Sequence record: MN445184
Length of the DNA: 64,000 bases
Direction: 5' to 3' (one strand)
DNA from: Escherichia phage vB_EcoA_4HA11
Below the pieces are notes generated by a model. It was not told the DNA's origin, made no database searches, and saw only the letters and a program-made list of their open reading frames with translations. The position numbers were made by a program, and so were the translations under genes. Shown here piece after piece: positions 1 through 64,000 of this stretch (positions are counted from its first letter, which is position 1; every line of letters begins with the position of its first letter).

Positions 1-202
1 ATGGAATGTGTTGTCATTGATATTCTCAAGAGCAGAAATAGCTTGTTCAAATACGTGTTCGTTGAGCGAAGTCTTTTCCAGCATAATAGACAACGCTTCA
101 ACCGAAGGACGAGCATTATATTCGCAAGTGTAATGGTCAATGAGACCGAATATAATTTTCTCGCCTTCGTTATCGAAATAATCGGCTTTCAAATACGGCT
201 GG
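1..202. repeat. Direct repeat copy A, identical to 318-519
   Basis: Compared base by base: 1-202 equals 318-519; identity ends at 203 (t) versus 520 (a). The plus-strand ORFs 1..237 and 249..551 share a 67-aa translation for the same reason. Confidence 0.9.
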
Positions 203-581
203 TGTTCATCTCATCTTTACGTTTCTCATCACCATAGATGTTGACGGCGTGTTTGATCGCATTATGAACAGCTTTCTGCCGCGCCCAACTTTCTGTTTCT
301 TTTACAAGCCATTCCTGATGGAATGTGTTGTCATTGATATTCTCAAGAGCAGAAATAGCTTGTTCAAATACGTGTTCGTTGAGCGAAGTCTTTTCCAGCA
401 TAATAGACAACGCTTCAACCGAAGGACGAGCATTATATTCGCAAGTGTAATGGTCAATGAGACCGAATATAATTTTCTCGCCTTCGTTATCGAAATAATC
501 GGCTTTCAAATACGGCTGGATCTTTCTTTGATATTCTTCGTTATAGATTAATTGGGAAAGCACGACAGATTCGAGTAACAT
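189..581 (-). CDS. 41: Replicative DNA helicase gp41-like (DnaB family), N-terminal ~131 aa only; frame broken at the 202/203 repeat junction
   Basis: ORF track 189..587; ATG at 581. MLLESVVLSQLIYNEEYQ...HQEWLVKETESWARQ matches the N-terminus of T4 gp41 as recalled. The ORF stops at 189 inside repeat copy A because the 317-bp offset is not a multiple of 3. The rest of a normal ~475-aa helicase is not in the window. Confidence 0.75.
   Translation of the reverse strand: MLLESVVLSQLIYNEEYQRKIQPYLKADYFDNEGEKIIFGLIDHYTCEYNARPSVEALSIMLEKTSLNEHVFEQAISALENINDNTFHQEWLVKETESWARQKAVHNAIKHAVNIYGDEKRKDEMNTSRI
318..519. repeat. Direct repeat copy B, in native helicase context
   Basis: Flanks on both sides (203-317 and 520-581) continue the gp41-like reading frame, so this copy is the native one. 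Confidence 0.9.
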
Positions 582-587
582 TGGCAA

Positions 588-917
588 CTACCCCACCAAA
601 ATTTTGTTGTAATCCTGAGCATTTTGCTGTATCAGATCAACTAAGATATCCCCAGACACCACAGTGAACAAGTCATTTTCTTTCAAATTAACAAATAACA
701 AACGCCATGGTTTCTTCAATATATCTGTTGTAAAGGATAACCGAGGCTCTCCATTATCTAAATGGACACCCACTTTCCCTATACGAAATTGAACACCGCG
801 GAACTTGCCTTCCGTTATTTCGATAATAGCTAACTGATCAGAACCAGGGTCGATGATTTTGTAATTAACGGGGGAGTCTCCTCCCCCTGCAATATTACTC
901 GGTTGTTTTGATGACAT
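588..917 (-). CDS. Hypothetical protein, at the position of T4 gene 40 between uvsX and 41
   Basis: 109-aa ORF, ATG start, 23-nt overlap with the uvsX end; identity rests on position only. Confidence 0.4.
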   Translation of the reverse strand: MSSKQPSNIAGGGDSPVNYKIIDPGSDQLAIIEITEGKFRGVQFRIGKVGVHLDNGEPRLSFTTDILKKPWRLLFVNLKENDLFTVVSGDILVDLIQQNAQDYNKILVG

Positions 918-1980
918 TATCGAGGCGCTCCAGCATATCTGCAGGCATAACCGAACTCTGAGAGATACCGAACATGTTGTTCACATCGTCAACAAAGTCT
1001 GGGTTTTCCAGCAACGGATACCAGAAGTCATCCCCCAGCTCTGCCTTACGATATTTCTTTTCTTTTTCTGGATCAAACCCGCCTTTGGCAGTACGTTGAT
1101 ACCAAGAACCACTCACCAAATCCACATACCCCAGCATGCGCGCAATTTCTAACATACCGGACCAACGGTCAATACCGCCTTCATACAACACAGTGACAGG
1201 GAACTTGGCTTTTTCACGGACAAAGCGGCCTTTCATAATGTTGACTGTAAACTGCCATCCCAAAAGGTCTTTGTCTTCTTTTACTTGAGAACGCGTGATG
1301 AACCACAATTGGTTAGAAGACAGGAACCCCTGTTTACCGCCTTTGATGTTCGGCTCGGCGTATTGGTTCCCGATTTCATCATAGTACGAGTTGATCCATA
1401 CCAAAACGAATTTCTTTTCAGTGACCAACGGGGTGATAACACGCCAAAAACTATTGAGAGCGCGAGCGCGGGTCATATCTTGTGTGTCTTTGCCCGCGAT
1501 GGCATCATCAACTTCTTTGGTAGACGGCAACTGGCTGATTGAGTCAATGAATACGATGATCTTGTCACCTTTCTGAGCATCATTCAGAAGCTGTGTCAGT
1601 TTGATCTTCGTCTTTTCAACGTTTTCAATCGGCAGATACAAGACACGGTCCATGTCAATACCCATAGATGTCCAGTAGTTTTCATTCGCACCGCCTTCTG
1701 AATCCGCGAAGATACAAATTGCATCAGGAAACTTATCCATGTAAGCCTTAACATCCACCAGCCCAAACATGGTTTTGAATGTACGAGAATCCCCCACCAA
1801 CTGTTTGATGCCTGATATCAGACCACCATCAATACGACCGGACCAGGCCAAATTCAGAATAGGAATACCCGTACTGCAAATAATGTCAGGCTTCAGCGCA
1901 TCGGTCTTTGACAGCACTTCGGCATTCGGGTCCAGTTTCTTTGCTGTCTTGAGCATGCGAGCCATCAATGAATCGGCCAT
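895..1980 (-). CDS. uvsX: UvsX recombinase (RecA-like)
   Basis: 361 aa. Blocks VLVWINSYYDEIG, GWQFTVNIMKGRFVREKAKF and GGIDRWSGMLEIARMLGYV resemble T4 UvsX; order uvsX-40-41 as in T4. Confidence 0.9.
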   Translation of the reverse strand: MADSLMARMLKTAKKLDPNAEVLSKTDALKPDIICSTGIPILNLAWSGRIDGGLISGIKQLVGDSRTFKTMFGLVDVKAYMDKFPDAICIFADSEGGANENYWTSMGIDMDRVLYLPIENVEKTKIKLTQLLNDAQKGDKIIVFIDSISQLPSTKEVDDAIAGKDTQDMTRARALNSFWRVITPLVTEKKFVLVWINSYYDEIGNQYAEPNIKGGKQGFLSSNQLWFITRSQVKEDKDLLGWQFTVNIMKGRFVREKAKFPVTVLYEGGIDRWSGMLEIARMLGYVDLVSGSWYQRTAKGGFDPEKEKKYRKAELGDDFWYPLLENPDFVDDVNNMFGISQSSVMPADMLERLDNVIKTTE

Positions 1981-2495
1981 TTCGTTTCCTCTTGCTTGTT
2001 GATCGTAATTAATAAATCGGTGCCCAAGACTTTCTTGGACAATATATTGATTGCTTCGTGAATCGCCATTATTGACGGGAGTTTTTCATCGTTAATTTCG
2101 GAACCCCCGCGTTCTGTTAAATACATATTACGCAGACGATTGTGCTGTGCCCTGTTGACACAAGAAACATTCAATGCGATATTCAGGATATACATCATTT
2201 GTTCAGTTGTAACATCCTTTGGAATAGCATGAACATAATATATCGCATCTTCAAAATAGATATGCTGCAATGACTCTGGAATTTCTTCCCCGCCAAAAGC
2301 AAAATCTTCAATGCGTTTAAAAAGTGTTTCCGGCTCTGGTGTTGTAATATGTTGTGTTACAGTAGCCGCACCATTTGGCCCTTTCTTGAAATTGGTCGCA
2401 ATAACGACATGACCGCCTGGTTTAATAAACTCAGCGAAGTTCTCTGCCATGTACGGGGCATGTTCCGCATAATATGATACGACGACTGTAAACAT
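1965..2495 (-). CDS. Hypothetical protein
   Basis: 176-aa ORF in the operon, start/stop overlaps with neighbours; no family recognised. Confidence 0.45.
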   Translation of the reverse strand: MFTVVVSYYAEHAPYMAENFAEFIKPGGHVVIATNFKKGPNGAATVTQHITTPEPETLFKRIEDFAFGGEEIPESLQHIYFEDAIYYVHAIPKDVTTEQMMYILNIALNVSCVNRAQHNRLRNMYLTERGGSEINDEKLPSIMAIHEAINILSKKVLGTDLLITINKQEETKWPIH

Positions 2496-3040
2496 TAGAA
2501 CTCCAGAGTCAGAGGGGTTTCGGCAGACTTGTCATAGTTCGCACCGCCAGCAGCACGTAGACGATTGCGATCGTTCTTGCGCTTGTGCGCCAGCATGTAG
2601 GTTTCGGCATCCAGTCCCAAATAACCACAAGCATACGCAAGGAAAGCAGCCAGCACATTGCGCTCTGGATGAGACATAAAATGCGTAAACAGATTTGTCA
2701 CATGGAGGAAATCTGGCTTTCTCTGAATAGGTTGGTCAGACACATAACCCGTCATGTCGTACATATCATGCGGCTCTGCTTCTTTTTGTATAACGGCACA
2801 CAGCATGAAGTGGACAACATCGACCAATTCATAGACTGCATTAACTTGGTGCCATTGCTGATCATTTCCATAGATCTTCCAACTGGTCGAAACTTCATCA
2901 AGAAATTCCGCCCACTCGCGGTAGATGGAATTCGCCACCGCTACATCGGTCCAATACTTCTTCCACTCTTCCCCAAAATAGGCCACGTTGGTGGCCTTTT
3001 GAAGTTCGAGCAGATTTTTGATATGCTCTGCTGTGATCAT
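2495..3040 (-). CDS. MazG-like all-alpha dNTP pyrophosphatase (gp56-like dCTPase/dUTPase candidate)
   Basis: 181 aa; acidic helical core WAEFLDEVSTSW...AVYELVDVVHFMLCA resembles T4 gp56 and MazG-type pyrophosphatases. Confidence 0.5.
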   Translation of the reverse strand: MITAEHIKNLLELQKATNVAYFGEEWKKYWTDVAVANSIYREWAEFLDEVSTSWKIYGNDQQWHQVNAVYELVDVVHFMLCAVIQKEAEPHDMYDMTGYVSDQPIQRKPDFLHVTNLFTHFMSHPERNVLAAFLAYACGYLGLDAETYMLAHKRKNDRNRLRAAGGANYDKSAETPLTLEF

Positions 3041-3603
3041 TTCCGATCCCTATAAAATTTGACGAATGGTTGCCAACCTTCAAATGGGTTAACAAATTCA
3101 TAATCAACTTCCATCTTATCAATGAAAGCCTCAATGTCATCCTCTATGATACCACCGCGATCCGCCTTTGAAATGCGGGTGATGGGACATTTAGTGCTCA
3201 GCGCCCATTCATATTCCTGAGGGGTGCGCAAATCACTCACGATATAATGAACGTGTGGGTTCTGCTCCACCAAAGGAAGTTGATATCGTTTAAAGAATGA
3301 CAGGAACAGGTCTGGTTGTACATAACGCAAGCCCGTATCGCTGCCCAGATGAAGCCAGATCTGCCGTGGGGTTAAGCCCTTGGGGTTATCAGGGTGTACG
3401 AATGGAACGTCCTTCACAGCATCCTCCACCTCCGCTGGTAGCCATGGGTAGATGAAATTGGCGACACGTCGCAGTTCATCTGAGAAAGACAGACGACGAA
3501 TATCCTTATCACCCTGAATATGATGAAAACTGATCAGGGACTCCAAACAGAAGTCCTTGCCGGAGCGCTTGCGCCCCGTGAAGAATTCAAGGTTCTGGTA
3601 CAT
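3037..3603 (-). CDS. Deoxynucleoside monophosphate kinase (gp1-like)
   Basis: N-terminal P-loop LEFFTGRKRSGKDF resembles T4 gp1 LIFLSGVKRSGKDT; ATG at 3603 overlaps the stop of the upstream gene (ATGA). Confidence 0.6.
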   Translation of the reverse strand: MYQNLEFFTGRKRSGKDFCLESLISFHHIQGDKDIRRLSFSDELRRVANFIYPWLPAEVEDAVKDVPFVHPDNPKGLTPRQIWLHLGSDTGLRYVQPDLFLSFFKRYQLPLVEQNPHVHYIVSDLRTPQEYEWALSTKCPITRISKADRGGIIEDDIEAFIDKMEVDYEFVNPFEGWQPFVKFYRDRK

Positions 3604-4643
3604 CATTCGCCATACCCCCACATAAATTTCTGATCAACAGGGGAATGCAGTAATGCAGTACGAAGACCGTCATCAGCGATACGGCGTTTGTCAATTTTGG
3701 TATCATTGAGGCGACACCACAGGCAATATGACATATCCATCATCAATCCCGTGTCTGCTTGATATCCTTTCAGATGTTCTCTGATTTTACCAAAATCACT
3801 GCCGATGTCACAGTGATGTAACACGCCGAGGAATAGATTACAAATATCTTTTTGCGACTTCACTTTTTCTGAAGAGAATTCCAGCAAAGAATTGTACATC
3901 CCAGAAGAAGTTTTGGTCTTCTTAGTGATACCCCCGAGTTGTTTCCGACTAACTTCATTGTTGTAATAATGAAGATTGTTAGAAAACAGTTTGTAATACC
4001 CAACTTCGACATTCAGCACTTTCGCCAGAACTTCTTGCAGGATAGAGAATTCAATGAAATTGATTGAACTCATGCCCCACAAGACATCTTGGCTGCGGTT
4101 AATGACAGTGATATTCAATCGCCCTTCTGTTATACTGAACAATAGAGCAAGATTACAGATCATGTCCTTGGTCTTGGCTTCTCCAGTTTCACTATGGGCG
4201 GCCAAACCTTCATCTGAGTCCAGCGCCGGATCATAGATGGTGAGATACGCCTGACGGGTGTTGGGATTATTACGCAGACGGCTGATGACACTATCCAACT
4301 GGCCATTATTGTACAGACGTGGGCCATACGCGCCTCGCCAGGTTACACCGTCATCAGAGAAGTTGGCGGCGCGGGGTAAGACTTTCGAAAGGAAACGGAT
4401 ATCATTACGTCCGGACAACACCCAGAATGTCTCACCGATGGCAGCAATTGCCGACGAGTTGCGGCCTTCAACGGAAAGCCAACGGTCACGTGGATCTGAT
4501 ACTGTAATTGTTACACCATCAATGAAACGAGTGCCGTCAGTGTTAATCTCTGCGTTGCCAGGATCTGACTCAATGCCGTGTTCACGGATGGCCAACACAG
4601 CCTTCTTCAGCATATCATTATTGTTTAAAGCAAAAATTTCCAT
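3603..4643 (-). CDS. Thymidylate-synthase-fold pyrimidine C5 transferase (thymidylate synthase or dUMP hydroxymethylase) with ~90-aa C-terminal extension
   Basis: 346 aa from ATG 4643. TS motifs ETFWVLSGRNDIRFL, VTWRGAYGPRLY, NPNTRQAYLTIYDP, catalytic-Cys region KDMICNLALLF, NRSQDVLWGMSSINFIEFS. Asn sits where TS has the uracil-recognising Asn and T4 dCMP hydroxymethylase has Asp. Confidence 0.75.
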   Translation of the reverse strand: MEIFALNNNDMLKKAVLAIREHGIESDPGNAEINTDGTRFIDGVTITVSDPRDRWLSVEGRNSSAIAAIGETFWVLSGRNDIRFLSKVLPRAANFSDDGVTWRGAYGPRLYNNGQLDSVISRLRNNPNTRQAYLTIYDPALDSDEGLAAHSETGEAKTKDMICNLALLFSITEGRLNITVINRSQDVLWGMSSINFIEFSILQEVLAKVLNVEVGYYKLFSNNLHYYNNEVSRKQLGGITKKTKTSSGMYNSLLEFSSEKVKSQKDICNLFLGVLHHCDIGSDFGKIREHLKGYQADTGLMMDMSYCLWCRLNDTKIDKRRIADDGLRTALLHSPVDQKFMWGYGE

Positions 4644-5317
4644 CAATCAATACTCCCAAAATCACGATTGAGAAACGCAAAAACAGCCTGCTCTATAGTC
4701 AGGCCATTGGACTTCATCATACCTGCGGGAACGGTAGGGAACAAGCCTTTATGCCGTTGGCGGTGGTCATGAACTCTCTCCCACTTTTCGACAACCAGGC
4801 TTTCATTGAAGTCTGCGCCGCCGTTGCGTGATTTCACACGGGAAACACAGGTTTCAAGCGGGGTGTCCATGAAGAGCACGACTAATTCGCGCGGTGGGCG
4901 CGTCAGGCGGGGAATCCATGAGCTGAGCAAAGTTGAAGGGATGATTCCTTCAAACAACACGTCATATTTCAGATATTCCGGCTGATCAGCAATGGACAAG
5001 GCGAACAACATCTGCTCGGTATCTTTCAGGGAATCAACACCTTTAGACTTAGACTTGTCATATTTACCAATACAGATAATGTTATAGGAAGGGCAAACTG
5101 TGAGCATGATCTTGCCATTGTAGGTCACGACATACGCCTGAGGATCATTCTCCGCCAGATAGGAAGGGACAGTGGACTTGCCGCTACCGTTGGAGCCTTT
5201 AACGTAATACAACTCTCCTCGTGCCGGATATTCCCCTTCGACAGCAGGTGGTTTTACAAATAGATGTACGGGGCGCTTCAACAACCCTTTGAGCGAATAC
5301 GACATGGTGTGCTCCAA
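4643..5317 (-). CDS. P-loop kinase (Walker A GSNGSGKST), substrate unknown
   Basis: 224 aa; YYVKGSNGSGKST Walker A; immediately upstream of and translationally coupled to the TS-fold gene. Confidence 0.5.
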   Translation of the reverse strand: MEHTMSYSLKGLLKRPVHLFVKPPAVEGEYPARGELYYVKGSNGSGKSTVPSYLAENDPQAYVVTYNGKIMLTVCPSYNIICIGKYDKSKSKGVDSLKDTEQMLFALSIADQPEYLKYDVLFEGIIPSTLLSSWIPRLTRPPRELVVLFMDTPLETCVSRVKSRNGGADFNESLVVEKWERVHDHRQRHKGLFPTVPAGMMKSNGLTIEQAVFAFLNRDFGSID

Positions 5318-5377
5318 TAAACAAAAGGAGCTGCTATTATAGCAGCCCCTTCATCTATTGAATGCTTCTGAATTAAA

Positions 5378-6337
5378 TTACGCAGCAGCTTTCGCTTCGG
5401 CCAACGCCTGTGGCAACCATTCATTGATTGCTTTCACCAGAGATTCGGCATCAGTTTCTTTGATTTTCTGGCGTTTGGTGAATGATTTACCATTCACATA
5501 CAGACTGAACCCCCAGCCGCCGGAAACGATCGGCGCCAGATCAACATAAGTATTGGTGCGGGCGTGTGGATTGGCTTCATCTGCCAGTTCGGTAACAGGG
5601 AACTGGAACCAGCGCATATCCGGATTCACATAGCTCAAATAAACCCCAGGCACAACCCCCGATTCAACCGCAGCCAGGATAGGACCATAATTGGATGCGC
5701 GAGCCGCTTCAACCATTTCTTCACGCTTGTTATGACGACGCTTGCGTTCTTCGGTAGAAGATGCAGGGCGCATTTCAGAAGATTTCTTGGCCAGAACCGC
5801 CTTCGCGTTCGCTAAAGCCTGATCATCCTTCGGATTTTCAACGTCGGCGATTGCTTCAGCAACGGTTGTGCCCAGCATACGACGGCGAACTTCTTCAGCA
5901 CGGGCTTGCGCTTCTTCGTCAAGAACTTCTTCGCCTTCAACTACCAGGGAAATGGAACCGTCTTTGTTGACTTCAAGAGAACCGTCTTCGACGGTCTGGG
6001 AATTTTGATCACCGACAGGTTGCCCAACCGTTTCTTCGGCGTCAATCACCGGATTTGATTCACCGTCGCCCTGTTTAACCCCCGCATCTTCGGTCGGTTT
6101 AACTTTTTCGGCTTCAGCGCGGTCAAGAGCTTCGAGAGTCTCTTCTTTCTCTTCCTGGCTCAGACCTTCAATGAGTTCAAAGCCGTTGGCTGACTGGAGG
6201 ACGCCTTCCATCATACGGCGTAACGTGACGTTGCCGATGATAAGGTCTGCACCTTTGATTTCTGCTTGAAGATCAGCAGCGGTTTTACCATCAATTTCAA
6301 ATTTCAGGCCGGACTCGATATGAAGAATATAGGACAT
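5378..6337 (-). CDS. Hypothetical protein with long acidic low-complexity linker
   Basis: 319 aa; first gene of the operon after a ~170-bp intergenic region; E/D-rich middle between two globular ends. Confidence 0.5.
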   Translation of the reverse strand: MSYILHIESGLKFEIDGKTAADLQAEIKGADLIIGNVTLRRMMEGVLQSANGFELIEGLSQEEKEETLEALDRAEAEKVKPTEDAGVKQGDGESNPVIDAEETVGQPVGDQNSQTVEDGSLEVNKDGSISLVVEGEEVLDEEAQARAEEVRRRMLGTTVAEAIADVENPKDDQALANAKAVLAKKSSEMRPASSTEERKRRHNKREEMVEAARASNYGPILAAVESGVVPGVYLSYVNPDMRWFQFPVTELADEANPHARTNTYVDLAPIVSGGWGFSLYVNGKSFTKRQKIKETDAESLVKAINEWLPQALAEAKAAA

Positions 6338-6510
6338 AATAAAAACCCTTTTGTGTAGTAACCTTCTTTGGCAGTCTAATGTTCAACTGTGCGTCTGGAA
6401 CATTAATATACTGCCTTTTTAGAAGATGTAAACCACTTTTTATTGAAAAGTTGGTTAACACTTCTGTGTTAGACAACGGAACGCTGTATCAGCGCGGACT
6501 GGCGTGAATA

Positions 6511-6798
6511 TTAACTTTGTATATCAATATTGAAAACTGTTTCAGGTGGCCACATGGCAGACAACTCGATCTGTGTGAACTTCGGTTGAACATACTGATC
6601 TAACACTTCATCCCAGAGAGCATGTTCTATGTTAGCAATCAACAATTCGTCGTCCACTATTTCGACGGAATGAACCACTATCCGGTGGTCATAAGTCAAA
6701 GCATCGCTCACATGATCATTTTCTGCTCTCAGGTGCTGCATTATGAAATATTCGATTACAGATTCCAGTACCGTGTTCAGACGAACATATTTCTTCAT
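6511..6798 (-). CDS. Hypothetical protein
   Basis: 95-aa ORF on the coding strand of the block. Confidence 0.4.
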   Translation of the reverse strand: MKKYVRLNTVLESVIEYFIMQHLRAENDHVSDALTYDHRIVVHSVEIVDDELLIANIEHALWDEVLDQYVQPKFTQIELSAMWPPETVFNIDIQS

Positions 6799-6815
6799 AC
6801 AGCCCCCTGCTTGTG

Positions 6816-7562
6816 CTACAGATAGAAATTAGGGATTTCGCCGGATTCACAACCAAACCCGTTAAAATTCTGCTCAACGTGTAAGCGAATTTTATTCACC
6901 ACTACCTGACGATGCTCTTCTTCCATACAACGTTCAATCAAAGAATACGCTGTGTATGACAGACTGTTGAACAATCTGGAAATAACAAGGCAATTCTCTT
7001 CATTGTAAACGACTTCAGTATGGATTGCGAAAGCGTGGTCTTCGTCGGTAAGAATTTTACAGCCTTTGACCACAAATGGTTTTTCAAAGAAATCACGAGC
7101 TGAATCAGTGCCAGATTCTGGCATCAAACGGAAATCACCTTCTTCGCCGAAAACTGCTTTCAGATTTTCTTTACTGAATTCCGCTTCCATCTGTATACGT
7201 TTGTCGGCAAGATATTTCGCCGCAAAGTAGAATTTACCCACTGCATCATTAGCAGCGCGGCGGTTCGTAGCGGCTTGGGTATAACCAGAAACGAAGTCTT
7301 CAATGAATTCCAATGCTTCTGGTTTGCCAAAACGAATTTCGTCGCCCAGATCCAAGCTGGCTTCAGAATCAAGTTCAATACCCATAACCTTAAGAAGATC
7401 CGTTTCATTCAGCCTGTGCTGATTGAACAATTGTTCCTTGGAATATCCCAACTGGCTACCGAGTTCATATCCGGTTTTACCACCCGAATCTTTATGGGTG
7501 CGATCATAACGAACGCAATTAGAACTGAATTCAATACCAAAAATACGATGTAGCTGTGACAT
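6816..7562 (-). CDS. Hypothetical protein
   Basis: 248-aa ORF; no family recognised. Confidence 0.5.
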   Translation of the reverse strand: MSQLHRIFGIEFSSNCVRYDRTHKDSGGKTGYELGSQLGYSKEQLFNQHRLNETDLLKVMGIELDSEASLDLGDEIRFGKPEALEFIEDFVSGYTQAATNRRAANDAVGKFYFAAKYLADKRIQMEAEFSKENLKAVFGEEGDFRLMPESGTDSARDFFEKPFVVKGCKILTDEDHAFAIHTEVVYNEENCLVISRLFNSLSYTAYSLIERCMEEEHRQVVVNKIRLHVEQNFNGFGCESGEIPNFYL

Positions 7563-7623
7563 ATCATAACCTCATGTTTATAGAAAGCCGTTCGCGAATT
7601 ATCACGTAGAACGACTTTTAGAA

Positions 7624-8328
7624 CTAACCATTTTTGTGTTTACGACGTGCGTCCTTCCAAACAGACATCTGACTCTGTTTCTGGAATCGAGCAGTACGCA
7701 TAAACAAAACGACCTCCCAATATTGCGGTTCAATTTCATAAAGTTGTGAACGAAATTGATCTGCGCGGTATAATTTGACACAATGATTGTACAAAGGGTG
7801 ATTCGCAAACCGCTTTAGCGCATCCCAGGTAAGTCTCAAACGTGTTTTAGAACGATATGCCCGTTCATTTCTCAATTTAATGAGATCTTCAAATACCAAC
7901 AATCTGAGTTTAGGCGGTAAATAATGGAGGTTTAGGCCATAAAGATAGGTCACACCACGTTCACCGAATTTCACCCCGTCCCCCTTCACAAAATTGAAGA
8001 AGAACACCAGAGGATACATATCCCAATACGGGAGTTCATCTTTAGTCAGCGCATCATATTTGAAATAATACATGCGACCAACAATATAACGCACACCCTG
8101 AACAGGACGTTTATTTTCAGCGAATGCTTTCATCATGTGATTCGGAGATAAGTTAGCATCTTTCGACACGCGCTCCATAAACCACACATGAGAACGACGG
8201 ATATTACGCTTCGCTTCCGGCCCAAAATGTTGACGATATTTGCGGATGTAACGCTTGACCAGTTCTGGGGCGTCCATCTCGGCGGGAAGCAACAACGGGT
8301 CTTCTTCACCCATAGCGTTCTTAGCCAT
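7624..8328 (-). CDS. Hypothetical protein
   Basis: 234-aa ORF, ATG start at 8328; diverges from the plus-strand late gene. Confidence 0.5.
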   Translation of the reverse strand: MAKNAMGEEDPLLLPAEMDAPELVKRYIRKYRQHFGPEAKRNIRRSHVWFMERVSKDANLSPNHMMKAFAENKRPVQGVRYIVGRMYYFKYDALTKDELPYWDMYPLVFFFNFVKGDGVKFGERGVTYLYGLNLHYLPPKLRLLVFEDLIKLRNERAYRSKTRLRLTWDALKRFANHPLYNHCVKLYRADQFRSQLYEIEPQYWEVVLFMRTARFQKQSQMSVWKDARRKHKNG

Positions 8329-8340
8329 TTGTCAACTCCT

Positions 8341-8348
8341 TATAAATA
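8341..8348 (+). promoter_or_regulatory. T4-type late promoter TATAAATA
   Basis: Exact TATAAATA ~35 nt upstream of GTG 8383, with GGAG between. Confidence 0.6.
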
Positions 8349-8382
8349 TCAACAGATATATTATTTAAATGGAGTCCTCATC

Positions 8383-9324
8383 GTGGAAGACTATCGCAAT
8401 TTTCTAACGCAACTGCTTCAACGGGGTATTTCCCGCAAGAACAGATTTCGTGTTACAATTCCGTTGCCGCCTGGGATATTTGATTCCAATGCAACACTAG
8501 CAAATGATGGGAACGCATATCCTTCATCTTCATTCGGCGATTTATTCAAACAAAGCGCCCGTATTGTAAACGCATTCTTTGGAGGGACAAACCAAACATC
8601 CCGTTCCCTGCAAATGATGTGTATGGTCGCATCTTTACCTGGTACAGGGATTGACACTACTCCCATGACCAACAACGGCAACCACATTAAAATGCCGAAC
8701 AACAAGACGAACATTGATCTGGAGTTGTCGTTCCTCCTCGCCAACGATTATTATGAAAAGTCGGTCATGGACAAATGGAAGAATCTGATATTCGACCCAT
8801 ACACAACCAAGATGGGTTATTATGAAGATTTCGTGACCGATATTTGTATAGAACAAATGGATACAGAAGATCAGGTTGTTCATCGCGTTTATGTGACTGA
8901 GGCTCACCCCATCAACTTCAGTTCTATAGATCTGGATAAAAGCGCCGCCGATCAATTTAATCAGTACAACATTTCCTTTTCTTATAACAAAGTATTATCG
9001 GAGACTGAATATGAAACGCGCAGCCTCGCCAGCGATTTTCTTCCTTTGGGTATTACTGATGCTCTTGCTTCCGGAGACTGGGAAACCGCTGCGTCAAAAG
9101 CCGGACAGCTGTATAAAAAGATCAAAGAAGGAAACTTCACAGGTGAAGCCCTGCTGGCTTATAAGCAACTCGATCAGCTTGTAAACAATCTGGCTGGTAT
9201 CAGCTTGGCTGATTTCGAAAGGATCTCTATCGGCATCCAGAGGGATATATTAGGCAATGATAACCTGACGGCGTCTGAGAAGAGTAGTCTGTTGGGATTG
9301 TTACAGGATGTTGTCAAAAACTAA
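8383..9324 (+). CDS. Late protein, probably virion structural (313 aa)
   Basis: ORF track 8188..9324. Start placed at in-frame GTG 8383, preceded by GGAG and the late promoter; the 8188 ATG would put the promoter inside the gene and overlap the divergent gene. Confidence 0.5.
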   Translation: MEDYRNFLTQLLQRGISRKNRFRVTIPLPPGIFDSNATLANDGNAYPSSSFGDLFKQSARIVNAFFGGTNQTSRSLQMMCMVASLPGTGIDTTPMTNNGNHIKMPNNKTNIDLELSFLLANDYYEKSVMDKWKNLIFDPYTTKMGYYEDFVTDICIEQMDTEDQVVHRVYVTEAHPINFSSIDLDKSAADQFNQYNISFSYNKVLSETEYETRSLASDFLPLGITDALASGDWETAASKAGQLYKKIKEGNFTGEALLAYKQLDQLVNNLAGISLADFERISIGIQRDILGNDNLTASEKSSLLGLLQDVVKN

Positions 9325-9344
9325 AAAGCCCCCGAAGGGGCTTT
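9325..9344. terminator. Bidirectional hairpin terminator between the late gene and gp32
   Basis: AAAGCCCC-CGAA-GGGGCTTT, 8-bp stem, T-run on the minus strand. Confidence 0.6.
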
Positions 9345-9351
9345 AGTGAAA

Positions 9352-10383
9352 TTAGTCTTGCTTCAGGAACTGCTCGAACTCATCAATGGAAGCCGTCTGT
9401 TTCGCATCGGCACCACCATTATTGGCTGGAACAGATTGCTGTGCATTAGAAGGCTGAGATTGTTGTTGGTTCAGACTTTCCTGCGCTGTTGGGCGCTGGG
9501 GTTCCTGAGACTGGGTAGGCGCATGTGCCATAGTAGAAGCACCACCTTCAACCAGAGGCTGATTATCAGGGATGGCCAGAACTTTGCGCAAACGTTTTTC
9601 CAGATCTTCGTACGATTTGAAGTTGGCTGGATTAAAGAACTCAAACAGACTGTGTTCTTTTTCCCAGATCTCTTCAATGTATTCGTCGGTTCCCAGCGGT
9701 GCTGGATTATCCCACTTCACGTTGGTGAAGTTGGCAACCAGGCCTTTCCAGTTTCCGAACTCTTTCTCTTCGCCGTACAGATTCAGAATCAGATTCGCGC
9801 CTTCCCACATATCGAACGGGTCGAATTTCGGGTCGGTTGAGAACTTAGGATTCTGAGCCGAATCCAGGATTTTCTTGACGGCATTACCGAACTCAAGCAA
9901 GAAGACCTTGCCGTTGTTTTCCGGATTGTTGCCATCTTTGATCACCAGGATGTTGGCGTAGTATTTGGTGTCCGGCAGACGCTTTTTGAGAACTGTTTTC
10001 AGCTTTTCATCATTCGTTTCTTTCTGTTGTGCCCACAGAGGACGGTCATGGTCACGAACAGGATCATCGTTACCGAAAGTCTGCGGAGAGTTTTCGATAT
10101 ACCAACCACCAGCGCCCTGGAATGCGTGTTTCATGATCATGGCACACGGAGTTAACACAGCATCTTCAGGGATGGTGCCTTCTTCTTTAGCCTTCATGTC
10201 CACCAAAGGGATCGACAGGAAACGAATGATGTTTTCAGAAGTACCCTTGTCATTCCAGGTCCACTTCCAGATGCGTGGGTCACGACCGCCACCAACACGC
10301 TGGCCTTGCTGAGCGAGTCGCTGTTGCATAGCTTCGGCTTGTTGGCCACGAGATTGTTTAAGACGATCAAATAAATTACCCAT
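9352..10383 (-). CDS. 32: Single-stranded DNA-binding protein gp32
   Basis: 343 aa; YYANILVIKDGNNPENNGKVF and WEGANLILNL match the T4 gp32 core; Q-rich acidic C-terminus. Confidence 0.9.
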   Translation of the reverse strand: MGNLFDRLKQSRGQQAEAMQQRLAQQGQRVGGGRDPRIWKWTWNDKGTSENIIRFLSIPLVDMKAKEEGTIPEDAVLTPCAMIMKHAFQGAGGWYIENSPQTFGNDDPVRDHDRPLWAQQKETNDEKLKTVLKKRLPDTKYYANILVIKDGNNPENNGKVFLLEFGNAVKKILDSAQNPKFSTDPKFDPFDMWEGANLILNLYGEEKEFGNWKGLVANFTNVKWDNPAPLGTDEYIEEIWEKEHSLFEFFNPANFKSYEDLEKRLRKVLAIPDNQPLVEGGASTMAHAPTQSQEPQRPTAQESLNQQQSQPSNAQQSVPANNGGADAKQTASIDEFEQFLKQD

Positions 10384-10479
10384 TTTAATATTCCTCTATA
10401 ATCCGCCCCTTCGGGCTATTCTGTAAATGTATTTGTCAATTATTCCGACGGTGTAATTATACTGCGTTTTGCTATTGAG

Positions 10480-10719
10480 TTAACCCGCAATCATTTGTTT
10501 TGCTGGGTCTATTTCAATAATGTCGTACACATCCGAGAAGGTTTTGTGTCCTTCCAAGAATGTATGGTATTCGATGACATAGGATTTACCTTCCGGCGTC
10601 GTGTAACGTACACGATCCATATCATCAGCATGTTCATTGAGGCTACCGTGACGCCAGCGGATAGAACCTGGCAGATACTCTTGCGCCTTCAACATTTTAT
10701 AGATTTGCTCTTTGCTCAT
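10480..10719 (-). CDS. Hypothetical small protein
   Basis: 79-aa ORF. Confidence 0.4.
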   Translation of the reverse strand: MSKEQIYKMLKAQEYLPGSIRWRHGSLNEHADDMDRVRYTTPEGKSYVIEYHTFLEGHKTFSDVYDIIEIDPAKQMIAG

Positions 10720-10728
10720 GTTACAACC

Positions 10729-10971
10729 TTAAATGAGTTTTTTAGATTTCAATTCACCCTTCAACAACCGAGCATCAGAACATTCAGCTGTTAGCCTTGA
10801 CAGAAGAGGAGGCGTGATCAATTTTTTGACCTTTGCTTCTTCGATGTCATACTCTTCACAAACACTGGCCATCGTTTCAAGGATTGATTCCTTGCGTTGG
10901 CTTGCTCTCATCAACACCAATTCGGAAAAAGAATCTGGTGTGAGCACTTGTGCTATTTGTTGATCAGACAT
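10729..10971 (-). CDS. Hypothetical small protein
   Basis: ORF track 10729..11058; start placed at internal ATG (MSDQQIAQVL) that overlaps the stop of the upstream zinc-ribbon gene. Confidence 0.4.
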   Translation of the reverse strand: MSDQQIAQVLTPDSFSELVLMRASQRKESILETMASVCEEYDIEEAKVKKLITPPLLSRLTAECSDARLLKGELKSKKLI

Positions 10972-11209
10972 CGATTGTATTCCCCTTCCCTGATTGCTTC
11001 TTAATATGACGCAAAACGTCTTTGAAGCCATCAGGCGCGGACTGAGGACCACGAACACCAGATACGATCTTTGGTGCTCCGATAATCATTTTTATTTCGC
11101 CGCCACATTCAGAACATGGCTCTAATTCAGGCGTGTGACGTTCAGCACAAGATTTTCGAGCACTAAACGAATTTCCACAACCTGTACAGGCATAATCATA
11201 AAACGGCAT
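10964..11209 (-). CDS. FmdB-family zinc-ribbon protein
   Basis: ORF track 10964..11305; internal start MPFYDYACTGCGNSF...CSECGG is the classic FmdB CxxC...CxxC ribbon. Confidence 0.5.
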   Translation of the reverse strand: MPFYDYACTGCGNSFSARKSCAERHTPELEPCSECGGEIKMIIGAPKIVSGVRGPQSAPDGFKDVLRHIKKQSGKGNTIDV

Positions 11210-11492
11210 GAATCGCCTCCAATACGTGTCGTAGAAATATAATAACTGCTCCCACCAGCGTAGAAAACAGGACAATCCTGCTTGCTTTATCACGCAGCAA
11301 AACATATTCGGCCAACATATCAGATTGATTTGCAGCTCTTACATTGACGTCACTATGTGGTGAAACCGCATAGAAAGATACCATGGCACTTAATGAATGA
11401 AGGAATGTCAAGAATCCCTTAATCCAAACAAACGCCGTCATCAACAGCAAGGCGAAAAGCAGTATATCTGCCAGCAGCCAGTAGTTAATCAT
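11196..11492 (-). CDS. Small membrane protein
   Basis: 98 aa with two or three hydrophobic helices (LLADILLFALLLMTAFVWI, IVLFSTLVGAVIIFL). Confidence 0.4.
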   Translation of the reverse strand: MINYWLLADILLFALLLMTAFVWIKGFLTFLHSLSAMVSFYAVSPHSDVNVRAANQSDMLAEYVLLRDKASRIVLFSTLVGAVIIFLRHVLEAIHAVL

Positions 11493-12096
11493 TTCTTACA
11501 CCTCTATTGAAATCAGGATAATTTTCTATGAAGTAAGGACCAGAAACCATATTTGCAAACGAATCCACGAGGTCATCGATTGGCTTTGGATCCTTCACAT
11601 CCAACATGTCCATTATACCGCGCATCTTAACGTTGAACAGCTTCTCAAAGTGATCTATCATGACCAATTTGTCGGCATTTCCTTTACCACAAAAATGTTT
11701 CTTAACAAAAGACGGGGTAACAATCTGAAATTCCATATTGTTACGGCGCATCGCTTGTTTCAATAGAGATGTGTTCTCGGCGGTTTGGCATATGTTGTTG
11801 GAGTTTTTTGAATTCCCCATAGCATAGCCTTCTAGGGTGATGAAATCCGGCTTCTCTGTAAGAAGTACGGCTTCAGCCCATTTGGAAATGTTATAAAACC
11901 GTTCTTCGGGGGATTCATATTTGGGTTGACGTAAAATAAGAATATTGTGTCGCACTTGACGACAGTGCTTCTCAACGGTATGATGTGCATAGAAATGAAG
12001 ATGATCAAAATCCAGAGGATCTTTGTCGTCCCAGAAGCACATGGCTGGACAGCCGTAAGAATAGTCGATTCCGCAAAATTTCATAAAAATACCCAT
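11485..12096 (-). CDS. Hypothetical protein, possible RNase H-fold (RuvC-like) nuclease
   Basis: 203 aa; N-terminal MKFCGIDYS resembles the RuvC GIDPG start, with downstream acidic residues; weak. Confidence 0.35.
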   Translation of the reverse strand: MGIFMKFCGIDYSYGCPAMCFWDDKDPLDFDHLHFYAHHTVEKHCRQVRHNILILRQPKYESPEERFYNISKWAEAVLLTEKPDFITLEGYAMGNSKNSNNICQTAENTSLLKQAMRRNNMEFQIVTPSFVKKHFCGKGNADKLVMIDHFEKLFNVKMRGIMDMLDVKDPKPIDDLVDSFANMVSGPYFIENYPDFNRGVRND

Positions 12097-12133
12097 AACG
12101 AAGTTTCATTGTGTTATGGGTATTTAGACCGGA

Positions 12134-12619
12134 TTATCTGGTGACGATTTTGCTTTCCGGTAAAATCAGGCGAGGTTTGGAGTCCATTTCTTCTTGCATC
12201 TGACGTATCTGTTGCAGTAATGCAGAAGTGTCCACATGACGTTTGATCCCCCGCGCTTCATCACCATATGACACATGGCCGTTGGCGTCCACATAATGCG
12301 CGGTGCAAACCATCAAAACATAACCCAACTCACCAACGGCAACCGTTAAATCAACCACTTCGGAAGCCAAAGATTCTCCGTCAACACTGAGATTGGGTGA
12401 ATAATGGATTTTACCATCAGCCATAAATTCGCTATTCAGCATAATCATGCCAGCGATCGTTTGTACAACGGGGTTCCCCTGATCATCAGCAACGAAACCG
12501 TCGAATGCGCCTTCAAACCCTGGCGCAATTTCTCCCTTTTCATTTGTGATCACAGCGCGAAGGCGTTGAAGGATGACGTCTTGTACCTGCTGAATATCAG
12601 CGCGTTCTACGTTTGGCAT
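12134..12619 (-). CDS. Hypothetical protein
   Basis: ORF track 12134..12688; internal ATG (MPNVERAD) avoids overlap with the upstream ORF. Confidence 0.45.
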   Translation of the reverse strand: MPNVERADIQQVQDVILQRLRAVITNEKGEIAPGFEGAFDGFVADDQGNPVVQTIAGMIMLNSEFMADGKIHYSPNLSVDGESLASEVVDLTVAVGELGYVLMVCTAHYVDANGHVSYGDEARGIKRHVDTSALLQQIRQMQEEMDSKPRLILPESKIVTR

Positions 12620-13121
12620 TATTGTTCTCCAGTTCATAATCCCGTTCTTTAACATATTCATAAAGACGAGAAGTAATTCGGTCGGCATTGCCTGTGGTAT
12701 TCTTCACAACCCAACCGCTCGTAAGGACATCCATTTTATATCCACAATCATTATCTTGAAAATAACTTTTAATTGATTCAAGCCGACGACGTTTATGAAA
12801 ATATGGTATTAATTCGCCAATGATGACACAATCGGGATAATGCTTATCCAGAGTGTTTATGTCTCGTTGCACCCAAACCGGAATAACATCATCATCTTCA
12901 ATTGGGCTGTACGTTGGATCAACGATAATCACATTGAATCCATAATTCAATAAATCTTTAACTCCCAGCCACCCGAATTTCATATCGGACACGGTCATGG
13001 CGACATTCTTTATCCCCAATTTATTTGCAAAATCTGTGAGTAATACAAAAAAGTCCGTGTTTGCATCCGGATAATTAATTGCGAGTTGCTCCCCCACTTT
13101 ACTGAAACAGAACGCGTGCAT
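12597..13121 (-). CDS. Hypothetical protein
   Basis: 174-aa ORF, ATG at 13121. Confidence 0.45.
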   Translation of the reverse strand: MHAFCFSKVGEQLAINYPDANTDFFVLLTDFANKLGIKNVAMTVSDMKFGWLGVKDLLNYGFNVIIVDPTYSPIEDDDVIPVWVQRDINTLDKHYPDCVIIGELIPYFHKRRRLESIKSYFQDNDCGYKMDVLTSGWVVKNTTGNADRITSRLYEYVKERDYELENNNAKRRTR

Positions 13122-13134
13122 TTTCAGTCCTCGT

Positions 13135-13142
13135 TATAAATA
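13135..13142 (+). promoter_or_regulatory. T4-type late promoter TATAAATA
   Basis: Exact TATAAATA ~29 nt upstream of ATG 13171, with GTGGAG between. Confidence 0.6.
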
Positions 13143-13170
13143 CAATTACAATATACCGTGGAGATACATT

Positions 13171-13977
13171 ATGAATTTACCATCATTGCCCAAAACTGAG
13201 AGAACACATAAAAGTGATTTCTGGCCGACTGTGATCAAATACCGCGCCTTTACAGCAGGGCAACAGACCATGTTACTTCAGGTTGCTGATCCGAACACTC
13301 CTATGAGTGAGCGCGTGGCAACATTGGAGCAACTATTTGACAGTTGTGTTGATGCTGGCGTTCCCTTTAGTAAACTGCCAATCGGTGTTACTGAAGAAGT
13401 ATTTTTAAAGATGCGCTGTATATCTATCGGCGAGGTCATGAAGATACGTTACAAATGTAATAACAAAGTTCAAGCCGAAACCAATGAAGGTGGTGAAGAA
13501 CCAGTTTCTGGCCTTAAAGATTGTGGTCAAGAGCTTGTGTTACCGATCCCGCTCAATCAGGTAAAATGCGTGTCCCCAGAAGGCTTCAGGGAGACGTTTG
13601 ATCTACCAGGTGGTTATCATATAAAGATGCGCCAGCCGTCCTTCTCGGATGCCTCAGTGCTTAATGAAGCATCCTCTGTTGAACAAATGATTGCCACCTT
13701 TATCGATTGTCTGTATGACGACGATGGTCAGGTTTGGAAGGTGGAAAATCCGGCTGAACCTGGTATCGATCCAGAAGTTGCTAAAGAACGCCAACGCATT
13801 AAGGATGAATTTGTCAAATGGGTCGGGGACAATATTGAATCTGAGATTGTTCAGGACATTTCGAATGATTTCTTTAAAAAGATTCCGCGTATTCGTTACG
13901 CGACAAAAATTAAATGCCCTTCGTGTGGGAAAGAACACGAAGTCAAATTTAACAGTGTCACCGAGATTTTCATTTAA
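13171..13977 (+). CDS. Late protein, probably baseplate or virion-associated, with C-terminal CxxC
   Basis: 268 aa; late promoter and SD; followed by a hairpin terminator and then gp5/gp25. Confidence 0.55.
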   Translation: MNLPSLPKTERTHKSDFWPTVIKYRAFTAGQQTMLLQVADPNTPMSERVATLEQLFDSCVDAGVPFSKLPIGVTEEVFLKMRCISIGEVMKIRYKCNNKVQAETNEGGEEPVSGLKDCGQELVLPIPLNQVKCVSPEGFRETFDLPGGYHIKMRQPSFSDASVLNEASSVEQMIATFIDCLYDDDGQVWKVENPAEPGIDPEVAKERQRIKDEFVKWVGDNIESEIVQDISNDFFKKIPRIRYATKIKCPSCGKEHEVKFNSVTEIFI

Positions 13978-14126
13978 TTTTTGAAATTGATTTACTCTCC
14001 TATTTTGTGATGTGTGACGAATTAAAGGCACACGGCTATAGCATATTTGAAATCAGTGAATCGATGCCGTGGCATCTTGATTTGCTTACCGAGACACTGA
14101 AAATTAGATTGTCTAAGAAATCTTCC

Positions 14127-14154
14127 AACCCCACGTAATGTGGGGTTTTCTTTG
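14127..14154 (+). terminator. Rho-independent terminator
   Basis: AACCCCAC-GTAAT-GTGGGGTT followed by TTCTTTG. Confidence 0.6.
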
Positions 14155-14454
14155 CTTACCTGTATTACCGTTTAAGAAAGGATTGTTTAACCCGAAATTG
14201 CTATAACACCATTGTTCCTGATGTGAATGTTGTGTAAATCTGTTTTGAATTTGTTTTGAAACAAAAATAATGCTTTTCTACGCATGTTCTGAGGTGTACA
14301 GTATTTTCCTCGCCTTTATGCCTCCATGGCATTGGAATGGGACTGCCTGTCAAGGCGGTGTTACGAGCTTCAGCGAGTAGGAACGAAAAGAATAAAGGTT
14401 GAACGGAAGCAGAGCTTCCTATAATATATTATTCGACAGATTTCAAATCCCCGC

Positions 14455-14462
14455 CATAAATA
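14455..14462 (+). promoter_or_regulatory. Probable late promoter variant CATAAATA
   Basis: 7 of 8 match to TATAAATA, ~22 nt upstream of the gp5-like ATG. Confidence 0.35.
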
Positions 14463-14483
14463 TCACATGATTCTAATTGACTA

Positions 14484-16109
14484 ATGGGTTTCAATATGTT
14501 AGACAACTTGCGTTGGTTTTACGGGCGCGTTGAAGACGTGAATGATCCCGATCAAAACGGGCGCGTCGCAGTACGCATCTATGGGGTACACACGGAGGAT
14601 ACCACTCTCCTGCCTACAGAATTATTGCCTTGGGGTAAAATGCTTATGCCAGCATCTAACGCCTCCTCGGCAGGTTTAGGCTGGTCTCCGACGGGTATCA
14701 CTGTCGGCTCTGACGTTATGGGGTTTGCTTTGGATGAAGCATATCAGAACATCCGTATTGCATGGGTATGGCCAGCAGCAACACCAACAGATGGGTCAGA
14801 TACAAACCCATTGGCGCTGGGTCAGGTCGTTCAATCTATAGAAAGACAGAAGTATAATGCCGTCGAGAATGTTCCTGTTAAGATTGAGGATGAACCACAA
14901 CCGGATCCACAACCACCAGTAGACGGATATGATCCTGAGAAGTGGATGACCGTGGCTCGTGGGGAATTGGGTGTCAAAGAATATTCTGGTAAGTTCAATA
15001 ACAACCCAAGGATATTGGAATATCATAAGACAACTTCCCTGGGGGCGTCAGAAGATGAAGTTAGTTGGTGTGCGTCGTTTGTCGGATGGGTTCTGATACA
15101 GGCCGGATATACATCAACACGTTCTGCTTTGGCTCGTTCATATTTACAATGGGGGTCTCCTCTGTCAGAACCACGTTACGGCGCTGTTGTAGTGTTCCGG
15201 CGCGGGAACAACCCGACATTCGGTCACGTTGCATTCGTTCAGAAATTTGACGCCAACTACGTTTGGTGTATCGGGGGAAACCAATCCGATTCTGTGAAGG
15301 TGAGCCGTTTTAGCCGCTCATCCGTGTTGGGTTATCGTTGGCCAGGTCCAGCAACTACAGCTTCAGCAGCTCCGGCACAACAAAACGGTAAATGGTCTGA
15401 ACCTATTCCAGATCGTACCCCGAAAGTCCAAGAAACACCGCCTCCTTCTGGTCGTGTTCAGGATATTGACAACACAGGAGAGGTATCGGTTCCTTCGGCT
15501 GGAGGGTCTCGTTATCCATACAACAATGTTATGGCTTCTCGAGCTGGGCATATTATGGAGGTCGATGACACTCCAGGCGGGGAACGTTTGCATTGGATGC
15601 ACTCTTCTGGGTCTTACAAGCAAATGCTTCCTGACGGTGATGTTGTTAATAAATCAGTCAAAGATCATTATGACCTGACGATGTTCGACAAACGTTATTA
15701 TGTGGGGGGTGATCATAACCTGACAATTGGTGGGACTGAAGTACAGCGCAAGAAAGGAGAAGTTTACCACTTACACTCTTCTAACTATTCCAATGTGGTC
15801 GCTGGAACAGCGTTGATGAAATTTTCCCAATTGGCTGAGATACAGGCACAGAACGTGTTGCGTCTCATCTGTGAAATGTTGGAAGTTTCCAATACTTTGA
15901 AAGTGCCTAAAATACTGGCTAGTGAAATAGTTTGTGATAAGTTGTCGGTGGCGCAGACTATTGAAGGCAACATCAAATATGCTGAAGGCGCTGGCCGCGC
16001 CGCCTCACGTGCGGGGGCAACTCCTGTAACAACTACAGGCCCAGGTCCAATTGATATAAAACCGGAGTTAGAGGATAACGGCGGCAATTTTGGTGGTAAA
16101 GGCGCATGA
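14484..16109 (+). CDS. 5: Baseplate hub/central spike protein gp5-like with CHAP (NlpC/P60-type) peptidase domain
   Basis: 541 aa. N-terminal LRWFYGRVEDVNDPDQNGRVAVRIYGVHT resembles the gp5 OB domain; central WCASFVGWVL...GHVAFV is a Cys/His CHAP signature. Confidence 0.7.
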   Translation: MGFNMLDNLRWFYGRVEDVNDPDQNGRVAVRIYGVHTEDTTLLPTELLPWGKMLMPASNASSAGLGWSPTGITVGSDVMGFALDEAYQNIRIAWVWPAATPTDGSDTNPLALGQVVQSIERQKYNAVENVPVKIEDEPQPDPQPPVDGYDPEKWMTVARGELGVKEYSGKFNNNPRILEYHKTTSLGASEDEVSWCASFVGWVLIQAGYTSTRSALARSYLQWGSPLSEPRYGAVVVFRRGNNPTFGHVAFVQKFDANYVWCIGGNQSDSVKVSRFSRSSVLGYRWPGPATTASAAPAQQNGKWSEPIPDRTPKVQETPPPSGRVQDIDNTGEVSVPSAGGSRYPYNNVMASRAGHIMEVDDTPGGERLHWMHSSGSYKQMLPDGDVVNKSVKDHYDLTMFDKRYYVGGDHNLTIGGTEVQRKKGEVYHLHSSNYSNVVAGTALMKFSQLAEIQAQNVLRLICEMLEVSNTLKVPKILASEIVCDKLSVAQTIEGNIKYAEGAGRAASRAGATPVTTTGPGPIDIKPELEDNGGNFGGKGA

Positions 16110-16173
16110 TTACACTGGTGAGGGCAGATAATGCCCTCTCGTGCTGGAGAGGCAATATCCAAAGGGGTTTAAC

Positions 16174-16554
16174 ATGAAAGAGTACAAGGACATTGACCTG
16201 AAGTTTGGCATGCATCCGGTCACCAAAGATGTCACTAAGAAAACAGGCATTTATGCTGTACTACAATCTGTGCGTAATATAGTGATGGCGACGGTAGGTG
16301 ATTGGCCGACGTATCCGAGTATTGGGGCGGGGTTGTATACCATGCTGGGAGAAAATACAAATCCCACGATACAGGTCGACGTGAAGAACAAAGTTGAAGA
16401 TGCCATTGCTCTTTTTGAGCCAAGAGCTGAATTGCAATCTGTTGATGTATCATTGTCGGACGATTATCATTCTCTGGGCGTAACCATCACGTTCTATGTG
16501 GTCAACAACCCAGAGCCGATAACAGACACCATATGGTTGAAACGGACAAATTGA
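16174..16554 (+). CDS. 25: Baseplate wedge protein gp25-like
   Basis: ORF track 16141..16554; ATG 16174 with AAGGGG SD. GDWPTYPSIGAGLY...VEDAIALFEPRAEL...LGVTITFYVVNNPE parallels T4 gp25. Confidence 0.7.
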   Translation: MKEYKDIDLKFGMHPVTKDVTKKTGIYAVLQSVRNIVMATVGDWPTYPSIGAGLYTMLGENTNPTIQVDVKNKVEDAIALFEPRAELQSVDVSLSDDYHSLGVTITFYVVNNPEPITDTIWLKRTN

Positions 16555-16893
16555 TTAAAGAACGTCCGTGGCAGAGCATTTTGTCACCAACTCAAAATGA
16601 GTTAATAAACGATATAATATTTTCCCACCCGTTCTGTGGACTATGGTGGTTGGTTTCAGATTAACCACCATACCGTCCAGATTACCTGTCAACACAAATG
16701 TCAGACGGATGCGTAAGACGTTGGTGCCTTCAGAACGCATTATTTGGCAGTCATGGCTATATCCTATTTGCTTTCCCTTTAGAACCAGAGGGATACGGAC
16801 ATTTTCCTTTAACAGAATATCCAAATTTTCAAATAATGGACCTTCCTTTTTGTGAACAGAGTACACTGTTTCTAATATCGGGAATTTGTACAT
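16555..16893 (-). CDS. Hypothetical protein
   Basis: 112-aa ORF convergent with gp25. Confidence 0.35.
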   Translation of the reverse strand: MYKFPILETVYSVHKKEGPLFENLDILLKENVRIPLVLKGKQIGYSHDCQIMRSEGTNVLRIRLTFVLTGNLDGMVVNLKPTTIVHRTGGKILYRLLTHFELVTKCSATDVL

Positions 16894-16894
16894 A

Positions 16895-17356
16895 TCACGG
16901 CACCAAAGTAATGACGATCATATTGAGTACTGTATCAACCGCGACACCAGAATCTTCTTCATGGATAGTTGATGCACGTAAATGAATGTCAGAAATATAA
17001 TTGTCTATATGCATCGACGTCAAATAAGGACGGTGTTGATACACAGGACGGTTGACCTGAACATATTCACGCAGAATGCTGAATGAAAAGTCTTCACATT
17101 GAGTGGTGTCAATGCGCAAAAATCTTTGAGCATGGCAGGTCTTTAACTCGGTCACTTTCCCCAAATAATGGAGGTCTCCGGATGAACCGATGCGGAACAT
17201 CACGTCTACTTCAGATTTGAAAATTTCGCGTTCAATAAGAGTCGCTGGTGCCCAACAAACTTCTTCCTTGTCTTCTGGGAATAACGTATCGATCACTTCA
17301 GGCAATTGGATGTAACCGAAGTTGTGACGAGGGTTGGTGAGTAATTTGTTGGACAT
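16895..17356 (-). CDS. Hypothetical protein
   Basis: 153-aa ORF. Confidence 0.45.
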   Translation of the reverse strand: MSNKLLTNPRHNFGYIQLPEVIDTLFPEDKEEVCWAPATLIEREIFKSEVDVMFRIGSSGDLHYLGKVTELKTCHAQRFLRIDTTQCEDFSFSILREYVQVNRPVYQHRPYLTSMHIDNYISDIHLRASTIHEEDSGVAVDTVLNMIVITLVP

Positions 17357-17357
17357 G

Positions 17358-17612
17358 TTATGCTCCTATTACGTGCTGTTTGGCTTGTTCATAGGCTGTG
17401 CGGAGTTCAAGATAAGAATCTGCCAACAACGGTGATTTGTCGTTTTTCCGATTCATGATTATTTGGTGGTTAACGACAGCACGGCGTAATCTGAGTTCTG
17501 CCACCCAGAATGCTTTTTGTTTTGCGTGTCCTGGACGGGCGCGTAGGTCGTGATAATGCATAGAAGCATGATATATTTCAGAGTTGGTCATGATATAGTT
17601 CCTGCTATTCAA
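17358..17612 (-). CDS. Hypothetical protein
   Basis: 84-aa ORF. Confidence 0.4.
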   Translation of the reverse strand: MNSRNYIMTNSEIYHASMHYHDLRARPGHAKQKAFWVAELRLRRAVVNHQIIMNRKNDKSPLLADSYLELRTAYEQAKQHVIGA

Positions 17613-17668
17613 TTTGTGGCGTTTGCCAATAAATTACTGGGAAGTATAGGCGGAAAGGTTTCAAAAGT

Positions 17669-17691
17669 AAAGCCCCTCATTGAGGGGCTTT
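17669..17691 (-). terminator. Hairpin terminator downstream of the glutaredoxin-like gene
   Basis: AAGCCCCTC-ATTG-AGGGGCTT with a T-run on the minus strand. Confidence 0.5.
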
Positions 17692-17697
17692 GAAAGA

Positions 17698-17922
17698 TCA
17701 GCGTTTCAAACTTGCGGCGAGTCCAGTAACGTCGGTCACGGTTTGATCAGCCAGGACAATCACGGGCATAGACATGCGCTGTTTACCAGTGATTTTCTGT
17801 AATTCTTCCAGCTTGTAATCTTTATCAAGTTTCAGAATCTTATGTTCAATACCGCGAATGCGACAGATGTTTTCAGCTTGTAAACATTGCGCACAACCTT
17901 GTTTGGAATAAATCGTAATCAT
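17698..17922 (-). CDS. Glutaredoxin-like protein (NrdH/NrdC-type redoxin for ribonucleotide reductase)
   Basis: 74 aa; YSKQGCAQC active-site motif; directly downstream of nrdB. Confidence 0.65.
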   Translation of the reverse strand: MITIYSKQGCAQCLQAENICRIRGIEHKILKLDKDYKLEELQKITGKQRMSMPVIVLADQTVTDVTGLAASLKR

Positions 17923-17931
17923 TTCTCACCT

Positions 17932-19035
17932 TTAGGCAAATTTCAGACCGTCGGAGACTGATCCAGTAAGGACACCAGTCAGATAATCAGGGGCTTCCGC
18001 TTCCTGTAATGCATATTGCATTGTTTTATTATCTAGCCACTCATTTATCCATGGCACCGGATTGTCTTTACGGGCTTGTCCTGGATATGGGTGGCCAATA
18101 GCTCCCATACGGTGTGTTGCCAACCAGTCCACCATTTGATGAAGGATATTTGCATTCAGTCCCAGCATTGAGCCGTCTTTGAACAGATAATTCGCCCATT
18201 CTTTTTCTTGGTTGACAACGTCGACATACATCTGGGTCATTTCGCCGCGCAGTTCTTCTCTAATAATGGCAAAATCAGGGTCCATCAGTGGCAGACGGTT
18301 CAGGAAAGTCTGGGTCAGGATGAGGTGATCTTGCTCATCACGAGCAATCTGACGGATGATTTTAGCGTTGCCTTCCATTTTGTTGAGGAATTGCATGAAT
18401 GCCCAAGAACACGCAAATGAAACATAGAAACGGACGCCTTCGAGGGAGTTGGCGGCAAACAGAGCACGCCAGAATGCACGCTTGGCGTTCATGATGTCTT
18501 CACGGGTGAACGCGCGTCCAGCCATACGCATCCCGCTGTAACGCACCATGTCGTCGTAGTATACGCTGATCTGTCCGGCGCAATCGACGATCTCCTGAAC
18601 GTCCAGAACATGGTCAAAAACGATACCAGGATCATTCACTGTGTTACGAAGGATATGCGTGTAAGATAGTGAGTGGATGGCTTCTTGGCGCGTCCACTCC
18701 AGAATAGCAAATTGCGCTTCTGGTGTTGATGCCCATGGGCCAAACGCTTCGAACGGAGCAGCACCCTGGATAGAATCCAGCATGGTCTGTCGTTTCAGGT
18801 TGCTGAAGTAGATGTGTTGTTCCGCAGCGGATAGAGTGGCAAAGTCTGCTTTGTCTTTGGTGACATCCACTTCTTCCGGACGCCAGAATTGGCTGAGGCC
18901 TTTTTCATACCATTTTTGAACAAAAGGCCAAGCCACTTTGTCATAACGCTGGATACTTACAGGGTCGCCAAAGAATGGCAGTCCTGTATTATTTGAAGAT
19001 GGATCGAATACTGAGAATTGCTTTTGTTCGTTCAT
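17932..19035 (-). CDS. nrdB: Ribonucleotide reductase small subunit
   Basis: 367 aa; diiron/tyrosyl-radical family hallmarks (EAIHSLSY, FYVSFACSWAF, RDEQDH). Confidence 0.9.
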   Translation of the reverse strand: MNEQKQFSVFDPSSNNTGLPFFGDPVSIQRYDKVAWPFVQKWYEKGLSQFWRPEEVDVTKDKADFATLSAAEQHIYFSNLKRQTMLDSIQGAAPFEAFGPWASTPEAQFAILEWTRQEAIHSLSYTHILRNTVNDPGIVFDHVLDVQEIVDCAGQISVYYDDMVRYSGMRMAGRAFTREDIMNAKRAFWRALFAANSLEGVRFYVSFACSWAFMQFLNKMEGNAKIIRQIARDEQDHLILTQTFLNRLPLMDPDFAIIREELRGEMTQMYVDVVNQEKEWANYLFKDGSMLGLNANILHQMVDWLATHRMGAIGHPYPGQARKDNPVPWINEWLDNKTMQYALQEAEAPDYLTGVLTGSVSDGLKFA

Positions 19036-19105
19036 GTTTCTTTCCTGATGAATAAGGGGTGACGAATCACCCCTGATATTAAACGTTTGTGTTGTATAGA
19101 CCTAA

Positions 19106-21382
19106 TCAAACAACACAGGTATCACAAATTTCTTCAACTTGTTTCAACTCTTCATCTTCCTTGGAGTCTTTGTTGGTGTTGTAATACAGAGTTTTACCAC
19201 CCCACATGTAGAAAGACAGAATATCCTGCATCATAAGAGAGCGCGGGATCTTGCCTTCTGGATATTTCTCTGGGTCATACCATGTGTTGGTGCTGATAGA
19301 TTGATCTACCCAACGTTGTATGACCGCAGCCGTCTTCAGGTATTCAATACAATCCAGATTCCATTTCAGGTCATATAGAGGACCAAGGGTTTCTACATCC
19401 GGAACGATCTGTTTATAGACGCCGTCCTTGCTGCCTTTGATGCTGATGAGACCTTTTGGTGGCTCTATACCGTTCGTTGCGTTCAGCACCTGAGAGGAGC
19501 TTTCAGTTGGTGCTACGGCTAACAACGTGGCGTTACGGATCCCATACTCGGATAGGTTCTGCTTAAGACCTTCCCAGTCAAGACCATAGGCTTGCCCAAC
19601 AGGCTTTTTGCCATTGGGTAGGATGTCCAGCGGGAGAGGCTGAAGGTCGGCTGTTACAAATCCGGAATCATGGATAGTTGATTTCTTACAAGATCCGAAA
19701 CGCATGGCCAGACGGTTGGACGCTTTGACCAAGTAGAAATGAAGATGCGCCATCCACTTGTCTAGAAGTTCTAATCCGATAGGCGATCCATAACCCGTGA
19801 AATTCTTGGCCAGGAAATGTGCGACGTTGACGATACCGATACCCAGAGGACGATATTCTTCTACGGCCAAACGGGCTTGGCGAGCTGGGTAGTCCTGATA
19901 TTCCAACAACATATCCAAAGCTGAAACCAGAACGAAAGCAACATCTTCCATTTCTGTTGGATCTTCAAATGCCGTCAGGTTAAATGATGCGAGTGTACAC
20001 AGGGCAATGCGACCATCTTCATCATCATACTGTTGGAACTCACGAGTCGGGAGCGCGATTTCTAAACACAGATTAGAGCTATAAATCGTGTCCAAATTGA
20101 ACGGACTATACTCGTTCATGTGATCAACGAATGCGATGTAGATCCGTCCAGTGTCAGAACGCTGGTCTAGTAGCATTTGGAACACTTCTTCAGCTTGCAG
20201 CTTTTTGGAACGACAAAATCCGGCGTCGGCGGCCTTGATCATATTGTCGTACATTTCGCGGAATTTATTGACGTCTGCGAAAAATGCTTCATACATTTCG
20301 CGGTTGTCTTTTGGATCAAACAGGTATAGAGGCTGTTTGTTCACCAGGCGCTCGAACATGACGCGGTTAATCTGAATCCCATAGTCGATACGACGTTCAC
20401 GGTTCTCTTCCAATCCACGGTTGTTTTTGAGAACAACGACATCATCAAATTGATAATGCCAGATGGGAACATAGCATGTTGCCGATCCACCACGGATACC
20501 GCCTTGAGAGCAAGACTTCAGGGCACCAGTCAAATACTTGATGAATGGAACCAGACCTGTATGGACCATTTCTCCTTTACGGATAGGGCTACCGATGCCA
20601 CGAATTGCCCCAACATCGAATCCGATGCCAGCACGTTTGGAAACATAATCCACGATGCTTTTCGCAGTGGCATTAATTGAGTCCAATGTGTCACCAGTTT
20701 TGATCAATACACAAGAGCTGAACTGTCGGGTCGGGGTGCGGACGCCGGACATAATAGGTGTTGGAAGACTGAATTTGCCTGTACTGGCGTATTCATAGAA
20801 CTTCTTCACCATTGTCAGTCTGCTTTCTTTATCCCACGCTGAGAATAATGCCATAGCGATTGCCATGTACATGACTTGAGGGGTTTCATAATACACTTTG
20901 CTGTCAGAAGAACGATCACGCAAAAGATATTTTTGAGTCAGCTGGCCCATTGCTGCCCAAGTGAAATTCTTGTCGCGTTTGTGGTTGATGACTGTGTTAA
21001 GTTCTTCGAATTCTTCTTTAGAGTAAAGTTCGAGGAATTCGCGGTCATAAACACCCAGCTTGGTGTTCTTTGCAAAGATATCCAGCAAATGAGGTGGCTT
21101 GTACTGACCATAGACAACCTTGCGCAGGTCATACGACTTCAGGCGGGCAGCAACATATTGATAGTTGGGTTTATCAACAGAAATTAAGGTGGCCGCAGCT
21201 TGGATAATGATATCCTGAATGCGTTCGGTTTTCATGTTATCGGTGAATTGGATCTTCGATGCAGCTTCCACCTCAGACACCGATACTCCTTCAAGGCCGT
21301 CACATGCTCGTTCAATAACGGTATGGAGTTTTTCAATGTCAAAGGGGACAGAAGATCCGTCCCGCTTTATGATGTTAATCAT
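19106..21382 (-). CDS. nrdA: Ribonucleotide reductase large subunit
   Basis: ORF track 19106..21433; ATG at 21382 (MINIIKRDGS, ATP-cone start) with GAGGA SD; class I RNR length and motifs. Confidence 0.9.
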   Translation of the reverse strand: MINIIKRDGSSVPFDIEKLHTVIERACDGLEGVSVSEVEAASKIQFTDNMKTERIQDIIIQAAATLISVDKPNYQYVAARLKSYDLRKVVYGQYKPPHLLDIFAKNTKLGVYDREFLELYSKEEFEELNTVINHKRDKNFTWAAMGQLTQKYLLRDRSSDSKVYYETPQVMYMAIAMALFSAWDKESRLTMVKKFYEYASTGKFSLPTPIMSGVRTPTRQFSSCVLIKTGDTLDSINATAKSIVDYVSKRAGIGFDVGAIRGIGSPIRKGEMVHTGLVPFIKYLTGALKSCSQGGIRGGSATCYVPIWHYQFDDVVVLKNNRGLEENRERRIDYGIQINRVMFERLVNKQPLYLFDPKDNREMYEAFFADVNKFREMYDNMIKAADAGFCRSKKLQAEEVFQMLLDQRSDTGRIYIAFVDHMNEYSPFNLDTIYSSNLCLEIALPTREFQQYDDEDGRIALCTLASFNLTAFEDPTEMEDVAFVLVSALDMLLEYQDYPARQARLAVEEYRPLGIGIVNVAHFLAKNFTGYGSPIGLELLDKWMAHLHFYLVKASNRLAMRFGSCKKSTIHDSGFVTADLQPLPLDILPNGKKPVGQAYGLDWEGLKQNLSEYGIRNATLLAVAPTESSSQVLNATNGIEPPKGLISIKGSKDGVYKQIVPDVETLGPLYDLKWNLDCIEYLKTAAVIQRWVDQSISTNTWYDPEKYPEGKIPRSLMMQDILSFYMWGGKTLYYNTNKDSKEDEELKQVEEICDTCVV

Positions 21383-21466
21383 AGCGATCCTCGGTTTGTG
21401 TTTATGCAGGCTGTTATTATACGCCGCCTCCATGGATTGAAGGCGGCGGGGAAGTTCGTGTGGTAT

Positions 21467-22306
21467 TTAAATGTTGTACAGGTCGTTAATTTCTAACATC
21501 AGGCGGGTGAAGTTGCCGCGACCATTACGATCAGACTTATCGAATTCGATGATGCTGAATGGTTGAACCCACTCTGGATATTCATCCCCGATTTCTACAC
21601 CGTCAATTTGCAAGGAACCTGTTTCCAGCTTGTTGTTGAAGTCTTTAAAGGAATCCACATACGTCTGTAACGCACTATCACGCAGTCGCTTGTTAGACTG
21701 TTTGATATCTCCATTCACGAAGATGTACGAAGAATCTGAAGCACGGGTCAGTAAGTTCTTCAGCTGCTCCATATCGCATTCCTGCGCCTCTTCGATAATC
21801 AGGAAACAATCATCGAAAGTCATCCCTTTTACAGTTTCAAGGTCTTGAATTTCTATGATGCGTTTCTCCCACAGATAGTTGAAGAAACCGTCGGAACCCG
21901 TATCTGTTTTGAGAACCTTTTTGAATGTCTGTATGAGCGGCATCAAATAAGGCATCAGCTTTTCATATGTGTCACCAGGCCGGAACCCTGCTGTGGTGCC
22001 AGTTGGAAGGGGAGAACGCGTGATGATAATCTTGTTGATGGTTTTGTCAATCAGATGTTTTGCTGCAGCAGATGCACCACAATAGGATTTGCCTGTACCT
22101 GCCGGACCGATAGCGATAGTGAGATGTTCATTGAGTGCGGATTGATATGCGAGGTTCTGATTTTCTGAGAGGCCATTGAACGGAGCAATTTTGAAATCGC
22201 CTTTGGAAAACTTCATCCAGTCTTCTTCCTTCTGGATGGTGTCTTTCTTACGAGCAGATTTTGTCTTCGCTGGCTTCATGGATACAACTTTAGACGCAGA
22301 TTGCAT
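21467..22306 (-). CDS. phoH: PhoH-like ATPase
   Basis: ORF track 21467..22342; ATG at 22306 with AGGAAGG SD; Walker A GPAGTGKSY. Confidence 0.8.
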   Translation of the reverse strand: MQSASKVVSMKPAKTKSARKKDTIQKEEDWMKFSKGDFKIAPFNGLSENQNLAYQSALNEHLTIAIGPAGTGKSYCGASAAAKHLIDKTINKIIITRSPLPTGTTAGFRPGDTYEKLMPYLMPLIQTFKKVLKTDTGSDGFFNYLWEKRIIEIQDLETVKGMTFDDCFLIIEEAQECDMEQLKNLLTRASDSSYIFVNGDIKQSNKRLRDSALQTYVDSFKDFNNKLETGSLQIDGVEIGDEYPEWVQPFSIIEFDKSDRNGRGNFTRLMLEINDLYNI

Positions 22307-22390
22307 GTTGAACCTTCCTATATCTACAGGGGTTGTCGACACCTTTAATTAAGCGACACGCCCAGCATACCTGTATATCAGATAAAGAAA

Positions 22391-22407
22391 AAGGCCGTTT
22401 CCGGCCT
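22391..22407 (-). terminator. Hairpin terminator downstream of the endolysin gene
   Basis: AAGGCCG-TTTC-CGGCCTT followed by TTTTTCTTT on the minus strand. Confidence 0.6.
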
Positions 22408-22413
22408 TGAGAA

Positions 22414-23208
22414 TTAGCAGAAACTCTTGTATGCTGCCGCCAGTTTAGTATCATACTGGTTTTTCGCATATGCCGGACCATTGTACCGACGAGCAAACTC
22501 GGCCCAATTCTTATTCTTCAGGGCTTTCCACATATTGGCGTCAGCTTTGATGAATTTCACAAATGCCAGAAGATGAGCGCGTTCACCAGTCAGGAAATCA
22601 GTGAACATCTCTTTGGCATTTGAATAGCCACAGATTTGGCAGTTGAACCCCATGATCTGGAATAGGCCGTAGGAAGCACTCTCGTAAGCGCAGTCCTCGT
22701 CAAGGGCGATTGCACCCTGAAGGCGTTCCAACTCCGCGTCTCCGCCGATATACCCGCCAGAATTGGGGTTAACCAATGTTGGGTAGAGTTGGTACAGAGC
22801 ATTGGCTCTTGCTTGCCCGAATTTGGCCGTCACCTTTTTGTACATGATGTGGCGCTCAAACAGAGTTTTGATCTTGCCAGTTTTGGTAAAACCCGTGCCA
22901 CGGGATTCTACCTGATTCACAGCTTTCATACTGGCCAGCTCAACACCAAGTTCACGTGCTGCGTCAACCAAGTCCGCTTCGGTCAGATGTTCCTGGTGAG
23001 CGTCTCCAGCGTTGCGGATAGCATAGAAGGTCTTTGGCCCAGCAATACCATCAATAACCAATCCAGCACCTGCCTGAACGGATTTGACGGCATTCTCTGT
23101 TGCCTTACCAAATATGCCATCGGCTGTAAGAGAGAAACCGATTTTGTTGAGGCTTTGTTGAAGTGCTTTGACTTCAGAACCTCGGTTGCCAAGTTTTAGA
23201 ATGGCCAT
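22414..23208 (-). CDS. Endolysin: peptidoglycan-binding domain plus N-acetylmuramidase-like domain
   Basis: ORF track 22414..23226; ATG 23208 with GGAGG SD. N-terminal GSEVKALQQSLNKIGF...DGIFGKATENAV is a PG-binding repeat; C-terminal YGLFQIMGFN...NWAEFARRYNGP resembles phage muramidases. Confidence 0.7.
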   Translation of the reverse strand: MAILKLGNRGSEVKALQQSLNKIGFSLTADGIFGKATENAVKSVQAGAGLVIDGIAGPKTFYAIRNAGDAHQEHLTEADLVDAARELGVELASMKAVNQVESRGTGFTKTGKIKTLFERHIMYKKVTAKFGQARANALYQLYPTLVNPNSGGYIGGDAELERLQGAIALDEDCAYESASYGLFQIMGFNCQICGYSNAKEMFTDFLTGERAHLLAFVKFIKADANMWKALKNKNWAEFARRYNGPAYAKNQYDTKLAAAYKSFC

Positions 23209-23277
23209 AAGAAAATACCTCCGCAATGTATGCGAAGGTATTTAAAGTGAAAGTCGAACTTGAGGATTTAGTGTCGA

Positions 23278-23466
23278 TTATCTGACTACGACGATAGGCA
23301 TGATTTCTTTGAAGGAAGTCCTAACTTCGGAATCATACCCATATTTTTCAAATATTTTCAACATCGCTTGTTCCAGTTCCTCTTGGAACTGAGGAAAGTG
23401 CGCGTTGGGAATTCGGTCGGCAACCCATAGAGCGCCAGGAGAGGCTTGGATAATTGCTCTACTCAT
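23278..23466 (-). CDS. Hypothetical small protein
   Basis: 62-aa ORF. Confidence 0.35.
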   Translation of the reverse strand: MSRAIIQASPGALWVADRIPNAHFPQFQEELEQAMLKIFEKYGYDSEVRTSFKEIMPIVVVR

Positions 23467-23516
23467 GTCTCATTCTCCTACCAAAACTTTGAAAGGGGGA
23501 GGTTTCCCCCTTGCGG

Positions 23517-24005
23517 TTAAGCCAGTTTGTTCACCAGAGTTTCTACTGCGTCGGCGCTCAGTTTACCCATTTTGACATACTGGGATTTCGCTTCACCGCC
23601 AGCGGCTTTCACGATATCGCTGTTGTCATAACCCTTTTTCGGGAATACCATCACGGAGAAGGTTCCGTTGTTCAGCGGGTTCAGCTGAATGCGACCTTTA
23701 CCGACTACGATGGTGCCGTAAGTTTCGGTGTTCGCTTCGACAACGTGGATGTCATGGCCCAGGTCTTTCAGCATGCCAACCTTGTCAGCAGTCTTGGCAA
23801 CCACGGCTTTGTCTACGACAACCTGCTCTACCAGGGTGAAGCCGTTGGTCGCTTTCACTTTGCCGTTCAGCAGATTCATGAAGGAAGTTTTGCCACCAGT
23901 GAAGCCAGCTGCCTGAGCGATGCGGAACATTTCAACTTTTGCAACTTCGGTGTTCAGTTCAAAAGAGATGGTGCCGTTGGTGATCAGAGTTTTGGTAGTA
24001 GCCAT
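23517..24005 (-). CDS. Hypothetical protein, probably highly expressed
   Basis: ORF track 23517..24041; ATG 24005 (MATTKTLITNG) with GAGGA SD at -8; own upstream region with a terminator before it. Confidence 0.5.
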   Translation of the reverse strand: MATTKTLITNGTISFELNTEVAKVEMFRIAQAAGFTGGKTSFMNLLNGKVKATNGFTLVEQVVVDKAVVAKTADKVGMLKDLGHDIHVVEANTETYGTIVVGKGRIQLNPLNNGTFSVMVFPKKGYDNSDIVKAAGGEAKSQYVKMGKLSADAVETLVNKLA

Positions 24006-24155
24006 GATGTAATTCCTCATAATGTAGTTGGGTCGTTTCACTTTTCATTCGGCGGGGTGTTGTGTACCGCCCTATGTGAACTATAATAGTGCATGATTAT
24101 TGAAGAGTAAAGTCTTTTTCAATAAATTTTTAAATTATTTTTGAAGTATTTTAAA

Positions 24156-24176
24156 AGGCCTCGTAGAATGAGGCCT
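24156..24176 (-). terminator. Hairpin terminator
   Basis: AGGCCTC-GTAGAAT-GAGGCCT with TTTTAAAA on the minus strand. Confidence 0.5.
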
Positions 24177-24204
24177 AGAGAGAAGGTTTTTGAGTTAAAA
24201 AGTT

Positions 24205-24414
24205 TTAGGTCGGCTTCTTTTTCAAATACTGGCGAGCCAAATCCATTTGTTCTTCAGTGATAGGACAACCGCCGAAGTCCACCATTCCATTCCTCCAACC
24301 ATGGATGAAACTCTTAGATTCTAAGCCAGATAGGACATATCCTTCACGGGCTTGCATATACCCGCGAAGAATCTCTTCATCGTCCATACTATTCAGTTCT
24401 TTCAAATCCATCAT
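24205..24414 (-). CDS. Hypothetical small protein
   Basis: 69 aa; ATGA overlap with the primase stop. Confidence 0.4.
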   Translation of the reverse strand: MMDLKELNSMDDEEILRGYMQAREGYVLSGLESKSFIHGWRNGMVDFGGCPITEEQMDLARQYLKKKPT

Positions 24415-25475
24415 ATCTTCCTCAAGTCAGAAAATCGTAAGGACGCCGACAGTCCCTGATATACGTTCTTGGCTATGATCTGAAGCAGATCACGTATCGG
24501 GATATTTCCCTTGTCGGGGCGAACCATATCATTGATATCCTTCCACGGTATTTCCGGTGGAAACAGAACGACTTTGACTCCGCTGTCTATCATCTTCTGT
24601 ATACCGTCACAAACTTGTTTGTTCCTGTATTGGTTATCGGGGATATAGATGTCTCCCTTAGCACTTAATAAGTCGGCATCGGCAGTCGCAAGACAATTGG
24701 GTAGAAACAAGCTATCAATTGGACCTTCTACTACCAACTTTGTTTTGTTCCAAATGATGCGCTCTTCCCCGTAGATCTTAGTATCTTCGTTCTTAGGCTT
24801 GACAGTGGCATACCGTAATACCCCATCAGGAAGGTTATCGCCGAATGCGCGCCCCTGAACTATCTTCATGCGCCCGTCTTGGGTCCAGAATGGGATTACC
24901 AGCCGCTCATCTTCGGGTATCTTCTTCTGCTTCTCAACATCCGTTTCGAAACTCAGAAGATCTTGACGAAAATTTCTGCTGTAATACAACAAAGATAACG
25001 TGCTCTCCGGCATTCCCCTGCCTTCAACGTAACGACGGGCGATATGATCACGGTCAAGAAGATCAAGGCGTATCATATTCCCAAGGTGCTCTTCATCTCG
25101 TTTGGCGACCTGAGAACCGATACGCGCTGTCTGGGTCAGGCGCTGTAATGGTTTGAGTTTTTGTAACGGGCGGGAACTGGTATCCCCCATGATTCTGAAT
25201 TTTTCAAGGTTGTATTCATTATACAGACGCTCGTCAAACTTCTTCAACCAGAATTCAAACGCCCAACCGCTCATTTCATTACAGTTGTGGCACTTGAAAC
25301 GAAACACATCGTCATCACGATCATAAAAGAAGTGACCACGACGCTTGTTGGCACTCTTCTTAGAATCCCCACATAATGGGCAACGAAATTTGGCGACAGC
25401 GCCAACACGTTCCCAACTGAATTTATCAAGTCGGGGGGCGAGAAAATTGATGTATTGTTCGTCCAAGAATTTCAT
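24411..25475 (-). CDS. 61: DNA primase gp61
   Basis: 354 aa; zinc ribbon FRCPLCGDSKKS...CHNCNE; Toprim region KIYGEERII...LVVEGPIDSLF matches T4 gp61 VLEGPIDSLF. Confidence 0.9.
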   Translation of the reverse strand: MKFLDEQYINFLAPRLDKFSWERVGAVAKFRCPLCGDSKKSANKRRGHFFYDRDDDVFRFKCHNCNEMSGWAFEFWLKKFDERLYNEYNLEKFRIMGDTSSRPLQKLKPLQRLTQTARIGSQVAKRDEEHLGNMIRLDLLDRDHIARRYVEGRGMPESTLSLLYYSRNFRQDLLSFETDVEKQKKIPEDERLVIPFWTQDGRMKIVQGRAFGDNLPDGVLRYATVKPKNEDTKIYGEERIIWNKTKLVVEGPIDSLFLPNCLATADADLLSAKGDIYIPDNQYRNKQVCDGIQKMIDSGVKVVLFPPEIPWKDINDMVRPDKGNIPIRDLLQIIAKNVYQGLSASLRFSDLRKI

Positions 25476-26092
25476 TAGATATTTGGCCTCTGGAACACTT
25501 CTGTCACATTATAATCCACCCCGCGACTTTGAGCTATGCAAAGCTGTCGCCAAGCCCCATACAGAATATTTTGTTCCGCAACCTGATTGCGTTCAAAGTG
25601 GGCGAATTCTTCCAGCATCTGTTTGTACCCTAATAGATAAGGAGGGATATCTGTATGTCTTCTTTTGCCCAAAGATTTAGACAAATATGATGCATAATGT
25701 TCCGGTGAAGACAAAGAGGAATATTGCATATTCGGAACGTGAACGGGCTTCAAAGATTTTCTAGGGGTGAAGTACAACAAACCCCACTTGGGAGGGAGGT
25801 CTTCAATTTTAATAACATCTGCTGGGCAAACATAGAAACGATATGCTCCCATGCCTATGGAAGGATTCATGCGATGAGGTTTCTTTTTGTCTGTCAGGAA
25901 GTCGGCGCGGGAGACTTTAACTTCCATTAATATAGAACAACCTCCAGGTCTGAACCCGATGGCGTCAGGGGATTCACGATTATCGAATGAATTTGGTTCT
26001 ACGAACACAGCACCACAATTCATTTGTTTGTGTAGAAATTTTGCAGCGATTTGACAACCTTCTGAGTGAGAAGGTATAAAGATTTTGCCCAT
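25475..26092 (-). CDS. Hypothetical protein, possible PD-(D/E)xK nuclease fold
   Basis: 205 aa; DAIGFRPGGCSILMEVKVS looks like a D...E-x-K core; weak. Confidence 0.4.
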   Translation of the reverse strand: MGKIFIPSHSEGCQIAAKFLHKQMNCGAVFVEPNSFDNRESPDAIGFRPGGCSILMEVKVSRADFLTDKKKPHRMNPSIGMGAYRFYVCPADVIKIEDLPPKWGLLYFTPRKSLKPVHVPNMQYSSLSSPEHYASYLSKSLGKRRHTDIPPYLLGYKQMLEEFAHFERNQVAEQNILYGAWRQLCIAQSRGVDYNVTEVFQRPNI

Positions 26093-26155
26093 TGTTATCT
26101 GTATCCTATTGATGACGAATGGGCAAAATTATAACCTGATGATGATCCTATTGAG

Positions 26156-26509
26156 TTAGGACAATTGCTTCAGTTTGTAAATCGTTTGATAGCACAAAGT
26201 TTTGATTTCGTCAAGCGTGTTTTGTAAATGGCTATCACACTGATTGTAGATCCCATTAACGTCGATGACCACGCTGTTGATATACGATATCGGTTCAGGA
26301 TTGTATAATTTGATGTTCTCGAATCCTGGAATGTATATACCACCCGCACCAATATACGCTTCCGTAAAGGTGTCTAGCAAGTCCTCCAGTTCCCCGTAGA
26401 ACTCCCCGAGTGCCTTGTGCTTGGCATAGGACGTTGTAACGAAGTGGAGGGCATGAGAGTGGGCTATAGCAAGCAGTCCACGGTTGATGAATATACTCGC
26501 ATTGACCAT
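26156..26509 (-). CDS. Hypothetical protein
   Basis: 117-aa ORF. Confidence 0.4.
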   Translation of the reverse strand: MVNASIFINRGLLAIAHSHALHFVTTSYAKHKALGEFYGELEDLLDTFTEAYIGAGGIYIPGFENIKLYNPEPISYINSVVIDVNGIYNQCDSHLQNTLDEIKTLCYQTIYKLKQLS

Positions 26510-26558
26510 GATATTTACCCCTAAAAAGAAAATCCCCCTGTATTTAGGGGGATTGTAA

Positions 26559-26801
26559 TCACGGCTTGACCAGAGTCATCTTGACGGTTTCACCCGTGTC
26601 GGTGTCTGTCAGGGTCATGATGTCTTGCGCGTTCACGGACTTCACTTTCCCCTGCCGCTTATCACCGTTGCGATTGTAGTAATCGATCAGCTCGCCTTTG
26701 GTTGGACGACCAACATCCGTGATGTCGTACATGCCCTGCTGCCCAAGGCGGCGATGGTCAACCTTTGCTTCCTTCAAGAGGAAGTCCTGGAATCCTTTCA
26801 T
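26559..26801 (-). CDS. Hypothetical protein
   Basis: 80-aa ORF. Confidence 0.4.
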   Translation of the reverse strand: MKGFQDFLLKEAKVDHRRLGQQGMYDITDVGRPTKGELIDYYNRNGDKRQGKVKSVNAQDIMTLTDTDTGETVKMTLVKP

Positions 26802-26810
26802 ACAACCTCC

Positions 26811-27380
26811 TTAGACAGGTTTAACGCCAATATATTTGGCAATGTCCGCAGCTAGGGTTTTCCCCTTACTGATGTCATGCTGTTTGCCAGCGACTGTGAC
26901 AATTACATATGGATCGTCTTCTCCGCCGAAGTCGATTGCGACAGGTTTTCCAATACCAGGAATACCGGAATATTCAAACTCTGTACGACCGCTTTTACGA
27001 GATTTGCCAACGCCCAGCGCTTTACCGATCATCTTATCCATGTTCGCCAATTCTTGGGCATAGGATTCTGTGACCTGACCTTTGCTGGCATCTTTCCCAA
27101 AGAAGAACTCAAAACCGTCATGAACGGCAACAACATCTTTGCCCACAGAAACCGCATGAACCTGGTCCGGTGTGAGTTTTACTTTGGTGGTGTTGCCGTT
27201 AGTCAATTCCAGATTATAGATGTCGGCCTGATTATCTGGAGTGATCTGGGTCACGGTGGCACCAGTACACCATTGGGTTCCGTCGGCCTGTTTGGTGATG
27301 GTTACACCTTTGCCTTGTATGCCGCCATGAGTTTGCGGTTGTTGAGCTTGTTCTTTAAAATATTCGATAAACGGTTTCAT
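26811..27380 (-). CDS. Hypothetical protein
   Basis: 189 aa; AGGAG SD 8 nt before ATG 27380. Confidence 0.45.
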   Translation of the reverse strand: MKPFIEYFKEQAQQPQTHGGIQGKGVTITKQADGTQWCTGATVTQITPDNQADIYNLELTNGNTTKVKLTPDQVHAVSVGKDVVAVHDGFEFFFGKDASKGQVTESYAQELANMDKMIGKALGVGKSRKSGRTEFEYSGIPGIGKPVAIDFGGEDDPYVIVTVAGKQHDISKGKTLAADIAKYIGVKPV

Positions 27381-27431
27381 CGTGGATCTCCTAAGGATTT
27401 TGATGTATTTAGCCCCCGAAGGGGCTATGAC

Positions 27432-29819
27432 TTATTTCAGACTAATCTGAAGATTACCACCCAGTGATTGTTCATATTCACTGTATGCACTATCACCATT
27501 ACTCATAGCCCATTCGTCGGATTGGCGAGCGCGTTCAAGAGTCATGAGATTTGGCTCGGTAGGATTATAGCCTTTAGATTTCGCGTCGTTGTATACCGTT
27601 TGCAGGTATTGGTTGGCACGGTTGATCTGATCCTTGAATTCACGATATGCTCCTTCGGTCGTATTGCGACGGAAAGTGATATCCCAAGCAACATTCAGAA
27701 CTGTACCATTACTGGCTGTGTATACCTGCCAATCCAGATCTCGTCCATTAGGAGCGCTGTCACGAATGGATTCGGCATAGGTGGCCAGATCACCTGCATT
27801 CTTACCTCCAGCAGCCTGATCTTTAGCCCGAGCCAAAGCATCAATGACTGCCGTGCGGTTCCTGGACTGTGCCAAATCTTTGTCTTGGAACATAATCGCG
27901 CCAAATTTACTGACAGTGATGTCATTCAGGAACAGATTGTTAGGGTTATAGTTTGATGAACTGAGATGGCTCAGTTGCGAAGCCGCGTCTTTCAGGCGTC
28001 GAGAAATCTCATCCAATGCATCTTGCACTGATTTGACAGACAACGAAATATCATATCCATTGCTGTCTACCACATTTCGACCATTTTCAGTCAACATGGT
28101 GGTGATGTTGGCTTTATTTCGATCAAAATCGTAAGTTACGTTGGTAACGAATCTTGCGGCTTGCAACTTGCTACCAGCAGGGAACTGGAAATCCCACGCT
28201 ACAGAGAAGCCATGAACGGTTTCACCAAAAAATTTAGCGTTGCTTGGTACTTTGATGTTTGCAGTGATCACTGCATTTTCACTGGAATTGGTGTTGATTT
28301 CACCAAAGATAGTACGCTCGTCGGAAGATTGAACCAACAGAGTATCTTTTCCACGCCAATCATAGCGGACTTTGAATGTTGTACGAGGAAACTCTTTCAT
28401 CAGATCAAGTTTGACCGCCTTGCCCAAGGTAAACCGATTCAGCAGAGCGTCAGCGATCTTCAATGTGAAAGAACCACAATCAACGTAAGAATATCCCTGA
28501 GAACGGGAAATTTTTTGAATCGGATATGGGGCACCATTGATAGGAACCACACGGCATTCTACTTCTCCCGCAAATTGAGAATCGGCTGCACGGGAGATTG
28601 CGCCCACTATTTCATAAGCGGCGTTTTTCACGTCTCCTTCCAGCATAAGTTGGTAATGACCAGACAAATCTGATACTACTTCTACAGAAAGTTTTCCGTT
28701 GACAATTCCCCAGAAATAAACCTGAATGTCCAGACCACCCGAAGTACGATATTTGCCCGCGCCGATTCGTGTTAGTTTTTCACCTGCATACATACCGACC
28801 TGTTGTGGAGCATATGTGTCTACAATCCCCAGAAGGCGAGCAATATAACCCTGATTTCGTAAGTCATCCACAGATCCTGTTTTTGGCAAAGTCTGCATGT
28901 CTATTTTTCCAGAATCTCCCGTCATCTCTTTCCAGAAGATGGACGACTGCTTGGTGAAATCATTCAGAATATTCACAGGGATCTGCGGTAATCCCAGTTG
29001 GCGTACAATAGCGTCTGGGGATTGAGCGCGGATCCGTTTCTCGTTCATGATACTACCAGCATACACACCAGGTTCATTCGCGTGAGGTGCGATATTGGCG
29101 GTAATAGTCCGCCCACGTTCTTTACCAGACCAGACCAGCATAGGCTGAGTATGATCAGCCTTGGTCAGAATCCAGCGAGAATCGGCATTTATGGCTTGGC
29201 TCAAATCATCCATGTCACCTTGTAGTGCGGCGTCACGAGCAGCCTGGTCAGGAACGTCGCCGACTTTGTCTGGGTCGTCCCAAGTCACGCCTTTCATTTT
29301 CGGACCATCGAATACCTGAGCAGGATCCTTACCTTTACGCACAACCCATACGAATGCACGATCAGGGATAGGGGTATACGTCAGGTCCATGACATTGAGC
29401 TTCTGCTTCAGGCCGGACTGACGGATGATCTTCGGCAGGAGGGTAACACCACGTTCCAATGCTTTCTTGGAGAAGTTAATTGCAAAGCCGTCAATGGTTT
29501 TCCCCAAAGGCGTCGCCATGAATTGCTTTGTTGCTTCGATCATGGATGCGATGACACGCATTGGGTTTTTGAAACGACCGATTGCGTCTGGATAGGTCGA
29601 ACCACGTTTCTGGCCTATGAAGACCTGACGAACGTTCTTGCCCAGCCCCTGCGGGGTATAAAATTGGATGCGGAATTCTTTTTCGTCTTCATCAACAAAT
29701 GTGAAGAAAATGTCACCAGCGTTCTTCTTACCGAATGTCAATTCATACGGGGATGAGTTAAACGCTTCGTCTAATTGTTTAGACTCTTCAAGAAAGTTCA
29801 AGAAAGATGGGATGGCCAT
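27432..29819 (-). CDS. Large hypothetical protein (795 aa)
   Basis: Long uninterrupted ORF; no catalytic motif recognised. Confidence 0.55.
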   Translation of the reverse strand: MAIPSFLNFLEESKQLDEAFNSSPYELTFGKKNAGDIFFTFVDEDEKEFRIQFYTPQGLGKNVRQVFIGQKRGSTYPDAIGRFKNPMRVIASMIEATKQFMATPLGKTIDGFAINFSKKALERGVTLLPKIIRQSGLKQKLNVMDLTYTPIPDRAFVWVVRKGKDPAQVFDGPKMKGVTWDDPDKVGDVPDQAARDAALQGDMDDLSQAINADSRWILTKADHTQPMLVWSGKERGRTITANIAPHANEPGVYAGSIMNEKRIRAQSPDAIVRQLGLPQIPVNILNDFTKQSSIFWKEMTGDSGKIDMQTLPKTGSVDDLRNQGYIARLLGIVDTYAPQQVGMYAGEKLTRIGAGKYRTSGGLDIQVYFWGIVNGKLSVEVVSDLSGHYQLMLEGDVKNAAYEIVGAISRAADSQFAGEVECRVVPINGAPYPIQKISRSQGYSYVDCGSFTLKIADALLNRFTLGKAVKLDLMKEFPRTTFKVRYDWRGKDTLLVQSSDERTIFGEINTNSSENAVITANIKVPSNAKFFGETVHGFSVAWDFQFPAGSKLQAARFVTNVTYDFDRNKANITTMLTENGRNVVDSNGYDISLSVKSVQDALDEISRRLKDAASQLSHLSSSNYNPNNLFLNDITVSKFGAIMFQDKDLAQSRNRTAVIDALARAKDQAAGGKNAGDLATYAESIRDSAPNGRDLDWQVYTASNGTVLNVAWDITFRRNTTEGAYREFKDQINRANQYLQTVYNDAKSKGYNPTEPNLMTLERARQSDEWAMSNGDSAYSEYEQSLGGNLQISLK

Positions 29820-29897
29820 TGTAATTCTCCTGATTATAAAATCGGTGCGGTTTCCCTTAATTAGCGAAAAGAAAGGGATGCTAACACCCCTTTATTC

Positions 29898-30194
29898 TTA
29901 ACGACGGAACGGGCGAGACGCGTTTTGGCGATTGTTGTAATTCTTATCAAATTGTGCCAACGCCGCCGGACTCCATTCGCGTTCCCATTCTTTGTCAACT
30001 TCGGTTTGGTTGGCAGGTTCAATCATTTCAACAGTAGGAAAATCGCGTTTCATAATTTCACGCAATTGTTCAGAAGGGGCGGTTTGGGCGTGGACTAATT
30101 CTTCACCGTCGTAAACTTTGGCCATCAACCATTTGCTGCCGTAACGGATATATGCGTCGAGGATGATTTTCATAATGTAGTTCCTGCTTTTCAA
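29898..30194 (-). CDS. Hypothetical protein
   Basis: 98-aa ORF. Confidence 0.4.
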   Translation of the reverse strand: MKSRNYIMKIILDAYIRYGSKWLMAKVYDGEELVHAQTAPSEQLREIMKRDFPTVEMIEPANQTEVDKEWEREWSPAALAQFDKNYNNRQNASRPFRR

Positions 30195-30277
30195 GTTGGT
30201 GTCGTACTGCTTATGTTTAGAATTATACGTGGGTTATTGAAGAAGTAAAGGGGCTTTTGCCCCTTTTATTGAATATT

Positions 30278-30916
30278 TTAAGGTGTTGGATTGACAACGG
30301 GAATATGGAACCTGATTCCAGAGACAATGTCCTTCAGCTGAGGCTTCCAGCCGTCCACCAGGCGGGACAACGCGTTAGAACCAGGATAGACAATAATGAT
30401 ATCGCTTCCGGTTACATTATGTTGAGGGAATTGTGACATGTATTGCTCCATCGTCACCCCTGGGTCTATCAACACAGGACCGACATCCGAAGATGCATAT
30501 GTTGCCCCCAAACCGTCGACGCCCCATGCTAGTATTCCATAATCAGGAATATTCGCTTCAGAAGTTATGGTGAATCCGAAGATACGATTCAGCGCAGAAA
30601 AATCATACACGCTGTGAGCACTGTCATATGTCAGATAACCCTTTGACAGCATATCGGCGAATATCGCGTCTGTGTCACCAGTTGCCGGAGTCGGTATGGT
30701 AAACAATAACTCACCAGCAGGAGGGGATGGATACGTGCCGAGTGCATAAAGGCACCAAGCGTCGATGCATTTCTTGATGAATGCTTCCGGCGCGACATAA
30801 TCCGCAAGGCGCATTGTACCGGAATATTCTGAAGTAATGATCCCTTCCTTCGCGCCCTGAATAGCCAGAAACACCATTATGTGTTCATATCCGGTCTGAG
30901 ATGGAGTGATATTCAT
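30278..30916 (-). CDS. Hypothetical protein
   Basis: 212-aa ORF, start abuts the upstream gene stop. Confidence 0.45.
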   Translation of the reverse strand: MNITPSQTGYEHIMVFLAIQGAKEGIITSEYSGTMRLADYVAPEAFIKKCIDAWCLYALGTYPSPPAGELLFTIPTPATGDTDAIFADMLSKGYLTYDSAHSVYDFSALNRIFGFTITSEANIPDYGILAWGVDGLGATYASSDVGPVLIDPGVTMEQYMSQFPQHNVTGSDIIIVYPGSNALSRLVDGWKPQLKDIVSGIRFHIPVVNPTP

Positions 30917-31533
30917 TATCTGGTCCTCTTGAGTTTCTCAATCGTGCGCTTATTCATGGCGATCACTCCTGGGTCGACCTTTGGGTTTATTGCCATGCTT
31001 TTGAAAGACACACATCGTTGAAGATATTTAGCCTTCTTCACGACGTCGGCTGCATAAGAATTGGATTTCTGGTTACGATTGAACCCAGCATTGTAAGAGG
31101 AAAGGGATTTGCGGATGTTTTGGTTGTGATATTCTAGCCAGAAATTCATTTCATCAAGGGCAGCATTGGCAGCATATTCTTGATTGACCAGTAATTTGAT
31201 CGCGACATTGGCGTAACACTTCTGTGTTTTGCATCCCTCCCGTTTCCCGACGGTTTGGACGCGATTTTGAAATGCCCCCATATTAGCCGATTTGAGGTTA
31301 TTCCGCATGGATACAACATCTTCTCCGGCGCGGCTTTCCCTCCATGATATTGCGGCGAGGGTGAAACCAAGGTCTTGTTGTTTTCCCACGTGATAGGCTG
31401 TGGCCATGGTTGAAAGTTGTTGATCAGAAAACTCATAATCACATTGGGTGGTACTTTGGGAAGCGTGCACACTCCCGCTGGCAATGGTAAAGGTCACGGA
31501 CAAGGCCATGGCCTTCAACGTTGTCATCGTCAT
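30916..31533 (-). CDS. Secreted lytic transglycosylase-like protein (SLT domain with signal peptide)
   Basis: 205 aa; N-terminal MTMTTLKAMALSVTFTIASGSVHA signal peptide; AISWRESRAG (catalytic Glu-Ser), NMGAFQ and SSYNAG are SLT-family motifs. Confidence 0.55.
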   Translation of the reverse strand: MTMTTLKAMALSVTFTIASGSVHASQSTTQCDYEFSDQQLSTMATAYHVGKQQDLGFTLAAISWRESRAGEDVVSMRNNLKSANMGAFQNRVQTVGKREGCKTQKCYANVAIKLLVNQEYAANAALDEMNFWLEYHNQNIRKSLSSYNAGFNRNQKSNSYAADVVKKAKYLQRCVSFKSMAINPKVDPGVIAMNKRTIEKLKRTR

Positions 31534-31629
31534 GATGGCGTTCCTTATGTGTTTGTCGACTTGCAGCTCGCTGGAGCCTCCTGACAGGGTTAAAAGATAA
31601 AGGGCACGTGATATTTAGTGCCCTTCACC

Positions 31630-31914
31630 TTATTCGTAGATCAGATGGTATGATTCCTCGATGCATTCCAACCAACCGTAGACAAATTCCATAGGATCAT
31701 CCCAAGCTGTATTGGAAGCAATAGTGAAATTCCCGTCCAAGATTTGCATGTCAGTATATTTGTTGAAACCTAACACGGCATCAACGACTATTAAGCCACC
31801 TTGCTCTAGATAACGCTTTGGGGTCAACGTCACCTGATAATGTTTGTTTCGCTGATTCCATAACTCGACAGCGATATCACAAGCAATCTGAATTTCATCT
31901 TTCTCTTCTGACAT
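31630..31914 (-). CDS. Hypothetical protein
   Basis: 94-aa ORF. Confidence 0.4.
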   Translation of the reverse strand: MSEEKDEIQIACDIAVELWNQRNKHYQVTLTPKRYLEQGGLIVVDAVLGFNKYTDMQILDGNFTIASNTAWDDPMEFVYGWLECIEESYHLIYE

Positions 31915-32224
31915 ATGTTTGTCTCAAATATTCAGTAAAAGATTTACCCAACTTACGGAATAGTTTAATACGACCGATCACTTTGACATAAACATCTCCA
32001 TGACATGGGCGCGGCTTACACCAGCATCCCAAGGTCTTTCCATCTAATTCAAGGAGTTCATCTTCGGTGATATCCCCTTCAATCAGGCGCACATACAAGT
32101 CGTCTTCAAACAACTCAATACAGTTTCCCCGCCCGTGGTCTTTGACCTCGAACGGGTTTCCCCATTTGCCAGGACGGCCAATGTAGACGTCGTGTGGTTC
32201 CTTCTTGAAGTGGACGACTTTCAT
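31895..32224 (-). CDS. DUF4326-like protein
   Basis: 109 aa; PGKWGNPF...GCWCKP...CHGD pattern recalled from the DUF4326 family. Confidence 0.45.
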   Translation of the reverse strand: MKVVHFKKEPHDVYIGRPGKWGNPFEVKDHGRGNCIELFEDDLYVRLIEGDITEDELLELDGKTLGCWCKPRPCHGDVYVKVIGRIKLFRKLGKSFTEYLRQTYVRRER

Positions 32225-32379
32225 ATGATTGTATCAGCTAACCAGTATGCTGCCCAAACGCTTACACCACCGTACATAAAACCATAGATAATTTCTCCAG
32301 AGTTTATGTGGCGTAAACACATATTCACAGAACAAATTGTGATTAAAATCAAAAATACCAAACAAATAGTAGCCATCAT
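32221..32379 (-). CDS. Small membrane protein (52 aa), below ORF-track size cut-off
   Basis: Translated by hand: MMATICLVFLILITICSVNMCLRHINSGEIIYGFMYGGVSVWAAYWLADTII. ATG overlaps the TGA of the upstream gene; its own TGA overlaps the ATG of the downstream gene; two hydrophobic helices. Confidence 0.4.
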   Translation of the reverse strand: MMATICLVFLILITICSVNMCLRHINSGEIIYGFMYGGVSVWAAYWLADTII

Positions 32380-32690
32380 GACATATCCTCATAATTAGAT
32401 AGATTGATCAAGAAGGACAGGTTCCGGTCATATATGAGGTCAATGGCCTTGCGGCTACCCACAGCCTCACATGTCCAATAACTGTAATTCCCTGCGATCT
32501 TCAATGCTAGTCGGACGACATGACGCCTCATATTGTACTGAGCCAACTGATATCGGGCGCGTGTCTTCTTGCGCCAGCATTGATTCTCCGCTTTGTACTT
32601 GTAGAGGATCATCAGGCGAACGGCTTTGTACAGGCGCTTTTCAGCGCCCTTGGATTTCTTTGATACACGAATCAGGCTACCCATGATCAA
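32376..32690 (-). CDS. Hypothetical basic protein
   Basis: 104 aa, K/R-rich; immediately downstream of gp46. Confidence 0.4.
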   Translation of the reverse strand: MIMGSLIRVSKKSKGAEKRLYKAVRLMILYKYKAENQCWRKKTRARYQLAQYNMRRHVVRLALKIAGNYSYWTCEAVGSRKAIDLIYDRNLSFLINLSNYEDMS

Positions 32691-35020
32691 TCCTTCTTAA
32701 TCACTTCGGTCATGCCATTACGCAGACCATAACGAATGTTATGTTGGAAATATTCTTGGAACTCCTGTTCACGCTGACTGATGACAAACAGATTGTTCCC
32801 ACCAAATTTATGTTTCAGCATCTCAACCGATTCTTGTACGCCACGCTCGCTCATGTTCTCAAGGATTTCATCTAACACAAACAGGTTACATTGCACCGAC
32901 GCCTTGAGGTTGGCCACGTCCCGTAGGGCTAATGTCACAGCCAGATTGAGTCGGCTGCGTTGTCCTGTAGACAGGGAGAATATGCTTTGCCCTTTACGAC
33001 CTGCAGCGCTCATGGTGATTTCAAATGTATCATCAACAGCAATATCCAAGAACATATTGAGTGCTTCAAGATACTCGTTTATTTTACTATTGAGGAAAGG
33101 CAAATACAGGCTGATAATTCGAGCCTTGGTCTGATCATCTTTTAGGAAGAACAGAAGATGGTTCAGGTCTTGCAATTTCTCATCCAACTCTACGCGCCGC
33201 GCATTCAGATCTTCCATTAATGCCGTGATGCGAGCGATCTCTCCTTCCAGGGCTTCAGTTGGTGTCGGCTTAACCGCCAATTTACGCTCTAAATCGGCAA
33301 TGGATGCCTCTAGAGGGGCACGGCGTGATTTCAGGCTGGTGAGTTTATCAGCCGTGTCGTTGATACTCTTAGAGAGCTGCTCACGCGCTTGACGGATTGA
33401 CGTCGTGATATCTTCGTAACGGGTGTCTACGGCCTTGAGGACGTCGTTAATTTTGGACTGTTGTTCCCGCTGTAAAGATGTTTTCTCAACAGCAGCGACA
33501 TCATAGAATCCTTGGATGTCGCGTTTTAATGTAGCGATCGCCGATTCCGCTTCTCGGATTTCATTGCGCAAAGCATCCAGTTCTTTGTCAATAACCGAAA
33601 TCTGAGAAGATAATTCTGAATCTCTGACATTGTAATTCTCAATCAGGGAATTCACTTCTTCTAGGGCTGTATCAACCTGAAGAATCTTGTCAGTCAGTTC
33701 ACTGATTTGTGGATAATATTGACTTTCAATGCGTGATTTGGTATCGTCCGACACTAATTGCGTACACGTAGGGCAAGTGCCCATATCGTGGAAACGTTTG
33801 ATGGCAGATTCATGTCCTTCCATTTCTGTTACGAATTTGATACGGAAGTTCTCACCCTGCTGACGCCGCGCTAATGCTTTGTTCAGTTCATCCAGGTTAG
33901 CATTCCGTTGGCTGACCAGATCATTTTTACGTTCCGCGACTACCGCCATTCTCTCCCGAATTTCTTGTAATGAACGTTCGCCATCAGACACCTCGATACG
34001 TTCATAGTCTTCAGCCTTGGTATCAGCATCATCCTGAACTGCTTGGATTTTGGCCGCATACTCTTCATTGATGGAATCGATATCCACCTTCATTTCAGCG
34101 TTCAGGCGATTACGGACTTCTGATAATTCAGTTTCTAATTTAGAATCTTGGGCACGGAATTCCGTCAGTTCGTCTTGAGAAGCACCAATATCTGAATTCA
34201 AACTATTCAGACGTTCCTTCTCTTGGACAAGGATATCAGCAGATTGTTGCTGGATCATCGCATTGGAATTATTGATCTGTTCCAACTGCGCTTGCTGGCC
34301 TTTTAAATTTACATCATGAAAGGCGTAATCATTGGTGACCGTCGTGAGTTCATTCGTTACTGTCTTGATAGATGCTTTTACATCTTCATTCATCAGACTG
34401 AAGAACCCCAAATCCCAGATTGTCTCTACCATAGCGCGACGGTCGGCAGTGTACATTTCCGTGAATGGGATGAACTTCTCTTTGCCCAGAACCAGGGAGT
34501 TCTCAAACATCTTCTGGTCCACGCCAATCAGGTTCACAATATATTTGTTCATGTCGGCTTTGGCCGCATCATTCACGACCTTCTTCCACTCACCGTCTAC
34601 CATCTGATAGACTTCTACGAAATCAGGTTTGATACCACGACGGACTTTCCATTCACTTCCTCGAGTGGAGAACTCAACTTCACCCACGCATTCCTTTTTG
34701 TTTTGGGAATTGACTAATCCGGCTTTCTTTTCTTTCTTGCTGTATGTGTCATTATACAGAACGAAGAACAGCAGCCAGACAAGCATGGTGGATTTACCAG
34801 CGCCATTGTCATCGGATGTAACCAAGGTTGCCGAATTGCGTTGGTAATCAATTTCCATGAATTCATTACCGATAGAACGGAAGTTTTTAGCGCGACCGCG
34901 ATGGAAAGTCAGTTTGTGGGTAATTTCCCCACGGATTTCAAATGGTGCTTCAACAGAAACAGGAGTGTCCGCTTCTTTCAGAAGGGAACCGAATTTAGAC
35001 AGTAGATCTACATTGCTCAT
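32687..35020 (-). CDS. 46: Recombination endonuclease subunit gp46 (Rad50/SbcC-like ATPase)
   Basis: 777 aa; Walker A DDNGAGKSTML, long coiled-coil middle, C-terminal signature/Walker B region LFVLDE; follows gp47 as in T4. Confidence 0.85.
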   Translation of the reverse strand: MSNVDLLSKFGSLLKEADTPVSVEAPFEIRGEITHKLTFHRGRAKNFRSIGNEFMEIDYQRNSATLVTSDDNGAGKSTMLVWLLFFVLYNDTYSKKEKKAGLVNSQNKKECVGEVEFSTRGSEWKVRRGIKPDFVEVYQMVDGEWKKVVNDAAKADMNKYIVNLIGVDQKMFENSLVLGKEKFIPFTEMYTADRRAMVETIWDLGFFSLMNEDVKASIKTVTNELTTVTNDYAFHDVNLKGQQAQLEQINNSNAMIQQQSADILVQEKERLNSLNSDIGASQDELTEFRAQDSKLETELSEVRNRLNAEMKVDIDSINEEYAAKIQAVQDDADTKAEDYERIEVSDGERSLQEIRERMAVVAERKNDLVSQRNANLDELNKALARRQQGENFRIKFVTEMEGHESAIKRFHDMGTCPTCTQLVSDDTKSRIESQYYPQISELTDKILQVDTALEEVNSLIENYNVRDSELSSQISVIDKELDALRNEIREAESAIATLKRDIQGFYDVAAVEKTSLQREQQSKINDVLKAVDTRYEDITTSIRQAREQLSKSINDTADKLTSLKSRRAPLEASIADLERKLAVKPTPTEALEGEIARITALMEDLNARRVELDEKLQDLNHLLFFLKDDQTKARIISLYLPFLNSKINEYLEALNMFLDIAVDDTFEITMSAAGRKGQSIFSLSTGQRSRLNLAVTLALRDVANLKASVQCNLFVLDEILENMSERGVQESVEMLKHKFGGNNLFVISQREQEFQEYFQHNIRYGLRNGMTEVIKKD

Positions 35021-35022
35021 TA

Positions 35023-36138
35023 TTATGCATCCAATGTGTTCAGGCGTTGTTGGGCAGCATTATAGAATTGTTCTGCTAATTTGCAAACATTTTCAGGGCG
35101 CTGGATATTATTGGCGGCGCGGATATCTTTCTTCAAGACTTCCACCGCATCAGTAGCCACCATCTCTTCAGTGACTTCTACCTTCTCGGAAGCAACAGTA
35201 ATCGTCCGATCGATGAAGTTGTAATCGATGCATTTACAGCGCTTCAATGCGTCACAGAACTTTTCATAATGCTTGGCATTGTCACGGTTCTGTACAATCA
35301 CCTTAACGATTTGCCCTTCAATACCCAAAACATTGTTTAACCAATCGGGGTCGATCCAATTACCTTCAGTATCAGAAGACATTTGGGTGTAGTCGTATTC
35401 CACGAACCGGAACAACGTTTGTTGTTCGTTGTTGGGGATAAACAATTCCCCGCCATTCATGTCGTCTACATAGAATCCTCGGTTCGTCCCGTCTTTGTGG
35501 TCTTCCCAGGTAAGGTGATAAGGAGTCCCAATATACTGAATGTTACCTTCCATCGAACGGGTATGGAAATGTCCGGTATCCACGCGCTCGAATTTCGAAA
35601 GGAGCGCCAAGTCGATCTGACCTTTATCACATACAGAGGACTGGTACATTTTGAACCCTGCCAACTCCAGATGCGCAAAACAGTACTTGGCGTCTGTATC
35701 TTGTATCGCTTTAATGGACGCATCATAGTTCTCTTTGTTAATCCACGGCAGTAGGAGGGTCTTGACACCTTCAATCATTACTTCAGTTGGTTCGCTGTAA
35801 TAATGATAAACATCCGGTGCCAATTCATTAAGATAAGAAGGCCAGTTAATACGATTGGACTCTTCTAACGTGATATCATGGTTGCCGACGATGCCATTCC
35901 ATTTAATACCTGCTTTGCGCAGCGCTGGCGTCAATTCATCTTTCAACCAATCTTTATCGCGACCATACATGAATTTGCGAACATCAAACGTATCACCAAA
36001 TTGCCAAACTTCTTTAATATCGGCGTCAACCAATTCTGGAATAAAATAATTGATGAGATAATTCTTTATGAATTCTCGAACGTAACGGGAACCATTACGG
36101 CTCCCAATATGTAAATCGCCAATTTTAGCAATCGCCAT
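35023..36138 (-). CDS. 47: Recombination endonuclease subunit gp47 (Mre11/SbcD-like phosphoesterase)
   Basis: 371 aa; calcineurin-like phosphoesterase motifs IGDLHIG, GDTFD, GNHD, GHFH. Confidence 0.85.
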   Translation of the reverse strand: MAIAKIGDLHIGSRNGSRYVREFIKNYLINYFIPELVDADIKEVWQFGDTFDVRKFMYGRDKDWLKDELTPALRKAGIKWNGIVGNHDITLEESNRINWPSYLNELAPDVYHYYSEPTEVMIEGVKTLLLPWINKENYDASIKAIQDTDAKYCFAHLELAGFKMYQSSVCDKGQIDLALLSKFERVDTGHFHTRSMEGNIQYIGTPYHLTWEDHKDGTNRGFYVDDMNGGELFIPNNEQQTLFRFVEYDYTQMSSDTEGNWIDPDWLNNVLGIEGQIVKVIVQNRDNAKHYEKFCDALKRCKCIDYNFIDRTITVASEKVEVTEEMVATDAVEVLKKDIRAANNIQRPENVCKLAEQFYNAAQQRLNTLDA

Positions 36139-36931
36139 TATTTTGTTGCTCCCGTTCTAATGCTCGTTTCTTTGCTTCTTCCCAATCTGGTTCCATAGAA
36201 CATATTTCGTCTTCCAGATTGAATTGAGTAGAGCCGAAGTCATAGTCTGAATTATCTTCGGCGTCGGCGGTAATGGTATTTTCACTCTTTGTGAGACATT
36301 GAAGTATACCGCGAGGAATTTTCTTATTCTTTTCCTCTTCTTTGATGGCGATTTGCTTTTGGCGTTCCTTTTCGCGCTGGGCTTCTTTCTTAGTTTCAAA
36401 ATTTCCGATACGCTCACGAAAGTCCATTGTTATACCAGTGCTGTCTACGAATGTCTGTTGCTGGAAGTCTGGGTCATCTGATAATGCAGCGAAACCACCT
36501 GCTTCTTCAAATGAACGCAACTTGATATAATTGTGTTCTTCTTCACTGGTGAGTTTCTTGGCGAATGAACGATCGGCGCACATCGTTACCCAAGAGAAGA
36601 AATTGATTTTTCCTTTCTTGCCGATATGACTGACGTCAAATGTATGGAGGTAACGAAGGATGTTGACAACGGCCTCACTGACCATGTCTTCGCGGTATGG
36701 ATAATCACGATAGTTGTAGCGCATACTCATGTTCTTAATAATCATCTGAACATTCATGGCCACATAATTGGGGATTCTTGGTAGGGGTGTTCCTTCGGCC
36801 AAAGCCTTTTTGCGAGCCGGAATCCAATCTCTCAATATTCCAACAACACGGTCATTATCTTCGTCTGTGAAATATTTGGTGACGTTATCACCCCTGTCTA
36901 CAAAATTCATACCCATCGTGATAATCCTCAA
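36125..36931 (-). CDS. 55: Late-transcription sigma factor gp55-like, with C-terminal extension
   Basis: 268 aa; RYNYRDYPY...ILRYLHTFD...NFFSWVTMCADRSFAKKL parallels T4 gp55 RFNFSGY...IKGLHNFDE...AYITQACFNAFVQRIKKE; sits upstream of 47-46 as in T4. Confidence 0.65.
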   Translation of the reverse strand: MRIITMGMNFVDRGDNVTKYFTDEDNDRVVGILRDWIPARKKALAEGTPLPRIPNYVAMNVQMIIKNMSMRYNYRDYPYREDMVSEAVVNILRYLHTFDVSHIGKKGKINFFSWVTMCADRSFAKKLTSEEEHNYIKLRSFEEAGGFAALSDDPDFQQQTFVDSTGITMDFRERIGNFETKKEAQREKERQKQIAIKEEEKNKKIPRGILQCLTKSENTITADAEDNSDYDFGSTQFNLEDEICSMEPDWEEAKKRALEREQQNNGDC

Positions 36932-37455
36932 ATACCAATGAATTCATTGAAAGAACCAACGACTTTCTTGACCGAGAAACGGTTATTTTCAAGAACCATT
37001 GAACTATCTTCTTTGGCTCTAACGCTCCACTGATCCGCAATTTCGTTGCCCATCGTTCCTGCATGACCTTTCACCCATTTTAATTCAAGTTCACAAATTG
37101 AACAAACTTTGTCATAATAATCGAACAACTCGAGCAGAAGTTCTGTGTTCTTAGGCGGCATTCCTTCATATTCCCATTTACGACGCCACTCCAAAACGCT
37201 ATTGATAACATATTGGCTGTCGGATATAATGCGGGCTGGGGGAATGCAGCGTTCACCACAATTAGAGAATTTCCATAGGATCTTCATTGCGTTTATAACC
37301 CCGAGTAACTCAGCTATATTGTTCGTTGACGGCGGGGGTAAATACCCATAAAACACTTTCCATTGCTCTCCAGTGATTGGACTGATGGCAAATGCCCAAC
37401 CAGCGGCTCGTGTCTTCTGAGGGGACGATGCCCCGTCAGTGTATATTTCAATCAT
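36928..37455 (-). CDS. Ribonuclease HI
   Basis: ORF track 36928..37470; ATG 37455 (MIEIYTDGAS). RNase HI motifs IYTDGAS, NNIAEL, KWVKGHAG, GNEIAD. Confidence 0.75.
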   Translation of the reverse strand: MIEIYTDGASSPQKTRAAGWAFAISPITGEQWKVFYGYLPPPSTNNIAELLGVINAMKILWKFSNCGERCIPPARIISDSQYVINSVLEWRRKWEYEGMPPKNTELLLELFDYYDKVCSICELELKWVKGHAGTMGNEIADQWSVRAKEDSSMVLENNRFSVKKVVGSFNEFIGI

Positions 37456-37497
37456 GTATAAGTATCCCAAACTGGTTTTATCGATGAGGAACGAATC

Positions 37498-38265
37498 ATG
37501 TCAGAACGCGCATATCGTTTCAGTCTGACCGCCCCAGAAATTGAGCGTTTGCTCTTGTCCATAAACGACTCCATCCAAAAGCTGGACATCGTATATGACT
37601 ACACGGCGGGTGGGACTGAAGGTCAGGTCGCAGCTGCGTCAGCTGTCAAAAACATGTGGCTAAAACTTAATGAGATGGTCACAGGTGAAGGTCTTAAAGA
37701 CGCAATCAATGCAGCTAACGACAGCAACGTATTCACCGATTATTATAAGTCTATTTTAGATCGCGAAACTTGGAAATTTATTGGTTCTCCGGCAGATTTA
37801 TTAGCAAGGGACGATATAGACACTTCCAATTTTGAAGGCGGTGAAGTAATCCTCCTACAAAAGAACGCTTCGGGCAACCCAGAATTCCAATACTGGAAAA
37901 GAACTCCTGTGGCAGGAGGTGATCCAATATTTGGTTGGGAATCTGTTTATGAAGGAAACTCCAACGACTCTTCTATTGATATTCCGGTTGTTGGGACCAG
38001 CATACTGAAGACAATCCCAAAAGCATTGTTTCATATGGTCGAATTCCGAGTACACGCTCGAGAGTCTACCCTCGGTCATTGGCAGGACACTGATGGCAAA
38101 ATCGGTTATCGTGGTGAAGATCTGATTTATAGCCTGTATAATCATGTTCAAACCAAACCGATCGCAAATATATCTTTCAGCCAAGATGTGGACAATATGA
38201 TTATCACGATAACGACACTTGAACCAAATATCAAGTGCCATTTATCGTTTATTGCGGGTTATTAA
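37498..38265 (+). CDS. Hypothetical protein (plus-strand islet)
   Basis: 255-aa ORF with GAGGA SD; no exact late promoter found upstream. Confidence 0.45.
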   Translation: MSERAYRFSLTAPEIERLLLSINDSIQKLDIVYDYTAGGTEGQVAAASAVKNMWLKLNEMVTGEGLKDAINAANDSNVFTDYYKSILDRETWKFIGSPADLLARDDIDTSNFEGGEVILLQKNASGNPEFQYWKRTPVAGGDPIFGWESVYEGNSNDSSIDIPVVGTSILKTIPKALFHMVEFRVHARESTLGHWQDTDGKIGYRGEDLIYSLYNHVQTKPIANISFSQDVDNMIITITTLEPNIKCHLSFIAGY

Positions 38266-39983
38266 ACCTCAAACACTGCATCGGTGAACCAGGTTGGGAA
38301 GAATTCTGGGTTGCGCATCATAAGAGATTCAAAAGATGAATCAATGATGTATGTCGCAGCCCAGTCATCAACACCCCTGACCGAACGCCCACACATTTGA
38401 ACAATGCGCAGTACTGCATTGCGGAAATATGCCGACGGATCCACTGAATTGATATGTGCTATCAGTGGATCGCCCAGATAATCATAAGGGACTTTGATCA
38501 GTATTTGGAAACGGCTGTAATCCCCTTTGAAATCATAACCTTCTTCCATAGCCGGACTGGCAATGACGCATGGGGACTTTGTTCTAAAAGCATTTTCCAT
38601 AATATCCATCAACGCCTTTCGGGTACGCGGAACATGGATAAAATTCTGATATTTGCTGAATTTTTGTATTGCCAAGGCGCGATCATAACTCACTGTATGG
38701 ATAATGCCGGACTGACCTGGGTGGAACGCGATTATTTCATCAATATATTCCGTCAACCTTTTCATTTCATAGTCGCCCATATTGTTAGTCATCTTCACTA
38801 TGGGCATATAGTTGACTTTTCTGTTTTCAATTGGGATAGGATTGCCGATCTGAATGGAATGATAATCCCCCTGTCGAATACCCAATGAACGAGCATACGA
38901 ATCTATACCACAGATCGTTGCTGACATATGAACGTGATAATCGGCTTTTCGGAATAACCCGAATTCACTTACATCAGAAGGCATAACGGGTTTAAACCGA
39001 ATAAAGTCATCTCCCTTTTCCTGTACGATAAAGGTGCTGGCCTTTGTCTGAGACATAATACCACAATAATCACTCAAGTTATGCAAGACATCTATAATGT
39101 CTGCGAGTTTCATCACTTGGCTTTCACTCAGGCGGTCATCTTCAACCAATTCTTCAAGAACTTCCAACAAAGACTCCACTTTAAGATGGAGGTCTTCAAA
39201 CATCGAATGCATTTCACCAGACAAAGAATACAACTTGCCCAAGACATAGTCCTTGGTGCGTTCTACGATATCGGCAATGATAGAGACTATCTCCTTCCCT
39301 TCGGGGATAGTTCGCAGTCCGTCCACAGCCTTTGTATTGTATTCCATTATCGTGTGCTCTAGGAGCGTAGAGGGCATCTTATGACACTCGTCTAAGATCA
39401 GCATATCGGAACGGTTTTCAGGCTTCATACAGATGGTGGTGCACATCTCAATCATCATAGCTGCATTAGTGCAACGCAATGACGAAATATCAGTCCATAA
39501 ATTGCGCGCCTGTACATAAGGACAACGGCGTTTGCTACAATGCCCGTCGCGGCATGCTATACGGCATTGGACAGCGTTGTAATACACATCTGGGTGTACG
39601 TGGCAACGATAGTTCTTCTTGCCTTTCAGGATGTCTATCGCCACCGCCTTTTCAGCAGCATACTGATCTTGTAGACCTTTGGTAGGCGTACTGATAGACG
39701 TGCGGAATTGTCCATAAGGATCGGCCTGTAAAACCAAATGACGAATCACTTTATGAATTGTTGTCCCAATCAAAGATTTCCCCACGCCAGTTGGGGCTTC
39801 AATGATTACGTGTTTGACCTTTTTGTTGATAAGCGCATCTATGGCTTCGACGATGCATTCCATCTGGCCTGGGTTCGCTTTGTCATATGGGAATTCATCT
39901 TTGGTAAGGCGTTGTATTTCTTCCACAGGAACCTTACGGCCTATGGCGTCAATCGCCTTTCGGTGTTGATTAAATGCTGTCAC
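38262..39983 (-). CDS. SF2 DNA helicase, Rad3/XPD/DinG-like with Fe-S cysteine cluster
   Basis: 573 aa; Walker A APTGVGKS, DEAH-type box ILDECH, four Cys between them (CHVH...CRIACRDGHC...C). Confidence 0.65.
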   Translation of the reverse strand: MTAFNQHRKAIDAIGRKVPVEEIQRLTKDEFPYDKANPGQMECIVEAIDALINKKVKHVIIEAPTGVGKSLIGTTIHKVIRHLVLQADPYGQFRTSISTPTKGLQDQYAAEKAVAIDILKGKKNYRCHVHPDVYYNAVQCRIACRDGHCSKRRCPYVQARNLWTDISSLRCTNAAMMIEMCTTICMKPENRSDMLILDECHKMPSTLLEHTIMEYNTKAVDGLRTIPEGKEIVSIIADIVERTKDYVLGKLYSLSGEMHSMFEDLHLKVESLLEVLEELVEDDRLSESQVMKLADIIDVLHNLSDYCGIMSQTKASTFIVQEKGDDFIRFKPVMPSDVSEFGLFRKADYHVHMSATICGIDSYARSLGIRQGDYHSIQIGNPIPIENRKVNYMPIVKMTNNMGDYEMKRLTEYIDEIIAFHPGQSGIIHTVSYDRALAIQKFSKYQNFIHVPRTRKALMDIMENAFRTKSPCVIASPAMEEGYDFKGDYSRFQILIKVPYDYLGDPLIAHINSVDPSAYFRNAVLRIVQMCGRSVRGVDDWAATYIIDSSFESLMMRNPEFFPTWFTDAVFEV

Positions 39984-40035
39984 GTTGTTCCTCCTTTGGA
40001 TTCTGTTATAGTTTACCCGAATCCCAACAACGAAA

Positions 40036-40059
40036 AAGCCGAGGCATTAACCTCGGCTT
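40036..40059 (-). terminator. Hairpin terminator downstream of the HU-like gene
   Basis: AAGCCGAGG-CATTAA-CCTCGGCTT followed by TTTTTCG on the minus strand. Confidence 0.6.
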
Positions 40060-40118
40060 CTCCTTTTAGCCTTGCGCCGCTGCACTGCAGACATGCGCTG
40101 GGCCGACGCCTGGTGTGA

Positions 40119-40397
40119 TTACTGGCCGTTGGCAGCAGCTTTCAGACCTTCACCGACTTTGAATTTAACTACATTTTTCGCTTCGATCTGGATCTGTTGT
40201 CCGTTCAGCGGGTTGCGGCCAGTGCGCGCTTCCTGATGTTTAACTTCGAACGCGCCGAAGCCTACGAATTGGACAGATTGGCCAGCCGCGACTGCAGTTT
40301 TCACGCCATTGATAAAAGATGCAACGATTTTCTCAGCTTCGCCTTTGGTCATACCCTGGGTTTGAGCGATGTGGGCGATAAAATCAGTACGGTTCAT
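40119..40397 (-). CDS. HU/IHF-family DNA-binding protein
   Basis: ORF track 40119..40433; ATG 40397 (MNRTDFIAHIAQ) with GGAG SD; GFGAFEVK...RTGRNP arm motif. Confidence 0.7.
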   Translation of the reverse strand: MNRTDFIAHIAQTQGMTKGEAEKIVASFINGVKTAVAAGQSVQFVGFGAFEVKHQEARTGRNPLNGQQIQIEAKNVVKFKVGEGLKAAANGQ

Positions 40398-40480
40398 TCG
40401 GATTACTCCAGTTGGTTGTTTACGATGTTTCACTACAAGAGGACTACAGCTTACCTAACAAATATTATTGAATAAAGCGT

Positions 40481-41275
40481 TTATTTGCCGACGTTCAGCA
40501 TTTTACCTGAGCCGGATCCGTCAACGATTAGAGTACATTTCCCACTGTTGGCGCAAGATTGCAACACCATGTTATATTCGTGTTGTAAATATTCAGGTGT
40601 CAGAGATGTCGTCAGTTTCTGATTCGCCTTGGCTTCTTGGTCGCGAATTTCAACGTTCTTTCTTGCTGTATCCAAACGTTTGTCGGCCATGACATTATCA
40701 CGGATAGATTGCTCAATCGAAGGATCTGTCAGCGCCTTTTTCACCAACACACGTGTGATTGTGAACATGCCAGGCGCAGCAGTTTCCAATTGCTGCTGGG
40801 TGCGTTCCTTGATCATCTTTTCTAACTCAGCCCGTTGGGTGTGAATTGTCATAGAATCCAAAGAGGAAACGGCGTCCATCGTTGAGGATGCTGCGGCGGT
40901 TTTAACCAGGTTGAATCCCACCGCTATCGTGCCGTCACCGAGTTCAGCGCTCTGACCTGCAAATTTGGTATGGAACCAAGGAACCTTCGCGACGTTCGGT
41001 GTGTAATAAACGTCCACATCCAGATCTTCCAAGGTCAGGTTGTCTTTGGCCTTTGGCGTCATTTTCGTCAGACTCACGACGGCTTCTTTAGTCGTATAGA
41101 CATCTACACTTGAAACGAAACTGGTGTAGATACCTGCGGTTACAGGGTTCATGTCCACTTCACCCCATTGGGTTCGAACACCGACGTTTCCTTCATCGAT
41201 AACACCGCCGCAGCCCGAAAGAAGGCTTGCCGCTAGGACCATAATTGCGCCAAATACCAGTTTCTTGAACATCAA
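40481..41275 (-). CDS. SPFH/band-7 domain lipoprotein
   Basis: 264 aa; signal peptide with lipobox LLSGC; SPFH-like core VGVRTQWGEV...TKMTPKAKDNLTLEDLDVDVYYT and a coiled-coil tail. Confidence 0.55.
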   Translation of the reverse strand: MMFKKLVFGAIMVLAASLLSGCGGVIDEGNVGVRTQWGEVDMNPVTAGIYTSFVSSVDVYTTKEAVVSLTKMTPKAKDNLTLEDLDVDVYYTPNVAKVPWFHTKFAGQSAELGDGTIAVGFNLVKTAAASSTMDAVSSLDSMTIHTQRAELEKMIKERTQQQLETAAPGMFTITRVLVKKALTDPSIEQSIRDNVMADKRLDTARKNVEIRDQEAKANQKLTTSLTPEYLQHEYNMVLQSCANSGKCTLIVDGSGSGKMLNVGK

Positions 41276-41490
41276 TGTACTCCTTCAAAAATGTAAATAT
41301 AAGCACCCAATGTGAGTGCAGTTATTGTAACCGAAGAAATCAGCAGTAGGAAAGTTACTCTCACCCGTTTGCGCCAACGTTTACTTCGGTAGATTTTAGT
41401 CTCTTTCAAGTATTTGAAAAAGAAAAATAAAATGAATGTTGAAATTACGAATATGAACAGATAACGGATTAACCCGATCATATTTCCCAC
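41272..41490 (-). CDS. Small membrane protein, upstream partner of the SPFH lipoprotein
   Basis: 72 aa, two TM helices separated by a basic loop (RSKRWRKRVR); ATGA overlap with the SPFH gene. Confidence 0.45.
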   Translation of the reverse strand: MGNMIGLIRYLFIFVISTFILFFFFKYLKETKIYRSKRWRKRVRVTFLLLISSVTITALTLGAYIYIFEGVH

Positions 41491-41798
41491 CCTGTGCTAC
41501 GCAGATGATCAAAATAATCGTTGAGTTCGTCAATATCTTCGATATCAACCCAACGATCATCCAGTCCCATATCATTTAGATCTTCTTCAGTCAGATCATG
41601 TTGATAAATCTGAATGCCCGAAACATTACAATAATCCGGCTTGATATTGTTGTTGAACTGGAACAAATCATAATCAGCCAGAGTATTCTTCAGGCGCTGC
41701 GCTTCTTCAAATGTTGGAACCTCAACATGAAAAGCGATCCCAGGAACCTGGGGAATATGCCAAACACGAAATTTAAGTTCAAATGGTTTATTCGACAT
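41478..41798 (-). CDS. Hypothetical protein
   Basis: 106-aa ORF. Confidence 0.4.
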   Translation of the reverse strand: MSNKPFELKFRVWHIPQVPGIAFHVEVPTFEEAQRLKNTLADYDLFQFNNNIKPDYCNVSGIQIYQHDLTEEDLNDMGLDDRWVDIEDIDELNDYFDHLRSTGWEI

Positions 41799-42117
41799 GG
41801 GGTTCTCCCTGAGACAGTATGGTTTTCATCTGTTCACGCGTGATAATTGTTTCAACAAGATTCTCGTCAATCATCATTTCGTTTAACAGTTCACAACCCA
41901 GCACGTGTGGTCGTGCCATATACGGCATGGCGTTGAGTTTTTCTTCTATGTCAAGAACGCGCTTGACGGTCAGACCCATAGAAGAAAAGGGAACAGGATA
42001 AAAGAATGAAATAATCTGGTTATCCATCCCGTTTGAAAATCTTACCAACAATACATCACACCATACGCCGGACATATTACACCTCCAGACGGTTACAATG
42101 AGAAAGCGCGTTATCAA
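41788..42117 (-). CDS. Hypothetical protein
   Basis: 109-aa ORF; the true start may be an internal Met. Confidence 0.4.
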   Translation of the reverse strand: MITRFLIVTVWRCNMSGVWCDVLLVRFSNGMDNQIISFFYPVPFSSMGLTVKRVLDIEEKLNAMPYMARPHVLGCELLNEMMIDENLVETIITREQMKTILSQGEPHVE

Positions 42118-42745
42118 TCTGTTCCCGAGACAGATATTCCAACGGGTTGCGAGAATACGCTTCTAACAGCAGCAGTTGGAGCACAGCGCGATTACGAGTT
42201 TCACTCTCCATCATGATACCGTTCATATGTGGTGAACGGGCTGTCCATACAACATACTGACCTAAATCGTCGTTGGCAGTCAGGCTAATGCGAAACTGAT
42301 TGCACAATTTGTCGATTAACACATAATCATGTGTGAACGTCCCTTCAGTTTTCCAGCTTGATTTCTTCACCTGAAGAGCTTCACCACGAGTTCTGAATTC
42401 TAACGTCACTCCATGAGTTTCATTGTCGAAATGAACAACTCTCTGAGTTTCATTTATTAGAGTCCGGTTCATATTATATGCGAAGAAACGGGCGTCGATC
42501 TCCCTATTGCTCATGGAATTAAAATCGATCGGCCAAAATCGTGCACGCATAATCGCGCCTTCTGGCAATACAATTAGTCCATTTTCACGGGAGACATAGC
42601 AAAGACGTTTAACTGCAGGGTCAGGATGTTCCACACAATAAACGGAAATTCCAGTGGGAAGGATAGCGTGGGCGACAACACCAGATCTTTCAAAATATAA
42701 ATTACCCTGGTCAGCCCCGATGATAATACGGCTCTTGTTGTTCAT
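42077..42745 (-). CDS. Hypothetical protein
   Basis: 222-aa ORF. Confidence 0.45.
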   Translation of the reverse strand: MNNKSRIIIGADQGNLYFERSGVVAHAILPTGISVYCVEHPDPAVKRLCYVSRENGLIVLPEGAIMRARFWPIDFNSMSNREIDARFFAYNMNRTLINETQRVVHFDNETHGVTLEFRTRGEALQVKKSSWKTEGTFTHDYVLIDKLCNQFRISLTANDDLGQYVVWTARSPHMNGIMMESETRNRAVLQLLLLEAYSRNPLEYLSREQIDNALSHCNRLEV

Positions 42746-42801
42746 AATATAGATCTCTCAAATAAAGGCGGTTTAATAATAACCGCCCTTGTATTATAGA
42801 A

Positions 42802-43605
42802 TTATTTTATATCACCGACATACATGTTCAAACTTTCATCCCATTCTAAACGAACACGAATAGTGCCAGAATCGTTTGGGAAAGACAATTTGTCGCACAT
42901 ATGACGATTTGCATATGTTCCGCTCTTATTAACAGGATAATCTTTACCTTCACCGATTGCGAATCGTTTGAAGTTCCGACTCACCATCATATTGATGTTA
43001 GTCCACTGCAATTGTTCCCGTAGGGTTTTGCACAATATAATCTTCCCATTAGACCGGAAAGACACGAATAAATCATTTGGTGAAGAAAATCGTCTTTCTT
43101 GCGGACATAACTGCCTGATTGAAATAAATTCAGATTCTTCTTTATTCTCAACCGGAGACTTCACGGGTTCTTCTTTTCGTTTTTCTGCATATTGCTCAAC
43201 AGCCTTTTGGCTGACAGGCGGCAGATCAATAGAAGGGGAGATGACTGCTGGCTTAATGACTGGTGAAGTACGAGCAGCAACAAGTTTTTCCTGAGCTTCC
43301 AGAATTCTCTCTTGGCGAGATTTTGGTCGAGTATCAACCTTGGAGCTGAAATCACAAACCGTAACCCAGTCACCCTGGTCGTTGCGCTTGGCAACCAGAG
43401 TTAATTTGTAAATGATGCCCTGTAGCTTGCTTTCACGCATAGTGTCTGCAAACCAGAAAGCACACCCTTGCTCAAATTTTTCAGCGAAGACCACGCGACC
43501 ACCATCATGGATCAGAATAACCTTTGCTTTGCTAGGTGCGAACATTTTATTCTTTTCAACGATCGCCTCAGCGATCTTTTTGGTAATGATCATCACGAAA
43601 TACAC
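42802..43605 (-). CDS. Hypothetical protein
   Basis: 267-aa ORF. Confidence 0.45.
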   Translation of the reverse strand: MYFVMIITKKIAEAIVEKNKMFAPSKAKVILIHDGGRVVFAEKFEQGCAFWFADTMRESKLQGIIYKLTLVAKRNDQGDWVTVCDFSSKVDTRPKSRQERILEAQEKLVAARTSPVIKPAVISPSIDLPPVSQKAVEQYAEKRKEEPVKSPVENKEESEFISIRQLCPQERRFSSPNDLFVSFRSNGKIILCKTLREQLQWTNINMMVSRNFKRFAIGEGKDYPVNKSGTYANRHMCDKLSFPNDSGTIRVRLEWDESLNMYVGDIK

Positions 43606-43642
43606 CTTTCAGTTCAATGGGGAATAAAATTTTAACCTGAAA

Positions 43643-43963
43643 CTATCTTTGATTTCCAACGAAATTAGTTGCAATTTCACGGCACATAGTCAAATCTTTA
43701 ATAGTCTGTTTGCTGTTGTCTGCAGCAGATTCCATCATGGGTAAATCAAGCGCATTCTCTATCTGGTCCACACTATAGAGATCAAGGCGTTTCAATTCAC
43801 CTTCATAATCAGATAAAAGGATTGATGTGTCCTTATCATCCGGATGAAATTGTTGATATGTAGACAACCAAGCAGCACAAATATTCAACTTACTGGCCTG
43901 AGCTGCCAATACTTGGGAAGACATGAAAGCGTACAGGAATAACAATAAGATTTTGATTTTCAT
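43643..43963 (-). CDS. Small secreted protein
   Basis: 106 aa; signal peptide MKIKILLLFLYAFMSSQVLAAQA. Confidence 0.45.
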   Translation of the reverse strand: MKIKILLLFLYAFMSSQVLAAQASKLNICAAWLSTYQQFHPDDKDTSILLSDYEGELKRLDLYSVDQIENALDLPMMESAADNSKQTIKDLTMCREIATNFVGNQR

Positions 43964-44649
43964 CTTTCGTTCTCCTTCATCATATTATCGCAGTCAATTC
44001 TTGTTTGCTTGAGTTCACGCGAAAGCCTTGGGTCGTCTAGATTGACAGACAAATTAGTGGAAAGATCTTTCAAACCATTCTGAACACGGTCTTCATAATA
44101 ATGATCATTTTCCACTAGCCATGCTCTCAGGCCAAGGGCGCGAGTCCGCCATTCCTTTTTCAAACGTTGATCTGATTCTTGATCAGCACTATATTCAAAT
44201 ACTCGGATACATTGGTTGCCATCATTGATGAGATCCAGCTGACGTCGGCCAACCTGCACACCTTTTTGTAATGCTGGAGAAGGAAGAGAACGGCACTGTC
44301 TTACGGTCATTCGTCCTTGTGTGCCCATACGACCAGTCATAATAAGATCGCCAGCCTCCATGCCTCCTCGGTTAAATTCTTTGTCGTTCATATATCCTTT
44401 CAGGTTGAACGCGCCTTGCTTATATCGATTAAACTCAATACCAGCATTTACAACGGCATCTGTGACATTACCTGTGGCCCAGAGTTCAGCAAAGTTCTCT
44501 ATGGAACCAGTTTTGTCTATAGCGACGGCTTGGGAGAACCCAGCACAGTAGGAAAGATCAGACCACAGTTTTTCACCCGTGGAATTCAGCTTGGCGGTGG
44601 CAGGAAGTGCCAGACCAGCCAGCACAACCCCGATGATTAAACGTTTCAT
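43960..44649 (-). CDS. Secreted protein
   Basis: ORF track 43960..44814; ATG 44649 (MKRLIIGVVLAGLALPATA signal peptide) preceded by AAGGAGA SD. Confidence 0.5.
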   Translation of the reverse strand: MKRLIIGVVLAGLALPATAKLNSTGEKLWSDLSYCAGFSQAVAIDKTGSIENFAELWATGNVTDAVVNAGIEFNRYKQGAFNLKGYMNDKEFNRGGMEAGDLIMTGRMGTQGRMTVRQCRSLPSPALQKGVQVGRRQLDLINDGNQCIRVFEYSADQESDQRLKKEWRTRALGLRAWLVENDHYYEDRVQNGLKDLSTNLSVNLDDPRLSRELKQTRIDCDNMMKENER

Positions 44650-44728
44650 GGTGATTCTCCTTATTTCATTGGATAAAATGATAGGGCTGTCACCATGTTG
44701 AGTAAAGGGTTTCAATAAACTATCGTAT

Positions 44729-45178
44729 TCAGAAACGGGTATCGCTGACCGTTCTGTATCGCACACCCTGAAACTGTTTAGCGAGTTTAACAAATTCCAT
44801 CGCTGGCAAATCAACTTTGTAGACCTTCATGCGCTGTTTGCCGTCCATGTTCAACGCAGCGACAAATCGGTGAGAACCGTCAACAACGTAATTGTCAGAA
44901 GATACCCAAACTCGACCCATAGGTTTCTTATTTCTGATCTGCTTCATGATCTTCCAGACCTTCATTTTATTGATTTCGTTCTGGGTAAGACGAAGCATTT
45001 TGATGGGCACTTGCGCAGCATCTATAGACACGCCGTTGTCTTCAAGATATTTGTGAAAATCTTCTTGTTTGTCGGCATCGATTTGCGGCATAGAAGAACG
45101 AGAAAGCCCGAGGTTCCCAACAGGGATCCTCAGGCCATTTATGATATTCATCCAGTCAATAAAGGATGTAAGGAACAT
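44729..45178 (-). CDS. ParB/Srx-like nuclease-domain protein
   Basis: 149 aa; YVVDGSHRFVAA resembles the ParB N-terminal domain motif; weak. Confidence 0.4.
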   Translation of the reverse strand: MFLTSFIDWMNIINGLRIPVGNLGLSRSSMPQIDADKQEDFHKYLEDNGVSIDAAQVPIKMLRLTQNEINKMKVWKIMKQIRNKKPMGRVWVSSDNYVVDGSHRFVAALNMDGKQRMKVYKVDLPAMEFVKLAKQFQGVRYRTVSDTRF

Positions 45179-45210
45179 GACACACCTCGGGATATAGGGT
45201 TATCCCTTAG

Positions 45211-45369
45211 TTAGTTCATCCACCTATCTTTTCTTCTCGATTCTTGTCGTTCCCTCCGCTTATGTTCAAACCGGAATAACAGATAGAAGAAATTACCACC
45301 CAATACGAAGATGACTCCGATTATCACCAGGATACCCTTTACAATTTCCCAAATTAATTCATTATCCAA
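45211..45369 (-). CDS. Possible small single-pass membrane protein (52 aa, TTG start)
   Basis: Hand translation LDNELIWEIVKGILVIIGVIFVLGGNFFYLLFRFEHKRRERQESRRKDRWMN; GAGGTG 5 nt upstream of the TTG; non-ATG start, so tentative. Confidence 0.25.
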   Translation of the reverse strand: MDNELIWEIVKGILVIIGVIFVLGGNFFYLLFRFEHKRRERQESRRKDRWMN

Positions 45370-45371
45370 AG

Positions 45372-45656
45372 TTACACCTCATCTTTATTAATTCCATCGA
45401 TTAAGACACGAGCGGAATCAAAATCTTCCCCGCTAGTATTCAGCATCTTAGTCAAATCATCAATTTCGTGAACTGGGCCAAGATCAGATTCTCGCAAAAT
45501 GAAACCCAGAATCCCATTCAACGCGGAAGTGATATCTCCCTTGTCGATATCATTTTTGATCACCATAAGTTTTACAACAGAATTAGTCTGACGGGAATCC
45601 AGATTTAATTTGTTTGACACCATGATGTTCAATTTGTTACGGATTATTCTTTGCAT
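45372..45656 (-). CDS. Hypothetical protein
   Basis: 94-aa ORF. Confidence 0.4.
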   Translation of the reverse strand: MQRIIRNKLNIMVSNKLNLDSRQTNSVVKLMVIKNDIDKGDITSALNGILGFILRESDLGPVHEIDDLTKMLNTSGEDFDSARVLIDGINKDEV

Positions 45657-45668
45657 AATATAGCCTCT

Positions 45669-46124
45669 TCAAAATTGGAATGTTTGTTTCATAACGTTCA
45701 CCATGTAGGATGGATCTACTGGTGTTCTGTTATACGTGATCTTGCCCATGCCATTCAGACGTTCGACAATGCGCTCGGCATTCTCTTCTACTGCTGCCTG
45801 GGTCGGTTGGTAATCGTTCAAATAGATCGCGAGTTCCTGTCGATTGTCGGACGTCACCTGATTGCGGAGCGAAGGATAGTTGACAACATACCCACGAGAA
45901 ATCAGTTCGGCAACAAGCTGATCGTAACGCTCGATCAAATAAATGAGTTTGTCGCGGAAGAACAGCACATGACCTTCGTTGAGTTTGTACTGCTTTGGAG
46001 CGCCCTTGAGATTACGGCGTTTTCCATTCACCACGTTGAGGACAACAGGCGCAAGTTCTTTATACTCGGCAAGGAGGTGTTGGTCGCAAAGAGATTCAAC
46101 GGGAATAACATTGATGCGAGTCAT
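45669..46124 (-). CDS. denV: Pyrimidine-dimer DNA glycosylase (endonuclease V)
   Basis: ORF track 45669..46172; ATG 46124. MTRINVIPVESLCDQHLLAEYKELAPV...NGKRR closely parallels T4 DenV [27 protein letters not shown]. Confidence 0.85.
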   Translation of the reverse strand: MTRINVIPVESLCDQHLLAEYKELAPVVLNVVNGKRRNLKGAPKQYKLNEGHVLFFRDKLIYLIERYDQLVAELISRGYVVNYPSLRNQVTSDNRQELAIYLNDYQPTQAAVEENAERIVERLNGMGKITYNRTPVDPSYMVNVMKQTFQF

Positions 46125-46183
46125 GGTATAGTTCCTGCATTTCAAATCGACGGGGTAATCATACCCCGCCATAATTTATAGAA

Positions 46184-46423
46184 TTAATTGATATGCTTCA
46201 AAAGAGCGAAAAGAATATTCGCCTTGGCTTTAACCTTACCGACGACACCCGTTTCGGCATCAACCTCTTCAGCAACCCATACTTTTCCTTTCTTGCTAAT
46301 GATAACATCTCGGCGCGAAGCATAGACTTCCTTGGTCATGTACACACGGCGGAATCCTTTAGCGCGGAGCAAGCCCCAATTGCGGTCTATTTCTACTGCC
46401 GTTTCTACTTTCTTGTTTGACAT
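46184..46423 (-). CDS. Hypothetical protein
   Basis: 79-aa ORF. Confidence 0.4.
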   Translation of the reverse strand: MSNKKVETAVEIDRNWGLLRAKGFRRVYMTKEVYASRRDVIISKKGKVWVAEEVDAETGVVGKVKAKANILFALLKHIN

Positions 46424-46517
46424 GTTATAATCAACCTATTCAATTTCTGACCAACCCCACGTTAGCCAGTTATTGAATAATACGGCAAATGTTTATTCAA
46501 GTAAAGCCCTTGAAAGT

Positions 46518-46544
46518 AAAAATCCCCAATAATATTGGGGATTT
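46518..46544 (-). terminator. Hairpin terminator downstream of the ACP-like gene
   Basis: AAATCCCCAAT-AAT-ATTGGGGATTT followed by TTTTAC on the minus strand. Confidence 0.55.
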
Positions 46545-46553
46545 CATGGATTA

Positions 46554-46871
46554 TTATTTGCAGAGAACAACGACGAGTTCAGCTAACTCTCCGAGGGTAG
46601 GATCATCTCCATGTTTACCCACCCACTCGTCACTAATTTCTACATCGTACTCTTCTTCGATTTCCATGACCAGCTCAATCATGTCAAGATCGTCACCACC
46701 GAGGTCATTCTTAACCCGTAACGGCGCTAATGCATCGATATTATCATCAATGTTATCAAACTTTTCCTTGTGATCCCCGTTGCGCCAAGTTTCCATGTTC
46801 AGGTTGTCACAAGCGTACTGAGCCAGAACACGCATTACTTCAACATAAGTTGGTTTGTTTGACATAAGCAT
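46554..46871 (-). CDS. Acyl-carrier-protein-like protein with Asp replacing the phosphopantetheinylated Ser
   Basis: 105 aa; DLGGDDLDMIELVMEIEEEYDVEISDE aligns with the ACP core [27 protein letters not shown]; the Ser position is Asp. Confidence 0.6.
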   Translation of the reverse strand: MLMSNKPTYVEVMRVLAQYACDNLNMETWRNGDHKEKFDNIDDNIDALAPLRVKNDLGGDDLDMIELVMEIEEEYDVEISDEWVGKHGDDPTLGELAELVVVLCK

Positions 46872-46908
46872 ATCTCAAAATGAAGGCGGGTTTCCCCGCC
46901 AGTTGAAT

Positions 46909-49296
46909 TTAGATTTTGACTTCTTTTTCAGCCAGTTCGGCAGTGACGGTGTATTTCACCCCATCAACTTCCACATCCATAGTGGATTCTTCCAAATCCA
47001 GGTCGGTAAACCAACCATGGCCTGCAACAATCCCATAAACTACCTTGGACAGCGTTTTGTTCAGGGCGCGGACTTCGTTGATAGCTGCTTTTGCTGCGTC
47101 TCCGATCCAACTTTCGATCAGCTTTTTCTGAGTCTCTTCCGGTACGCTGGTGATCATCGGTGATTTAACGAATGCATTGTATTCAGCCAGGGCATTAGCG
47201 ATCAGCTGATCAGCGACATTCAGTTTTTTACCGTCCGTCTGTTTTTTGATAACAGACGCGATGCTCGGCAGTGAAGATGCGCCTTTGATTTTCACATTCA
47301 ATTCACGACTCATATAGACATCGGTTGATTCTACAGAAGAAGTCTTCGGTGAAAATCCATAGTCGCGAATGCCGTTTGCTGACAGGAAATCAGCCGCTTC
47401 TTTGCCATATTTTGAAGCCAGACCAGTAGCGTTGCCTTTACCAACCAGTTCATCACGGTAGAATTTCAGAACTTTTTGCTTTGCCTTCAATGCTTCACGG
47501 CGCACATTGTCTGCAAAGAATTCAGCAGCACTGATATTCTTTGTCATGGCGCGGTTAACCATTGGGACACTTTCCAGATTTACAATGAAGACTTCCGGCC
47601 CACCAAACACATGAACACCCATGGCAGTCAAATCCTGTGCCACCTTAGCCCGAACAATCGGAGAATCTGCAGTGATAGGCATTGTTTTCAGGTTGATGAT
47701 ACCATCCTTGACAATAGTGTAATTGCGATAACGCCAGGTTCCCAGCTCTTCAGGAAGTTCATATTTCTTCTGTACAAACTCAGGCACAACAACCGTTCCG
47801 TGTTGAACTGTCTGCACACTGATGTTAGGACGTTCTGAATTGTAGACCAAATTGCTGATCGGGACAATCCCTTTATCATCTGCTGGATTGAATTCGGGGG
47901 TCCAATCTTCGTGCTCGGCCAGTTTGAGCGCCAGGGCTTTACGCTCTTCTTTAGAAGTCGCATTCGCAATCTCTTCGGCCAACTTGTCTTCGGTGTCATC
48001 AACTTTCTGTACAGTACCGCGCCCAATGCTCTTGTAAGAGAATAGCGGATGCTTGGTGACGATAGAGACATCGGCTTCGGCCAGGTAGGTCAAAACATCA
48101 ACAATGGTCGTTGCATCTTCAGCCGGAACCATATTATAATCGATGCCATCAACTCCTCGCAGAGATTCGTCTACGATAGCCTGAGTCAGATCGACTTTGA
48201 TGTTGGAATAGTCCTGCTTGGTGAAACAGTTGCTGTACTGTTTGATGAAGTGGACGTCACCCGTCTTCTTCAGCGCGGCCCAGACCAGATCGGCGTCCAT
48301 GGTATACACGCCGTAAAATGCCAGCACGTATGCCGCTTGGATGTCTGCCAGATTATCCAGCTGGTCGATCATGTTGGGGTTTACAACCCACAGCTGAGAA
48401 ACGCTTTCAGGGATGCTGACGTGGCCAATAGGGTGCTCTTCATCAGGATGCACAGCTAAAACAGTCGCCACGCCATTTTCAACATAAATGGCATGGGTAT
48501 AAACCAGAGGAACATCGACTACAACTTTCGGTGAAGAAGTTTTCAGCACGTTTTCCAATTCGGTCTGATATTCATTCTGGCCTTCGGCGAATACGTGGGT
48601 CGCACCAGAACGTTCTGCCATTAGCGCCAGCAGTTCGCGATTACAATACCAACCGTATTCGATGAAGGTAATGTTATCAAACGCTTTGGGCAGTACTTCA
48701 GCGGCATCCAGGATTTCATTAGAACGCCAGCAGTTGTCATATCCGTCGGTCATGAATGCCAGGTTGTTAACATAACCAGGTTTATTCAGGCTAATGGCAG
48801 TTTCCGCAGCCAGTTTCAGCGGCTCAACAAAACCAGTACAACCAGAAGGCTTCAGGAAACGGTCAATTAGATTATTGATCTCACTGAGGTCGGTTGCACT
48901 GTTAATCTGACGTCCGGCAAATACCGTTCCGAAATCACCGCGAGATGAAAAGTAAAGGATGCTCACAGTATCTTCCGGTTTCACCAGGGAAGGCAGGTTC
49001 TCCTTCAGATGCTTACGGACTTCTGGAAGTGAACGATACATGGAACCGGAGATATCCACAACGATTACATGGTTAGACGGCGCGACGGTCGCAACCGCAT
49101 TCTTAAATGTTAATGATTCAATCATCGTTTTGACCTTTTTGGGCTTTGGAGTGTGTTTGGAGTTCGCGTCGGCGTTCTCCAGCATAGTTTCAATGAAATC
49201 CCGGTTGTTTTCCATTTGGGCGACCAGAACATCACTGGGACGGAATGAATTGTCAAGACAATCAAGTCCGGCGCGTTTTAATTTGTTGTCGGTCAT
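46909..49296 (-). CDS. Large von Willebrand factor A (vWA) domain protein
   Basis: ORF track 46909..49323 (TTG); ATG at 49296. HVIVVDISGSMYRS is a MIDAS-type DxSxS motif, with FMTDGYD downstream. Confidence 0.6.
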   Translation of the reverse strand: MTDNKLKRAGLDCLDNSFRPSDVLVAQMENNRDFIETMLENADANSKHTPKPKKVKTMIESLTFKNAVATVAPSNHVIVVDISGSMYRSLPEVRKHLKENLPSLVKPEDTVSILYFSSRGDFGTVFAGRQINSATDLSEINNLIDRFLKPSGCTGFVEPLKLAAETAISLNKPGYVNNLAFMTDGYDNCWRSNEILDAAEVLPKAFDNITFIEYGWYCNRELLALMAERSGATHVFAEGQNEYQTELENVLKTSSPKVVVDVPLVYTHAIYVENGVATVLAVHPDEEHPIGHVSIPESVSQLWVVNPNMIDQLDNLADIQAAYVLAFYGVYTMDADLVWAALKKTGDVHFIKQYSNCFTKQDYSNIKVDLTQAIVDESLRGVDGIDYNMVPAEDATTIVDVLTYLAEADVSIVTKHPLFSYKSIGRGTVQKVDDTEDKLAEEIANATSKEERKALALKLAEHEDWTPEFNPADDKGIVPISNLVYNSERPNISVQTVQHGTVVVPEFVQKKYELPEELGTWRYRNYTIVKDGIINLKTMPITADSPIVRAKVAQDLTAMGVHVFGGPEVFIVNLESVPMVNRAMTKNISAAEFFADNVRREALKAKQKVLKFYRDELVGKGNATGLASKYGKEAADFLSANGIRDYGFSPKTSSVESTDVYMSRELNVKIKGASSLPSIASVIKKQTDGKKLNVADQLIANALAEYNAFVKSPMITSVPEETQKKLIESWIGDAAKAAINEVRALNKTLSKVVYGIVAGHGWFTDLDLEESTMDVEVDGVKYTVTAELAEKEVKI

Positions 49297-49385
49297 CAGG
49301 CTCTCGTGAGTTATATTTCCCAACTATTTCAACATGGGACTATTATATTACGACAGGCGGTATTGATGCCAATTAATATAATAAA

Positions 49386-49413
49386 AATGCCCGATTGAAT
49401 ATAACCGGGCATT
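49386..49413 (-). terminator. Hairpin terminator
   Basis: AATGCCCG-loop-CGGGCATT with TTTTTAT on the minus strand. Confidence 0.55.
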
Positions 49414-49446
49414 ATATTATTGACAGGTTGAAATATTATTCAGAGC

Positions 49447-50319
49447 TTATTTAAAGGAGTCTACAATGGATTTGAAAATATAATCTTTGGAGCGTTGTTG
49501 TACCGGGAGTTCTCCATACGGAACCATGCAAGGGTGTTGCTTGGTCTGAGGGTCTTTGACTGGGCCATACACCCATCCCTCAGCCTCCTTCTCCGCCATC
49601 CAGCTCTCATGCGATTCGCTGGGCTTACGATCACCAGTGAGATGGAAGATAACACCTTTGCAAGCGCTCTCACGCTGCCAGGCCGGAGATTGTTCCCAAG
49701 GCAGTTGAGAGTCGTCACCAACAGACTTGCAGTATGCGCGGTTGGCTTCATGACAAATCTTGGCGATGCGCAGAACCAATGGCGAATAAGTGAGATCGAG
49801 TTTGGAGTTGGCGCGCAGGAAATCACTAACAGCCTTACGAGATTTGGCGTTGTGAGAGTCAACAACAAGTTCCATGTCATCCGGCCCACAAACGAAAGAC
49901 GCCAAGAAGCGCTCGCCATTTTCCGCTCTGAACATCACGTCCTGAATCATCACATTGAAGCCGAGGTGATAGGCCGGGCAGAGGGCGCTACGTTCAACAG
50001 CGTATTGATCGATCCGGATCTCTGCCGTTTCCGTGGCTTTGGCCAACAGATCTTGTTCAACAAGCGCCCGGTACGCCTCCAGCTGCCACAGCTGGTCGAA
50101 GGTGTTATTGTAGGAAATCTCTTTGCCCAGGGCTTCATCGAAGTTGGCCGGGTCTATGGATGTGCTGGGCTTGGTGCCGTGAACGACGAAGCCGTTATCC
50201 ATCTTGAAATGACAAGTGATAGCCCGGTGACCGCCGACTTCGCGGTCTTCGTAAATCACCTCAGCGATATGTGACTTCAGGACTTCAGGAGTGAGTTTGA
50301 TGCCAGTACGAGTTGTCAT
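49447..50319 (-). CDS. Gp49-like N-terminal domain plus RyR-repeat protein
   Basis: 290 aa; N-terminal GIKLTPEVL...ITCHFKMDNGFVVHG; C-terminal WMAEKEAEGWVYGPVKDPQTKQHPCMVPYGELP matches the RyR-domain signature as recalled. Confidence 0.5.
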   Translation of the reverse strand: MTTRTGIKLTPEVLKSHIAEVIYEDREVGGHRAITCHFKMDNGFVVHGTKPSTSIDPANFDEALGKEISYNNTFDQLWQLEAYRALVEQDLLAKATETAEIRIDQYAVERSALCPAYHLGFNVMIQDVMFRAENGERFLASFVCGPDDMELVVDSHNAKSRKAVSDFLRANSKLDLTYSPLVLRIAKICHEANRAYCKSVGDDSQLPWEQSPAWQRESACKGVIFHLTGDRKPSESHESWMAEKEAEGWVYGPVKDPQTKQHPCMVPYGELPVQQRSKDYIFKSIVDSFK

Positions 50320-50327
50320 GTGTTATC

Positions 50328-50702
50328 CTATGATATTTGTTTACAGACCTCCACTACTTTACGGCACATGACGATATCGAACAAGCCGATATGGCAATCG
50401 CGCTTCTTGATCCCCAGATTATGAGCCAGCCAGCTGTAAGCATCACTCCTGCTCCTCTGCCCACTTTTCCAGATAGGGTCAAACGACCTATGAGCTTCCT
50501 GCTTAGCAGCACGGAGAGCGGCATTCGCCATCCTTCCCAGAGGTTGTCTACCATCCCCATGGGTATGGCAACCCACACGAGCGTCGCATGGCGAGCATCC
50601 CCAGAACTTCAGTTTGTGTAGATCTGGGCGATGAGGGTAGAGTACATCACCACTGACGTATTTGGCAGGAAGACCGCAATAATCACAAATAACTTGTTTC
50701 AT
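50328..50702 (-). CDS. Cys/His-rich zinc-binding protein
   Basis: 124 aa; ICDYCG...GCSPCDARVGCHTH. Confidence 0.4.
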   Translation of the reverse strand: MKQVICDYCGLPAKYVSGDVLYPHRPDLHKLKFWGCSPCDARVGCHTHGDGRQPLGRMANAALRAAKQEAHRSFDPIWKSGQRSRSDAYSWLAHNLGIKKRDCHIGLFDIVMCRKVVEVCKQIS

Positions 50703-50719
50703 ATTCTTTACCTAAAAGA

Positions 50720-50740
50720 AACCCCGCACACGGCGGGGTT
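50720..50740 (-). terminator. Hairpin terminator
   Basis: AACCCCGC-ACACG-GCGGGGTT followed by TCTTTT on the minus strand. Confidence 0.55.
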
Positions 50741-50761
50741 GCTCAGGCCGGAGCCGACAGA

Positions 50762-51133
50762 TTATTTCAGGAGTTTTTCCAGTTCTTCAACAGAGAGACC
50801 TTCCAGTTCCTGCTGTTTCTTACGCTGGATCAGTTCCATGATCGCCTGGTTATTCGCTTTACGTTCGGCGGCGGTTGCGCTTTCGTCACGTTCTTTCAGT
50901 TTAACACCGATGATCGCTTTCACGATATCGAAACGCAGTTGTAACTGAGAGTCGACTGCGCTTTTCACGCCGATGAAATCTTCTTCATCGCTGGCGGCTT
51001 CCTTCACCTGACGGCTGAGGTCTTTCGCCAGTTCGTTTAGGGCATTCAGGTTCAGATCCCAAACCTGCTCAACAGACAGCAGACCTTTGTTAGAGTTGAA
51101 ACGCAGTTTTAAACGGGTTGCTTGATCAAACAT
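50762..51133 (-). CDS. Hypothetical protein
   Basis: 123-aa ORF, helical and charged. Confidence 0.4.
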   Translation of the reverse strand: MFDQATRLKLRFNSNKGLLSVEQVWDLNLNALNELAKDLSRQVKEAASDEEDFIGVKSAVDSQLQLRFDIVKAIIGVKLKERDESATAAERKANNQAIMELIQRKKQQELEGLSVEELEKLLK

Positions 51134-51170
51134 TTCATTGTTCCTTATTACGAATTTGTGGTCAAATCAA

Positions 51171-53189
51171 TTAGAAAATGACTTTTACAGTACGGTTAAA
51201 CGCGCCGGACACTTTGACGAACACGTGGTTGCGTTGCGTCGTCGAGAATCCCAGACCGGACAGTTGGTTTTCATTCGGCTGGACTTTCATTTTACTACCC
51301 AACATTTCAAAAACCTTACGATGTTTATCCAGTTCCGGCTTCAGATATTCGTTGTAGAAACCACGAGTACCTTCAGGATTAGCACAGCCTTCAAGAATGA
51401 AGAACACGTGCTTGTTGCCTGTCTGCTCGCCATCCCAATGGTTTGGTGAATTCAGGACCAGCTGTACTTTCTGGAAGGTCGCAGTCTTGATACCCCAAAC
51501 TTCTTTAGACTTATCAACATTAGCCAGTTCGGACTTAATGCCAACAACTTGTTTGTCTTTAACAGTCAGGATGACTGCAGTGATACGCCCCTGATCTTTC
51601 AGGCCAGGATGGCTGAAACGATGCGTTGCGCCTTTGTATTCTACTTCGACTTCAAACCCTTCGTCGATTTTTTCACGTTGATTGTAGTTGTGGATTTCGA
51701 AACGGTATTCACCATCGCGCAGCTTGCTTTCATCTGTAAAGATGATATTTTCCACCGGGGCGCGGTTTGGATCAATACCATCCATACCGTTCATATCGAT
51801 ATCCAGATGGGCACCTGTCATAGAGCGGCGATCACGGAAGTAAACGTGCTCCATGTTGTTGAACATATGCAGATCGAGGTCGTCGTTGTTGTGCCACGCC
51901 AAGGAAACGCGCAGATACCCGTCAACTTTACCACCAGCAGCCTTTACACGTTCTTTAATGGAATCGGTCACTTCACCGTTGTAAGACCAGGAGAAACCGT
52001 TGTTCCACTTGAACAGGTTAGGCGCATCTGGGTTCGCCGGAGCAACCAGGGACATCAGGTTGCTAGTATGAGAATTCTCTACAAGCACTTCCATTGAATG
52101 CGCTTTTGGCAGAACATTGCTCAGGAAATCATCAACGCTGATCTCTTCAACTTTTTCCAGGGATTTGGTCGGAGTTTTCACTTCGGCGGCCAGCTGTGCA
52201 AACGGATCCATCGCTTTCTGAGCGGCCAGATCTGCGAACAGAACGTTGTTGATTGTCAGATCATCGTAAACCGCATAACGACGCGCCAGTGAGTCTTCCA
52301 AACCCAGAGCAATAACTTCTTTCTGAGCGTTTTCGATCATGGATTTTGAAACCAGCGCTGTCGGACGTTTGTAGTTCGCCGGAGCAACTTTGGATTCAAA
52401 CGATTTAACAGCCTTTTCCAGTTCCACGCCTTCGCTGATATCTGTCAGCAGAGTGCCGATAACTGTGTTGCGGATGCCGTGTGGAACATGATTGTTTGAA
52501 CGGTATCCAGTATGCCACGCCCACAGAGAACGGGCTGATTCGGGGACTTGTTCATATGCCTTTTTGGTTTCAACAAATCCCTTCACTGCTGCTTTGTGTT
52601 CTGCGCCGCGATACAGAGAATTCTGGTCAATCAGTTCCAGAACGATTTCAGCTGATTCCAGAGTAATTTCACGCAGACCGCGTTCAAACAATTCAATAGC
52701 CTGGCGAATTTCACCTTTTTTCGAAGCGATTGCGTCCGGACGCAGAACATAGCTACCAAGTAATTGGGTATGGAAATGATTGTAAGTACGGATTTTGCCA
52801 TCTTCACCAGATTCGTGATTGTGAGACAGGCCGACTTTGGCAGAATCGTTAAAATAAACATCGACGATTGCGTGTTGTTTGACATACGCGGAAAGAGCCG
52901 CAGCCACCACGTCATATTCATTACCCAGATCAATGTTGTCCCAGATAGAAATTACGTTCAGTTCTGAATCGATGGTGACAACACCGCCGATGTTACGGAT
53001 GAATTGTTTACAGCAGGTGCAATCGTGTTCAGTACGTTCGCGGTACAGCGGGTTAGTACCAGCAGGGAAAGATGCCAGATACAGATCCCAAAGAGCATCT
53101 TTATCGATATTGGTCATGAACAGACCAGTTGCGGACATCGCCAGCACGTTGTTATTAACTGCCGTTGCGAAGGGTTTGAATTCTGCCAT
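51171..53189 (-). CDS. Large hypothetical protein (672 aa)
   Basis: Long ORF; no Walker or polymerase motifs seen; Cys cluster HDCTCCKQF near the N-terminus. Confidence 0.55.
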   Translation of the reverse strand: MAEFKPFATAVNNNVLAMSATGLFMTNIDKDALWDLYLASFPAGTNPLYRERTEHDCTCCKQFIRNIGGVVTIDSELNVISIWDNIDLGNEYDVVAAALSAYVKQHAIVDVYFNDSAKVGLSHNHESGEDGKIRTYNHFHTQLLGSYVLRPDAIASKKGEIRQAIELFERGLREITLESAEIVLELIDQNSLYRGAEHKAAVKGFVETKKAYEQVPESARSLWAWHTGYRSNNHVPHGIRNTVIGTLLTDISEGVELEKAVKSFESKVAPANYKRPTALVSKSMIENAQKEVIALGLEDSLARRYAVYDDLTINNVLFADLAAQKAMDPFAQLAAEVKTPTKSLEKVEEISVDDFLSNVLPKAHSMEVLVENSHTSNLMSLVAPANPDAPNLFKWNNGFSWSYNGEVTDSIKERVKAAGGKVDGYLRVSLAWHNNDDLDLHMFNNMEHVYFRDRRSMTGAHLDIDMNGMDGIDPNRAPVENIIFTDESKLRDGEYRFEIHNYNQREKIDEGFEVEVEYKGATHRFSHPGLKDQGRITAVILTVKDKQVVGIKSELANVDKSKEVWGIKTATFQKVQLVLNSPNHWDGEQTGNKHVFFILEGCANPEGTRGFYNEYLKPELDKHRKVFEMLGSKMKVQPNENQLSGLGFSTTQRNHVFVKVSGAFNRTVKVIF

Positions 53190-53285
53190 GGTATAGTCTT
53201 CCTGTTTCAGTTCAAAGTGAGCGCCCTTATCGGGGCGCGTCGTTAAAGTGAGGTCAATATACGCTGAAAAGATTTATTGAAAAGT

Positions 53286-53693
53286 TTAAACGGGAATCAT
53301 GTTTACTCGAATACTTCTGAACCGTTTCCCGTCATAACTGGTGTAACCAACAACCGTAACTGATCTTGTTCCCTTTGGATAACCCTTTGGAGTACTCACA
53401 ACGCGCACAGGGCGCTTGCTTTCTTTATCGTATTTCGAAATCAATTTCAAAAGATGTTTATCGATCTGGCTTAAACTATCACCATACACGGTATATTGAT
53501 ATTGCTCGCAATTACCCAACAAAATGATAAATTTATAAATTTTGTCGACCAAAGATCGACATTTTGGATCATCATAATGATGCCGACAGACTTGACATTC
53601 ATATTTCCCAGTATTCATGTTGAACAATTTTGTCGCCCGACTTGAACACGCTGGGCATACTTTCCATGAACGATGATGTTTTACGGGTTTCAT
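53286..53693 (-). CDS. Zinc-ribbon protein
   Basis: 135 aa; CPACSS...CQVCRHHYDDPKC. Confidence 0.45.
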   Translation of the reverse strand: MKPVKHHRSWKVCPACSSRATKLFNMNTGKYECQVCRHHYDDPKCRSLVDKIYKFIILLGNCEQYQYTVYGDSLSQIDKHLLKLISKYDKESKRPVRVVSTPKGYPKGTRSVTVVGYTSYDGKRFRSIRVNMIPV

Positions 53694-54916
53694 TTTTTCA
53701 TCTTCTCTAACAGATTAATAGAACGAACGGGAGTCTTCTGTAATGGCTGATTAACTTCACCACCATTATACCCCACCTTTCCTCGAGGTTTCTCCCCGCG
53801 CATCACCGCCTCAACGCAGCGGGTATATTTCTGAAGTTCACAGAACATGTTCTCCAACTGCATAACATTCATGCAACGGTCTTCCGGTTCTTCTGCCGAC
53901 CAAAATTCATTACGTTTATACCCGTACTGAGCGAACAATTGATCTTGATGATCACGAACCCAGAATATGCATTCTTCATGCGTCATGCCGTCCTTGTCCA
54001 AAAATAACAGATCGATACCAGCACGGCAACCTGGACCAGCGATAGTGAAGTGGTTTTCACTGAATGGATATTCATCGATGTATGTAAAATCAACCCAAAT
54101 CTGGTATGCCAAGAATGGTCCAAGCCCCTCAATGTCGTCATACATCGCCTGGTAAACAGAGTCGGGACGGCTAAATTCCCTGAGGCGATCAAAGTAATGA
54201 GGGTGTTTGTTGACGAATGCCTTCAAAGAGCGGATGACTCGCATCGGCATGTATGGTTCCCAGCCTTCTATTTTGTATTCACCAGGATTATCTTCGGCCA
54301 GCTTCTTGGCAACCTTGTAATCCATTTCATCTATAACACCGCCAACCCGATGGACTTTTACCTTCATGCCGCCAAAGCGTTGCTCCTTGTGGTTGACAAC
54401 TAGTTCAGGGAAAGCCAGGCATTGTTTCAGACCGCCTGTATTAAACGCATTGGTGAAAACTTTGCCACCTTTAGATTCGAATTCCTGAAGAACATCTCGA
54501 CACCATTCAAGATTTATGTTTCCGAATTCTTCGATCGTCCATGGACCACCCAAAGCCTGTATAGGTTCCCACATGTTGTACATTCGGAACAATACACAGT
54601 TGAACATTTTGTCAGATAGCGTGAGATCCTGATCGAGGATGATATTATTGATCAAATTTCGAGACTGCCTATCGTGCTCTCTCCGCACGTTACAAAACTT
54701 GACTTGGCGTAATACCGGATTATCCGTCCATGGCGCTGGAAGGCATTGCACGTCCTTCTTGACATGTATCGCATAACGATCCCTCATCCATTCATATGCC
54801 AGCTGGCGGTGGAATGAACTTAACATAGGATGGGCTGATTTGATTTTGGTTTCACGGACACCGCAATATGGGATGTCATGTGGTTTATCTTTCATGGTAT
54901 CCTCTCTAGAATACAA
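53690..54916 (-). CDS. Hypothetical protein (408 aa)
   Basis: Long ORF, ATGA overlap with the downstream zinc-ribbon gene; no family recognised. Confidence 0.55.
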   Translation of the reverse strand: MYSREDTMKDKPHDIPYCGVRETKIKSAHPMLSSFHRQLAYEWMRDRYAIHVKKDVQCLPAPWTDNPVLRQVKFCNVRREHDRQSRNLINNIILDQDLTLSDKMFNCVLFRMYNMWEPIQALGGPWTIEEFGNINLEWCRDVLQEFESKGGKVFTNAFNTGGLKQCLAFPELVVNHKEQRFGGMKVKVHRVGGVIDEMDYKVAKKLAEDNPGEYKIEGWEPYMPMRVIRSLKAFVNKHPHYFDRLREFSRPDSVYQAMYDDIEGLGPFLAYQIWVDFTYIDEYPFSENHFTIAGPGCRAGIDLLFLDKDGMTHEECIFWVRDHQDQLFAQYGYKRNEFWSAEEPEDRCMNVMQLENMFCELQKYTRCVEAVMRGEKPRGKVGYNGGEVNQPLQKTPVRSINLLEKMKK

Positions 54917-54917
54917 A

Positions 54918-54942
54918 AACAGAGGCCATTATAGCCTCTGTT
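54918..54942 (-). terminator. Hairpin terminator
   Basis: AACAGAGGC-CATTATA-GCCTCTGTT with TTTTTGTAT on the minus strand. Confidence 0.55.
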
Positions 54943-54964
54943 GTTTAGTGAATAACGGATTATA

Positions 54965-55828
54965 TTAATCGAAGCGAGAGAGGTGTGTCACAGTGTTTTG
55001 AACAGGTGCGCACGCGTATACACGAACATTAGCACCCCACACCCCACACAGCTTAGGCATATTGGTATCGTTAATGATATACGCTGGCACATAACTTTCA
55101 ATTTGGCCGTTAACATCTACGGGTCGAGAAGATTTTTCAACTGCCATAGAAAGAATTACTTCCAACGTTTTTGGAGATACCAACGCCACGCCGTTCATAT
55201 CATCAACAAATACCTGACCTTCTTCAATTGCCATGCTGGCAACGATGTCATTGATCTGACGGGAAGGGGTATTCGTCAGCATATCAGAGAAATCAGGCTC
55301 TTTGAACACAGCCATGTTTTTCAGGAATTTTCCTTTCGGATATTCTTTGCCATTCCACATCACAGTCTCATTCACTTTGATGCATGCCTGAGGGAATTCA
55401 CCTTCAACGCGTAACTGGCCATCTGGGAAACCGCGTGAATAATAATATTCCAGTGCCGGACCGACTTCATCTTCTGAGCGAATAAATTTGCTCATGTTAG
55501 AGGCAAACACACGTTGTAAACATTCATCACCATTAAAACCAGCGATATGGGCCACGCCGTCATTAACAGTTGTGATATCACCCTGAGCGTCCATGATGGC
55601 TTTCAGGATTTTATCCATATCAACATCATCGGTGTCTTCTTTTGGAGTTGCCACCAGCTCAAGTTTGATGTCATGATCGAAATAAGCCGCTTCCAGTAAT
55701 TCGCGGGTCTCTTCCAGAACCAGTTTGGCCTGATTGCGAATTTTACCGAAGTCAGGGGCTGTAATATATCCAGCCGCATTACCAAAAGCCAAATTCAATC
55801 TCACGTTTTTATTAAATGTAGTTGTCAT
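54965..55828 (-). CDS. Hypothetical protein with possible MazG-like N-terminal domain
   Basis: ORF track 54965..55915; internal start MTTTF used. AKLVLEETRELLEA is MazG/HisE-like; the rest is unrecognised. Confidence 0.35.
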   Translation of the reverse strand: MTTTFNKNVRLNLAFGNAAGYITAPDFGKIRNQAKLVLEETRELLEAAYFDHDIKLELVATPKEDTDDVDMDKILKAIMDAQGDITTVNDGVAHIAGFNGDECLQRVFASNMSKFIRSEDEVGPALEYYYSRGFPDGQLRVEGEFPQACIKVNETVMWNGKEYPKGKFLKNMAVFKEPDFSDMLTNTPSRQINDIVASMAIEEGQVFVDDMNGVALVSPKTLEVILSMAVEKSSRPVDVNGQIESYVPAYIINDTNMPKLCGVWGANVRVYACAPVQNTVTHLSRFD

Positions 55829-55844
55829 AATATAGCGACTCCAG

Positions 55845-56240
55845 TTATTCGCTTTTTGCCCGACTTGGGCGAATAGTGTATTTTGGAACCAATTTCCACT
55901 CAGAAACTTGGTCATGTTTTACAACTTTGATCCGAGACATGTCAGCCACTTCGGTTATTTGTTCCGGATGCAAGATCTTAACCATATTCCATTGCTCCAG
56001 AAGCCGTATAATCCGATTCATACGCAGGACATCTTCACGCGTAAAGCCGTTATAGTGCCCATCTAGCATGAACAAATGCTTGAAATGCACGATGTGATAT
56101 CTGCCAAATTTATGCAGGATATGACACGTTTGATACAAGGTGTTAGGCTCTTGACGAGTGTTAACCCCTATCCGACTCAGCGTTTCCTTGATACCCAGGA
56201 AAATCCCTGGTTTGTCTTGGTTCAATTGAACTTCAACCAT
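55845..56240 (-). CDS. regA: Translational repressor RegA
   Basis: ORF track 55845..56309. From the internal ATG at 56240, MVEVQLNQ...KETLSRIG...LYQTCHILHKFGRYHIVHFK...EWKLVPKYTI parallels T4 RegA; a longer form from 56309 is possible. Confidence 0.8.
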   Translation of the reverse strand: MVEVQLNQDKPGIFLGIKETLSRIGVNTRQEPNTLYQTCHILHKFGRYHIVHFKHLFMLDGHYNGFTREDVLRMNRIIRLLEQWNMVKILHPEQITEVADMSRIKVVKHDQVSEWKLVPKYTIRPSRAKSE

Positions 56241-56338
56241 ACAGTCAACAATGCTGGCCTCATCGTTGACAGCTGAAAGTTTTAAGATGTCCAGCGTATT
56301 ACGCGCCATGACTCATACCCCTTTAACAATTATTTGAA

Positions 56339-56761
56339 TTACTTAGCCTTGCGCGGTTTGGCTTTTTCGTTGCTGTTGGAACGTTCGACCTTCGCCTTGA
56401 TTTCAGCCAGGACTTCTTTCGGCAGGAATCGAACATATTCTGAAGCCTTTTCAGGACTGATGTAATAATACTCAGAAATCAATTTCACATCAGGATCCAT
56501 AGCTCCCTTCTTAGACCACTTGTCATAGCGACGTTTTGCCGGAATGCTATGAAACGCCAGGTTCCATTGCATCCAAGGAGTAATGGCATGGAAGCGGTTC
56601 ATTTGTTCGGCAACCACAAGCGTGTCTTTACTCTGAGCAAGGCCGCGCCGAGTCATGAAAGGATCAAAAGCCTTTCTGATTTCGGGGTCTTCGGTCATCA
56701 ACAGATTCTCTTTGGTGCTATTCAACGCACCGAGGTAATCGAACAGTGACGGAGCGGCCAT
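56339..56761 (-). CDS. 62: Clamp-loader small subunit gp62
   Basis: 140 aa between gp44 and regA as in T4; SIPAKRRYDKWSKK resembles T4 gp62 AVPRGKRYGKWAK. Confidence 0.6.
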   Translation of the reverse strand: MAAPSLFDYLGALNSTKENLLMTEDPEIRKAFDPFMTRRGLAQSKDTLVVAEQMNRFHAITPWMQWNLAFHSIPAKRRYDKWSKKGAMDPDVKLISEYYYISPEKASEYVRFLPKEVLAEIKAKVERSNSNEKAKPRKAK

Positions 56762-56765
56762 AATA

Positions 56766-57755
56766 TTACTTCCATTTGATGTTGAGCATGACGTTAGTCA
56801 AGAAGTAAACGCCGTGCAACCAGACGTCGCCGACGGAACGATGTTCGATCTGAGACTGACCACAGACGCATACCAGATCAGGGATTGACTCGTTTTGAAT
56901 CAAAGGAGTCTTTTCCTTGTTCTGGGGAACGCAGAAATGGAAGAAACGGGAATAAAAATCTTCAGTGATGTAGTTTTGGTTGTCGGTCACCCACTGCTTC
57001 ATCCCAGCCCAATCATTGGTTTTTAGGAAATCCACCAACGCTTGGAATTCCCCTGCTTTAACCTGTGCCAGAGCGCGTTCATCGATTTTACCAAACGTGG
57101 TGGCATTATCCTGAAGAGTTCCCATAATTTTGCGATTATCTGGGAAATATGATTTCACAATGGAAGCAATTACACCAGCTTCATACGGAATGCCTTCCTC
57201 TGTCAGGATAGTTGCGCAACGACGCATGAATTGAAGTTTAACTTCATCTGCTTCCTTTTCAGACCAGATAAAATCAATTTCGCGACAGCGGGAACGCAGA
57301 GGTTCGTTAACGCGCTGTTTCGCATTAGTCGTCAGGATGAAGGAGCAGTTTTTGGAGACTTTCTCTACGATGCCTTTCAGGGATTCCTGTGCCGCCATAG
57401 AAAGTCGCTCAACTTCATCAAGGATAACGACTTTACGGCCACCGAAAACACTGACGCCAGTTGCGTATTGAATAACACGGTCACGGATGACATCAATGCT
57501 GTTATCCAGTGACGCATTGATCATCAACGGTTTGATACAACCGATTTCGTTGCAAACAGCCAGAGCAGAAGTAGTCTTGCCCGTACCAGGCTGAGGGGAA
57601 TAGAACAGCATTGAGGGGATGTTTCCATTGCCTGATGTAACATAGCCATGGATTTTTGCACGGACGTCTGAAGGGAGGACGATCTCATCCAGATTGTCAG
57701 GGCGATATTTGTTTTCCCACGCGTATTGATCTGTGACGATAGTGATGTTAGACAT
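56766..57755 (-). CDS. 44: Clamp-loader large subunit gp44 (AAA+ ATPase)
   Basis: 329 aa; ENKYRP, Walker A SPQPGTGKTT, Walker B ILDE, SRC motif SRCREI. Confidence 0.85.
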   Translation of the reverse strand: MSNITIVTDQYAWENKYRPDNLDEIVLPSDVRAKIHGYVTSGNGNIPSMLFYSPQPGTGKTTSALAVCNEIGCIKPLMINASLDNSIDVIRDRVIQYATGVSVFGGRKVVILDEVERLSMAAQESLKGIVEKVSKNCSFILTTNAKQRVNEPLRSRCREIDFIWSEKEADEVKLQFMRRCATILTEEGIPYEAGVIASIVKSYFPDNRKIMGTLQDNATTFGKIDERALAQVKAGEFQALVDFLKTNDWAGMKQWVTDNQNYITEDFYSRFFHFCVPQNKEKTPLIQNESIPDLVCVCGQSQIEHRSVGDVWLHGVYFLTNVMLNIKWK

Positions 57756-57833
57756 TGCAGCCTCTTTAGATAAAACGTTTCAAAGGGCGGGGAAACCCCC
57801 GCCACCGATAATAAAGCGCCGAATCGTTATTGA

Positions 57834-58517
57834 TTAATCCAGCTGCATGCCGACGTAATAGTTGATGGTGCCGTCTGCGGATTGGAAGTTAACCAGTTGC
57901 ATTTCGGCACAGGCGCGGATCACGTAGTTGCCTTCGATCATTTTCAGGTTGACCACATCAACAGGCATAGCAAAATCACCCAGAGTTGTTTCACCCAACT
58001 CAACAGTGTAATCGTTGGAATTGTCGATAGTAGTGGTCGTGCCCACCAGACGAGTTTTACCGCCGCTGGCAACCAGACGTACAGTTTTGTGGCCCAGAGT
58101 AGAACAGGCGCGAGTCAGCTCTTTCATTTTTTCAGGAGTGACTGTTGCTTCAAATTCTACAGACGGAAGATCGATGCTGTCTGCCGGAACGACAGTCAGT
58201 TCTTTAGCGGAACGCCAGAATTGCAGTTGGGAGTTTTCACCTTTCAGCAAAATGTGGTCTTCCGACATTTCAATTTTACCGCCTTTAAAACTCGGCAGAC
58301 GCTGGATTGCCAGCAATTTGGTCAGATCCAGAATCGGGAATTCGAACGGGAAGTCTTCGTCAATGTCGGCAATAGCGATAACTGTACTGGAATCGTTAAC
58401 AGTGCGCAACTTTTTACCAGGTGCCAGAACGATAGAGGGGCAGATGGTTTCAAAGTTAGCCAGCAGTTGTAAAGTGCGTTCGGAGAGAGTGATCTCTTGC
58501 ATTAGTTGTATCCTCAA
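57834..58517 (-). CDS. 45: Sliding clamp gp45
   Basis: 227 aa; position upstream of 44-62-regA and overall pattern similar to T4 gp45; GAGGA SD. Confidence 0.8.
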   Translation of the reverse strand: MRIQLMQEITLSERTLQLLANFETICPSIVLAPGKKLRTVNDSSTVIAIADIDEDFPFEFPILDLTKLLAIQRLPSFKGGKIEMSEDHILLKGENSQLQFWRSAKELTVVPADSIDLPSVEFEATVTPEKMKELTRACSTLGHKTVRLVASGGKTRLVGTTTTIDNSNDYTVELGETTLGDFAMPVDVVNLKMIEGNYVIRACAEMQLVNFQSADGTINYYVGMQLD

Positions 58518-58840
58518 AATATAGTGGGGTTCAAGTCATATTTGACGCAAATTAGTATCGCGTGTTTGTAGTTATAGAACAAGTGATAAATTGCCCTACG
58601 CGCGATAAATAAATGCCTGACGGCATTTATAATATTCTGTTTTAATAAAACCTTTCTTTATCAGTCTACTCGCTTCGCTCGTGATAATACTCGTTGCTCG
58701 CAAAGCTCACAACTCGTATATTACGCACGGATTGTTCAACAAGAAAGCGATTTTTATTCAACAATTAAAATATTTTATTTGGTCTAAACAGAGCATGACA
58801 TTATTATGTAGCCAAGTTTGCTAACACGCGAGAAATACAT

Positions 58841-59206
58841 ATGAAGCAATTTGTTGGTTTATACGCAGTAGGGGAAGACCAAGAAGCAATTCTTTCCATA
58901 TCAGAACAACGTTCGTCATTAAAAGGCGTTTATTTACAAAGCCTTTTCTGTACATCGGGGTTTGTTGTGACACCGATGATGGTGATACCATTACTCCCAA
59001 ATAACAAAGGTCTGTATGTTGGCATTATTCAACAAGGCCAGGCGCGGGAAGTGAAAGTTGTTCCACTGCTGGCATCTAATGAAGAATTGTTTTCTCAGAT
59101 TCTTGAGCCGAAAGTGCTACAACAATGTATTGGCACGATCGACTGTTTATTTGGTTCCAACAAAGAAGGCGAGGCAACCCCCGCCTATGTGAACCAAGAT
59201 CTTTGA
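58841..59206 (+). CDS. Hypothetical protein
   Basis: 121-aa plus-strand ORF after a ~320-bp AT-rich divergent control region. Confidence 0.4.
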   Translation: MKQFVGLYAVGEDQEAILSISEQRSSLKGVYLQSLFCTSGFVVTPMMVIPLLPNNKGLYVGIIQQGQAREVKVVPLLASNEELFSQILEPKVLQQCIGTIDCLFGSNKEGEATPAYVNQDL

Positions 59207-59211
59207 AATAG

Positions 59212-60714
59212 TTAGAGCGCCACTTTTTTCATTTTAACAGGGTGGCGCTCCATAAGATAAAATTTATATCTCTCATGAGAATGCCTGAGAGCATGGTTGT
59301 AGGAACCGTTGTAGCGCAGGTTGTCTACCAGGTCCCAGATTCGCGCAACATCCTTAGAGGAATGCTGACGCATCAAACGCCCCAATGTCTGTATAACACG
59401 GATATAAGATTTGCTGGGATGGGCCAATATCAGATGATGGAGTTTTTTGATAGATACGCCCTGTTGCATAGTACCATATGATGCCAACAGTGTTATATCT
59501 TCCCCTTCTTCCATAGCAGCCTGAATCTGTTTACGAACTTCTGTCTTGACTTCCCCGTTGATGACGAATACGTTTTTCTTGACTGCCGATAGCATTTCAT
59601 AAACCAACATCATGTGTGCATCGATACGTTCGAACATGACCGCCACGTTCCCTTTCAAAGACAGAGCCATTCGGGCTATCAATTCATTGCGGCGTTCGTT
59701 AGCAATGAGAAATTCTATTTCCTTTTGATACTCAGCACCGTGCATTTCAATACAGTCTGCCATAGGATGTATGACTTCAATCATATTAACATTGATGTCT
59801 GCCGCATATCCTAGATCGATTAAATCGCGCGCTGTAATAATTTTATGATATGCGCCAAAGTGAGCAACGACTTGTAACCCTGCGACCTTTGTATTCGCCA
59901 GGGTTCCGGTTACTCCCAAACGTTGATCAGCGTTAATACAGTTGTTCAAGATGTAAGACAATTTATCTGATTTTGATGTATGTACTTCGTCGACGACGAT
60001 ATCTCCAAATTGATGGAACCACTCTTTGGGTTGGTTCTGGATACCTTGCCAAGTTGAAATAACTATGGGTTTGAAAATCTCTTTCGTTGCCCCTTCGTAT
60101 ATTGTCTGGACGTTCATCAATGGCTTCCATTCTGTCCCGTGGCTATATTCTTCGAAGTTGTCATACAACTGAGTCACCAAATGAATGGATGGTACAACGA
60201 TTAACGTCCTCAGATTACTTTCGAGGGCATCTCTGCGTTGCCTGTAGTAACGCGCCATGATGTACAAAATAAAGGATTTACCAGCACTCGTGGCAGCTTC
60301 GAGGACACATCTACTTTGCCGTATTGCTGTGGCAATAGAATCAAATTGATATTCGCGGACAAACGCTTTTTGATATTGTTTGTTTTCGTCTCGGTACACT
60401 GCATTCAATGTATCGATGAACGCATGAATTTCTTCATCCGGAATATCTTGAATATATTTTAAGGCCGGATCTAATTTGATGGTGTAACCGTTCATCTTAC
60501 AGAATTTGAACACCTCAAATAACAGGCCGATGTCGATAAGCCCAGAACTCTTTGTGAACAGCCGCACTACGCCGTCCCATTTACTGAACGGATTCGGTTG
60601 GAAATTAGGATCTTCAAATTTGAAGTAATCGTTGAGTTCTTCACGGATATAATCCTCGGTAAGGATCCGCATTCTAACTTCGTTCACTTTGACTATTTGG
60701 ATCTCAGACATCAC
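59212..60714 (-). CDS. uvsW: UvsW SF2 helicase
   Basis: 500 aa; Walker A ATSAGKS, DEVH box, KEWFHQFG, and C-terminal GVSIKKLHHLILAHPSKSYIRVIQTLGR all parallel T4 UvsW. Confidence 0.85.
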   Translation of the reverse strand: MMSEIQIVKVNEVRMRILTEDYIREELNDYFKFEDPNFQPNPFSKWDGVVRLFTKSSGLIDIGLLFEVFKFCKMNGYTIKLDPALKYIQDIPDEEIHAFIDTLNAVYRDENKQYQKAFVREYQFDSIATAIRQSRCVLEAATSAGKSFILYIMARYYRQRRDALESNLRTLIVVPSIHLVTQLYDNFEEYSHGTEWKPLMNVQTIYEGATKEIFKPIVISTWQGIQNQPKEWFHQFGDIVVDEVHTSKSDKLSYILNNCINADQRLGVTGTLANTKVAGLQVVAHFGAYHKIITARDLIDLGYAADINVNMIEVIHPMADCIEMHGAEYQKEIEFLIANERRNELIARMALSLKGNVAVMFERIDAHMMLVYEMLSAVKKNVFVINGEVKTEVRKQIQAAMEEGEDITLLASYGTMQQGVSIKKLHHLILAHPSKSYIRVIQTLGRLMRQHSSKDVARIWDLVDNLRYNGSYNHALRHSHERYKFYLMERHPVKMKKVAL

Positions 60715-60740
60715 TAATTTCCCCCAATATTATGGAGTAT

Positions 60741-61487
60741 TTAGCGATCCGCCCAGATTCCGTTCTGTTCTTTATCCATTTTGTGATACAGACGGACACG
60801 GTCAAACATTTTAGAAATAACGTCTTTGCGATCGAATTCGATTATGGTGGGAACAAGGGCATTTTCGTTGGATATAATATTGATTAAACGCTCTATCTTG
60901 ACATTAAACATTTGTTGAAACATGACGGAGTATAGACACAATTGAATACTATAATCTTCTATCATGCTTCGAGTTTTTAGGGTGTTAGATGTTTTGAAAT
61001 CGATTATGCTTGGAATTCCTTCGTAAACCCCGATGAGGTCAACACGACCAGCAAGACCCAGGACTTCGCTATATAATGGAATCTCTTGTGCATATATCTT
61101 GCTCATTTTGTTAAGGTAGGGGAAAACCTGTTTGAACATAAACACGTATTCCCCTGCAGCTTCCAGAACTTCCTTCATTGGTCTGTTTTTGAGATACAAC
61201 TCACAAGCCAAATGAAGTTTTTCCCCACGGTCTGCGCAACGATGTGTTTCTATATCAGCAGCTTCATGCCCCAACTTGTCCCGCCAGGCTTCTAACCATG
61301 TGTGGTCACCAGTACGCCCTAACATGGTCGTCACTGAAGTCAGTTTGACTCCAGTGGGAGAAACATAGTGACGACCATTTTCGGTAGTTACGCAAGTCAA
61401 TTCCTTAAAAGGCAAGGAATATTGCTGAAATGTATGATGACGATTTTCAAAGTCATTAAGTTTGCGCAAAGCCTGTAGAGAAACCAT
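60741..61487 (-). CDS. PD-(D/E)xK nuclease, RecB/Cas4-like
   Basis: ORF track 60741..61514; GRVDLIGVY...IIDFKTS...IQLCLYSVMF shows D, D-x-K and QxxxY motifs. Confidence 0.45.
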   Translation of the reverse strand: MVSLQALRKLNDFENRHHTFQQYSLPFKELTCVTTENGRHYVSPTGVKLTSVTTMLGRTGDHTWLEAWRDKLGHEAADIETHRCADRGEKLHLACELYLKNRPMKEVLEAAGEYVFMFKQVFPYLNKMSKIYAQEIPLYSEVLGLAGRVDLIGVYEGIPSIIDFKTSNTLKTRSMIEDYSIQLCLYSVMFQQMFNVKIERLINIISNENALVPTIIEFDRKDVISKMFDRVRLYHKMDKEQNGIWADR

Positions 61488-61942
61488 TACATCCCATCCA
61501 AATATTTTCGCCAATCAATAGCATTCTTCACTTCATATCCGAGTTTGTTCAAACGATCTAAGCAACTTTCGATGAACTTGACTTTGGCTTTCTGCTCTTG
61601 AAGCATGCTAGACAATTCGATATAATCATCATCTGCTTTTACCCAAACATCTATATCAGATTTCAGGGGTCGAACTTTTAATGGGCGTTCAACATAAACG
61701 TTGGGCGGCAATTCCCCTGCATAAAATCGGCGTAAATAGAGATCTATTTGGCGAAATTTGCCAGTTAGATACTCCAGATATCTTCCTTCACGAATATAAT
61801 GGCGTTGCACAGTCATCCACGAACGACCAATTTTCAATGACATTTGGTCTAAGTTCATGTCTTCAGGATTTACCGAAATAAGAGGTTCCAATTCTGCCAT
61901 TATATCTTCGGTTTTCATCGTTTCAAGTTTTGTTTCGCTCAT
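61487..61942 (-). CDS. uvsY: Recombination mediator UvsY
   Basis: 151 aa; RYLEYLTGKFRQIDLYLRRFYAGE...IDVWVKADDDYIELSS...IESCLDRLNKLGYEVKNAIDWRKY parallels T4 UvsY; adjacent to uvsW. Confidence 0.7.
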   Translation of the reverse strand: MSETKLETMKTEDIMAELEPLISVNPEDMNLDQMSLKIGRSWMTVQRHYIREGRYLEYLTGKFRQIDLYLRRFYAGELPPNVYVERPLKVRPLKSDIDVWVKADDDYIELSSMLQEQKAKVKFIESCLDRLNKLGYEVKNAIDWRKYLDGM

Positions 61943-61980
61943 GATTTATTCCCTGCTGTTTCAACTCTCTGTATTATAAC

Positions 61981-62478
61981 TTATTGTTTATCAATTTCGC
62001 GGGTGACGCGAGTCGGAGTCAGTTTCAAATATTTGAACGTGACAGTCGTGACCAGTTGGGGAACCGCAGCATCCACATCCACCAATACGTTGTCCAAAGC
62101 TGTGGGACGGGCTTCTTCCAACAACAATTGTAGACCAACAGGGCGATTCATGTTATCAAGAAGGTCGATGGTGATGTCACGGCTAACAGCTAAATCAGAT
62201 CCAGCATTAGACGCAATCCAATTGTAAATCTGTTCCCAGTTGTACCAACTCTCATCGATAACGAACGTAAATACGATGGGGTCATACGTGAGACGTTCTG
62301 AAGGTATGGAGTTGAGCACATCGCCAGGGGATGGTCCCTCGATACCTTCAGAATACACTCCAGGAATACTGAAGTCATGTATTGAACGAGTAAGCAATAT
62401 CAGGTCTCCGATAGTTAAGCGCCATTTATCGGAAGCCGCGAAATTAGGATTTTCGTTTTTGAATTGTACACCTGTCAT
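61981..62478 (-). CDS. Hypothetical protein
   Basis: 165-aa ORF downstream of uvsY. Confidence 0.45.
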   Translation of the reverse strand: MTGVQFKNENPNFAASDKWRLTIGDLILLTRSIHDFSIPGVYSEGIEGPSPGDVLNSIPSERLTYDPIVFTFVIDESWYNWEQIYNWIASNAGSDLAVSRDITIDLLDNMNRPVGLQLLLEEARPTALDNVLVDVDAAVPQLVTTVTFKYLKLTPTRVTREIDKQ

Positions 62479-62508
62479 GTTAGCACCTTTGCTGTGGAGA
62501 ACGTTTTA

Positions 62509-63162
62509 GTGTTCCTGATACGCGGATTCAGAAAATGGATCATGACGATGATAATGGTGCTTGCACTCACAAGTTGCCGTATCTTTGTCACGTCCGTCAT
62601 TTCTGTAACCGACCTCTGGGATCCTGAAATCAGAACCATACCTGTTAACATCTCAGCCGACATTGATAAATGCAATAAAAATATTCTGAATCAAGTAGTA
62701 TCTGATTTTCAGAACTTCCAGACTCTTCAAGCTGTTGGTTGTTTTGATGATAACAACCAGTCACTGAGACCATACTGGAAAACCACGATTCCCCTATTGA
62801 GGAAAGGTGACGAAGGAAAGATCCCATATCTATCCGCAAGTATTTATTACTCTCAGAATAATAGCATCATAGCGACTTTCAATCCTTCTTTCTTTGACAA
62901 ACTCAGAAGGAATACTCAAGCAAGGGACGTCGAAATCACCAGAGACGTTGCAATATCATTTCAGATAGTTAATAACACCAAATCTCCGATTCGAATTGCC
63001 ACTCAGGGTGTTTTCGTTAATGGATCTGCTGTGGGTAATGAAATGAACATCTATGAAATAAGACCAGGCGGTAAAGTATGGATTCGAATGAGTGATGTTG
63101 GGGTGAACTCCCTGGTGATGGAAGGTATCGAACCAGTGGGAGTTCTCCCCGCTAGACATTGA
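62509..63162 (+). CDS. Possible lipoprotein (plus-strand islet)
   Basis: ORF track 62464..63162 (TTG). A GTG at 62509 preceded by GGAG gives a signal-peptide-like FLIRGFRKWIMTMIMVLALTSC with lipobox-like LTSC; start uncertain. Confidence 0.35.
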   Translation: MFLIRGFRKWIMTMIMVLALTSCRIFVTSVISVTDLWDPEIRTIPVNISADIDKCNKNILNQVVSDFQNFQTLQAVGCFDDNNQSLRPYWKTTIPLLRKGDEGKIPYLSASIYYSQNNSIIATFNPSFFDKLRRNTQARDVEITRDVAISFQIVNNTKSPIRIATQGVFVNGSAVGNEMNIYEIRPGGKVWIRMSDVGVNSLVMEGIEPVGVLPARH

Positions 63163-63891
63163 TTATTTCAGGGACTCTTTTAATTCTGGAGTCCCTATTT
63201 TATCAATAACGCCTCCAGCACAGAGATCTTTAGCCCATTCTCCAAGAACATTCGCAAAAGAGAAGTTTAGACATTCTTTGATCATACTTTCAATATGAGC
63301 AAGTTCTGCAGCTATCCCATCGGTGATATCGTTTATAACTCCATTGACGGCGGTTATTGCCTCATTGATATGTCCTGTTACTTCAGCAGCCAATTGCTGT
63401 AGTTTTGCCATCCCTTCTGAGGCACCTTCCATAATCATGTCATACAATTCCGATATCTTGTTTGTTACGGTCTGTAGAGCACCTTCCATAGCATTCAGCC
63501 ATTGGCGTCCTAAATCCTGAACAACACCAAAAGCCTTGTTGATCAAATCACAATTGTTTGGCTCTCGTGATATACCCTTCAGACCTGATTTGTATGACAC
63601 GGAAGTACCGATGCGAGAATACGCGTCATTGATACTTTGGTCTCCATATGTGTTCAGTGTCGTTATCCCCGTGTTGGCGGCGCTATACATGGTGGTGGCT
63701 GCTGTGAGTTTTTCTGGTGTTAGTCCACCAGCAACCATAGCCGCCTGCATCTCCGGAGTCGCGTTGGCAGTTATCAATGGTATATTGGTACTACCACTGG
63801 TGATTAAATCCTGTGAGGGACCGGAGAGGGACGGAAGCGGGTTGCTAAATGCATTACCAGAGGAAAGGACATCGTAGATTTGTGCGTTCAT
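63163..63891 (-). CDS. Late protein, probably virion structural
   Basis: 242 aa; ATG 63891 preceded by a minus-strand late promoter; Ser/Thr/Gly-rich N-terminus. Confidence 0.5.
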   Translation of the reverse strand: MNAQIYDVLSSGNAFSNPLPSLSGPSQDLITSGSTNIPLITANATPEMQAAMVAGGLTPEKLTAATTMYSAANTGITTLNTYGDQSINDAYSRIGTSVSYKSGLKGISREPNNCDLINKAFGVVQDLGRQWLNAMEGALQTVTNKISELYDMIMEGASEGMAKLQQLAAEVTGHINEAITAVNGVINDITDGIAAELAHIESMIKECLNFSFANVLGEWAKDLCAGGVIDKIGTPELKESLK

Positions 63892-63914
63892 AAAATACCC
63901 CCAATTTTGGGGGT

Positions 63915-63922
63915 ATTTATAA
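63915..63922 (-). promoter_or_regulatory. T4-type late promoter TATAAATA (minus strand)
   Basis: Plus-strand TATTTATA is TATAAATA on the minus strand, ~24 nt upstream of ATG 63891. Confidence 0.55.
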
Positions 63923-64000
63923 TCATGGAAGATGATAGATAAAATTCTCGCAGAACTTTTTGGTGTATTTCTTTAGAAATATAAATTTAGGTTCGCGTGG

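Follow-up and report, generated by a model that had tools for sequence, protein, structure and literature searches.

An exact repeat at the left edge of the Escherichia phage vB_EcoA_4HA11 genome record truncates the gp41-type helicase gene and is very probably an artefact of assembly or finishing

The stretch of DNA analysed here, called the window in the following, comprises 64,000 nucleotides of Escherichia phage vB_EcoA_4HA11. By its sequence the window is DNA of a Kuttervirus (Ackermannviridae, Cba120/Vi1 group). Its first 3000 bases match 270 phage records, the best of which (Se_EM1, Cba120 and PM10) reach about 99% identity, and over positions 1-620 the identity is at least 99% in 118 phage records. 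The gene order at the left edge is that of Cba120, namely orf065 (gp41 primase-helicase, 474 aa), orf067 (109 aa) and orf068 (UvsX), and the synteny of Se_EM1 matches as well. The features of this region, together with two genes from further inside the window, are listed in Table 1. A megablast comparison of the window with phages, plasmids and E. coli genomes returned no match of 100%; the best long matches showed 97.6-99.8% identity and were mosaic. One mosaic part lies between about 2800 and 5500, where identity to Cba120, Se_EM1 and LPEK22 is about 80-86%, compared to 96-99% to the left of this stretch. A thymidylate-synthase-like protein (3603-4643), encoded there beside an HMUDK_HMUD1 kinase-like gene, is identical in Vi01, ECML-4 and others. 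This mosaic part looks like the result of a recombinational exchange of a thymidine-hypermodification gene block. No tRNA genes were detected in the whole 64 kb.

Table 1 Features at the left edge of the window and two window genes with exact protein matches. Positions refer to the window.
Feature	Position	Strand	Description
Extra copy A1	1..202		identical to 318-519; left limit is the sequence edge; right end non-natively joined to 203
Non-native junction A/B	201..204		breakpoint 201/202 or 202/203
Truncated helicase CDS, 130 aa	189..581	-	ATG 581-579 to TGA 191-189; deposited as QKE54698.1
Segment B	203..317	-	single-copy native helicase sequence, codons Gln89-Thr127
Native copy A2	318..519	-	context intact on both sides; helicase codons Gln22-His88 and last base of Ile21
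Conserved hypothetical protein, 109 aa	588..917	-	directly upstream of helicase; native synteny
UvsX/RecA-like recombinase	895..1980	-	Pfam RecA and T4_UVSX_C; native synteny; anchors gp41-uvsX region of Kuttervirus
NrdA, 775 aa	19106-21433	-	QKE54727.1 (exact protein match)
gp46-like endonuclease, 777 aa	32687-35020		QKE54746.1 (exact protein match)
Sequence from window position 1	1 onward		ATGGAATGTGTTGTC...
Sequence from window position 203	203 onward		TGTTCATCTCATC...

At the very edge of the window lies an exact direct repeat. As a preliminary description of this DNA had stated, positions 1-202 equal 318-519 at 100% identity in a self-comparison, with a start-to-start spacing of 317. A scan of all 64,000 bases revealed this pair as the sole direct or inverted repeat of at least 35 nt. 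Chance recurrence of an exact 202-mer in 64 kb is not possible, and the copies A1 and A2 show zero differences. The exact identity of what had been called a 202-bp repeat was thereby reproduced, with one refinement as to its length: the left boundary of the repeat is a mere sequence edge, at which the left unit is cut and has no left flank. The figure of 202 bp is therefore an edge-cut view of a 317-bp period rather than a property of the underlying event. Altogether, 1.64 copies of a 317-bp unit are visible, with one unit (window 203-519) made up of segment B and A2; two full head-to-tail units with unique flanks on both sides are not seen. Tandem Repeats Finder did not report the repeat, because under two units are present. 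As the period equals 3x105+2 and is thus 2 mod 3, the helicase frame is broken from segment B into the first copy. This had been described correctly; the ORF running from 581 to 189 has 130 aa.

To locate the non-native sequence, we aligned the window to Cba120 and Se_EM1 and inspected 31 related loci. Positions 203-620 are native and contiguous in the relatives, including both borders of the 318-519 copy; this contiguity in Cba120, Se_EM1 and the 31 inspected loci bears out the earlier view that A2 sits in intact helicase context. Left of position 202 the relatives read ...GGAGAGTTGGAATCG before TGTTC, which is the rest of the helicase, and the window there reads ...CAAATACGGCTGG before TGTTC. 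Apart from G202, the relatives' sequence left of 202 is unrelated to window 1-201, and the join at 203 is non-native, as had been proposed. According to the alignment and the inspected loci, the microhomology at the breakpoint is 1 nt, G202 alone being common to the window and the native sequence. With only 1 nt shared, there is no slippage substrate at the breakpoint. This is weak evidence against a duplication, as duplications can arise without microhomology. Two further ideas about the junction were considered and dropped. An extended microhomology, indicated by BLAST matches of divergent relatives reaching position 190, turned out on inspection to be chance similarity (CAAAGTAGGGATGT versus CAAATACGGCTGG), and an origin by restriction and ligation was rejected, as the GATC at the native boundary of A with the sequence to its right (C) is not retained in the junction.

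The junction is found nowhere else among the collections searched. A 34-mer across it was absent from IMG/VR viral contigs, GTDB genome contigs and JGI metagenome contigs. When an 80-nt junction query was compared with 50,697 phage records, its halves mapped about 318 nt apart and in opposite order in all matches listed, which means that these records have the single-copy arrangement. Probes from segment B and a variable 58-mer matched other Kutterviruses only. In every relative listed, the 620-base query falls on 419 bases of the record, i.e. on one copy, and in the inspected relatives the helicase has about 474 aa with a DnaB_C domain (PF03796). Independent genomes of the same lineage thus contain one copy and an intact gene. 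In the comparison with related phage genomes that had been suggested as a check, the repeat is thus single-copy in the relatives listed, and the helicase of those inspected continues left of 202 as an intact 474-aa gene.

In the window, this gene is cut short. Residues 1-127 of the ORF are identical to the native gp41-like helicase (P0138/P0141) and are followed by Ser-Arg-Ile and a stop, in contrast to the native protein, which continues past residue 127 with Ile-Pro-Thr-Leu... and on to the DnaB_C ATPase domain. The program-made ORF list gives the truncated helicase as 132 aa, with the start moved upstream to a TTG at 587. A Pfam search of the truncated ORF yielded a DnaB N-terminal match only, and this was below cutoff. 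The ORF ends at residue 130 without the C-terminal RecA-like ATPase domain PF03796 (Walker A GAINAGKT in relatives), a domain that was found in every relative examined through gene calls. N-terminal homology and conserved synteny both connect the ORF to the DnaB/gp41 replicative helicase family; the earlier identification as a gp41 helicase was right, and the expected length of about 475 aa corresponds to 474 aa in the relatives. On the minus strand of A1 the helicase frame is open over Gln22-His88 and then runs off the edge. The rest of the 4HA11 helicase was absent among cluster representatives as well as among nine guessed N-terminally shortened products and a 78-aa plus-strand ORF; for the guessed remainders, the sole match was to a gene call in ENA that starts from Met61 and is unrelated.

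The neighbourhood of the helicase gene varies in other genomes. In some Kuttervirus relatives, a homing-endonuclease gene for a 160-aa HNH_3 protein (PF13392) separates the 109-aa gene from the start of the helicase (insertion-site loci L018 10081-10563, L020 10081-10563, L021 10075-10557 and L016 10057-10591). ECML-4 has an apparent remnant of this gene, and the window has 6 nt only at that place (582-587). Judged from these loci, the HNH_3 gene is an insertion polymorphism adjoining the helicase 5' end. Two distant gp41-like helicases with 45-47% identity (P0227, 806 aa; P0233, 816 aa) bear intein/homing-endonuclease domains (PF05203/PF05204 and PF14528), which indicates that in other lineages selfish elements target the helicase gene.

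If taken as biology, the arrangement would mean that 317 bp of the helicase gene (unit 203-519) are truly duplicated in tandem, whether fixed or carried by some of the phages only, and the assembler would have broken the contig inside the repeat and left no more than 1.64 copies visible. A head-to-tail duplication would give exactly this A-to-B junction, and exact repeats that exceed the read length do cause assemblers to break, which applies to 317 bp if reads had 300 nt as in the sister phage. Small duplications are also tolerated by headful-packaging phages. Under such a duplication the gene would be split into the 130-aa N-terminal fragment and a downstream ORF without the first 24-60 residues. 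The open helicase frame in A1 fits this, and the TTG codon of Leu25 (192-190) overlaps the stop TGA of the truncated ORF as TTGA (192-189), which could conceivably allow coupled re-initiation; on the other hand, no Shine-Dalgarno-like sequence is visible before this TTG in the window sequence.

Gene 41, the T4 homologue of the helicase gene, is essential. Spontaneous tandem duplications are known from classical T4 and lambda genetics in headful-packaging phages, and viable ones normally keep an intact essential gene. The duplication assumed here would lie wholly within the essential gene and shift its frame, so that no intact copy would be left. Furthermore, more than 100 near-identical relatives and the public contigs searched all lack it, its copies do not differ, the microhomology at its breakpoint is limited to the single G, and the anomaly coincides with the edge of the record. 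Taken together, we regard a real duplication as very unlikely. A shade less likely still is the reading in which the duplication is real, the phage is viable and the helicase is expressed as two polypeptides, i.e. as a naturally split replicative helicase. In this split, the 130-aa fragment would be accompanied by a helicase without 24 residues (TTG re-initiation) or without 60 residues (from Met61). A true duplication would mean that an essential replicative helicase is split in nature.

The GenBank annotation of Escherichia phage vB_EcoA_4HA11 (157,406 bp) contains the 130-aa product as QKE54698.1, named 'DNA primase/helicase'. Since this protein spans the junction and was deposited, the junction belongs to the deposited record, and wrapping of the window is very unlikely to have made it. 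Wrapping would mean that the record runs B A C ... Z B A with an untrimmed terminal overlap of 317 bp, and that the window was cut across the end-to-start join, starting 202 bases before the record end; the junction would then not be in the record itself. Wrapping would account for the junction, for a 317-bp period of about one 300-nt read and for the cut at the edge without any further step, and it agrees with the absence of the junction from every linear contig searched (IMG/VR, GTDB and JGI). However, QKE54698.1 reads across the junction, and a CDS across the origin is not made by the usual phage annotation pipelines. In addition, the chance that a window begins in the last 317 bases of the record is about 0.2%. 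As a CDS across the record origin would be needed, we consider wrapping a highly improbable source of the junction. The alternative offered by the preliminary description, an assembly or circular-wrap artefact, is thus retained in its first part, and the second is made unlikely by the deposited junction-spanning protein.

The accession numbers of the 4HA11 proteins rise in window order, and exact matches were obtained for the truncated helicase and for the two other proteins in Table 1. From the annotated junction-spanning CDS and the improbability of a random window start at this place it follows that the record almost certainly starts at window position 1; windows commonly begin where a record begins, but not inside one given 317-bp stretch of a 157-kb record. 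The repeat thus touches the end of the sequence, with the copy beginning at window base 1 and, by this reasoning, at record base 1. The record opens with an ATG that is the reverse complement of the His88 codon; this carries no weight in the argument, and the 78-aa plus-strand ORF starting from that ATG is not among the deposited proteins. The other large genes of the window have lengths identical to those of the relatives, and often identical sequences too. Hence, the assembly is not poor in general, and its sole defect lies at the record edge. NrdA of 4HA11 was deposited with 775 aa versus 758-759 aa for relatives in the same 90% cluster; its start codon was probably called about 17 codons too far upstream, and a real extension is unlikely. 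No copies of proteins unique to 4HA11 were found in Logan/SRA-derived data, and a literature search found no genome paper on 4HA11, the mentions being limited to host-range and taxonomy tables.

Genomes of Kuttervirus show terminal redundancy and circular permutation (PMC10282790), and contigs of circularly permuted genomes bear duplicated ends that need to be trimmed by hand (PMC9409062). 4HA13, a sister phage from the same laboratory, was sequenced with 2x300-nt MiSeq reads and assembled with DNASTAR Lasergene, and its contigs underwent polishing and renewed assembly (PMC9699118). The extra piece in 4HA11 measures 202 nt and is thus shorter than one 300-nt read, this read length being that of 4HA13 and not 4HA11's own. 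We considered whether positions 203 and 519 might be physical genome termini, in which case the helicase gene would contain a direct terminal repeat of 317 bp and junction reads would derive from molecules joined end to end. Ligated termini, or sequenced concatemers with direct terminal repeats, would give exactly such a junction, and a terminal repeat has been reported for 4HA13 (PMC9699118). Against this, published descriptions give Kuttervirus genomes random ends, with circular permutation and terminal redundancy (PMC10282790, PMC9409062), relatives that are 100% identical over the region show no ends at this site, and a terminus inside an essential gene would be odd. Moreover, a terminal repeat occurs only once per unit in concatemers, which would leave no A-to-B junction. 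Fixed ends are the least probable of the explanations considered, and extremely so.

We conclude that the 202-base copy arose at the left end of the 4HA11 GenBank record as an artefact of assembly or finishing, with a probability of about 0.88. The preference for an artefact over a real duplication that had been expressed on the basis of the sequence edge is shared by us, and it is now backed by the single-copy relatives, a junction unique to this record, the 1-nt breakpoint and the position at the edge of the record. A further point is that the record, read literally, describes an essential replication protein without its whole ATPase domain in a phage that was nevertheless propagated as an isolate, which favours the artefact.

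How the error arose we infer as follows. With terminally redundant, circularly permuted virion DNA, the point at which an assembled contig opens is arbitrary, and in this case it would have been inside the gp41-type replicative helicase gene. At the open end, a piece of at most one read length from 317 bp downstream would then have been attached before the true sequence. This may have happened in three ways. The two contig ends may have overlapped by about 317 bp and been joined without merging or trimming, with the sequence subsequently re-opened nearby; a junction read or chimeric read may have overhung the left contig end; or the assembly graph may have been broken by a minority of junction reads. 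The real genome would most likely have one copy and a normal helicase of 474 aa, whose remaining 347 codons would lie at the other end of the record. Accordingly, the annotated 130-aa 'DNA primase/helicase' is, with the same high likelihood, a product of the artefact and not a real truncated protein. Some considerations speak against this reading. From a plain untrimmed overlap one would expect a copy at each end of the record and not two copies 317 bp apart at one end, so that an extra step is needed, be it a join, a re-opening or a junction read. Also counting against it is that neither the ten guessed sequences nor the cluster representatives yielded a 4HA11 product for the rest of the helicase. 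Furthermore, reads with the A-to-B junction may physically exist, which would leave room for a real minority variant.

As biology the repeat matters little. It is a data-quality issue that calls for a curation flag on vB_EcoA_4HA11 and QKE54698.1: an ordinary data defect, in which an apparent end duplication in a public phage genome puts a bogus 130-aa 'DNA primase/helicase' into protein databases. Gene-content comparisons, counts of 'truncated' replication genes and core genomes of the Ackermannviridae would be misled by QKE54698.1. In the clustering used here, this protein (cluster of P0136) represents a 90%-identity cluster that includes the full-length 476-aa Gp41 of Vi01.

Several other public records attracted attention during this work. 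MT499896.1 (Salmonella phage vB_SentM_sal1, locus L023 10063-11323) ends inside the helicase about 164 nt before the stop, and its helicase CDS was not called; it is a second record opened inside gp41 with the annotation lost. The gp47/SbcD-like nuclease has 371 aa in the window (35023-36138) and in most relatives, and it is truncated in the deposited sister phage vB_EcoM_3HA11 (P0056, 258 aa) and in rabagast (P0057, 263 aa). These short nucleases may be sequencing or annotation defects or real truncations. OR844944.1 ('Enterococcus phage Efm 3-10', 38.5 kb; H100) and MN871475.1 ('Pseudomonas phage Pa-sanjiao'; H62, H86) contain 97-100% Kuttervirus DNA, and probably carry wrong host labels or stem from contaminated samples.

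Compared to known systems, the arrangement shares with the tandem duplications of T4 and lambda the head-to-tail topology of the junction, the exact copies and the short unit. It differs from them in that it is internal to a gene, shifts the frame, occurs in one record only and lies at the record edge. With the gp41/DnaB-family helicase of Kuttervirus (Cba120 orf065 and Vi01 Gp41; 474-476 aa) the window has residues 1-127 and the synteny in common, whereas the window ORF stops at 130 aa without PF03796, the corresponding part lying beyond the record edge. Untrimmed or mis-joined contig ends of permuted phages likewise leave an exact duplicate at the end of a sequence that opens at an arbitrary point in a gene, and its length would also be of the order of a read if the reads of 4HA11 were like those of 4HA13. 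In the classical case of untrimmed contig ends the copies are found at opposite ends (for example 77 bp from SPAdes, PMC9409062), whereas in 4HA11 they lie at the same end, 317 bp apart.

Follow-up and report, generated by a model that had tools for sequence, protein, structure and literature searches.

Four overlapping genes on the minus strand of Escherichia phage vB_EcoA_4HA11 very probably form the front end of the thymidine-hypermodification pathway that has been published for ViI-type (Kuttervirus) phages. The analyzed window, a 64,000-nt stretch of DNA, belongs to a Kuttervirus, that is, to the ViI-like Ackermannviridae, and the gene system itself is already known from ViI-type Salmonella phages, in which it was published in 2018 and 2021. 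The original prediction of a candidate thymine-modification module was right in kind, but the four genes cover only the front end, and the transferase and decarboxylase would be encoded elsewhere in the genome. The modified thymine, which that prediction had called unknown, is likewise published for phages of this type: 5-(2-aminoethoxy)methyl-dU (5-NeOmdU) occupies ~40% of T positions in the virion DNA of Vi01 (ViI) and CBA120 (PMC11721090).

Gene organization and conservation

Over the region 2495-5317, nucleotide identity reaches 95-96% to Salmonella phage Vi01, Mutine, and other Kutterviruses. Four minus-strand open reading frames together span exactly this interval, in agreement with the four coupled genes first proposed here, and overlap by 1, 4, and 4 nt (TGATG, ATGA, ATGA) in the order kinase, hydroxymethylase, dNMP kinase, and pyrophosphatase. 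Coordinates of the four genes below assume the ATG start codons of the Vi01 annotation.

4643-5305, minus strand: putative 5-hmdU DNA kinase (5-HMUDK), 220 aa, orthologue of ViI gp67 (Vi01_061c / orf00067)
3603-4643, minus strand: putative dUMP hydroxymethylase with thymidylate synthase fold, 346 aa, 'thyA' in Vi01 (Vi01_060c)
3037-3606, minus strand: dNMP kinase, 189 aa, Vi01_059c 'dnk'
2495-3040, minus strand: all-alpha NTP pyrophosphatase of the dimeric dUTPase family, 181 aa, counterpart of Vi01_058c
1965-2495, minus strand: ACT-like domain protein, PF24021 match
895-1980: uvsX, overlapping the ACT-like gene by 16 nt
5324-5352, minus strand: terminator-like hairpin from a consensus scan, a pattern match only
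53690-54916, minus strand: aGPT-Pplase clade 1 protein, orthologue of ViI gp160 (tblastn, PF18723)

Downstream of the pyrophosphatase gene, the chain proceeds through the ACT-like gene (1-nt overlap), uvsX, a 109-aa open reading frame, and a gp41-type helicase gene. As this tight arrangement runs on to the helicase, the coupled unit comprises more than four genes. The ACT-like protein matches PF24021 ('Phage ACT-like domain') at E=3.6e-86 and possibly has a regulatory role. The gene for the 346-aa protein and T4 gene 42 both lie upstream of uvsX; the T4 record reads 41-40-uvsX-segA-b-gt-42, and the positional parallel that had been drawn with gene 42 therefore holds. At the opposite end, the hairpin combines a 13-bp stem with a T-rich tail and separates the 319-aa gene lying upstream from the start of the kinase gene. 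Phages Mutine, Maynard, and others have an annotated 'terminator' at the matching site.

At this locus, the ViI pathway (PMC5889632; PMC8989533) and vB_EcoA_4HA11 have the same genes, in the same order and with the same overlaps. Protein identity to ViI is complete for the hydroxymethylase (346/346 aa) and the dNMP kinase (189/189 aa) and reaches 219/220 aa (99.5%) for the kinase. It is lower for the dUTPase-family protein (84%), UvsX (73%), and the gp160 orthologue (78%), a divergence that represents ordinary within-genus mosaicism and indicates no functional difference. In Vibrio phage K356, the kinase gene is likewise followed by those for the hydroxymethylase, the dNMP kinase, and the NTP pyrophosphatase, then by one further gene and UvsX, at ~40% protein identity. 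The dNMP kinase and hydroxymethylase genes are neighbors in Ackermannviridae and in Vibrio phages.

The thymidylate synthase-fold enzyme

GenBank and RefSeq label the 346-aa protein as thymidylate synthase ('thyA'). Taken at face value, this label would make it a true thymidylate synthase (TS) engaged in ordinary dTMP synthesis, with neighbors devoted to routine nucleotide salvage. Several observations agree with the label: PF00303 is matched above its cut-off (54 bits), the protein retains the full set of residues that bind dUMP and carry out covalent catalysis, and ~60% of T in ViI is unmodified (PMC11721090). Sequence comparisons nevertheless make this reading very unlikely. None of the six matching NCBIfam TS equivalog models is reached at its cut-off, with scores of 32-53 bits against thresholds of 108-405 bits (best, 52.9 bits versus 327). 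The protein scores 119 bits with SPO1 gp29 (34% identity) and 124 bits with YuA gp17 (32% identity), compared with 48-55 bits for E. coli ThyA and T4-like td. Identity to true TS is ~23%, versus 32-35% to the two phage proteins, and tblastn separates the SPO1 gp29/YuA gp17-type dUMP hydroxymethylases (E=3e-27) from true thymidylate synthase (E=7e-4) in the same direction. Clustering with bona fide thymidylate synthases, which the original prediction had named as evidence against itself, is thus absent. No BLASTP match was obtained between the 346-aa protein and T4 gp42.

Residue-level comparison was based on an alignment of the 346-aa protein with E. coli ThyA, T4-like td, T4 gp42, SPO1 gp29, and YuA gp17. 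Cys163 aligns with the catalytic C146 of E. coli, and the uracil-reading Asn195 aligns with N177, where T4 gp42 carries D179; both the catalytic Cys and the uracil-type Asn had been anticipated. Asp at the base-reading position marks the T4-type dCMP hydroxymethylases, and the protein has Asn195 there. Among 50 family members, this column contains Asn in 47 and Asp in three. C163, R183, S184, D186, H225, and Y227 are invariant in the same 50 sequences; their E. coli counterparts (C146, R166, S167, D169, H207, and Y209) include the catalytic Cys as well as phosphate- and sugar-binding residues.

The departures from TS lie elsewhere in the active site and weigh further against ordinary dTMP synthesis. 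The residue following the catalytic Cys, His in TS, is Asn164 here and Asn in 48 of the 50 family members. In place of the folate-side W80-D-E-W83 segment of E. coli TS, the family has an invariant F/Y-S-D-D motif. In the six-sequence MAFFT alignment, W80 falls opposite a gap, and the W83 column holds Phe95, within the invariant S-D-D motif. Genomic context argues in the same direction, as the adjoining kinase requires 5-hmdU in DNA. In addition, the Vi01 annotation shows no further TS-superfamily gene across the two stretches covered, 32,497-42,960 and 60,000-157,061.

The AF2 model of the protein (pLDDT 94.2) contains a confidently modeled helical region of ~105 aa at residues ~240-346, in place of the short C-terminal tail of TS. 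Foldseek relates the model to MilA, and also to many TS structures, with a probability of 1.00. The best solved fold match is MilA (TM 0.73 over ~351 columns, C-terminal helices included), and the predicted MilA-like helical domain also weighs against an ordinary TS. MilA, the CMP 5-hydroxymethylase of mildiomycin biosynthesis (PDB 5jnh, 5b6d), is also the best solved match by sequence (E=1e-17), with ~19-20% identity in the structural alignment. It differs from the phage protein in its CMP substrate, in the Asp at the base-reading position (phmmer alignment), and in its place in bacterial secondary metabolism. Since the protein exceeds E. coli ThyA by 82 aa and the modeled helices cover residues ~240-346, the C-terminal extension of ~90 aa noted earlier is roughly correct in size. 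It is not atypical, however, but normal for the hydroxymethylase clade, in which SPO1 gp29 has 383 aa, YuA gp17 has 351 aa, and MilA shares the same architecture.

The 346-aa protein is therefore best described as a probable dUMP hydroxymethylase; in the ViI-type phages, the literature assigns this activity by homology and context, and the product is deduced. Near-identity to ViI, grouping with SPO1 gp29, and the missed TS cut-offs agree with the earlier preference for a dUMP-directed hydroxymethylase over plain thymidylate synthase.

The probable 5-hmdU DNA kinase

PF18748 HMUDK_HMUD1 ('5-hmdU DNA kinase') matches the 220-aa protein over its whole profile (1-196/196; E=1.7e-116, 387 bits, cut-off 27) and is the sole significant Pfam family. 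A Walker A motif, G37-S-N-G-S-G-K43-S-T45, can be read from the translation, and the homologues from K356 and YuA share it. Identity amounts to 41% with the equivalent from Vibrio phage K356 and 31% with YuA gp13. These features agree with the proposal of a P-loop kinase distinct from thymidine kinase. The note on Vi01_061c reads orf00067, which corresponds to gp67, and purified ViI gp67 phosphorylates 5-hmdU in DNA (PMC8989533). At 99.5% identity to this assayed enzyme, the 220-aa protein is in all probability a 5-hmdU DNA kinase. A kinase acting in a further modification step had been expected, and the orthology to gp67 upholds that part of the claim. The enzyme would act on DNA and not on free nucleotides, phosphorylating the hydroxymethyl group of 5-hmdU once the base has been incorporated.

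The genomic neighbors fit this assignment. The hydroxymethylase gene adjoins the kinase gene with a 1-nt overlap, and 5-HMUDK is reported to occur together with dUMP hydroxymethyltransferase (PMC5889632). A gp160 orthologue lies at 53690-54916.

Many RefSeq records name the 220-aa P-loop protein small terminase subunit, and phrog_800 'terminase small subunit' does match it at E=1.5e-68. That this name reflects its function is extremely unlikely. The phrog_800 profile, 511 positions long, contains a segment that matches the kinase (2-220) and another that matches the helical domain of the gp160 type (376-472). Such a two-part match identifies a kinase/aGPT-Pplase fusion family that has been mislabeled. 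Moreover, ViI possesses a separate gp16-type small terminase beside the large terminase (111,350-112,030), PF18748 is matched at full length, and gp67 is biochemically a DNA base kinase (PMC8989533).

The probable nucleotide-supplying enzymes

The 189-aa protein matches phrog_139 'deoxynucleoside monophosphate kinase' (E=3.3e-48), with no Pfam match above cut-off and no match in NCBIfam or among solved structures (PDB sequences). This dNMP kinase probably converts 5-hmdUMP to 5-hmdUDP.

For the 181-aa protein, PF08761 dUTPase_2 is matched above its cut-off (E=4.2e-11, 43.8 bits, cut-off 22.9, profile 2-159/162), phrog_173 is matched at E=2.4e-40, and the best solved relative is the Campylobacter dUTPase 1w2y (E=8e-4). 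The cut-off of the NCBIfam dUTPase equivalog is missed (28 bits versus 300), and the protein is consequently placed at the family level only. The earlier label of a MazG-like pyrophosphatase was correct as to the pyrophosphatase and imprecise as to the family, which is that of the dimeric dUTPases. The enzyme probably hydrolyzes dUTP (and possibly dTTP) and feeds dUMP to the hydroxymethylase.

Proposed pathway

ViI DNA carries 5-NeOmdU, and a five-gene set reconstitutes it (Lee et al. 2018 PNAS, PMC5889632). In ViI, gp67 and gp243 phosphorylate 5-hmdU DNA, gp247 acts as a serine:DNA transferase, and gp226 acts as a PLP decarboxylase (Lee et al. 2021/22 NAR, PMC8989533). HPLC-MS has confirmed 5-NeOmdU in a further Ackermannviridae phage that has this gene set (bioRxiv 10.64898/2026.05.19.726188). 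ViI gp160 is also counted among the hypermodification genes (PMC5889632); tblastn places its orthologue at 53690-54916 of the window, with 78% identity across 405 aa, and the encoded protein matches PF18723 HMUDK_hel at E=1.7e-83. Counterparts of gp226, gp243, and gp247 are absent from the 64,000-nt window; as complete Kuttervirus genomes are nearly identical to it, they are probably present elsewhere in the vB_EcoA_4HA11 genome.

A two-stage route can be proposed. Before replication, the enzyme of the dimeric dUTPase family would convert dUTP to dUMP. The TS-fold enzyme would then use the Cys163 thiolate and methylene-tetrahydrofolate to place a one-carbon unit on C5 of dUMP. Water, and not hydride, would resolve the exocyclic methylene, yielding 5-hydroxymethyl-dUMP with release of tetrahydrofolate instead of dihydrofolate. 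This 5-hmdUMP-forming step is suggested by the relationship to SPO1 gp29 and by the base chemistry of ViI DNA. The phage dNMP kinase would generate the diphosphate and a host NDP kinase 5-hmdUTP, which the phage polymerase may incorporate in place of T, by analogy with hmU phages. After replication, 5-HMUDK would phosphorylate 5-hmdU in DNA, as shown for ViI gp67. A gp247 counterpart would exchange the phosphate for serine and a gp226 counterpart would decarboxylate the product to 5-NeOmdU, both steps having been shown for ViI. Many restriction enzymes are blocked by this base.

The share of unmodified thymine

Plain T occupies the remaining ~60% of T positions in ViI DNA, and the four-gene module does not account for its origin. 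A single TS-fold enzyme releasing both 5-hmdUMP and dTMP could explain virion DNA that mixes T and 5-NeOmdU. Modified T positions amount to only ~40% in ViI and 16% in phiHS2 (PMC11721090; bioRxiv 10.64898/2026.05.19.726188), PMC5889632 states the route from 5-hmdU to T as unknown, and the observations made here would allow a split between hydration and hydride transfer. Such an enzyme is nonetheless highly improbable. The literature ascribes the split to sequence-specific processing of 5-hmdU in DNA, citing labeling work on PhiW-14 and SP10. Furthermore, the whole family departs from TS in its active site, including SPO1 gp29, whose phage replaces T completely.

More broadly, the share of hypermodified and plain thymine might be set within the gene chain. 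The ACT-like protein and the dUTPase-family enzyme (84% identical to that of ViI) could act through dTTP exclusion or a ligand-controlled supply of 5-hmdUTP, or the hydroxymethylase could partition 5-hmdUMP and dTMP. This proposal is unlikely overall; if true, either control by chain members or partitioning by the hydroxymethylase would bear on the source of the ordinary T in ViI DNA.

Comparison with related phage systems

SPO1 gp29, described as a dUMP hydroxymethylase by Wilhelm and Ruger (1992, as cited in PMC8989533), resembles the 346-aa protein in its TS fold, Cys followed by Asn, uracil-reading Asn, F-S-D-D motif, and long C-terminal extension. Unlike the ViI type, SPO1 ends at 5-hmdU, which fully replaces T, and has no 5-HMUDK; the unique-gene set is not found in SPO1 (PMC5889632).

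T4 encodes a comparable trio consisting of the gene 42 dCMP hydroxymethylase, the gene 1 dNMP kinase, and the gene 56 dCTPase-dUTPase. The three activities follow the same scheme, in which the monophosphate delivered by a pyrophosphatase is modified by a hydroxymethylase of TS fold and then phosphorylated again by a phage dNMP kinase. T4 differs in the base, cytosine, which is reflected in Asp179 versus Asn195, and in post-replicative glucosylation instead of phosphorylation.

The Pseudomonas phage M6/YuA group, which makes 5-NedU, contains both enzyme families, a gp54-type 5-HMUDK and a dU hydroxymethyltransferase. Its downstream chemistry differs and proceeds through glycine transfer, a radical-SAM isomerase, and decarboxylation to 5-NedU (PMC8989533). 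These phages also have a siphovirus virion, and their genes stand outside any overlapping chain with uvsX.

Phage identity and gene layout

The original prediction, a thymine-modification module with a thymidylate-synthase (TS)-fold enzyme and a P-loop kinase at its center, is confirmed as an observation and supported in its interpretation, with corrections to the kinase substrate, which is DNA, to the C-terminal extension, which is typical, and to the product, which is known. The pathway, the modified base 5-(2-aminoethoxy)methyl-dU (5-NeOmdU), and the kinase activity were already published for Salmonella phage Vi01 (ViI) in 2018-2021, and nothing in this respect is new here.

By nucleotide comparison, the window is a Kuttervirus (a ViI-like phage), collinear with Vi01 from ~33.5 to 97.5 kb. 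This follows from a megablast of 1900-6400, which returned 269 phage records, nearly all Ackermannviridae, with Salmonella phages Mutine (96.3%) and Vi01 (95.4%) among the best matches, together with the 99.8% identity of 40000-64000 to Salmonella phage S117. The proteins considered here are identical or nearly so to those of ViI. The TS-fold protein matches Vi01_060c ('thyA') at 346/346 residues, the 189-aa protein matches Vi01_059c ('dnk') at 189/189, and the P-loop protein matches Vi01_061c at 219/220 (99.5%). A feature note on the latter, orf00067, ties it to the 'gp67' of the literature.

Features of the gene chain

4643-5305, minus strand: P-loop kinase, 220 aa (ORF, ATG start as in the Vi01 record)
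3603-4643, minus strand: TS-fold protein (hydroxymethylase), 346 aa (ORF, ATG start as in the Vi01 record)
3037-3606, minus strand: 189-aa protein (ORF, ATG start as in the Vi01 record)
2495-3040, minus strand: 181-aa protein (ORF, ATG start as in the Vi01 record)
1965-2495, minus strand: ACT-like protein, 176 aa (PF24021 'Phage ACT-like domain', E=3.6e-86)
895-1980: uvsX, in the same packed chain, downstream of the ACT-like gene
5324-5352: terminator-like hairpin, 13-bp stem, between the chain and the upstream 319-aa gene

Four coupled genes had been proposed at 2495-5317. These ORFs are present, with overlaps of 1, 4, and 4 nt between successive genes, but they constitute only the head of a chain of ~8 genes, since the packing extends past uvsX through a 109-aa ORF to a gp41-type helicase. 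A sigma-70 scan detected no promoter in the 72-nt spacer that precedes the kinase gene; across the region, counts stayed at shuffle level. The ACT-like gene lies between the pyrophosphatase gene and uvsX and overlaps both; small-ligand binding is typical of ACT domains.

Similarity to ViI is mosaic along the chain. The 100% identity of the hydroxymethylase and the 189-aa protein, and the 99.5% of the kinase, stand beside 93.8% for the ACT-like protein, 84% for the 181-aa protein, and 72.9% for UvsX, with 78% for the gp160 orthologue. Such uneven identity within one gene chain implies that recombination took place, with breakpoints near 3040 and within or close to uvsX.

The hydroxymethylase

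The TS-fold protein retains the catalytic machinery of its superfamily. Cys163 aligns with C146 of the E. coli enzyme, Arg183, Ser184, and Asp186 with R166, S167, and D169, and His225 and Tyr227 with H207 and Y209. Asn195 occupies the position of E. coli N177, which in T4 dCMP hydroxymethylase is D179. Both the catalytic Cys and the Asn at the uracil-reading position were thus read correctly from the sequence. A T4-like dCMP hydroxymethylase is rejected on account of this Asn and because BLASTP gave no match to T4 gp42.

Plain thymidylate synthase, the other alternative, is also rejected, as initially anticipated. The protein clusters with SPO1 gp29, an annotated dUMP hydroxymethylase (119 bits by BLASTP), and YuA gp17 (124 bits), and its score drops to 48-55 bits with E. 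coli ThyA and a T4-like td, which score 242 bits between themselves. Its best score with the NCBIfam thymidylate-synthase equivalog models is 52.9 bits, far below cut-offs of 108-405 bits. An alignment with 50 family members shows further departures from TS: the residue after the catalytic Cys is Asn instead of His in 48 of the 50, the Trp80-Trp83 segment is replaced by an invariant S-D-D preceded by Phe or Tyr, and Asp stands in place of Leu143. In three of the 50 the Asn195 column holds Asp, which fits a position that tracks the substrate and indicates that the clade probably includes some cytosine-directed enzymes. Several of the aligned relatives are 500-560 aa long and must therefore carry an extra domain.

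A confident AlphaFold2 model built on this alignment (pLDDT 94.2, pTM 0.93) has a helical region that starts at around residue 240 and runs to the C-terminus. In a Foldseek search of the PDB, the CMP hydroxymethylase MilA ranked first (TM 0.73, ~351 aligned columns), whereas thymidylate synthases covered only ~236-270 columns. The C-terminal extension had been regarded as atypical. SPO1 gp29 (383 aa) and YuA gp17 (351 aa) are comparably long, so the extension represents the normal architecture of the hydroxymethylase clade. From comparisons with these relatives and the DNA chemistry of ViI, we infer 5-hmdUMP as the product; published work likewise assigns it by homology and context (PMC8989533, PMC5889632).

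The kinase and its substrate

The P-loop protein matches the whole Pfam profile PF18748, '5-hmdU DNA kinase', with E=1.7e-116. It has no NCBIfam model, and a sequence search against solved structures gave no usable match. In ViI, lysates containing gp67, gp160, gp226, gp243, and gp247 convert 5-hmdU DNA to 5-NeOmdU (PMC5889632). Both gp67 and gp243 phosphorylate 5-hmdU in DNA, gp247 attaches serine to the base once it is phosphorylated, and gp226 decarboxylates the resulting product (PMC8989533). The expectation of a kinase for a further step was therefore right, but the gp67 data place its substrate in the DNA polymer and not at the nucleotide level. The window kinase and its paralogue ViI gp243 are barely detectable as relatives by BLASTP (E=0.086) and are not linkable by pairwise sequence alone.

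A role as small terminase, the label found in RefSeq records, is rejected. A gp16-type small terminase is encoded separately in ViI, and the label stems from phrog_800, a 511-position profile in which positions 2-220 match the kinase and 376-472 match the gp160-type helical domain. Phrog_800 is a mislabelled kinase/aGPT-Pplase fusion family. The same mislabel has been carried to distant phages, for example, Vibrio phage K356 (4252-4911 of its locus L009).

The dNMP kinase and the dUTPase-family enzyme

Assignment of the 189-aa protein as a putative dNMP kinase rests on a PHROG profile (phrog_139, deoxynucleoside monophosphate kinase; E=3.3e-48); it gave no Pfam match above cut-off, no NCBIfam model, and no PDB match. 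Its homologues always adjoin the hydroxymethylase. In a tblastn search for a connection to T4 gene 1, the homologues were confined to Ackermannviridae, some Vibrio phages, and a few others. The 181-aa protein is a member of the dimeric dUTPase family, scoring 43.8 bits with PF08761 (cut-off 22.9); among solved structures, a Campylobacter dUTPase is its best relative. By analogy with hmU phages and T4, the 181-aa enzyme would convert dUTP to dUMP, and the 189-aa enzyme would convert 5-hmdUMP to 5-hmdUDP. The pre-replicative scheme has been laid out in PMC8989533.

Remaining pathway genes and conservation

Elsewhere in the window lie the gp160 orthologue and two adjoining genes.

53286-53693, minus strand: zinc-ribbon-like ORF, 135 aa (phrog_16119), with a 4-nt overlap with the gp160 orthologue stop
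53690-54916, minus strand: orthologue of ViI gp160 (aGPT-Pplase clade 1; 78% identity; PF18723, E=1.7e-83)
54965-55828, minus strand: second NTP pyrophosphatase (phrog_2144 'MazG-like', E=6e-135), adjoining the gp160 orthologue

Neither the gp160 orthologue nor the ACT-like protein has an NCBIfam model. The second pyrophosphatase has no Pfam match and is 99% identical to gp049 of phage dinky. Searches of the window by tblastn with ViI gp226, gp243, and gp247 produced chance-level matches only (E>0.3). In Vi01 these genes lie at ~140-152 kb, beyond the part matching the window, and collinearity places their counterparts outside it.

K356, a 157-kb Vibrio phage, keeps the order of kinase, hydroxymethylase, dNMP kinase, NTP pyrophosphatase, a gene, UvsX, a gene, and helicase, with proteins only ~40% identical to those of the window. 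The eight-gene chain occupies L009 4252-10644, from the kinase to a DnaB-like helicase. This conserved order suggests that an unclassified group of marine phages makes a thymine modification of the same type.

Virion DNA and practical implications

Whether virion DNA carries a modified thymine had been called unknown, yet published work already answers this for the phage group. In Vi01 and CBA120, ~40% of T is replaced by 5-NeOmdU, the modification genes are conserved across Ackermannviridae, and DNA of this kind defeats ~60% of commercial restriction enzymes (2024 review, PMC11721090). HPLC-MS also confirmed 5-NeOmdU, at 16% of T, in a further Ackermannviridae phage that has this gene set (2026 preprint, bioRxiv 10.64898/2026.05.19.726188).

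The practical value lies in annotation correction, not discovery. Public records still name the hydroxymethylase 'thymidylate synthase' and the kinase 'terminase small subunit' or 'hypothetical protein'. Work with vB_EcoA_4HA11 or any of its numerous biocontrol relatives should allow for DNA that is partly modified and resists restriction; cloning, restriction mapping, nanopore base-calling, and the response to host defence systems are all affected.

Users of the record may also encounter a perfect 202-nt direct repeat at 1-202 and 318-519 (spacing 317 nt). It lies inside the gp41-type helicase gene and breaks its frame, with ORF 189-587 stopping early. Reference Kutterviruses have a single copy, and positions 1-1000 map to 799 nt there; the repeat is probably not biological but an artefact of assembly or of a contig edge.

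Follow-up and report, generated by a model that had tools for sequence, protein, structure and literature searches.

Biocontrol and phage therapy make wide use of the Ackermannviridae (Vi1, CBA120, Det7, LIMEstone and the Klebsiella Taipeiviruses), whose regulation is, to our knowledge, known by analogy with T4 only. T4 late promoters depend on gp55, gp33 and gp45, with transcription starting about 6-8 nt downstream, and the MotA box, (a/t)(a/t)(a/t)TGCTTtA, has its centre at -30, with TAnnnT following 11-13 bp downstream. Unusual translation initiation is known from the 3' end of T4 gene 26, gp26* reportedly arising from an internal AUU start; gene 26 is presumably adjoined on its upstream side by gene 51, whose product is about 249 aa long. 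Several structured or repeated phage elements are also relevant here. The T4 gene 32 leader has a pseudoknot in a phage regulatory RNA, the put RNA of HK022 is a processive antitermination signal, the T4 origin oriE, dependent on an early promoter, is situated near gene 5, and the PeSLs number in dozens. PeSLs are known from T4-like phages (PMC4122927) and consist of a simple stem-loop with a -35/-10 early promoter, mostly in hyperplastic regions (PMC2839356, PMC4122927). A paper in the reference list of PMC3014915 deals with an accommodated RBS at the T4 26-25 junction.

Layout of the gap upstream of gp5

The window, which is the whole 64,000-nt stretch of DNA from Escherichia phage vB_EcoA_4HA11 (MN445184), is assigned to Kuttervirus (Ackermannviridae). 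Its gp26-like hub gene is separated from gp5 by 506 bp (13978-14483), or by 518 bp when counted up to the conserved gp5 ATG at 14496. An earlier note on this DNA had described the gap as about 500 bp of non-coding sequence. The size is correct, as is the statement that no ORF of at least 60 aa lies inside 13978-14483, but the first third is a gene (13977-14138). The suggestion of a small RNA or regulatory region fails for these first 160 nt and fits the remaining 340 nt or so, where a conserved late promoter and a covarying structured element are found. Compared with Agtrevirus, Limestonevirus and Taipeivirus, the gap is 72-75% identical over about 450 nt; by sequence comparison, this is far above chance expectation. 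No tRNA or tmRNA genes were found. When all parts of the explanation are taken jointly, the gap is, on balance probably, the junction of two late transcription units with nearly all of its length occupied.

A small gene downstream of gp26

The gp26-like baseplate hub gene (13171-13977, plus strand; PF12322, E 1e-51; phrog_150) is preceded by the SD GGAG and by a late promoter read from the sequence, the perfect T4 octamer TATAAATA (13135-13142, plus strand), 29 nt 5' of the start codon. It is followed by a 53-codon gene, IFEIDLLSYFVMCDELKAHGYSIFEISESMPWHLDLLTETLKIRLSKKSSNPT (13977-14138, plus strand), whose first codon, ATT, overlaps the gp26 stop by one base (TAATT). From a conserved internal ATG at 14010 to position 14120, the variable alignment columns are distributed 17/10/31 over the three codon positions. 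The third-position bias extends to the 11 codons 5' of this ATG (2/2/6 at 13977-14009), and within this ATT-led extension the differences between Kuttervirus and Taipeivirus are all synonymous. The product is matched over its full length by phrog_9633 (E 2e-36), a small homologous ORF lies downstream of distant gp26 loci as well, and in Det7, PMBT18, AG3, phiD3 and LIMEstone1 the gene carries the annotation of a hypothetical protein. As judged by codon periodicity and family matches, this is a real, previously missed protein-coding gene. The earlier note had itself named a missed gene of less than 60 aa as the finding that would count against its reading, and one is present over the first 160 nt. 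Very small peptides had been a further option in that note. The near-palindrome GATGCC-GT-GGCATC that it pointed out is present at 14063-14076, but as the codons S-M-P-W-H-L of the small gene and not as a structural feature: its centre alternates between CCG, CCC, CCA and CCT, a synonymous third-position difference, so that coding accounts for the conservation and no structure is needed.

The putative function of the protein is that of a gp51-like baseplate hub assembly factor. The profile of phrog_634 ("hub assembly catalyst") is matched by 9/9 members of the small-gene family (best E 5e-8), the window's own protein giving E 0.0016-0.004 at profile positions 60-107 of 121, and the gene adjoins gp26, as gene 51 does in T4. 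The differences are that it lies downstream of gp26, and that the small proteins have only 42-53 residues, aligned to that same segment of the profile. No matches to the small protein were found in PDB or NCBIfam. In the LIMEstone1 record its product, ORF060, is not marked as a confirmed structural or virion protein, whereas gp26 and gp5 are, which fits an assembly factor.

The late gp26 mRNA from TATAAATA at 13135 would also encode this hub-assembly protein, and ribosomes terminating at the gp26 stop probably re-initiate on the overlapping first codon. Aglimvirinae have ATG here, Kuttervirus and Taipeivirus ATT, and Miltonvirus ATC; re-initiation would accordingly be at AUG, at the near-cognate AUU or at AUC. 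Initiation at AUU or AUC is only proposed here, and translation could start instead at the conserved internal ATG at 14010. Although T4 gene 26 offers a parallel, the AUU/AUC of these phages overlaps a stop codon and opens a separate gene in the -1 frame. The same frame relation could mean that ribosomes get into the small ORF through a -1 frameshift at the gp26 end, giving a C-terminally extended gp26; the ORF has no SD, its first codon is not ATG in three of four lineages, and the sequence around the junction, ATTTTCATYTRAT, is highly conserved. We consider a fusion of this kind improbable: the -1 frame is open for merely 4-12 codons upstream of the junction, no X_XXY_YYZ slippery heptamer is present there, Aglimvirinae have the classic TAATG stop-start overlap, and the PHROG family members of the ORF are stand-alone proteins of 49 residues.

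Transcription signals in the gap

The intrinsic terminator reported in the earlier note is confirmed. It consists of a hairpin (14127-14147, plus strand) followed by a T-tail to 14154, with a 9-bp stem containing five GC pairs and the tail TTCTTTGCTT, as is characteristic of intrinsic terminators, and its loop contains the stop codon of the small gene (TAA, 14136-14138). Its position is conserved in five lineages, with the compensatory stems CCCCAC/GTGGGG, CCCCGC/GCGGGG and TCCCGC/GCGGGA, and the records of Magnus and LIMEstone1 annotate a terminator at the equivalent of 14127-14154. The late operon of gp26 and the small gene would end here.

At the other end of the gap, the late-promoter variant CATAAATA (14455-14462, plus strand) is likewise present as described earlier, with ATAAATA invariant in 12 representative sequences from five lineages. 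It matches the T4 late promoter at 7/8 positions, the first base being C, and ends 33 nt before the gp5 ATG at 14496, an octamer and distance of the T4 type; the perfect octamer of gp26 lies at a similar distance from its start. The LIMEstone1 record annotates this motif as a putative late promoter, and a gp45 homologue is present in the window. The gp5-like hub/lysozyme gene (14496-16109, plus strand), which has a CHAP domain, starts in all genera at ATG 14496 and not at 14484. A weak SD, GGG (14487-14489), precedes this ATG, and in the Mansal record the equivalent start is annotated together with its RBS; where a record takes the upstream ATG instead, gp5 begins 12 nt too early. The gene would be transcribed late from CATAAATA at 14455 and translated from ATG 14496.

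Between these signals lies a conserved extended -10 promoter-like box, TTGCTATAAC (14198-14207, plus strand), within a block, GAAATTGYTATAAY, that is found in all genera. The box reads TGtTATAAT in AG3, and the TG is missing in some lineages. No -35 element is present for it, and since the consensus promoter scan demands one, the box is not listed by that scan. As a promoter it would have a predicted transcription start near 14214. The AT-rich stretch that follows (14214-14317, plus strand) has a GC content of 0.25-0.32, measured over the roughly 90 bp at 14220-14309, and contains the conserved blocks TTGTTCCTGA, TTGAAT, AAAAA and CTTTTCTAC-N16-TACAGT (14273-14303). Neither codon periodicity (39/41/38) nor conserved secondary structure was found within it.

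Two features of this stretch had been noted before. The direct repeats GTTTTGAA do occur twice (14242-14249 and 14253-14260), but the pair is specific to Kuttervirus, where the two copies form a local hairpin; other genera retain a single TTGAAT in their place. The MotA-box-like ATGCTTTT (14270-14277) is present, but it does not survive as a MotA-dependent middle promoter. TGCTT occurs in some Kuttervirus genomes only, the motif varying to ATCCTTTT and ATACTTTT even inside this genus and elsewhere reading ATCCTTTT, ATACTTTT, CCATTTTT or TCGTTTTT, and from its end to the nearest TAnnnT, TACAGT, the distance is 20 bp, not 11-13. The box CTTTTCTAC-N16-TAnnnT recurs with identical spacing at a second locus (B, below); as a genome-wide promoter class it was rejected, since there are 4 matches where 1.7 would be expected and none but loci A and B is convincing. 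At locus C an equivalent box, a putative promoter, abuts the first hairpin of the element.

A conserved structured core

A check for conserved RNA in related phages, which the earlier note had proposed, was positive: a 61-nt element (14318-14378, plus strand) is kept, with compensatory changes. By alignment, RNAalifold and the covariance model R1 it comprises a hairpin, H1 (14318-14322 with 14328-14332), an H-type pseudoknot formed by its loop (14324-14327 with 14337-14340), a second hairpin, H2 (14342-14347 with 14354-14359), and a tandem-G·A hairpin, H3 (CGAGC 14364-14368 with GCGAG 14373-14377), all on the plus strand. All 340 of 340 cells are paired (17 pairs, 20 distinct sequences), a count inflated by gene conversion between copies, and the compensatory changes, at 5 of the 17 pairs, amount to few independent events among closely related phages. 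Controls in which the pairing was slid are just 27-56% paired. One of the compensatory changes is an A-U to C-G exchange in the pseudoknot, a pair that the retrieval pattern left unconstrained. The RNAalifold consensus fold recovers H1, H2 and H3, and R1 scores 81.6 bits at the core. Folding of the single sequence gives an unremarkable z-score (-1.3 to -1.9); a long-range closing helix suggested by the single-sequence fold, UUGUUCCUG/UAGGAACGA, is absent from other lineages and from the consensus fold and was rejected.

Indels of 1 nt occur at three places in the core and its variable columns are spread evenly over the codon positions (15/13/14), which excludes coding. A micro-peptide of about 20 aa, MPPWHW[N/K]G[T/A][A/V]C..., whose reading frame begins with the ATG of H1 and is uninterrupted in every copy A of all six lineages examined, with similar first 11 residues and small ORFs annotated here in some records, is scarcely credible and was dropped, since it has no SD and no codon periodicity, the indels scramble its C-terminal half, every variable site of the core belongs to a covarying pair or is unpaired, and in copy B the ATG is CAG and H-W is L-R, yet all base pairs are kept.

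A further conserved hairpin, GGAAGC-AGA-GCTTCC (14405-14419, plus strand), lies downstream of the core, and two of its six pairs covary (GGAAGC/GCTTCC, GGATGC/GCATCC, GGCTGC/GCAGCC). It is followed directly by TATAAT (14420-14425); its tail is a mixture of U and A, and the terminator scan does not call it. From its sequence, it is a candidate for an RNA 3' end and/or a terminator-plus-promoter cassette.

Three related elements per genome

Exactly three related loci are found per genome: A, upstream of gp5; B, upstream of a baseplate wedge gene; and C, upstream of the gp45 clamp gene. All three elements have the orientation of the downstream gene, and each is followed by a GC hairpin. These hairpins have modest U-tails, and the scan calls none of them as a terminator on the strand of the element. 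Copy C (58669-58719, minus strand) is a paralogous element with a weak R1 match and consists of P0, a double tandem-G·A hairpin (AUACGAGUUG UGAGC UUU GCGAG CAACGAGUAU), and an H3-type hairpin (CGAGC GAA GCGAG). On its 3' side are a hairpin (58609-58630) and then gp45, with a conserved ATG at 58502. It is conserved in 272 phage records and annotated almost never. The P0 alignment is paired in 77/77 cells, with 4 compensatory pairs, and one-sided changes in the core and in P0 always give G·U, never A·C, on the gene-sense strand.

The element is conserved in Kuttervirus, Agtrevirus, Limestonevirus, Taipeivirus and a CRW-SP2-like lineage, and further variants of copy B in Taipeivirus preserve H2 through U·G to C-G and U-A to C-G changes. 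Sequence is exchanged between copies: copy A of Mansal carries an insertion of the copy-B type, and in one genome copies A and B have the same H2 variant. Outside these phages, no similarity was found across 5,426 E. coli genomes, three pattern matches in 596 Gb of bacterial genomes (14-26 bits) are attributable to chance, and metagenomes gave only two real matches, both of known type. Against Rfam 15 the whole window has no match at the gathering threshold, the best result of a permissive scan of the gap being a plant snoRNA model (22 bits where the gathering score is 34; E 0.6), and permissive scans of loci B and C were empty. No transcriptomes of Ackermannviridae or Kuttervirus were found in the literature searched.

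Proposed role of the elements

Our best guess from the sequences is that the elements are small structured non-coding RNAs. For copy A, we infer the promoter, the RNA ends and the independence from gp5 mRNA as follows. The host sigma-70 RNA polymerase would start at the extended -10 box (14198-14207) and produce a non-coding RNA of about 200 nt, which would end at the hairpin 14405-14419. The 5' half would be AU-rich, and the 3' half would fold into the H-type pseudoknot (H1 with the loop-linker pairing), a hairpin and the tandem-G·A hairpin. The three elements would be built from shared modules, in which the recurring G·A hairpins would be protein-binding, and the RNAs may act as structured regulatory or decoy RNAs.

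The pseudoknot, of 5 bp and 4 bp with a 1-nt loop 1 and AU-rich flanks, resembles the compact H-type pseudoknot of the T4 gene 32 leader, but it lies outside the leader of an autoregulated gene, has no sequence similarity to that leader and is followed by two more hairpins. Two other resemblances were rejected. HDV-like ribozymes have a nested double pseudoknot and a conserved catalytic C in J4/2; here, despite a local resemblance (GGAAUGGGAC), the linker after H2 (UGUUA/UGUGA/UCUUCA) lacks a conserved C, GAGC is preceded by C in some sequences and by U in others, and no HDV-family Rfam match is found in the gap. The hammerhead core, CUGANGA ... GAAA flanking stem II, is approached in one lineage only (CUGAUGAGCGAAGCGAAU; CUGAUGA-GC GAA GC-GAAU in L062), Kuttervirus having GUUACGA, and there is no Rfam match. 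H2 presumably resembles the hairpin of type I-F CRISPR repeats, but an A-to-G difference in its 3' strand speaks against a mimic.

The main alternative is that the element is no RNA gene in its own right but the cis-acting leader of transcripts, early or middle, that continue into gp5, the wedge gene and gp45. Its action could then be put-like processive antitermination, or that of a 5' stabiliser or processing site by which the polymerase or the mRNA gets past the following hairpin. All three loci have the same order of promoter-like box, structured element, GC hairpin and gene, all on the strand of the gene; the hairpins are weak terminators, and gp45 needs pre-late expression despite the hairpin just upstream. 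However, gp5 and the wedge gene each have a late promoter of their own, located downstream of the element, and no match to put-like or other antiterminator families is found at the loci. We regard such a leader as rather unlikely.

The three loci might also serve as T4-type replication origins, with a host-type promoter, an AT-rich unwinding region and an R-loop-primed leading strand. The promoter-like box followed by about 90 bp at 25-32% GC would fit the T4 arrangement of a promoter with an AT-rich region downstream, locus A lies beside gp5, and two of the three loci are at points of transcriptional divergence. Locus A itself is about 1.2 kb from a divergence point where the GC skew changes sign, although this change is uninformative because it coincides with the switch of gene strand. 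Conversely, a conserved RNA fold is not known as a requirement at T4 origins, and R-loop primers are not characterised by covarying, strand-specific RNA helices within a GC-rich domain. In T4, the origins oriE, oriF and oriG have no common sequence motif (PMC3016281), unlike the three related loci here. An origin function is, in our judgement, quite unlikely.

Finally, the elements might act as DNA, either as recombination-mediating terminator/promoter cassettes of the PeSL type or as palindromic operators for a dimeric protein. A stem-loop stands beside a promoter-like box twice in the gap (the terminator with the extended -10 box, and the hairpin 14405-14419 with TATAAT), with a box of the sigma-70 -10 type directly after the stem-loop, and the exchange between copies A and B makes the elements repeated, recombining intergenic sequences in a T4-related genome. 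Unlike PeSLs, however, there are only three copies per genome, in conserved core rather than hyperplastic regions, and between the two cassettes lies a 60-nt pseudoknotted domain with G·A hairpins, a complex architecture. The G·U wobbles are invariant or arise on one strand only, which leaves mismatches on the other strand, and operators conserve bases and do not covary. A role as DNA is very unlikely, and the putative non-coding RNAs remain the preferred reading.

Implications for the Ackermannviridae

The small gene implies that in many deposited genomes a conserved, putatively gp51-like assembly gene is left unannotated, and its apparent AUU/AUC start offers a testable case of non-AUG re-initiation through translational coupling.

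For the elements, we suggest tentatively, as a proposal with a low probability of being right, that each genome of the Ackermannviridae has three modular structured RNAs of a so far undescribed family, built from the pseudoknot core, double tandem-G·A hairpins and the H3 hairpin, and that this family forms a coordinated switch timing the expression of baseplate and clamp, or priming replication in the manner of T4 origin transcripts. Such a switch could consist, for example, of put-like antitermination signals or of protein-titrating RNAs. Three conserved, covarying and unannotated elements per genome would represent a regulatory layer outside all descriptions of the family. Should the elements be RNAs, they would constitute a tractable new family of phage RNAs with a small pseudoknot; should they be origins or antiterminators, the first handle on replication or on pre-late transcription control in the Ackermannviridae would be at hand.

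Conservation and extent of the gap

The stretch at 13978-14483 separates a gp26-like baseplate hub gene (13171-13977; PF12322, E 1e-51) from a gp5-like gene for a hub/lysozyme protein that has a CHAP domain. It is 100% identical to the corresponding stretch of Salmonella phage SeSz-1 and 96-99.8% identical to those of many other Kuttervirus genomes (Det7, CBA120, Vi01). Agtrevirus, Limestonevirus and Taipeivirus keep the entire gap, with 72-75% identity over ~450 nt, and Miltonvirus conserves it in part; this conservation across genera indicates that the gap is under selection along most of its length. The gp5 start conserved in all genera is ATG 14496 (ATGTTAGA...), not 14484, so that the long gap described in the earlier note is real but measures 518 bp. 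In the PMBT18 and Det7 records (those checked) and in the mechanical ORF list, gp5 begins at the upstream ATG 14484; the Mansal record uses the ATG equivalent to 14496. For gp45, on the minus strand, the mechanical ORF begins at TTG 58517; ATG 58502 (MQEITL...) is the start that the genera share.

The sequence features named in the earlier note are all present at or near the positions assigned to them, and the ORF listing holds no ORF of 60 aa or more inside the gap, as had been reported. The gap is nevertheless not wholly non-coding, since 13977-14138 is a small gene. The near-palindrome GATGCC-GT-GGCATC is present but coding, corresponding to codons S-M-P-W-H-L of this gene, and the variation at its centre falls at a synonymous site. 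Both copies of the short direct repeat GTTTTGAA are found, and the pair forms a local hairpin in Kuttervirus only. The reading of ATGCTTTT as a MotA box fails, because even Kuttervirus genomes do not conserve it and the nearest TAnnnT is 20 bp off.

In 2-kb bins, GC skew changes from negative (12-14 kb) to positive (14-16 kb), coinciding with the switch from minus- to plus-strand genes at ~13.1 kb. No tRNA or tmRNA genes were found anywhere in the 64-kb window. The left end of the window (1-898) is not collinear with SeSz-1 (sequence L069, 1-697): a segment of ~200 bp aligns twice (window 1-202 and window 202-898, against SeSz-1 91000-91697 at 99%), and the right end stops short of SeSz-1 position 28500. 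It follows that the window derives from a phage closely related to SeSz-1 or else carries a local repeat or indel. Two records named 'Enterococcus phage Efm 3-10' (OR844942.1 and OR844944.1), flagged UNVERIFIED_ORG, match Kuttervirus with 98-99% identity; contaminant contigs or wrong labels are the probable explanation.

A small gp51-like gene follows gp26

The very small peptides envisaged in the earlier note are represented by a conserved 53-codon gene at 13977-14138 on the plus strand, which shows a coding signature. Among 28 sequences, variable columns number 17/10/31 at codon positions 1/2/3 over 14010-14120 and 2/2/6 in the 11 codons that precede the internal ATG (14010), while the 160 nt further downstream vary evenly (39/41/38). 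Along its entire length, the 53-residue translation aligns with phrog_9633 (E 2e-36). Each of the nine family members also matches phrog_634, the gp51 family ('baseplate hub assembly catalyst'), with a best E of 5e-8; the window's own protein does so at E 0.002-0.004. The family is small, with four clusters among 5.8 billion proteins, and searches of Pfam, NCBIfam and PDB returned no relative. A hypothetical protein of 42-49 aa is annotated at this site in relatives (DET7_92, AG3 orf00083, phiD3 HQ80_0058, LIMEstone1 ORF060).

The first codon overlaps the gp26 stop codon by one base, in the form TAATG in Aglimvirinae, TAATT in Kuttervirus and Taipeivirus and TGATC in Miltonvirus. Between Kuttervirus and Taipeivirus the extension ahead of the internal ATG differs only synonymously (CTC/TTA, TAT/TAC, TTT/TTC), which argues that it is translated there too. 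No Shine-Dalgarno sequence precedes 13977 or 14010, the -1 frame upstream is open for only 4-12 codons, and the junction has no slippery heptamer; these properties point to termination-reinitiation, which would use AUU or AUC as a near-cognate start codon. Possible alternatives are initiation at Met 14010 and a gp26 fusion that includes the ORF. In two small IMG/VR contigs (L106/L107, 2190-2320), very distant gp26 homologues (25% identity) are followed by a small ORF (MHHHKYSLSEIENMMPFERQVYIALLMQYLEQLKQEQKQ) that resembles the small gene and is homologous to it, and the gene order of gp26 followed by a mini-gp51 may be ancient.

Terminator and late promoters

The strong terminator proposed earlier, at 14127-14154, consists of a 9-bp stem and a T-tail. 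Compensatory changes retain the hairpin in every lineage, the stop codon of the small gene lies within its loop, and the Magnus and LIMEstone1 records annotate a terminator at the equivalent position. Together with a perfect T4-type late promoter TATAAATA at 13135-13142, followed by the gp26 Shine-Dalgarno sequence GGAG, it defines a late gp26/small-gene operon. This promoter lies inside a 50-bp divergent gap beside a minus-strand gene ending at 13121.

The late-promoter variant upstream of gp5, ATAAATA at 14456-14462, is likewise confirmed, being invariant in 12 of 12 representative sequences. It lies 33 nt upstream of ATG 14496, the same arrangement as at gp26, and the LIMEstone1 record lists it as a putative late promoter. 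The heptamer is not over-represented in the whole window (6 observed, ~10.7 expected); its position and its conservation are what support the assignment as a probable late promoter. None of the three features (small gene, terminator, late promoter) is out of the ordinary, and some relatives already have them annotated.

The structured core

The conserved non-coding part (14155-14454) comprises an extended -10 box, an AT-rich stretch, a 61-nt core (14318-14378) and a hairpin (14405-14419) with two covarying pairs and TATAAT directly 3'. The block GAAATTGYTATAAY, conserved in all genera, reads as a putative extended -10 promoter without a -35 element (TGcTATAAC in the window, TGtTATAAT in AG3). 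The ~100 nt that follow it have 25-32% GC and conserved blocks, with no conserved structure.

Searching IMG/VR with a 26-nt degenerate pattern derived from the core gave 35 sites, all in Ackermannviridae contigs of ~155 kb and mostly two per genome: copy A upstream of gp5, and copy B between divergent genes, ahead of a baseplate wedge gene. The fold consists of H1 (5 bp, loop UCCAU), a pseudoknot in which the loop CCAU pairs with AUGG of the linker GGAAUGG, H2 (6 bp) and H3 (Y-GAGC-loop-GCGA-R, with tandem G·A/A·G pairs). Across 20 distinct A and B cores, 340 of 340 cells are standard pairs, a count that overstates independent events because the copies exchange sequence, and five pairs have changed on both sides. 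Sliding the 3' partner by 1-3 columns left 27-56% paired, with almost no covariation. Compensatory changes occur in H1 (AU/UA to CG/AU, copy A versus copy B), the pseudoknot (A-U to C-G in Taipeivirus A and B and in CRW-SP2, neither position being fixed by the pattern used in the search), H2 (C-G to U-A, Taipeivirus A) and H3 (C-G to U-A, Aglimvirinae). In additional Taipeivirus B copies, H2 is preserved by replacement of U·G with C-G and of U-A with C-G, together with a bulge. RNAalifold independently recovered H1, H2 and H3; single-sequence folding energy is ordinary (z-scores -1.3 to -1.9).

The fold is strand-specific: read in the sense of the downstream gene, every one-sided change yields G·U and none yields A·C, and one U·G pair never varies. 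RNA, or single-stranded DNA of the same sense, is thereby favoured over a duplex-DNA site. The structure is well supported inside a narrow clade.

A modular family at three loci

A covariance model of the core gave a weak match at 58668-58703 on the minus strand. This is copy C (58669-58719, flanks 58600-58800), ahead of the gp45 sliding-clamp gene; it is conserved across 272 phage records, hardly any of which annotates it. It contains P0, a long hairpin with two tandem-G·A motifs (AUACGAGUUG-UGAGC-UUU-GCGAG-CAACGAGUAU), followed by an H3-type hairpin (CGAGC-GAA-GCGAG), a GC hairpin and the clamp gene. P0 also precedes the core in copy B; all 11 of its Watson-Crick or wobble pairs form in each of seven distinct sequences of copies B and C, four with compensatory changes. 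The modules are thus core and H3 at locus A, P0, core and H3 at B, and P0 and H3 at C; site A of Miltonvirus has two G·A hairpins and no core.

Regex, pattern and model scans found exactly three loci per genome. Copies A and B show signs of gene conversion: copy A of Mansal (L002, 1920-2010) carries part of a hairpin insertion typical of copy B, and an IMG/VR contig (3300045988_107072; L057/L025) has an identical H2 variant (CUGCCCGCAUAGGGCGG) in both.

No member of the family occurs in E. coli genomes or, except for three chance pattern matches (14-26 bits), in 596 Gb of bacterial genomes. It matches no Rfam 15 family, and no Rfam family reaches its gathering threshold anywhere in the 64-kb window. 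Tests of the elements as HDV-like ribozyme, hammerhead ribozyme, MotA promoter and coding gene were likewise negative, and the elements resemble phage intergenic regulatory RNAs, H-type pseudoknots and terminator/promoter cassettes in general terms only.

Proposed function

The small RNA or regulatory role suggested in the earlier note gains a conserved, covarying, strand-specific fold, seen at three loci, which would be produced as RNA. Discrete structured RNAs of ~200 nt are favoured because a TATAAT-like box lies 105-135 nt upstream and a GC hairpin 20-50 nt downstream at each locus, and because gp5 and the wedge gene have their own late promoters beyond that hairpin. This reading is weakened by the modest U-tails of the GC hairpins, which the terminator scan did not call on the element's strand, and by the ordinary single-sequence folding energy; a literature search found no Ackermannviridae or Kuttervirus transcriptomes. 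A rival view, a cis-acting leader or antitermination signal, is to be weighed against the separate late promoters of gp5 and the wedge gene. Transcripts of T4-type origins are a further rival, in keeping with a promoter-like box and AT-rich sequence; at T4 oriE the promoter used is an early one (PMC3016281). A DNA cassette like PeSL, the terminator/early-promoter cassette of T4-like phages (PMC4122927), fits poorly with a fold of this strand specificity. A micro-peptide gene also fits poorly, as variation in the core is flat by codon position (15/13/14), three 1-nt indels occur, and the sole ATG is replaced in copy B with pairing preserved.

As a discrete RNA, the element upstream of gp5 would be transcribed from the extended -10 box, would end at the hairpin downstream of the element, and may act in trans.
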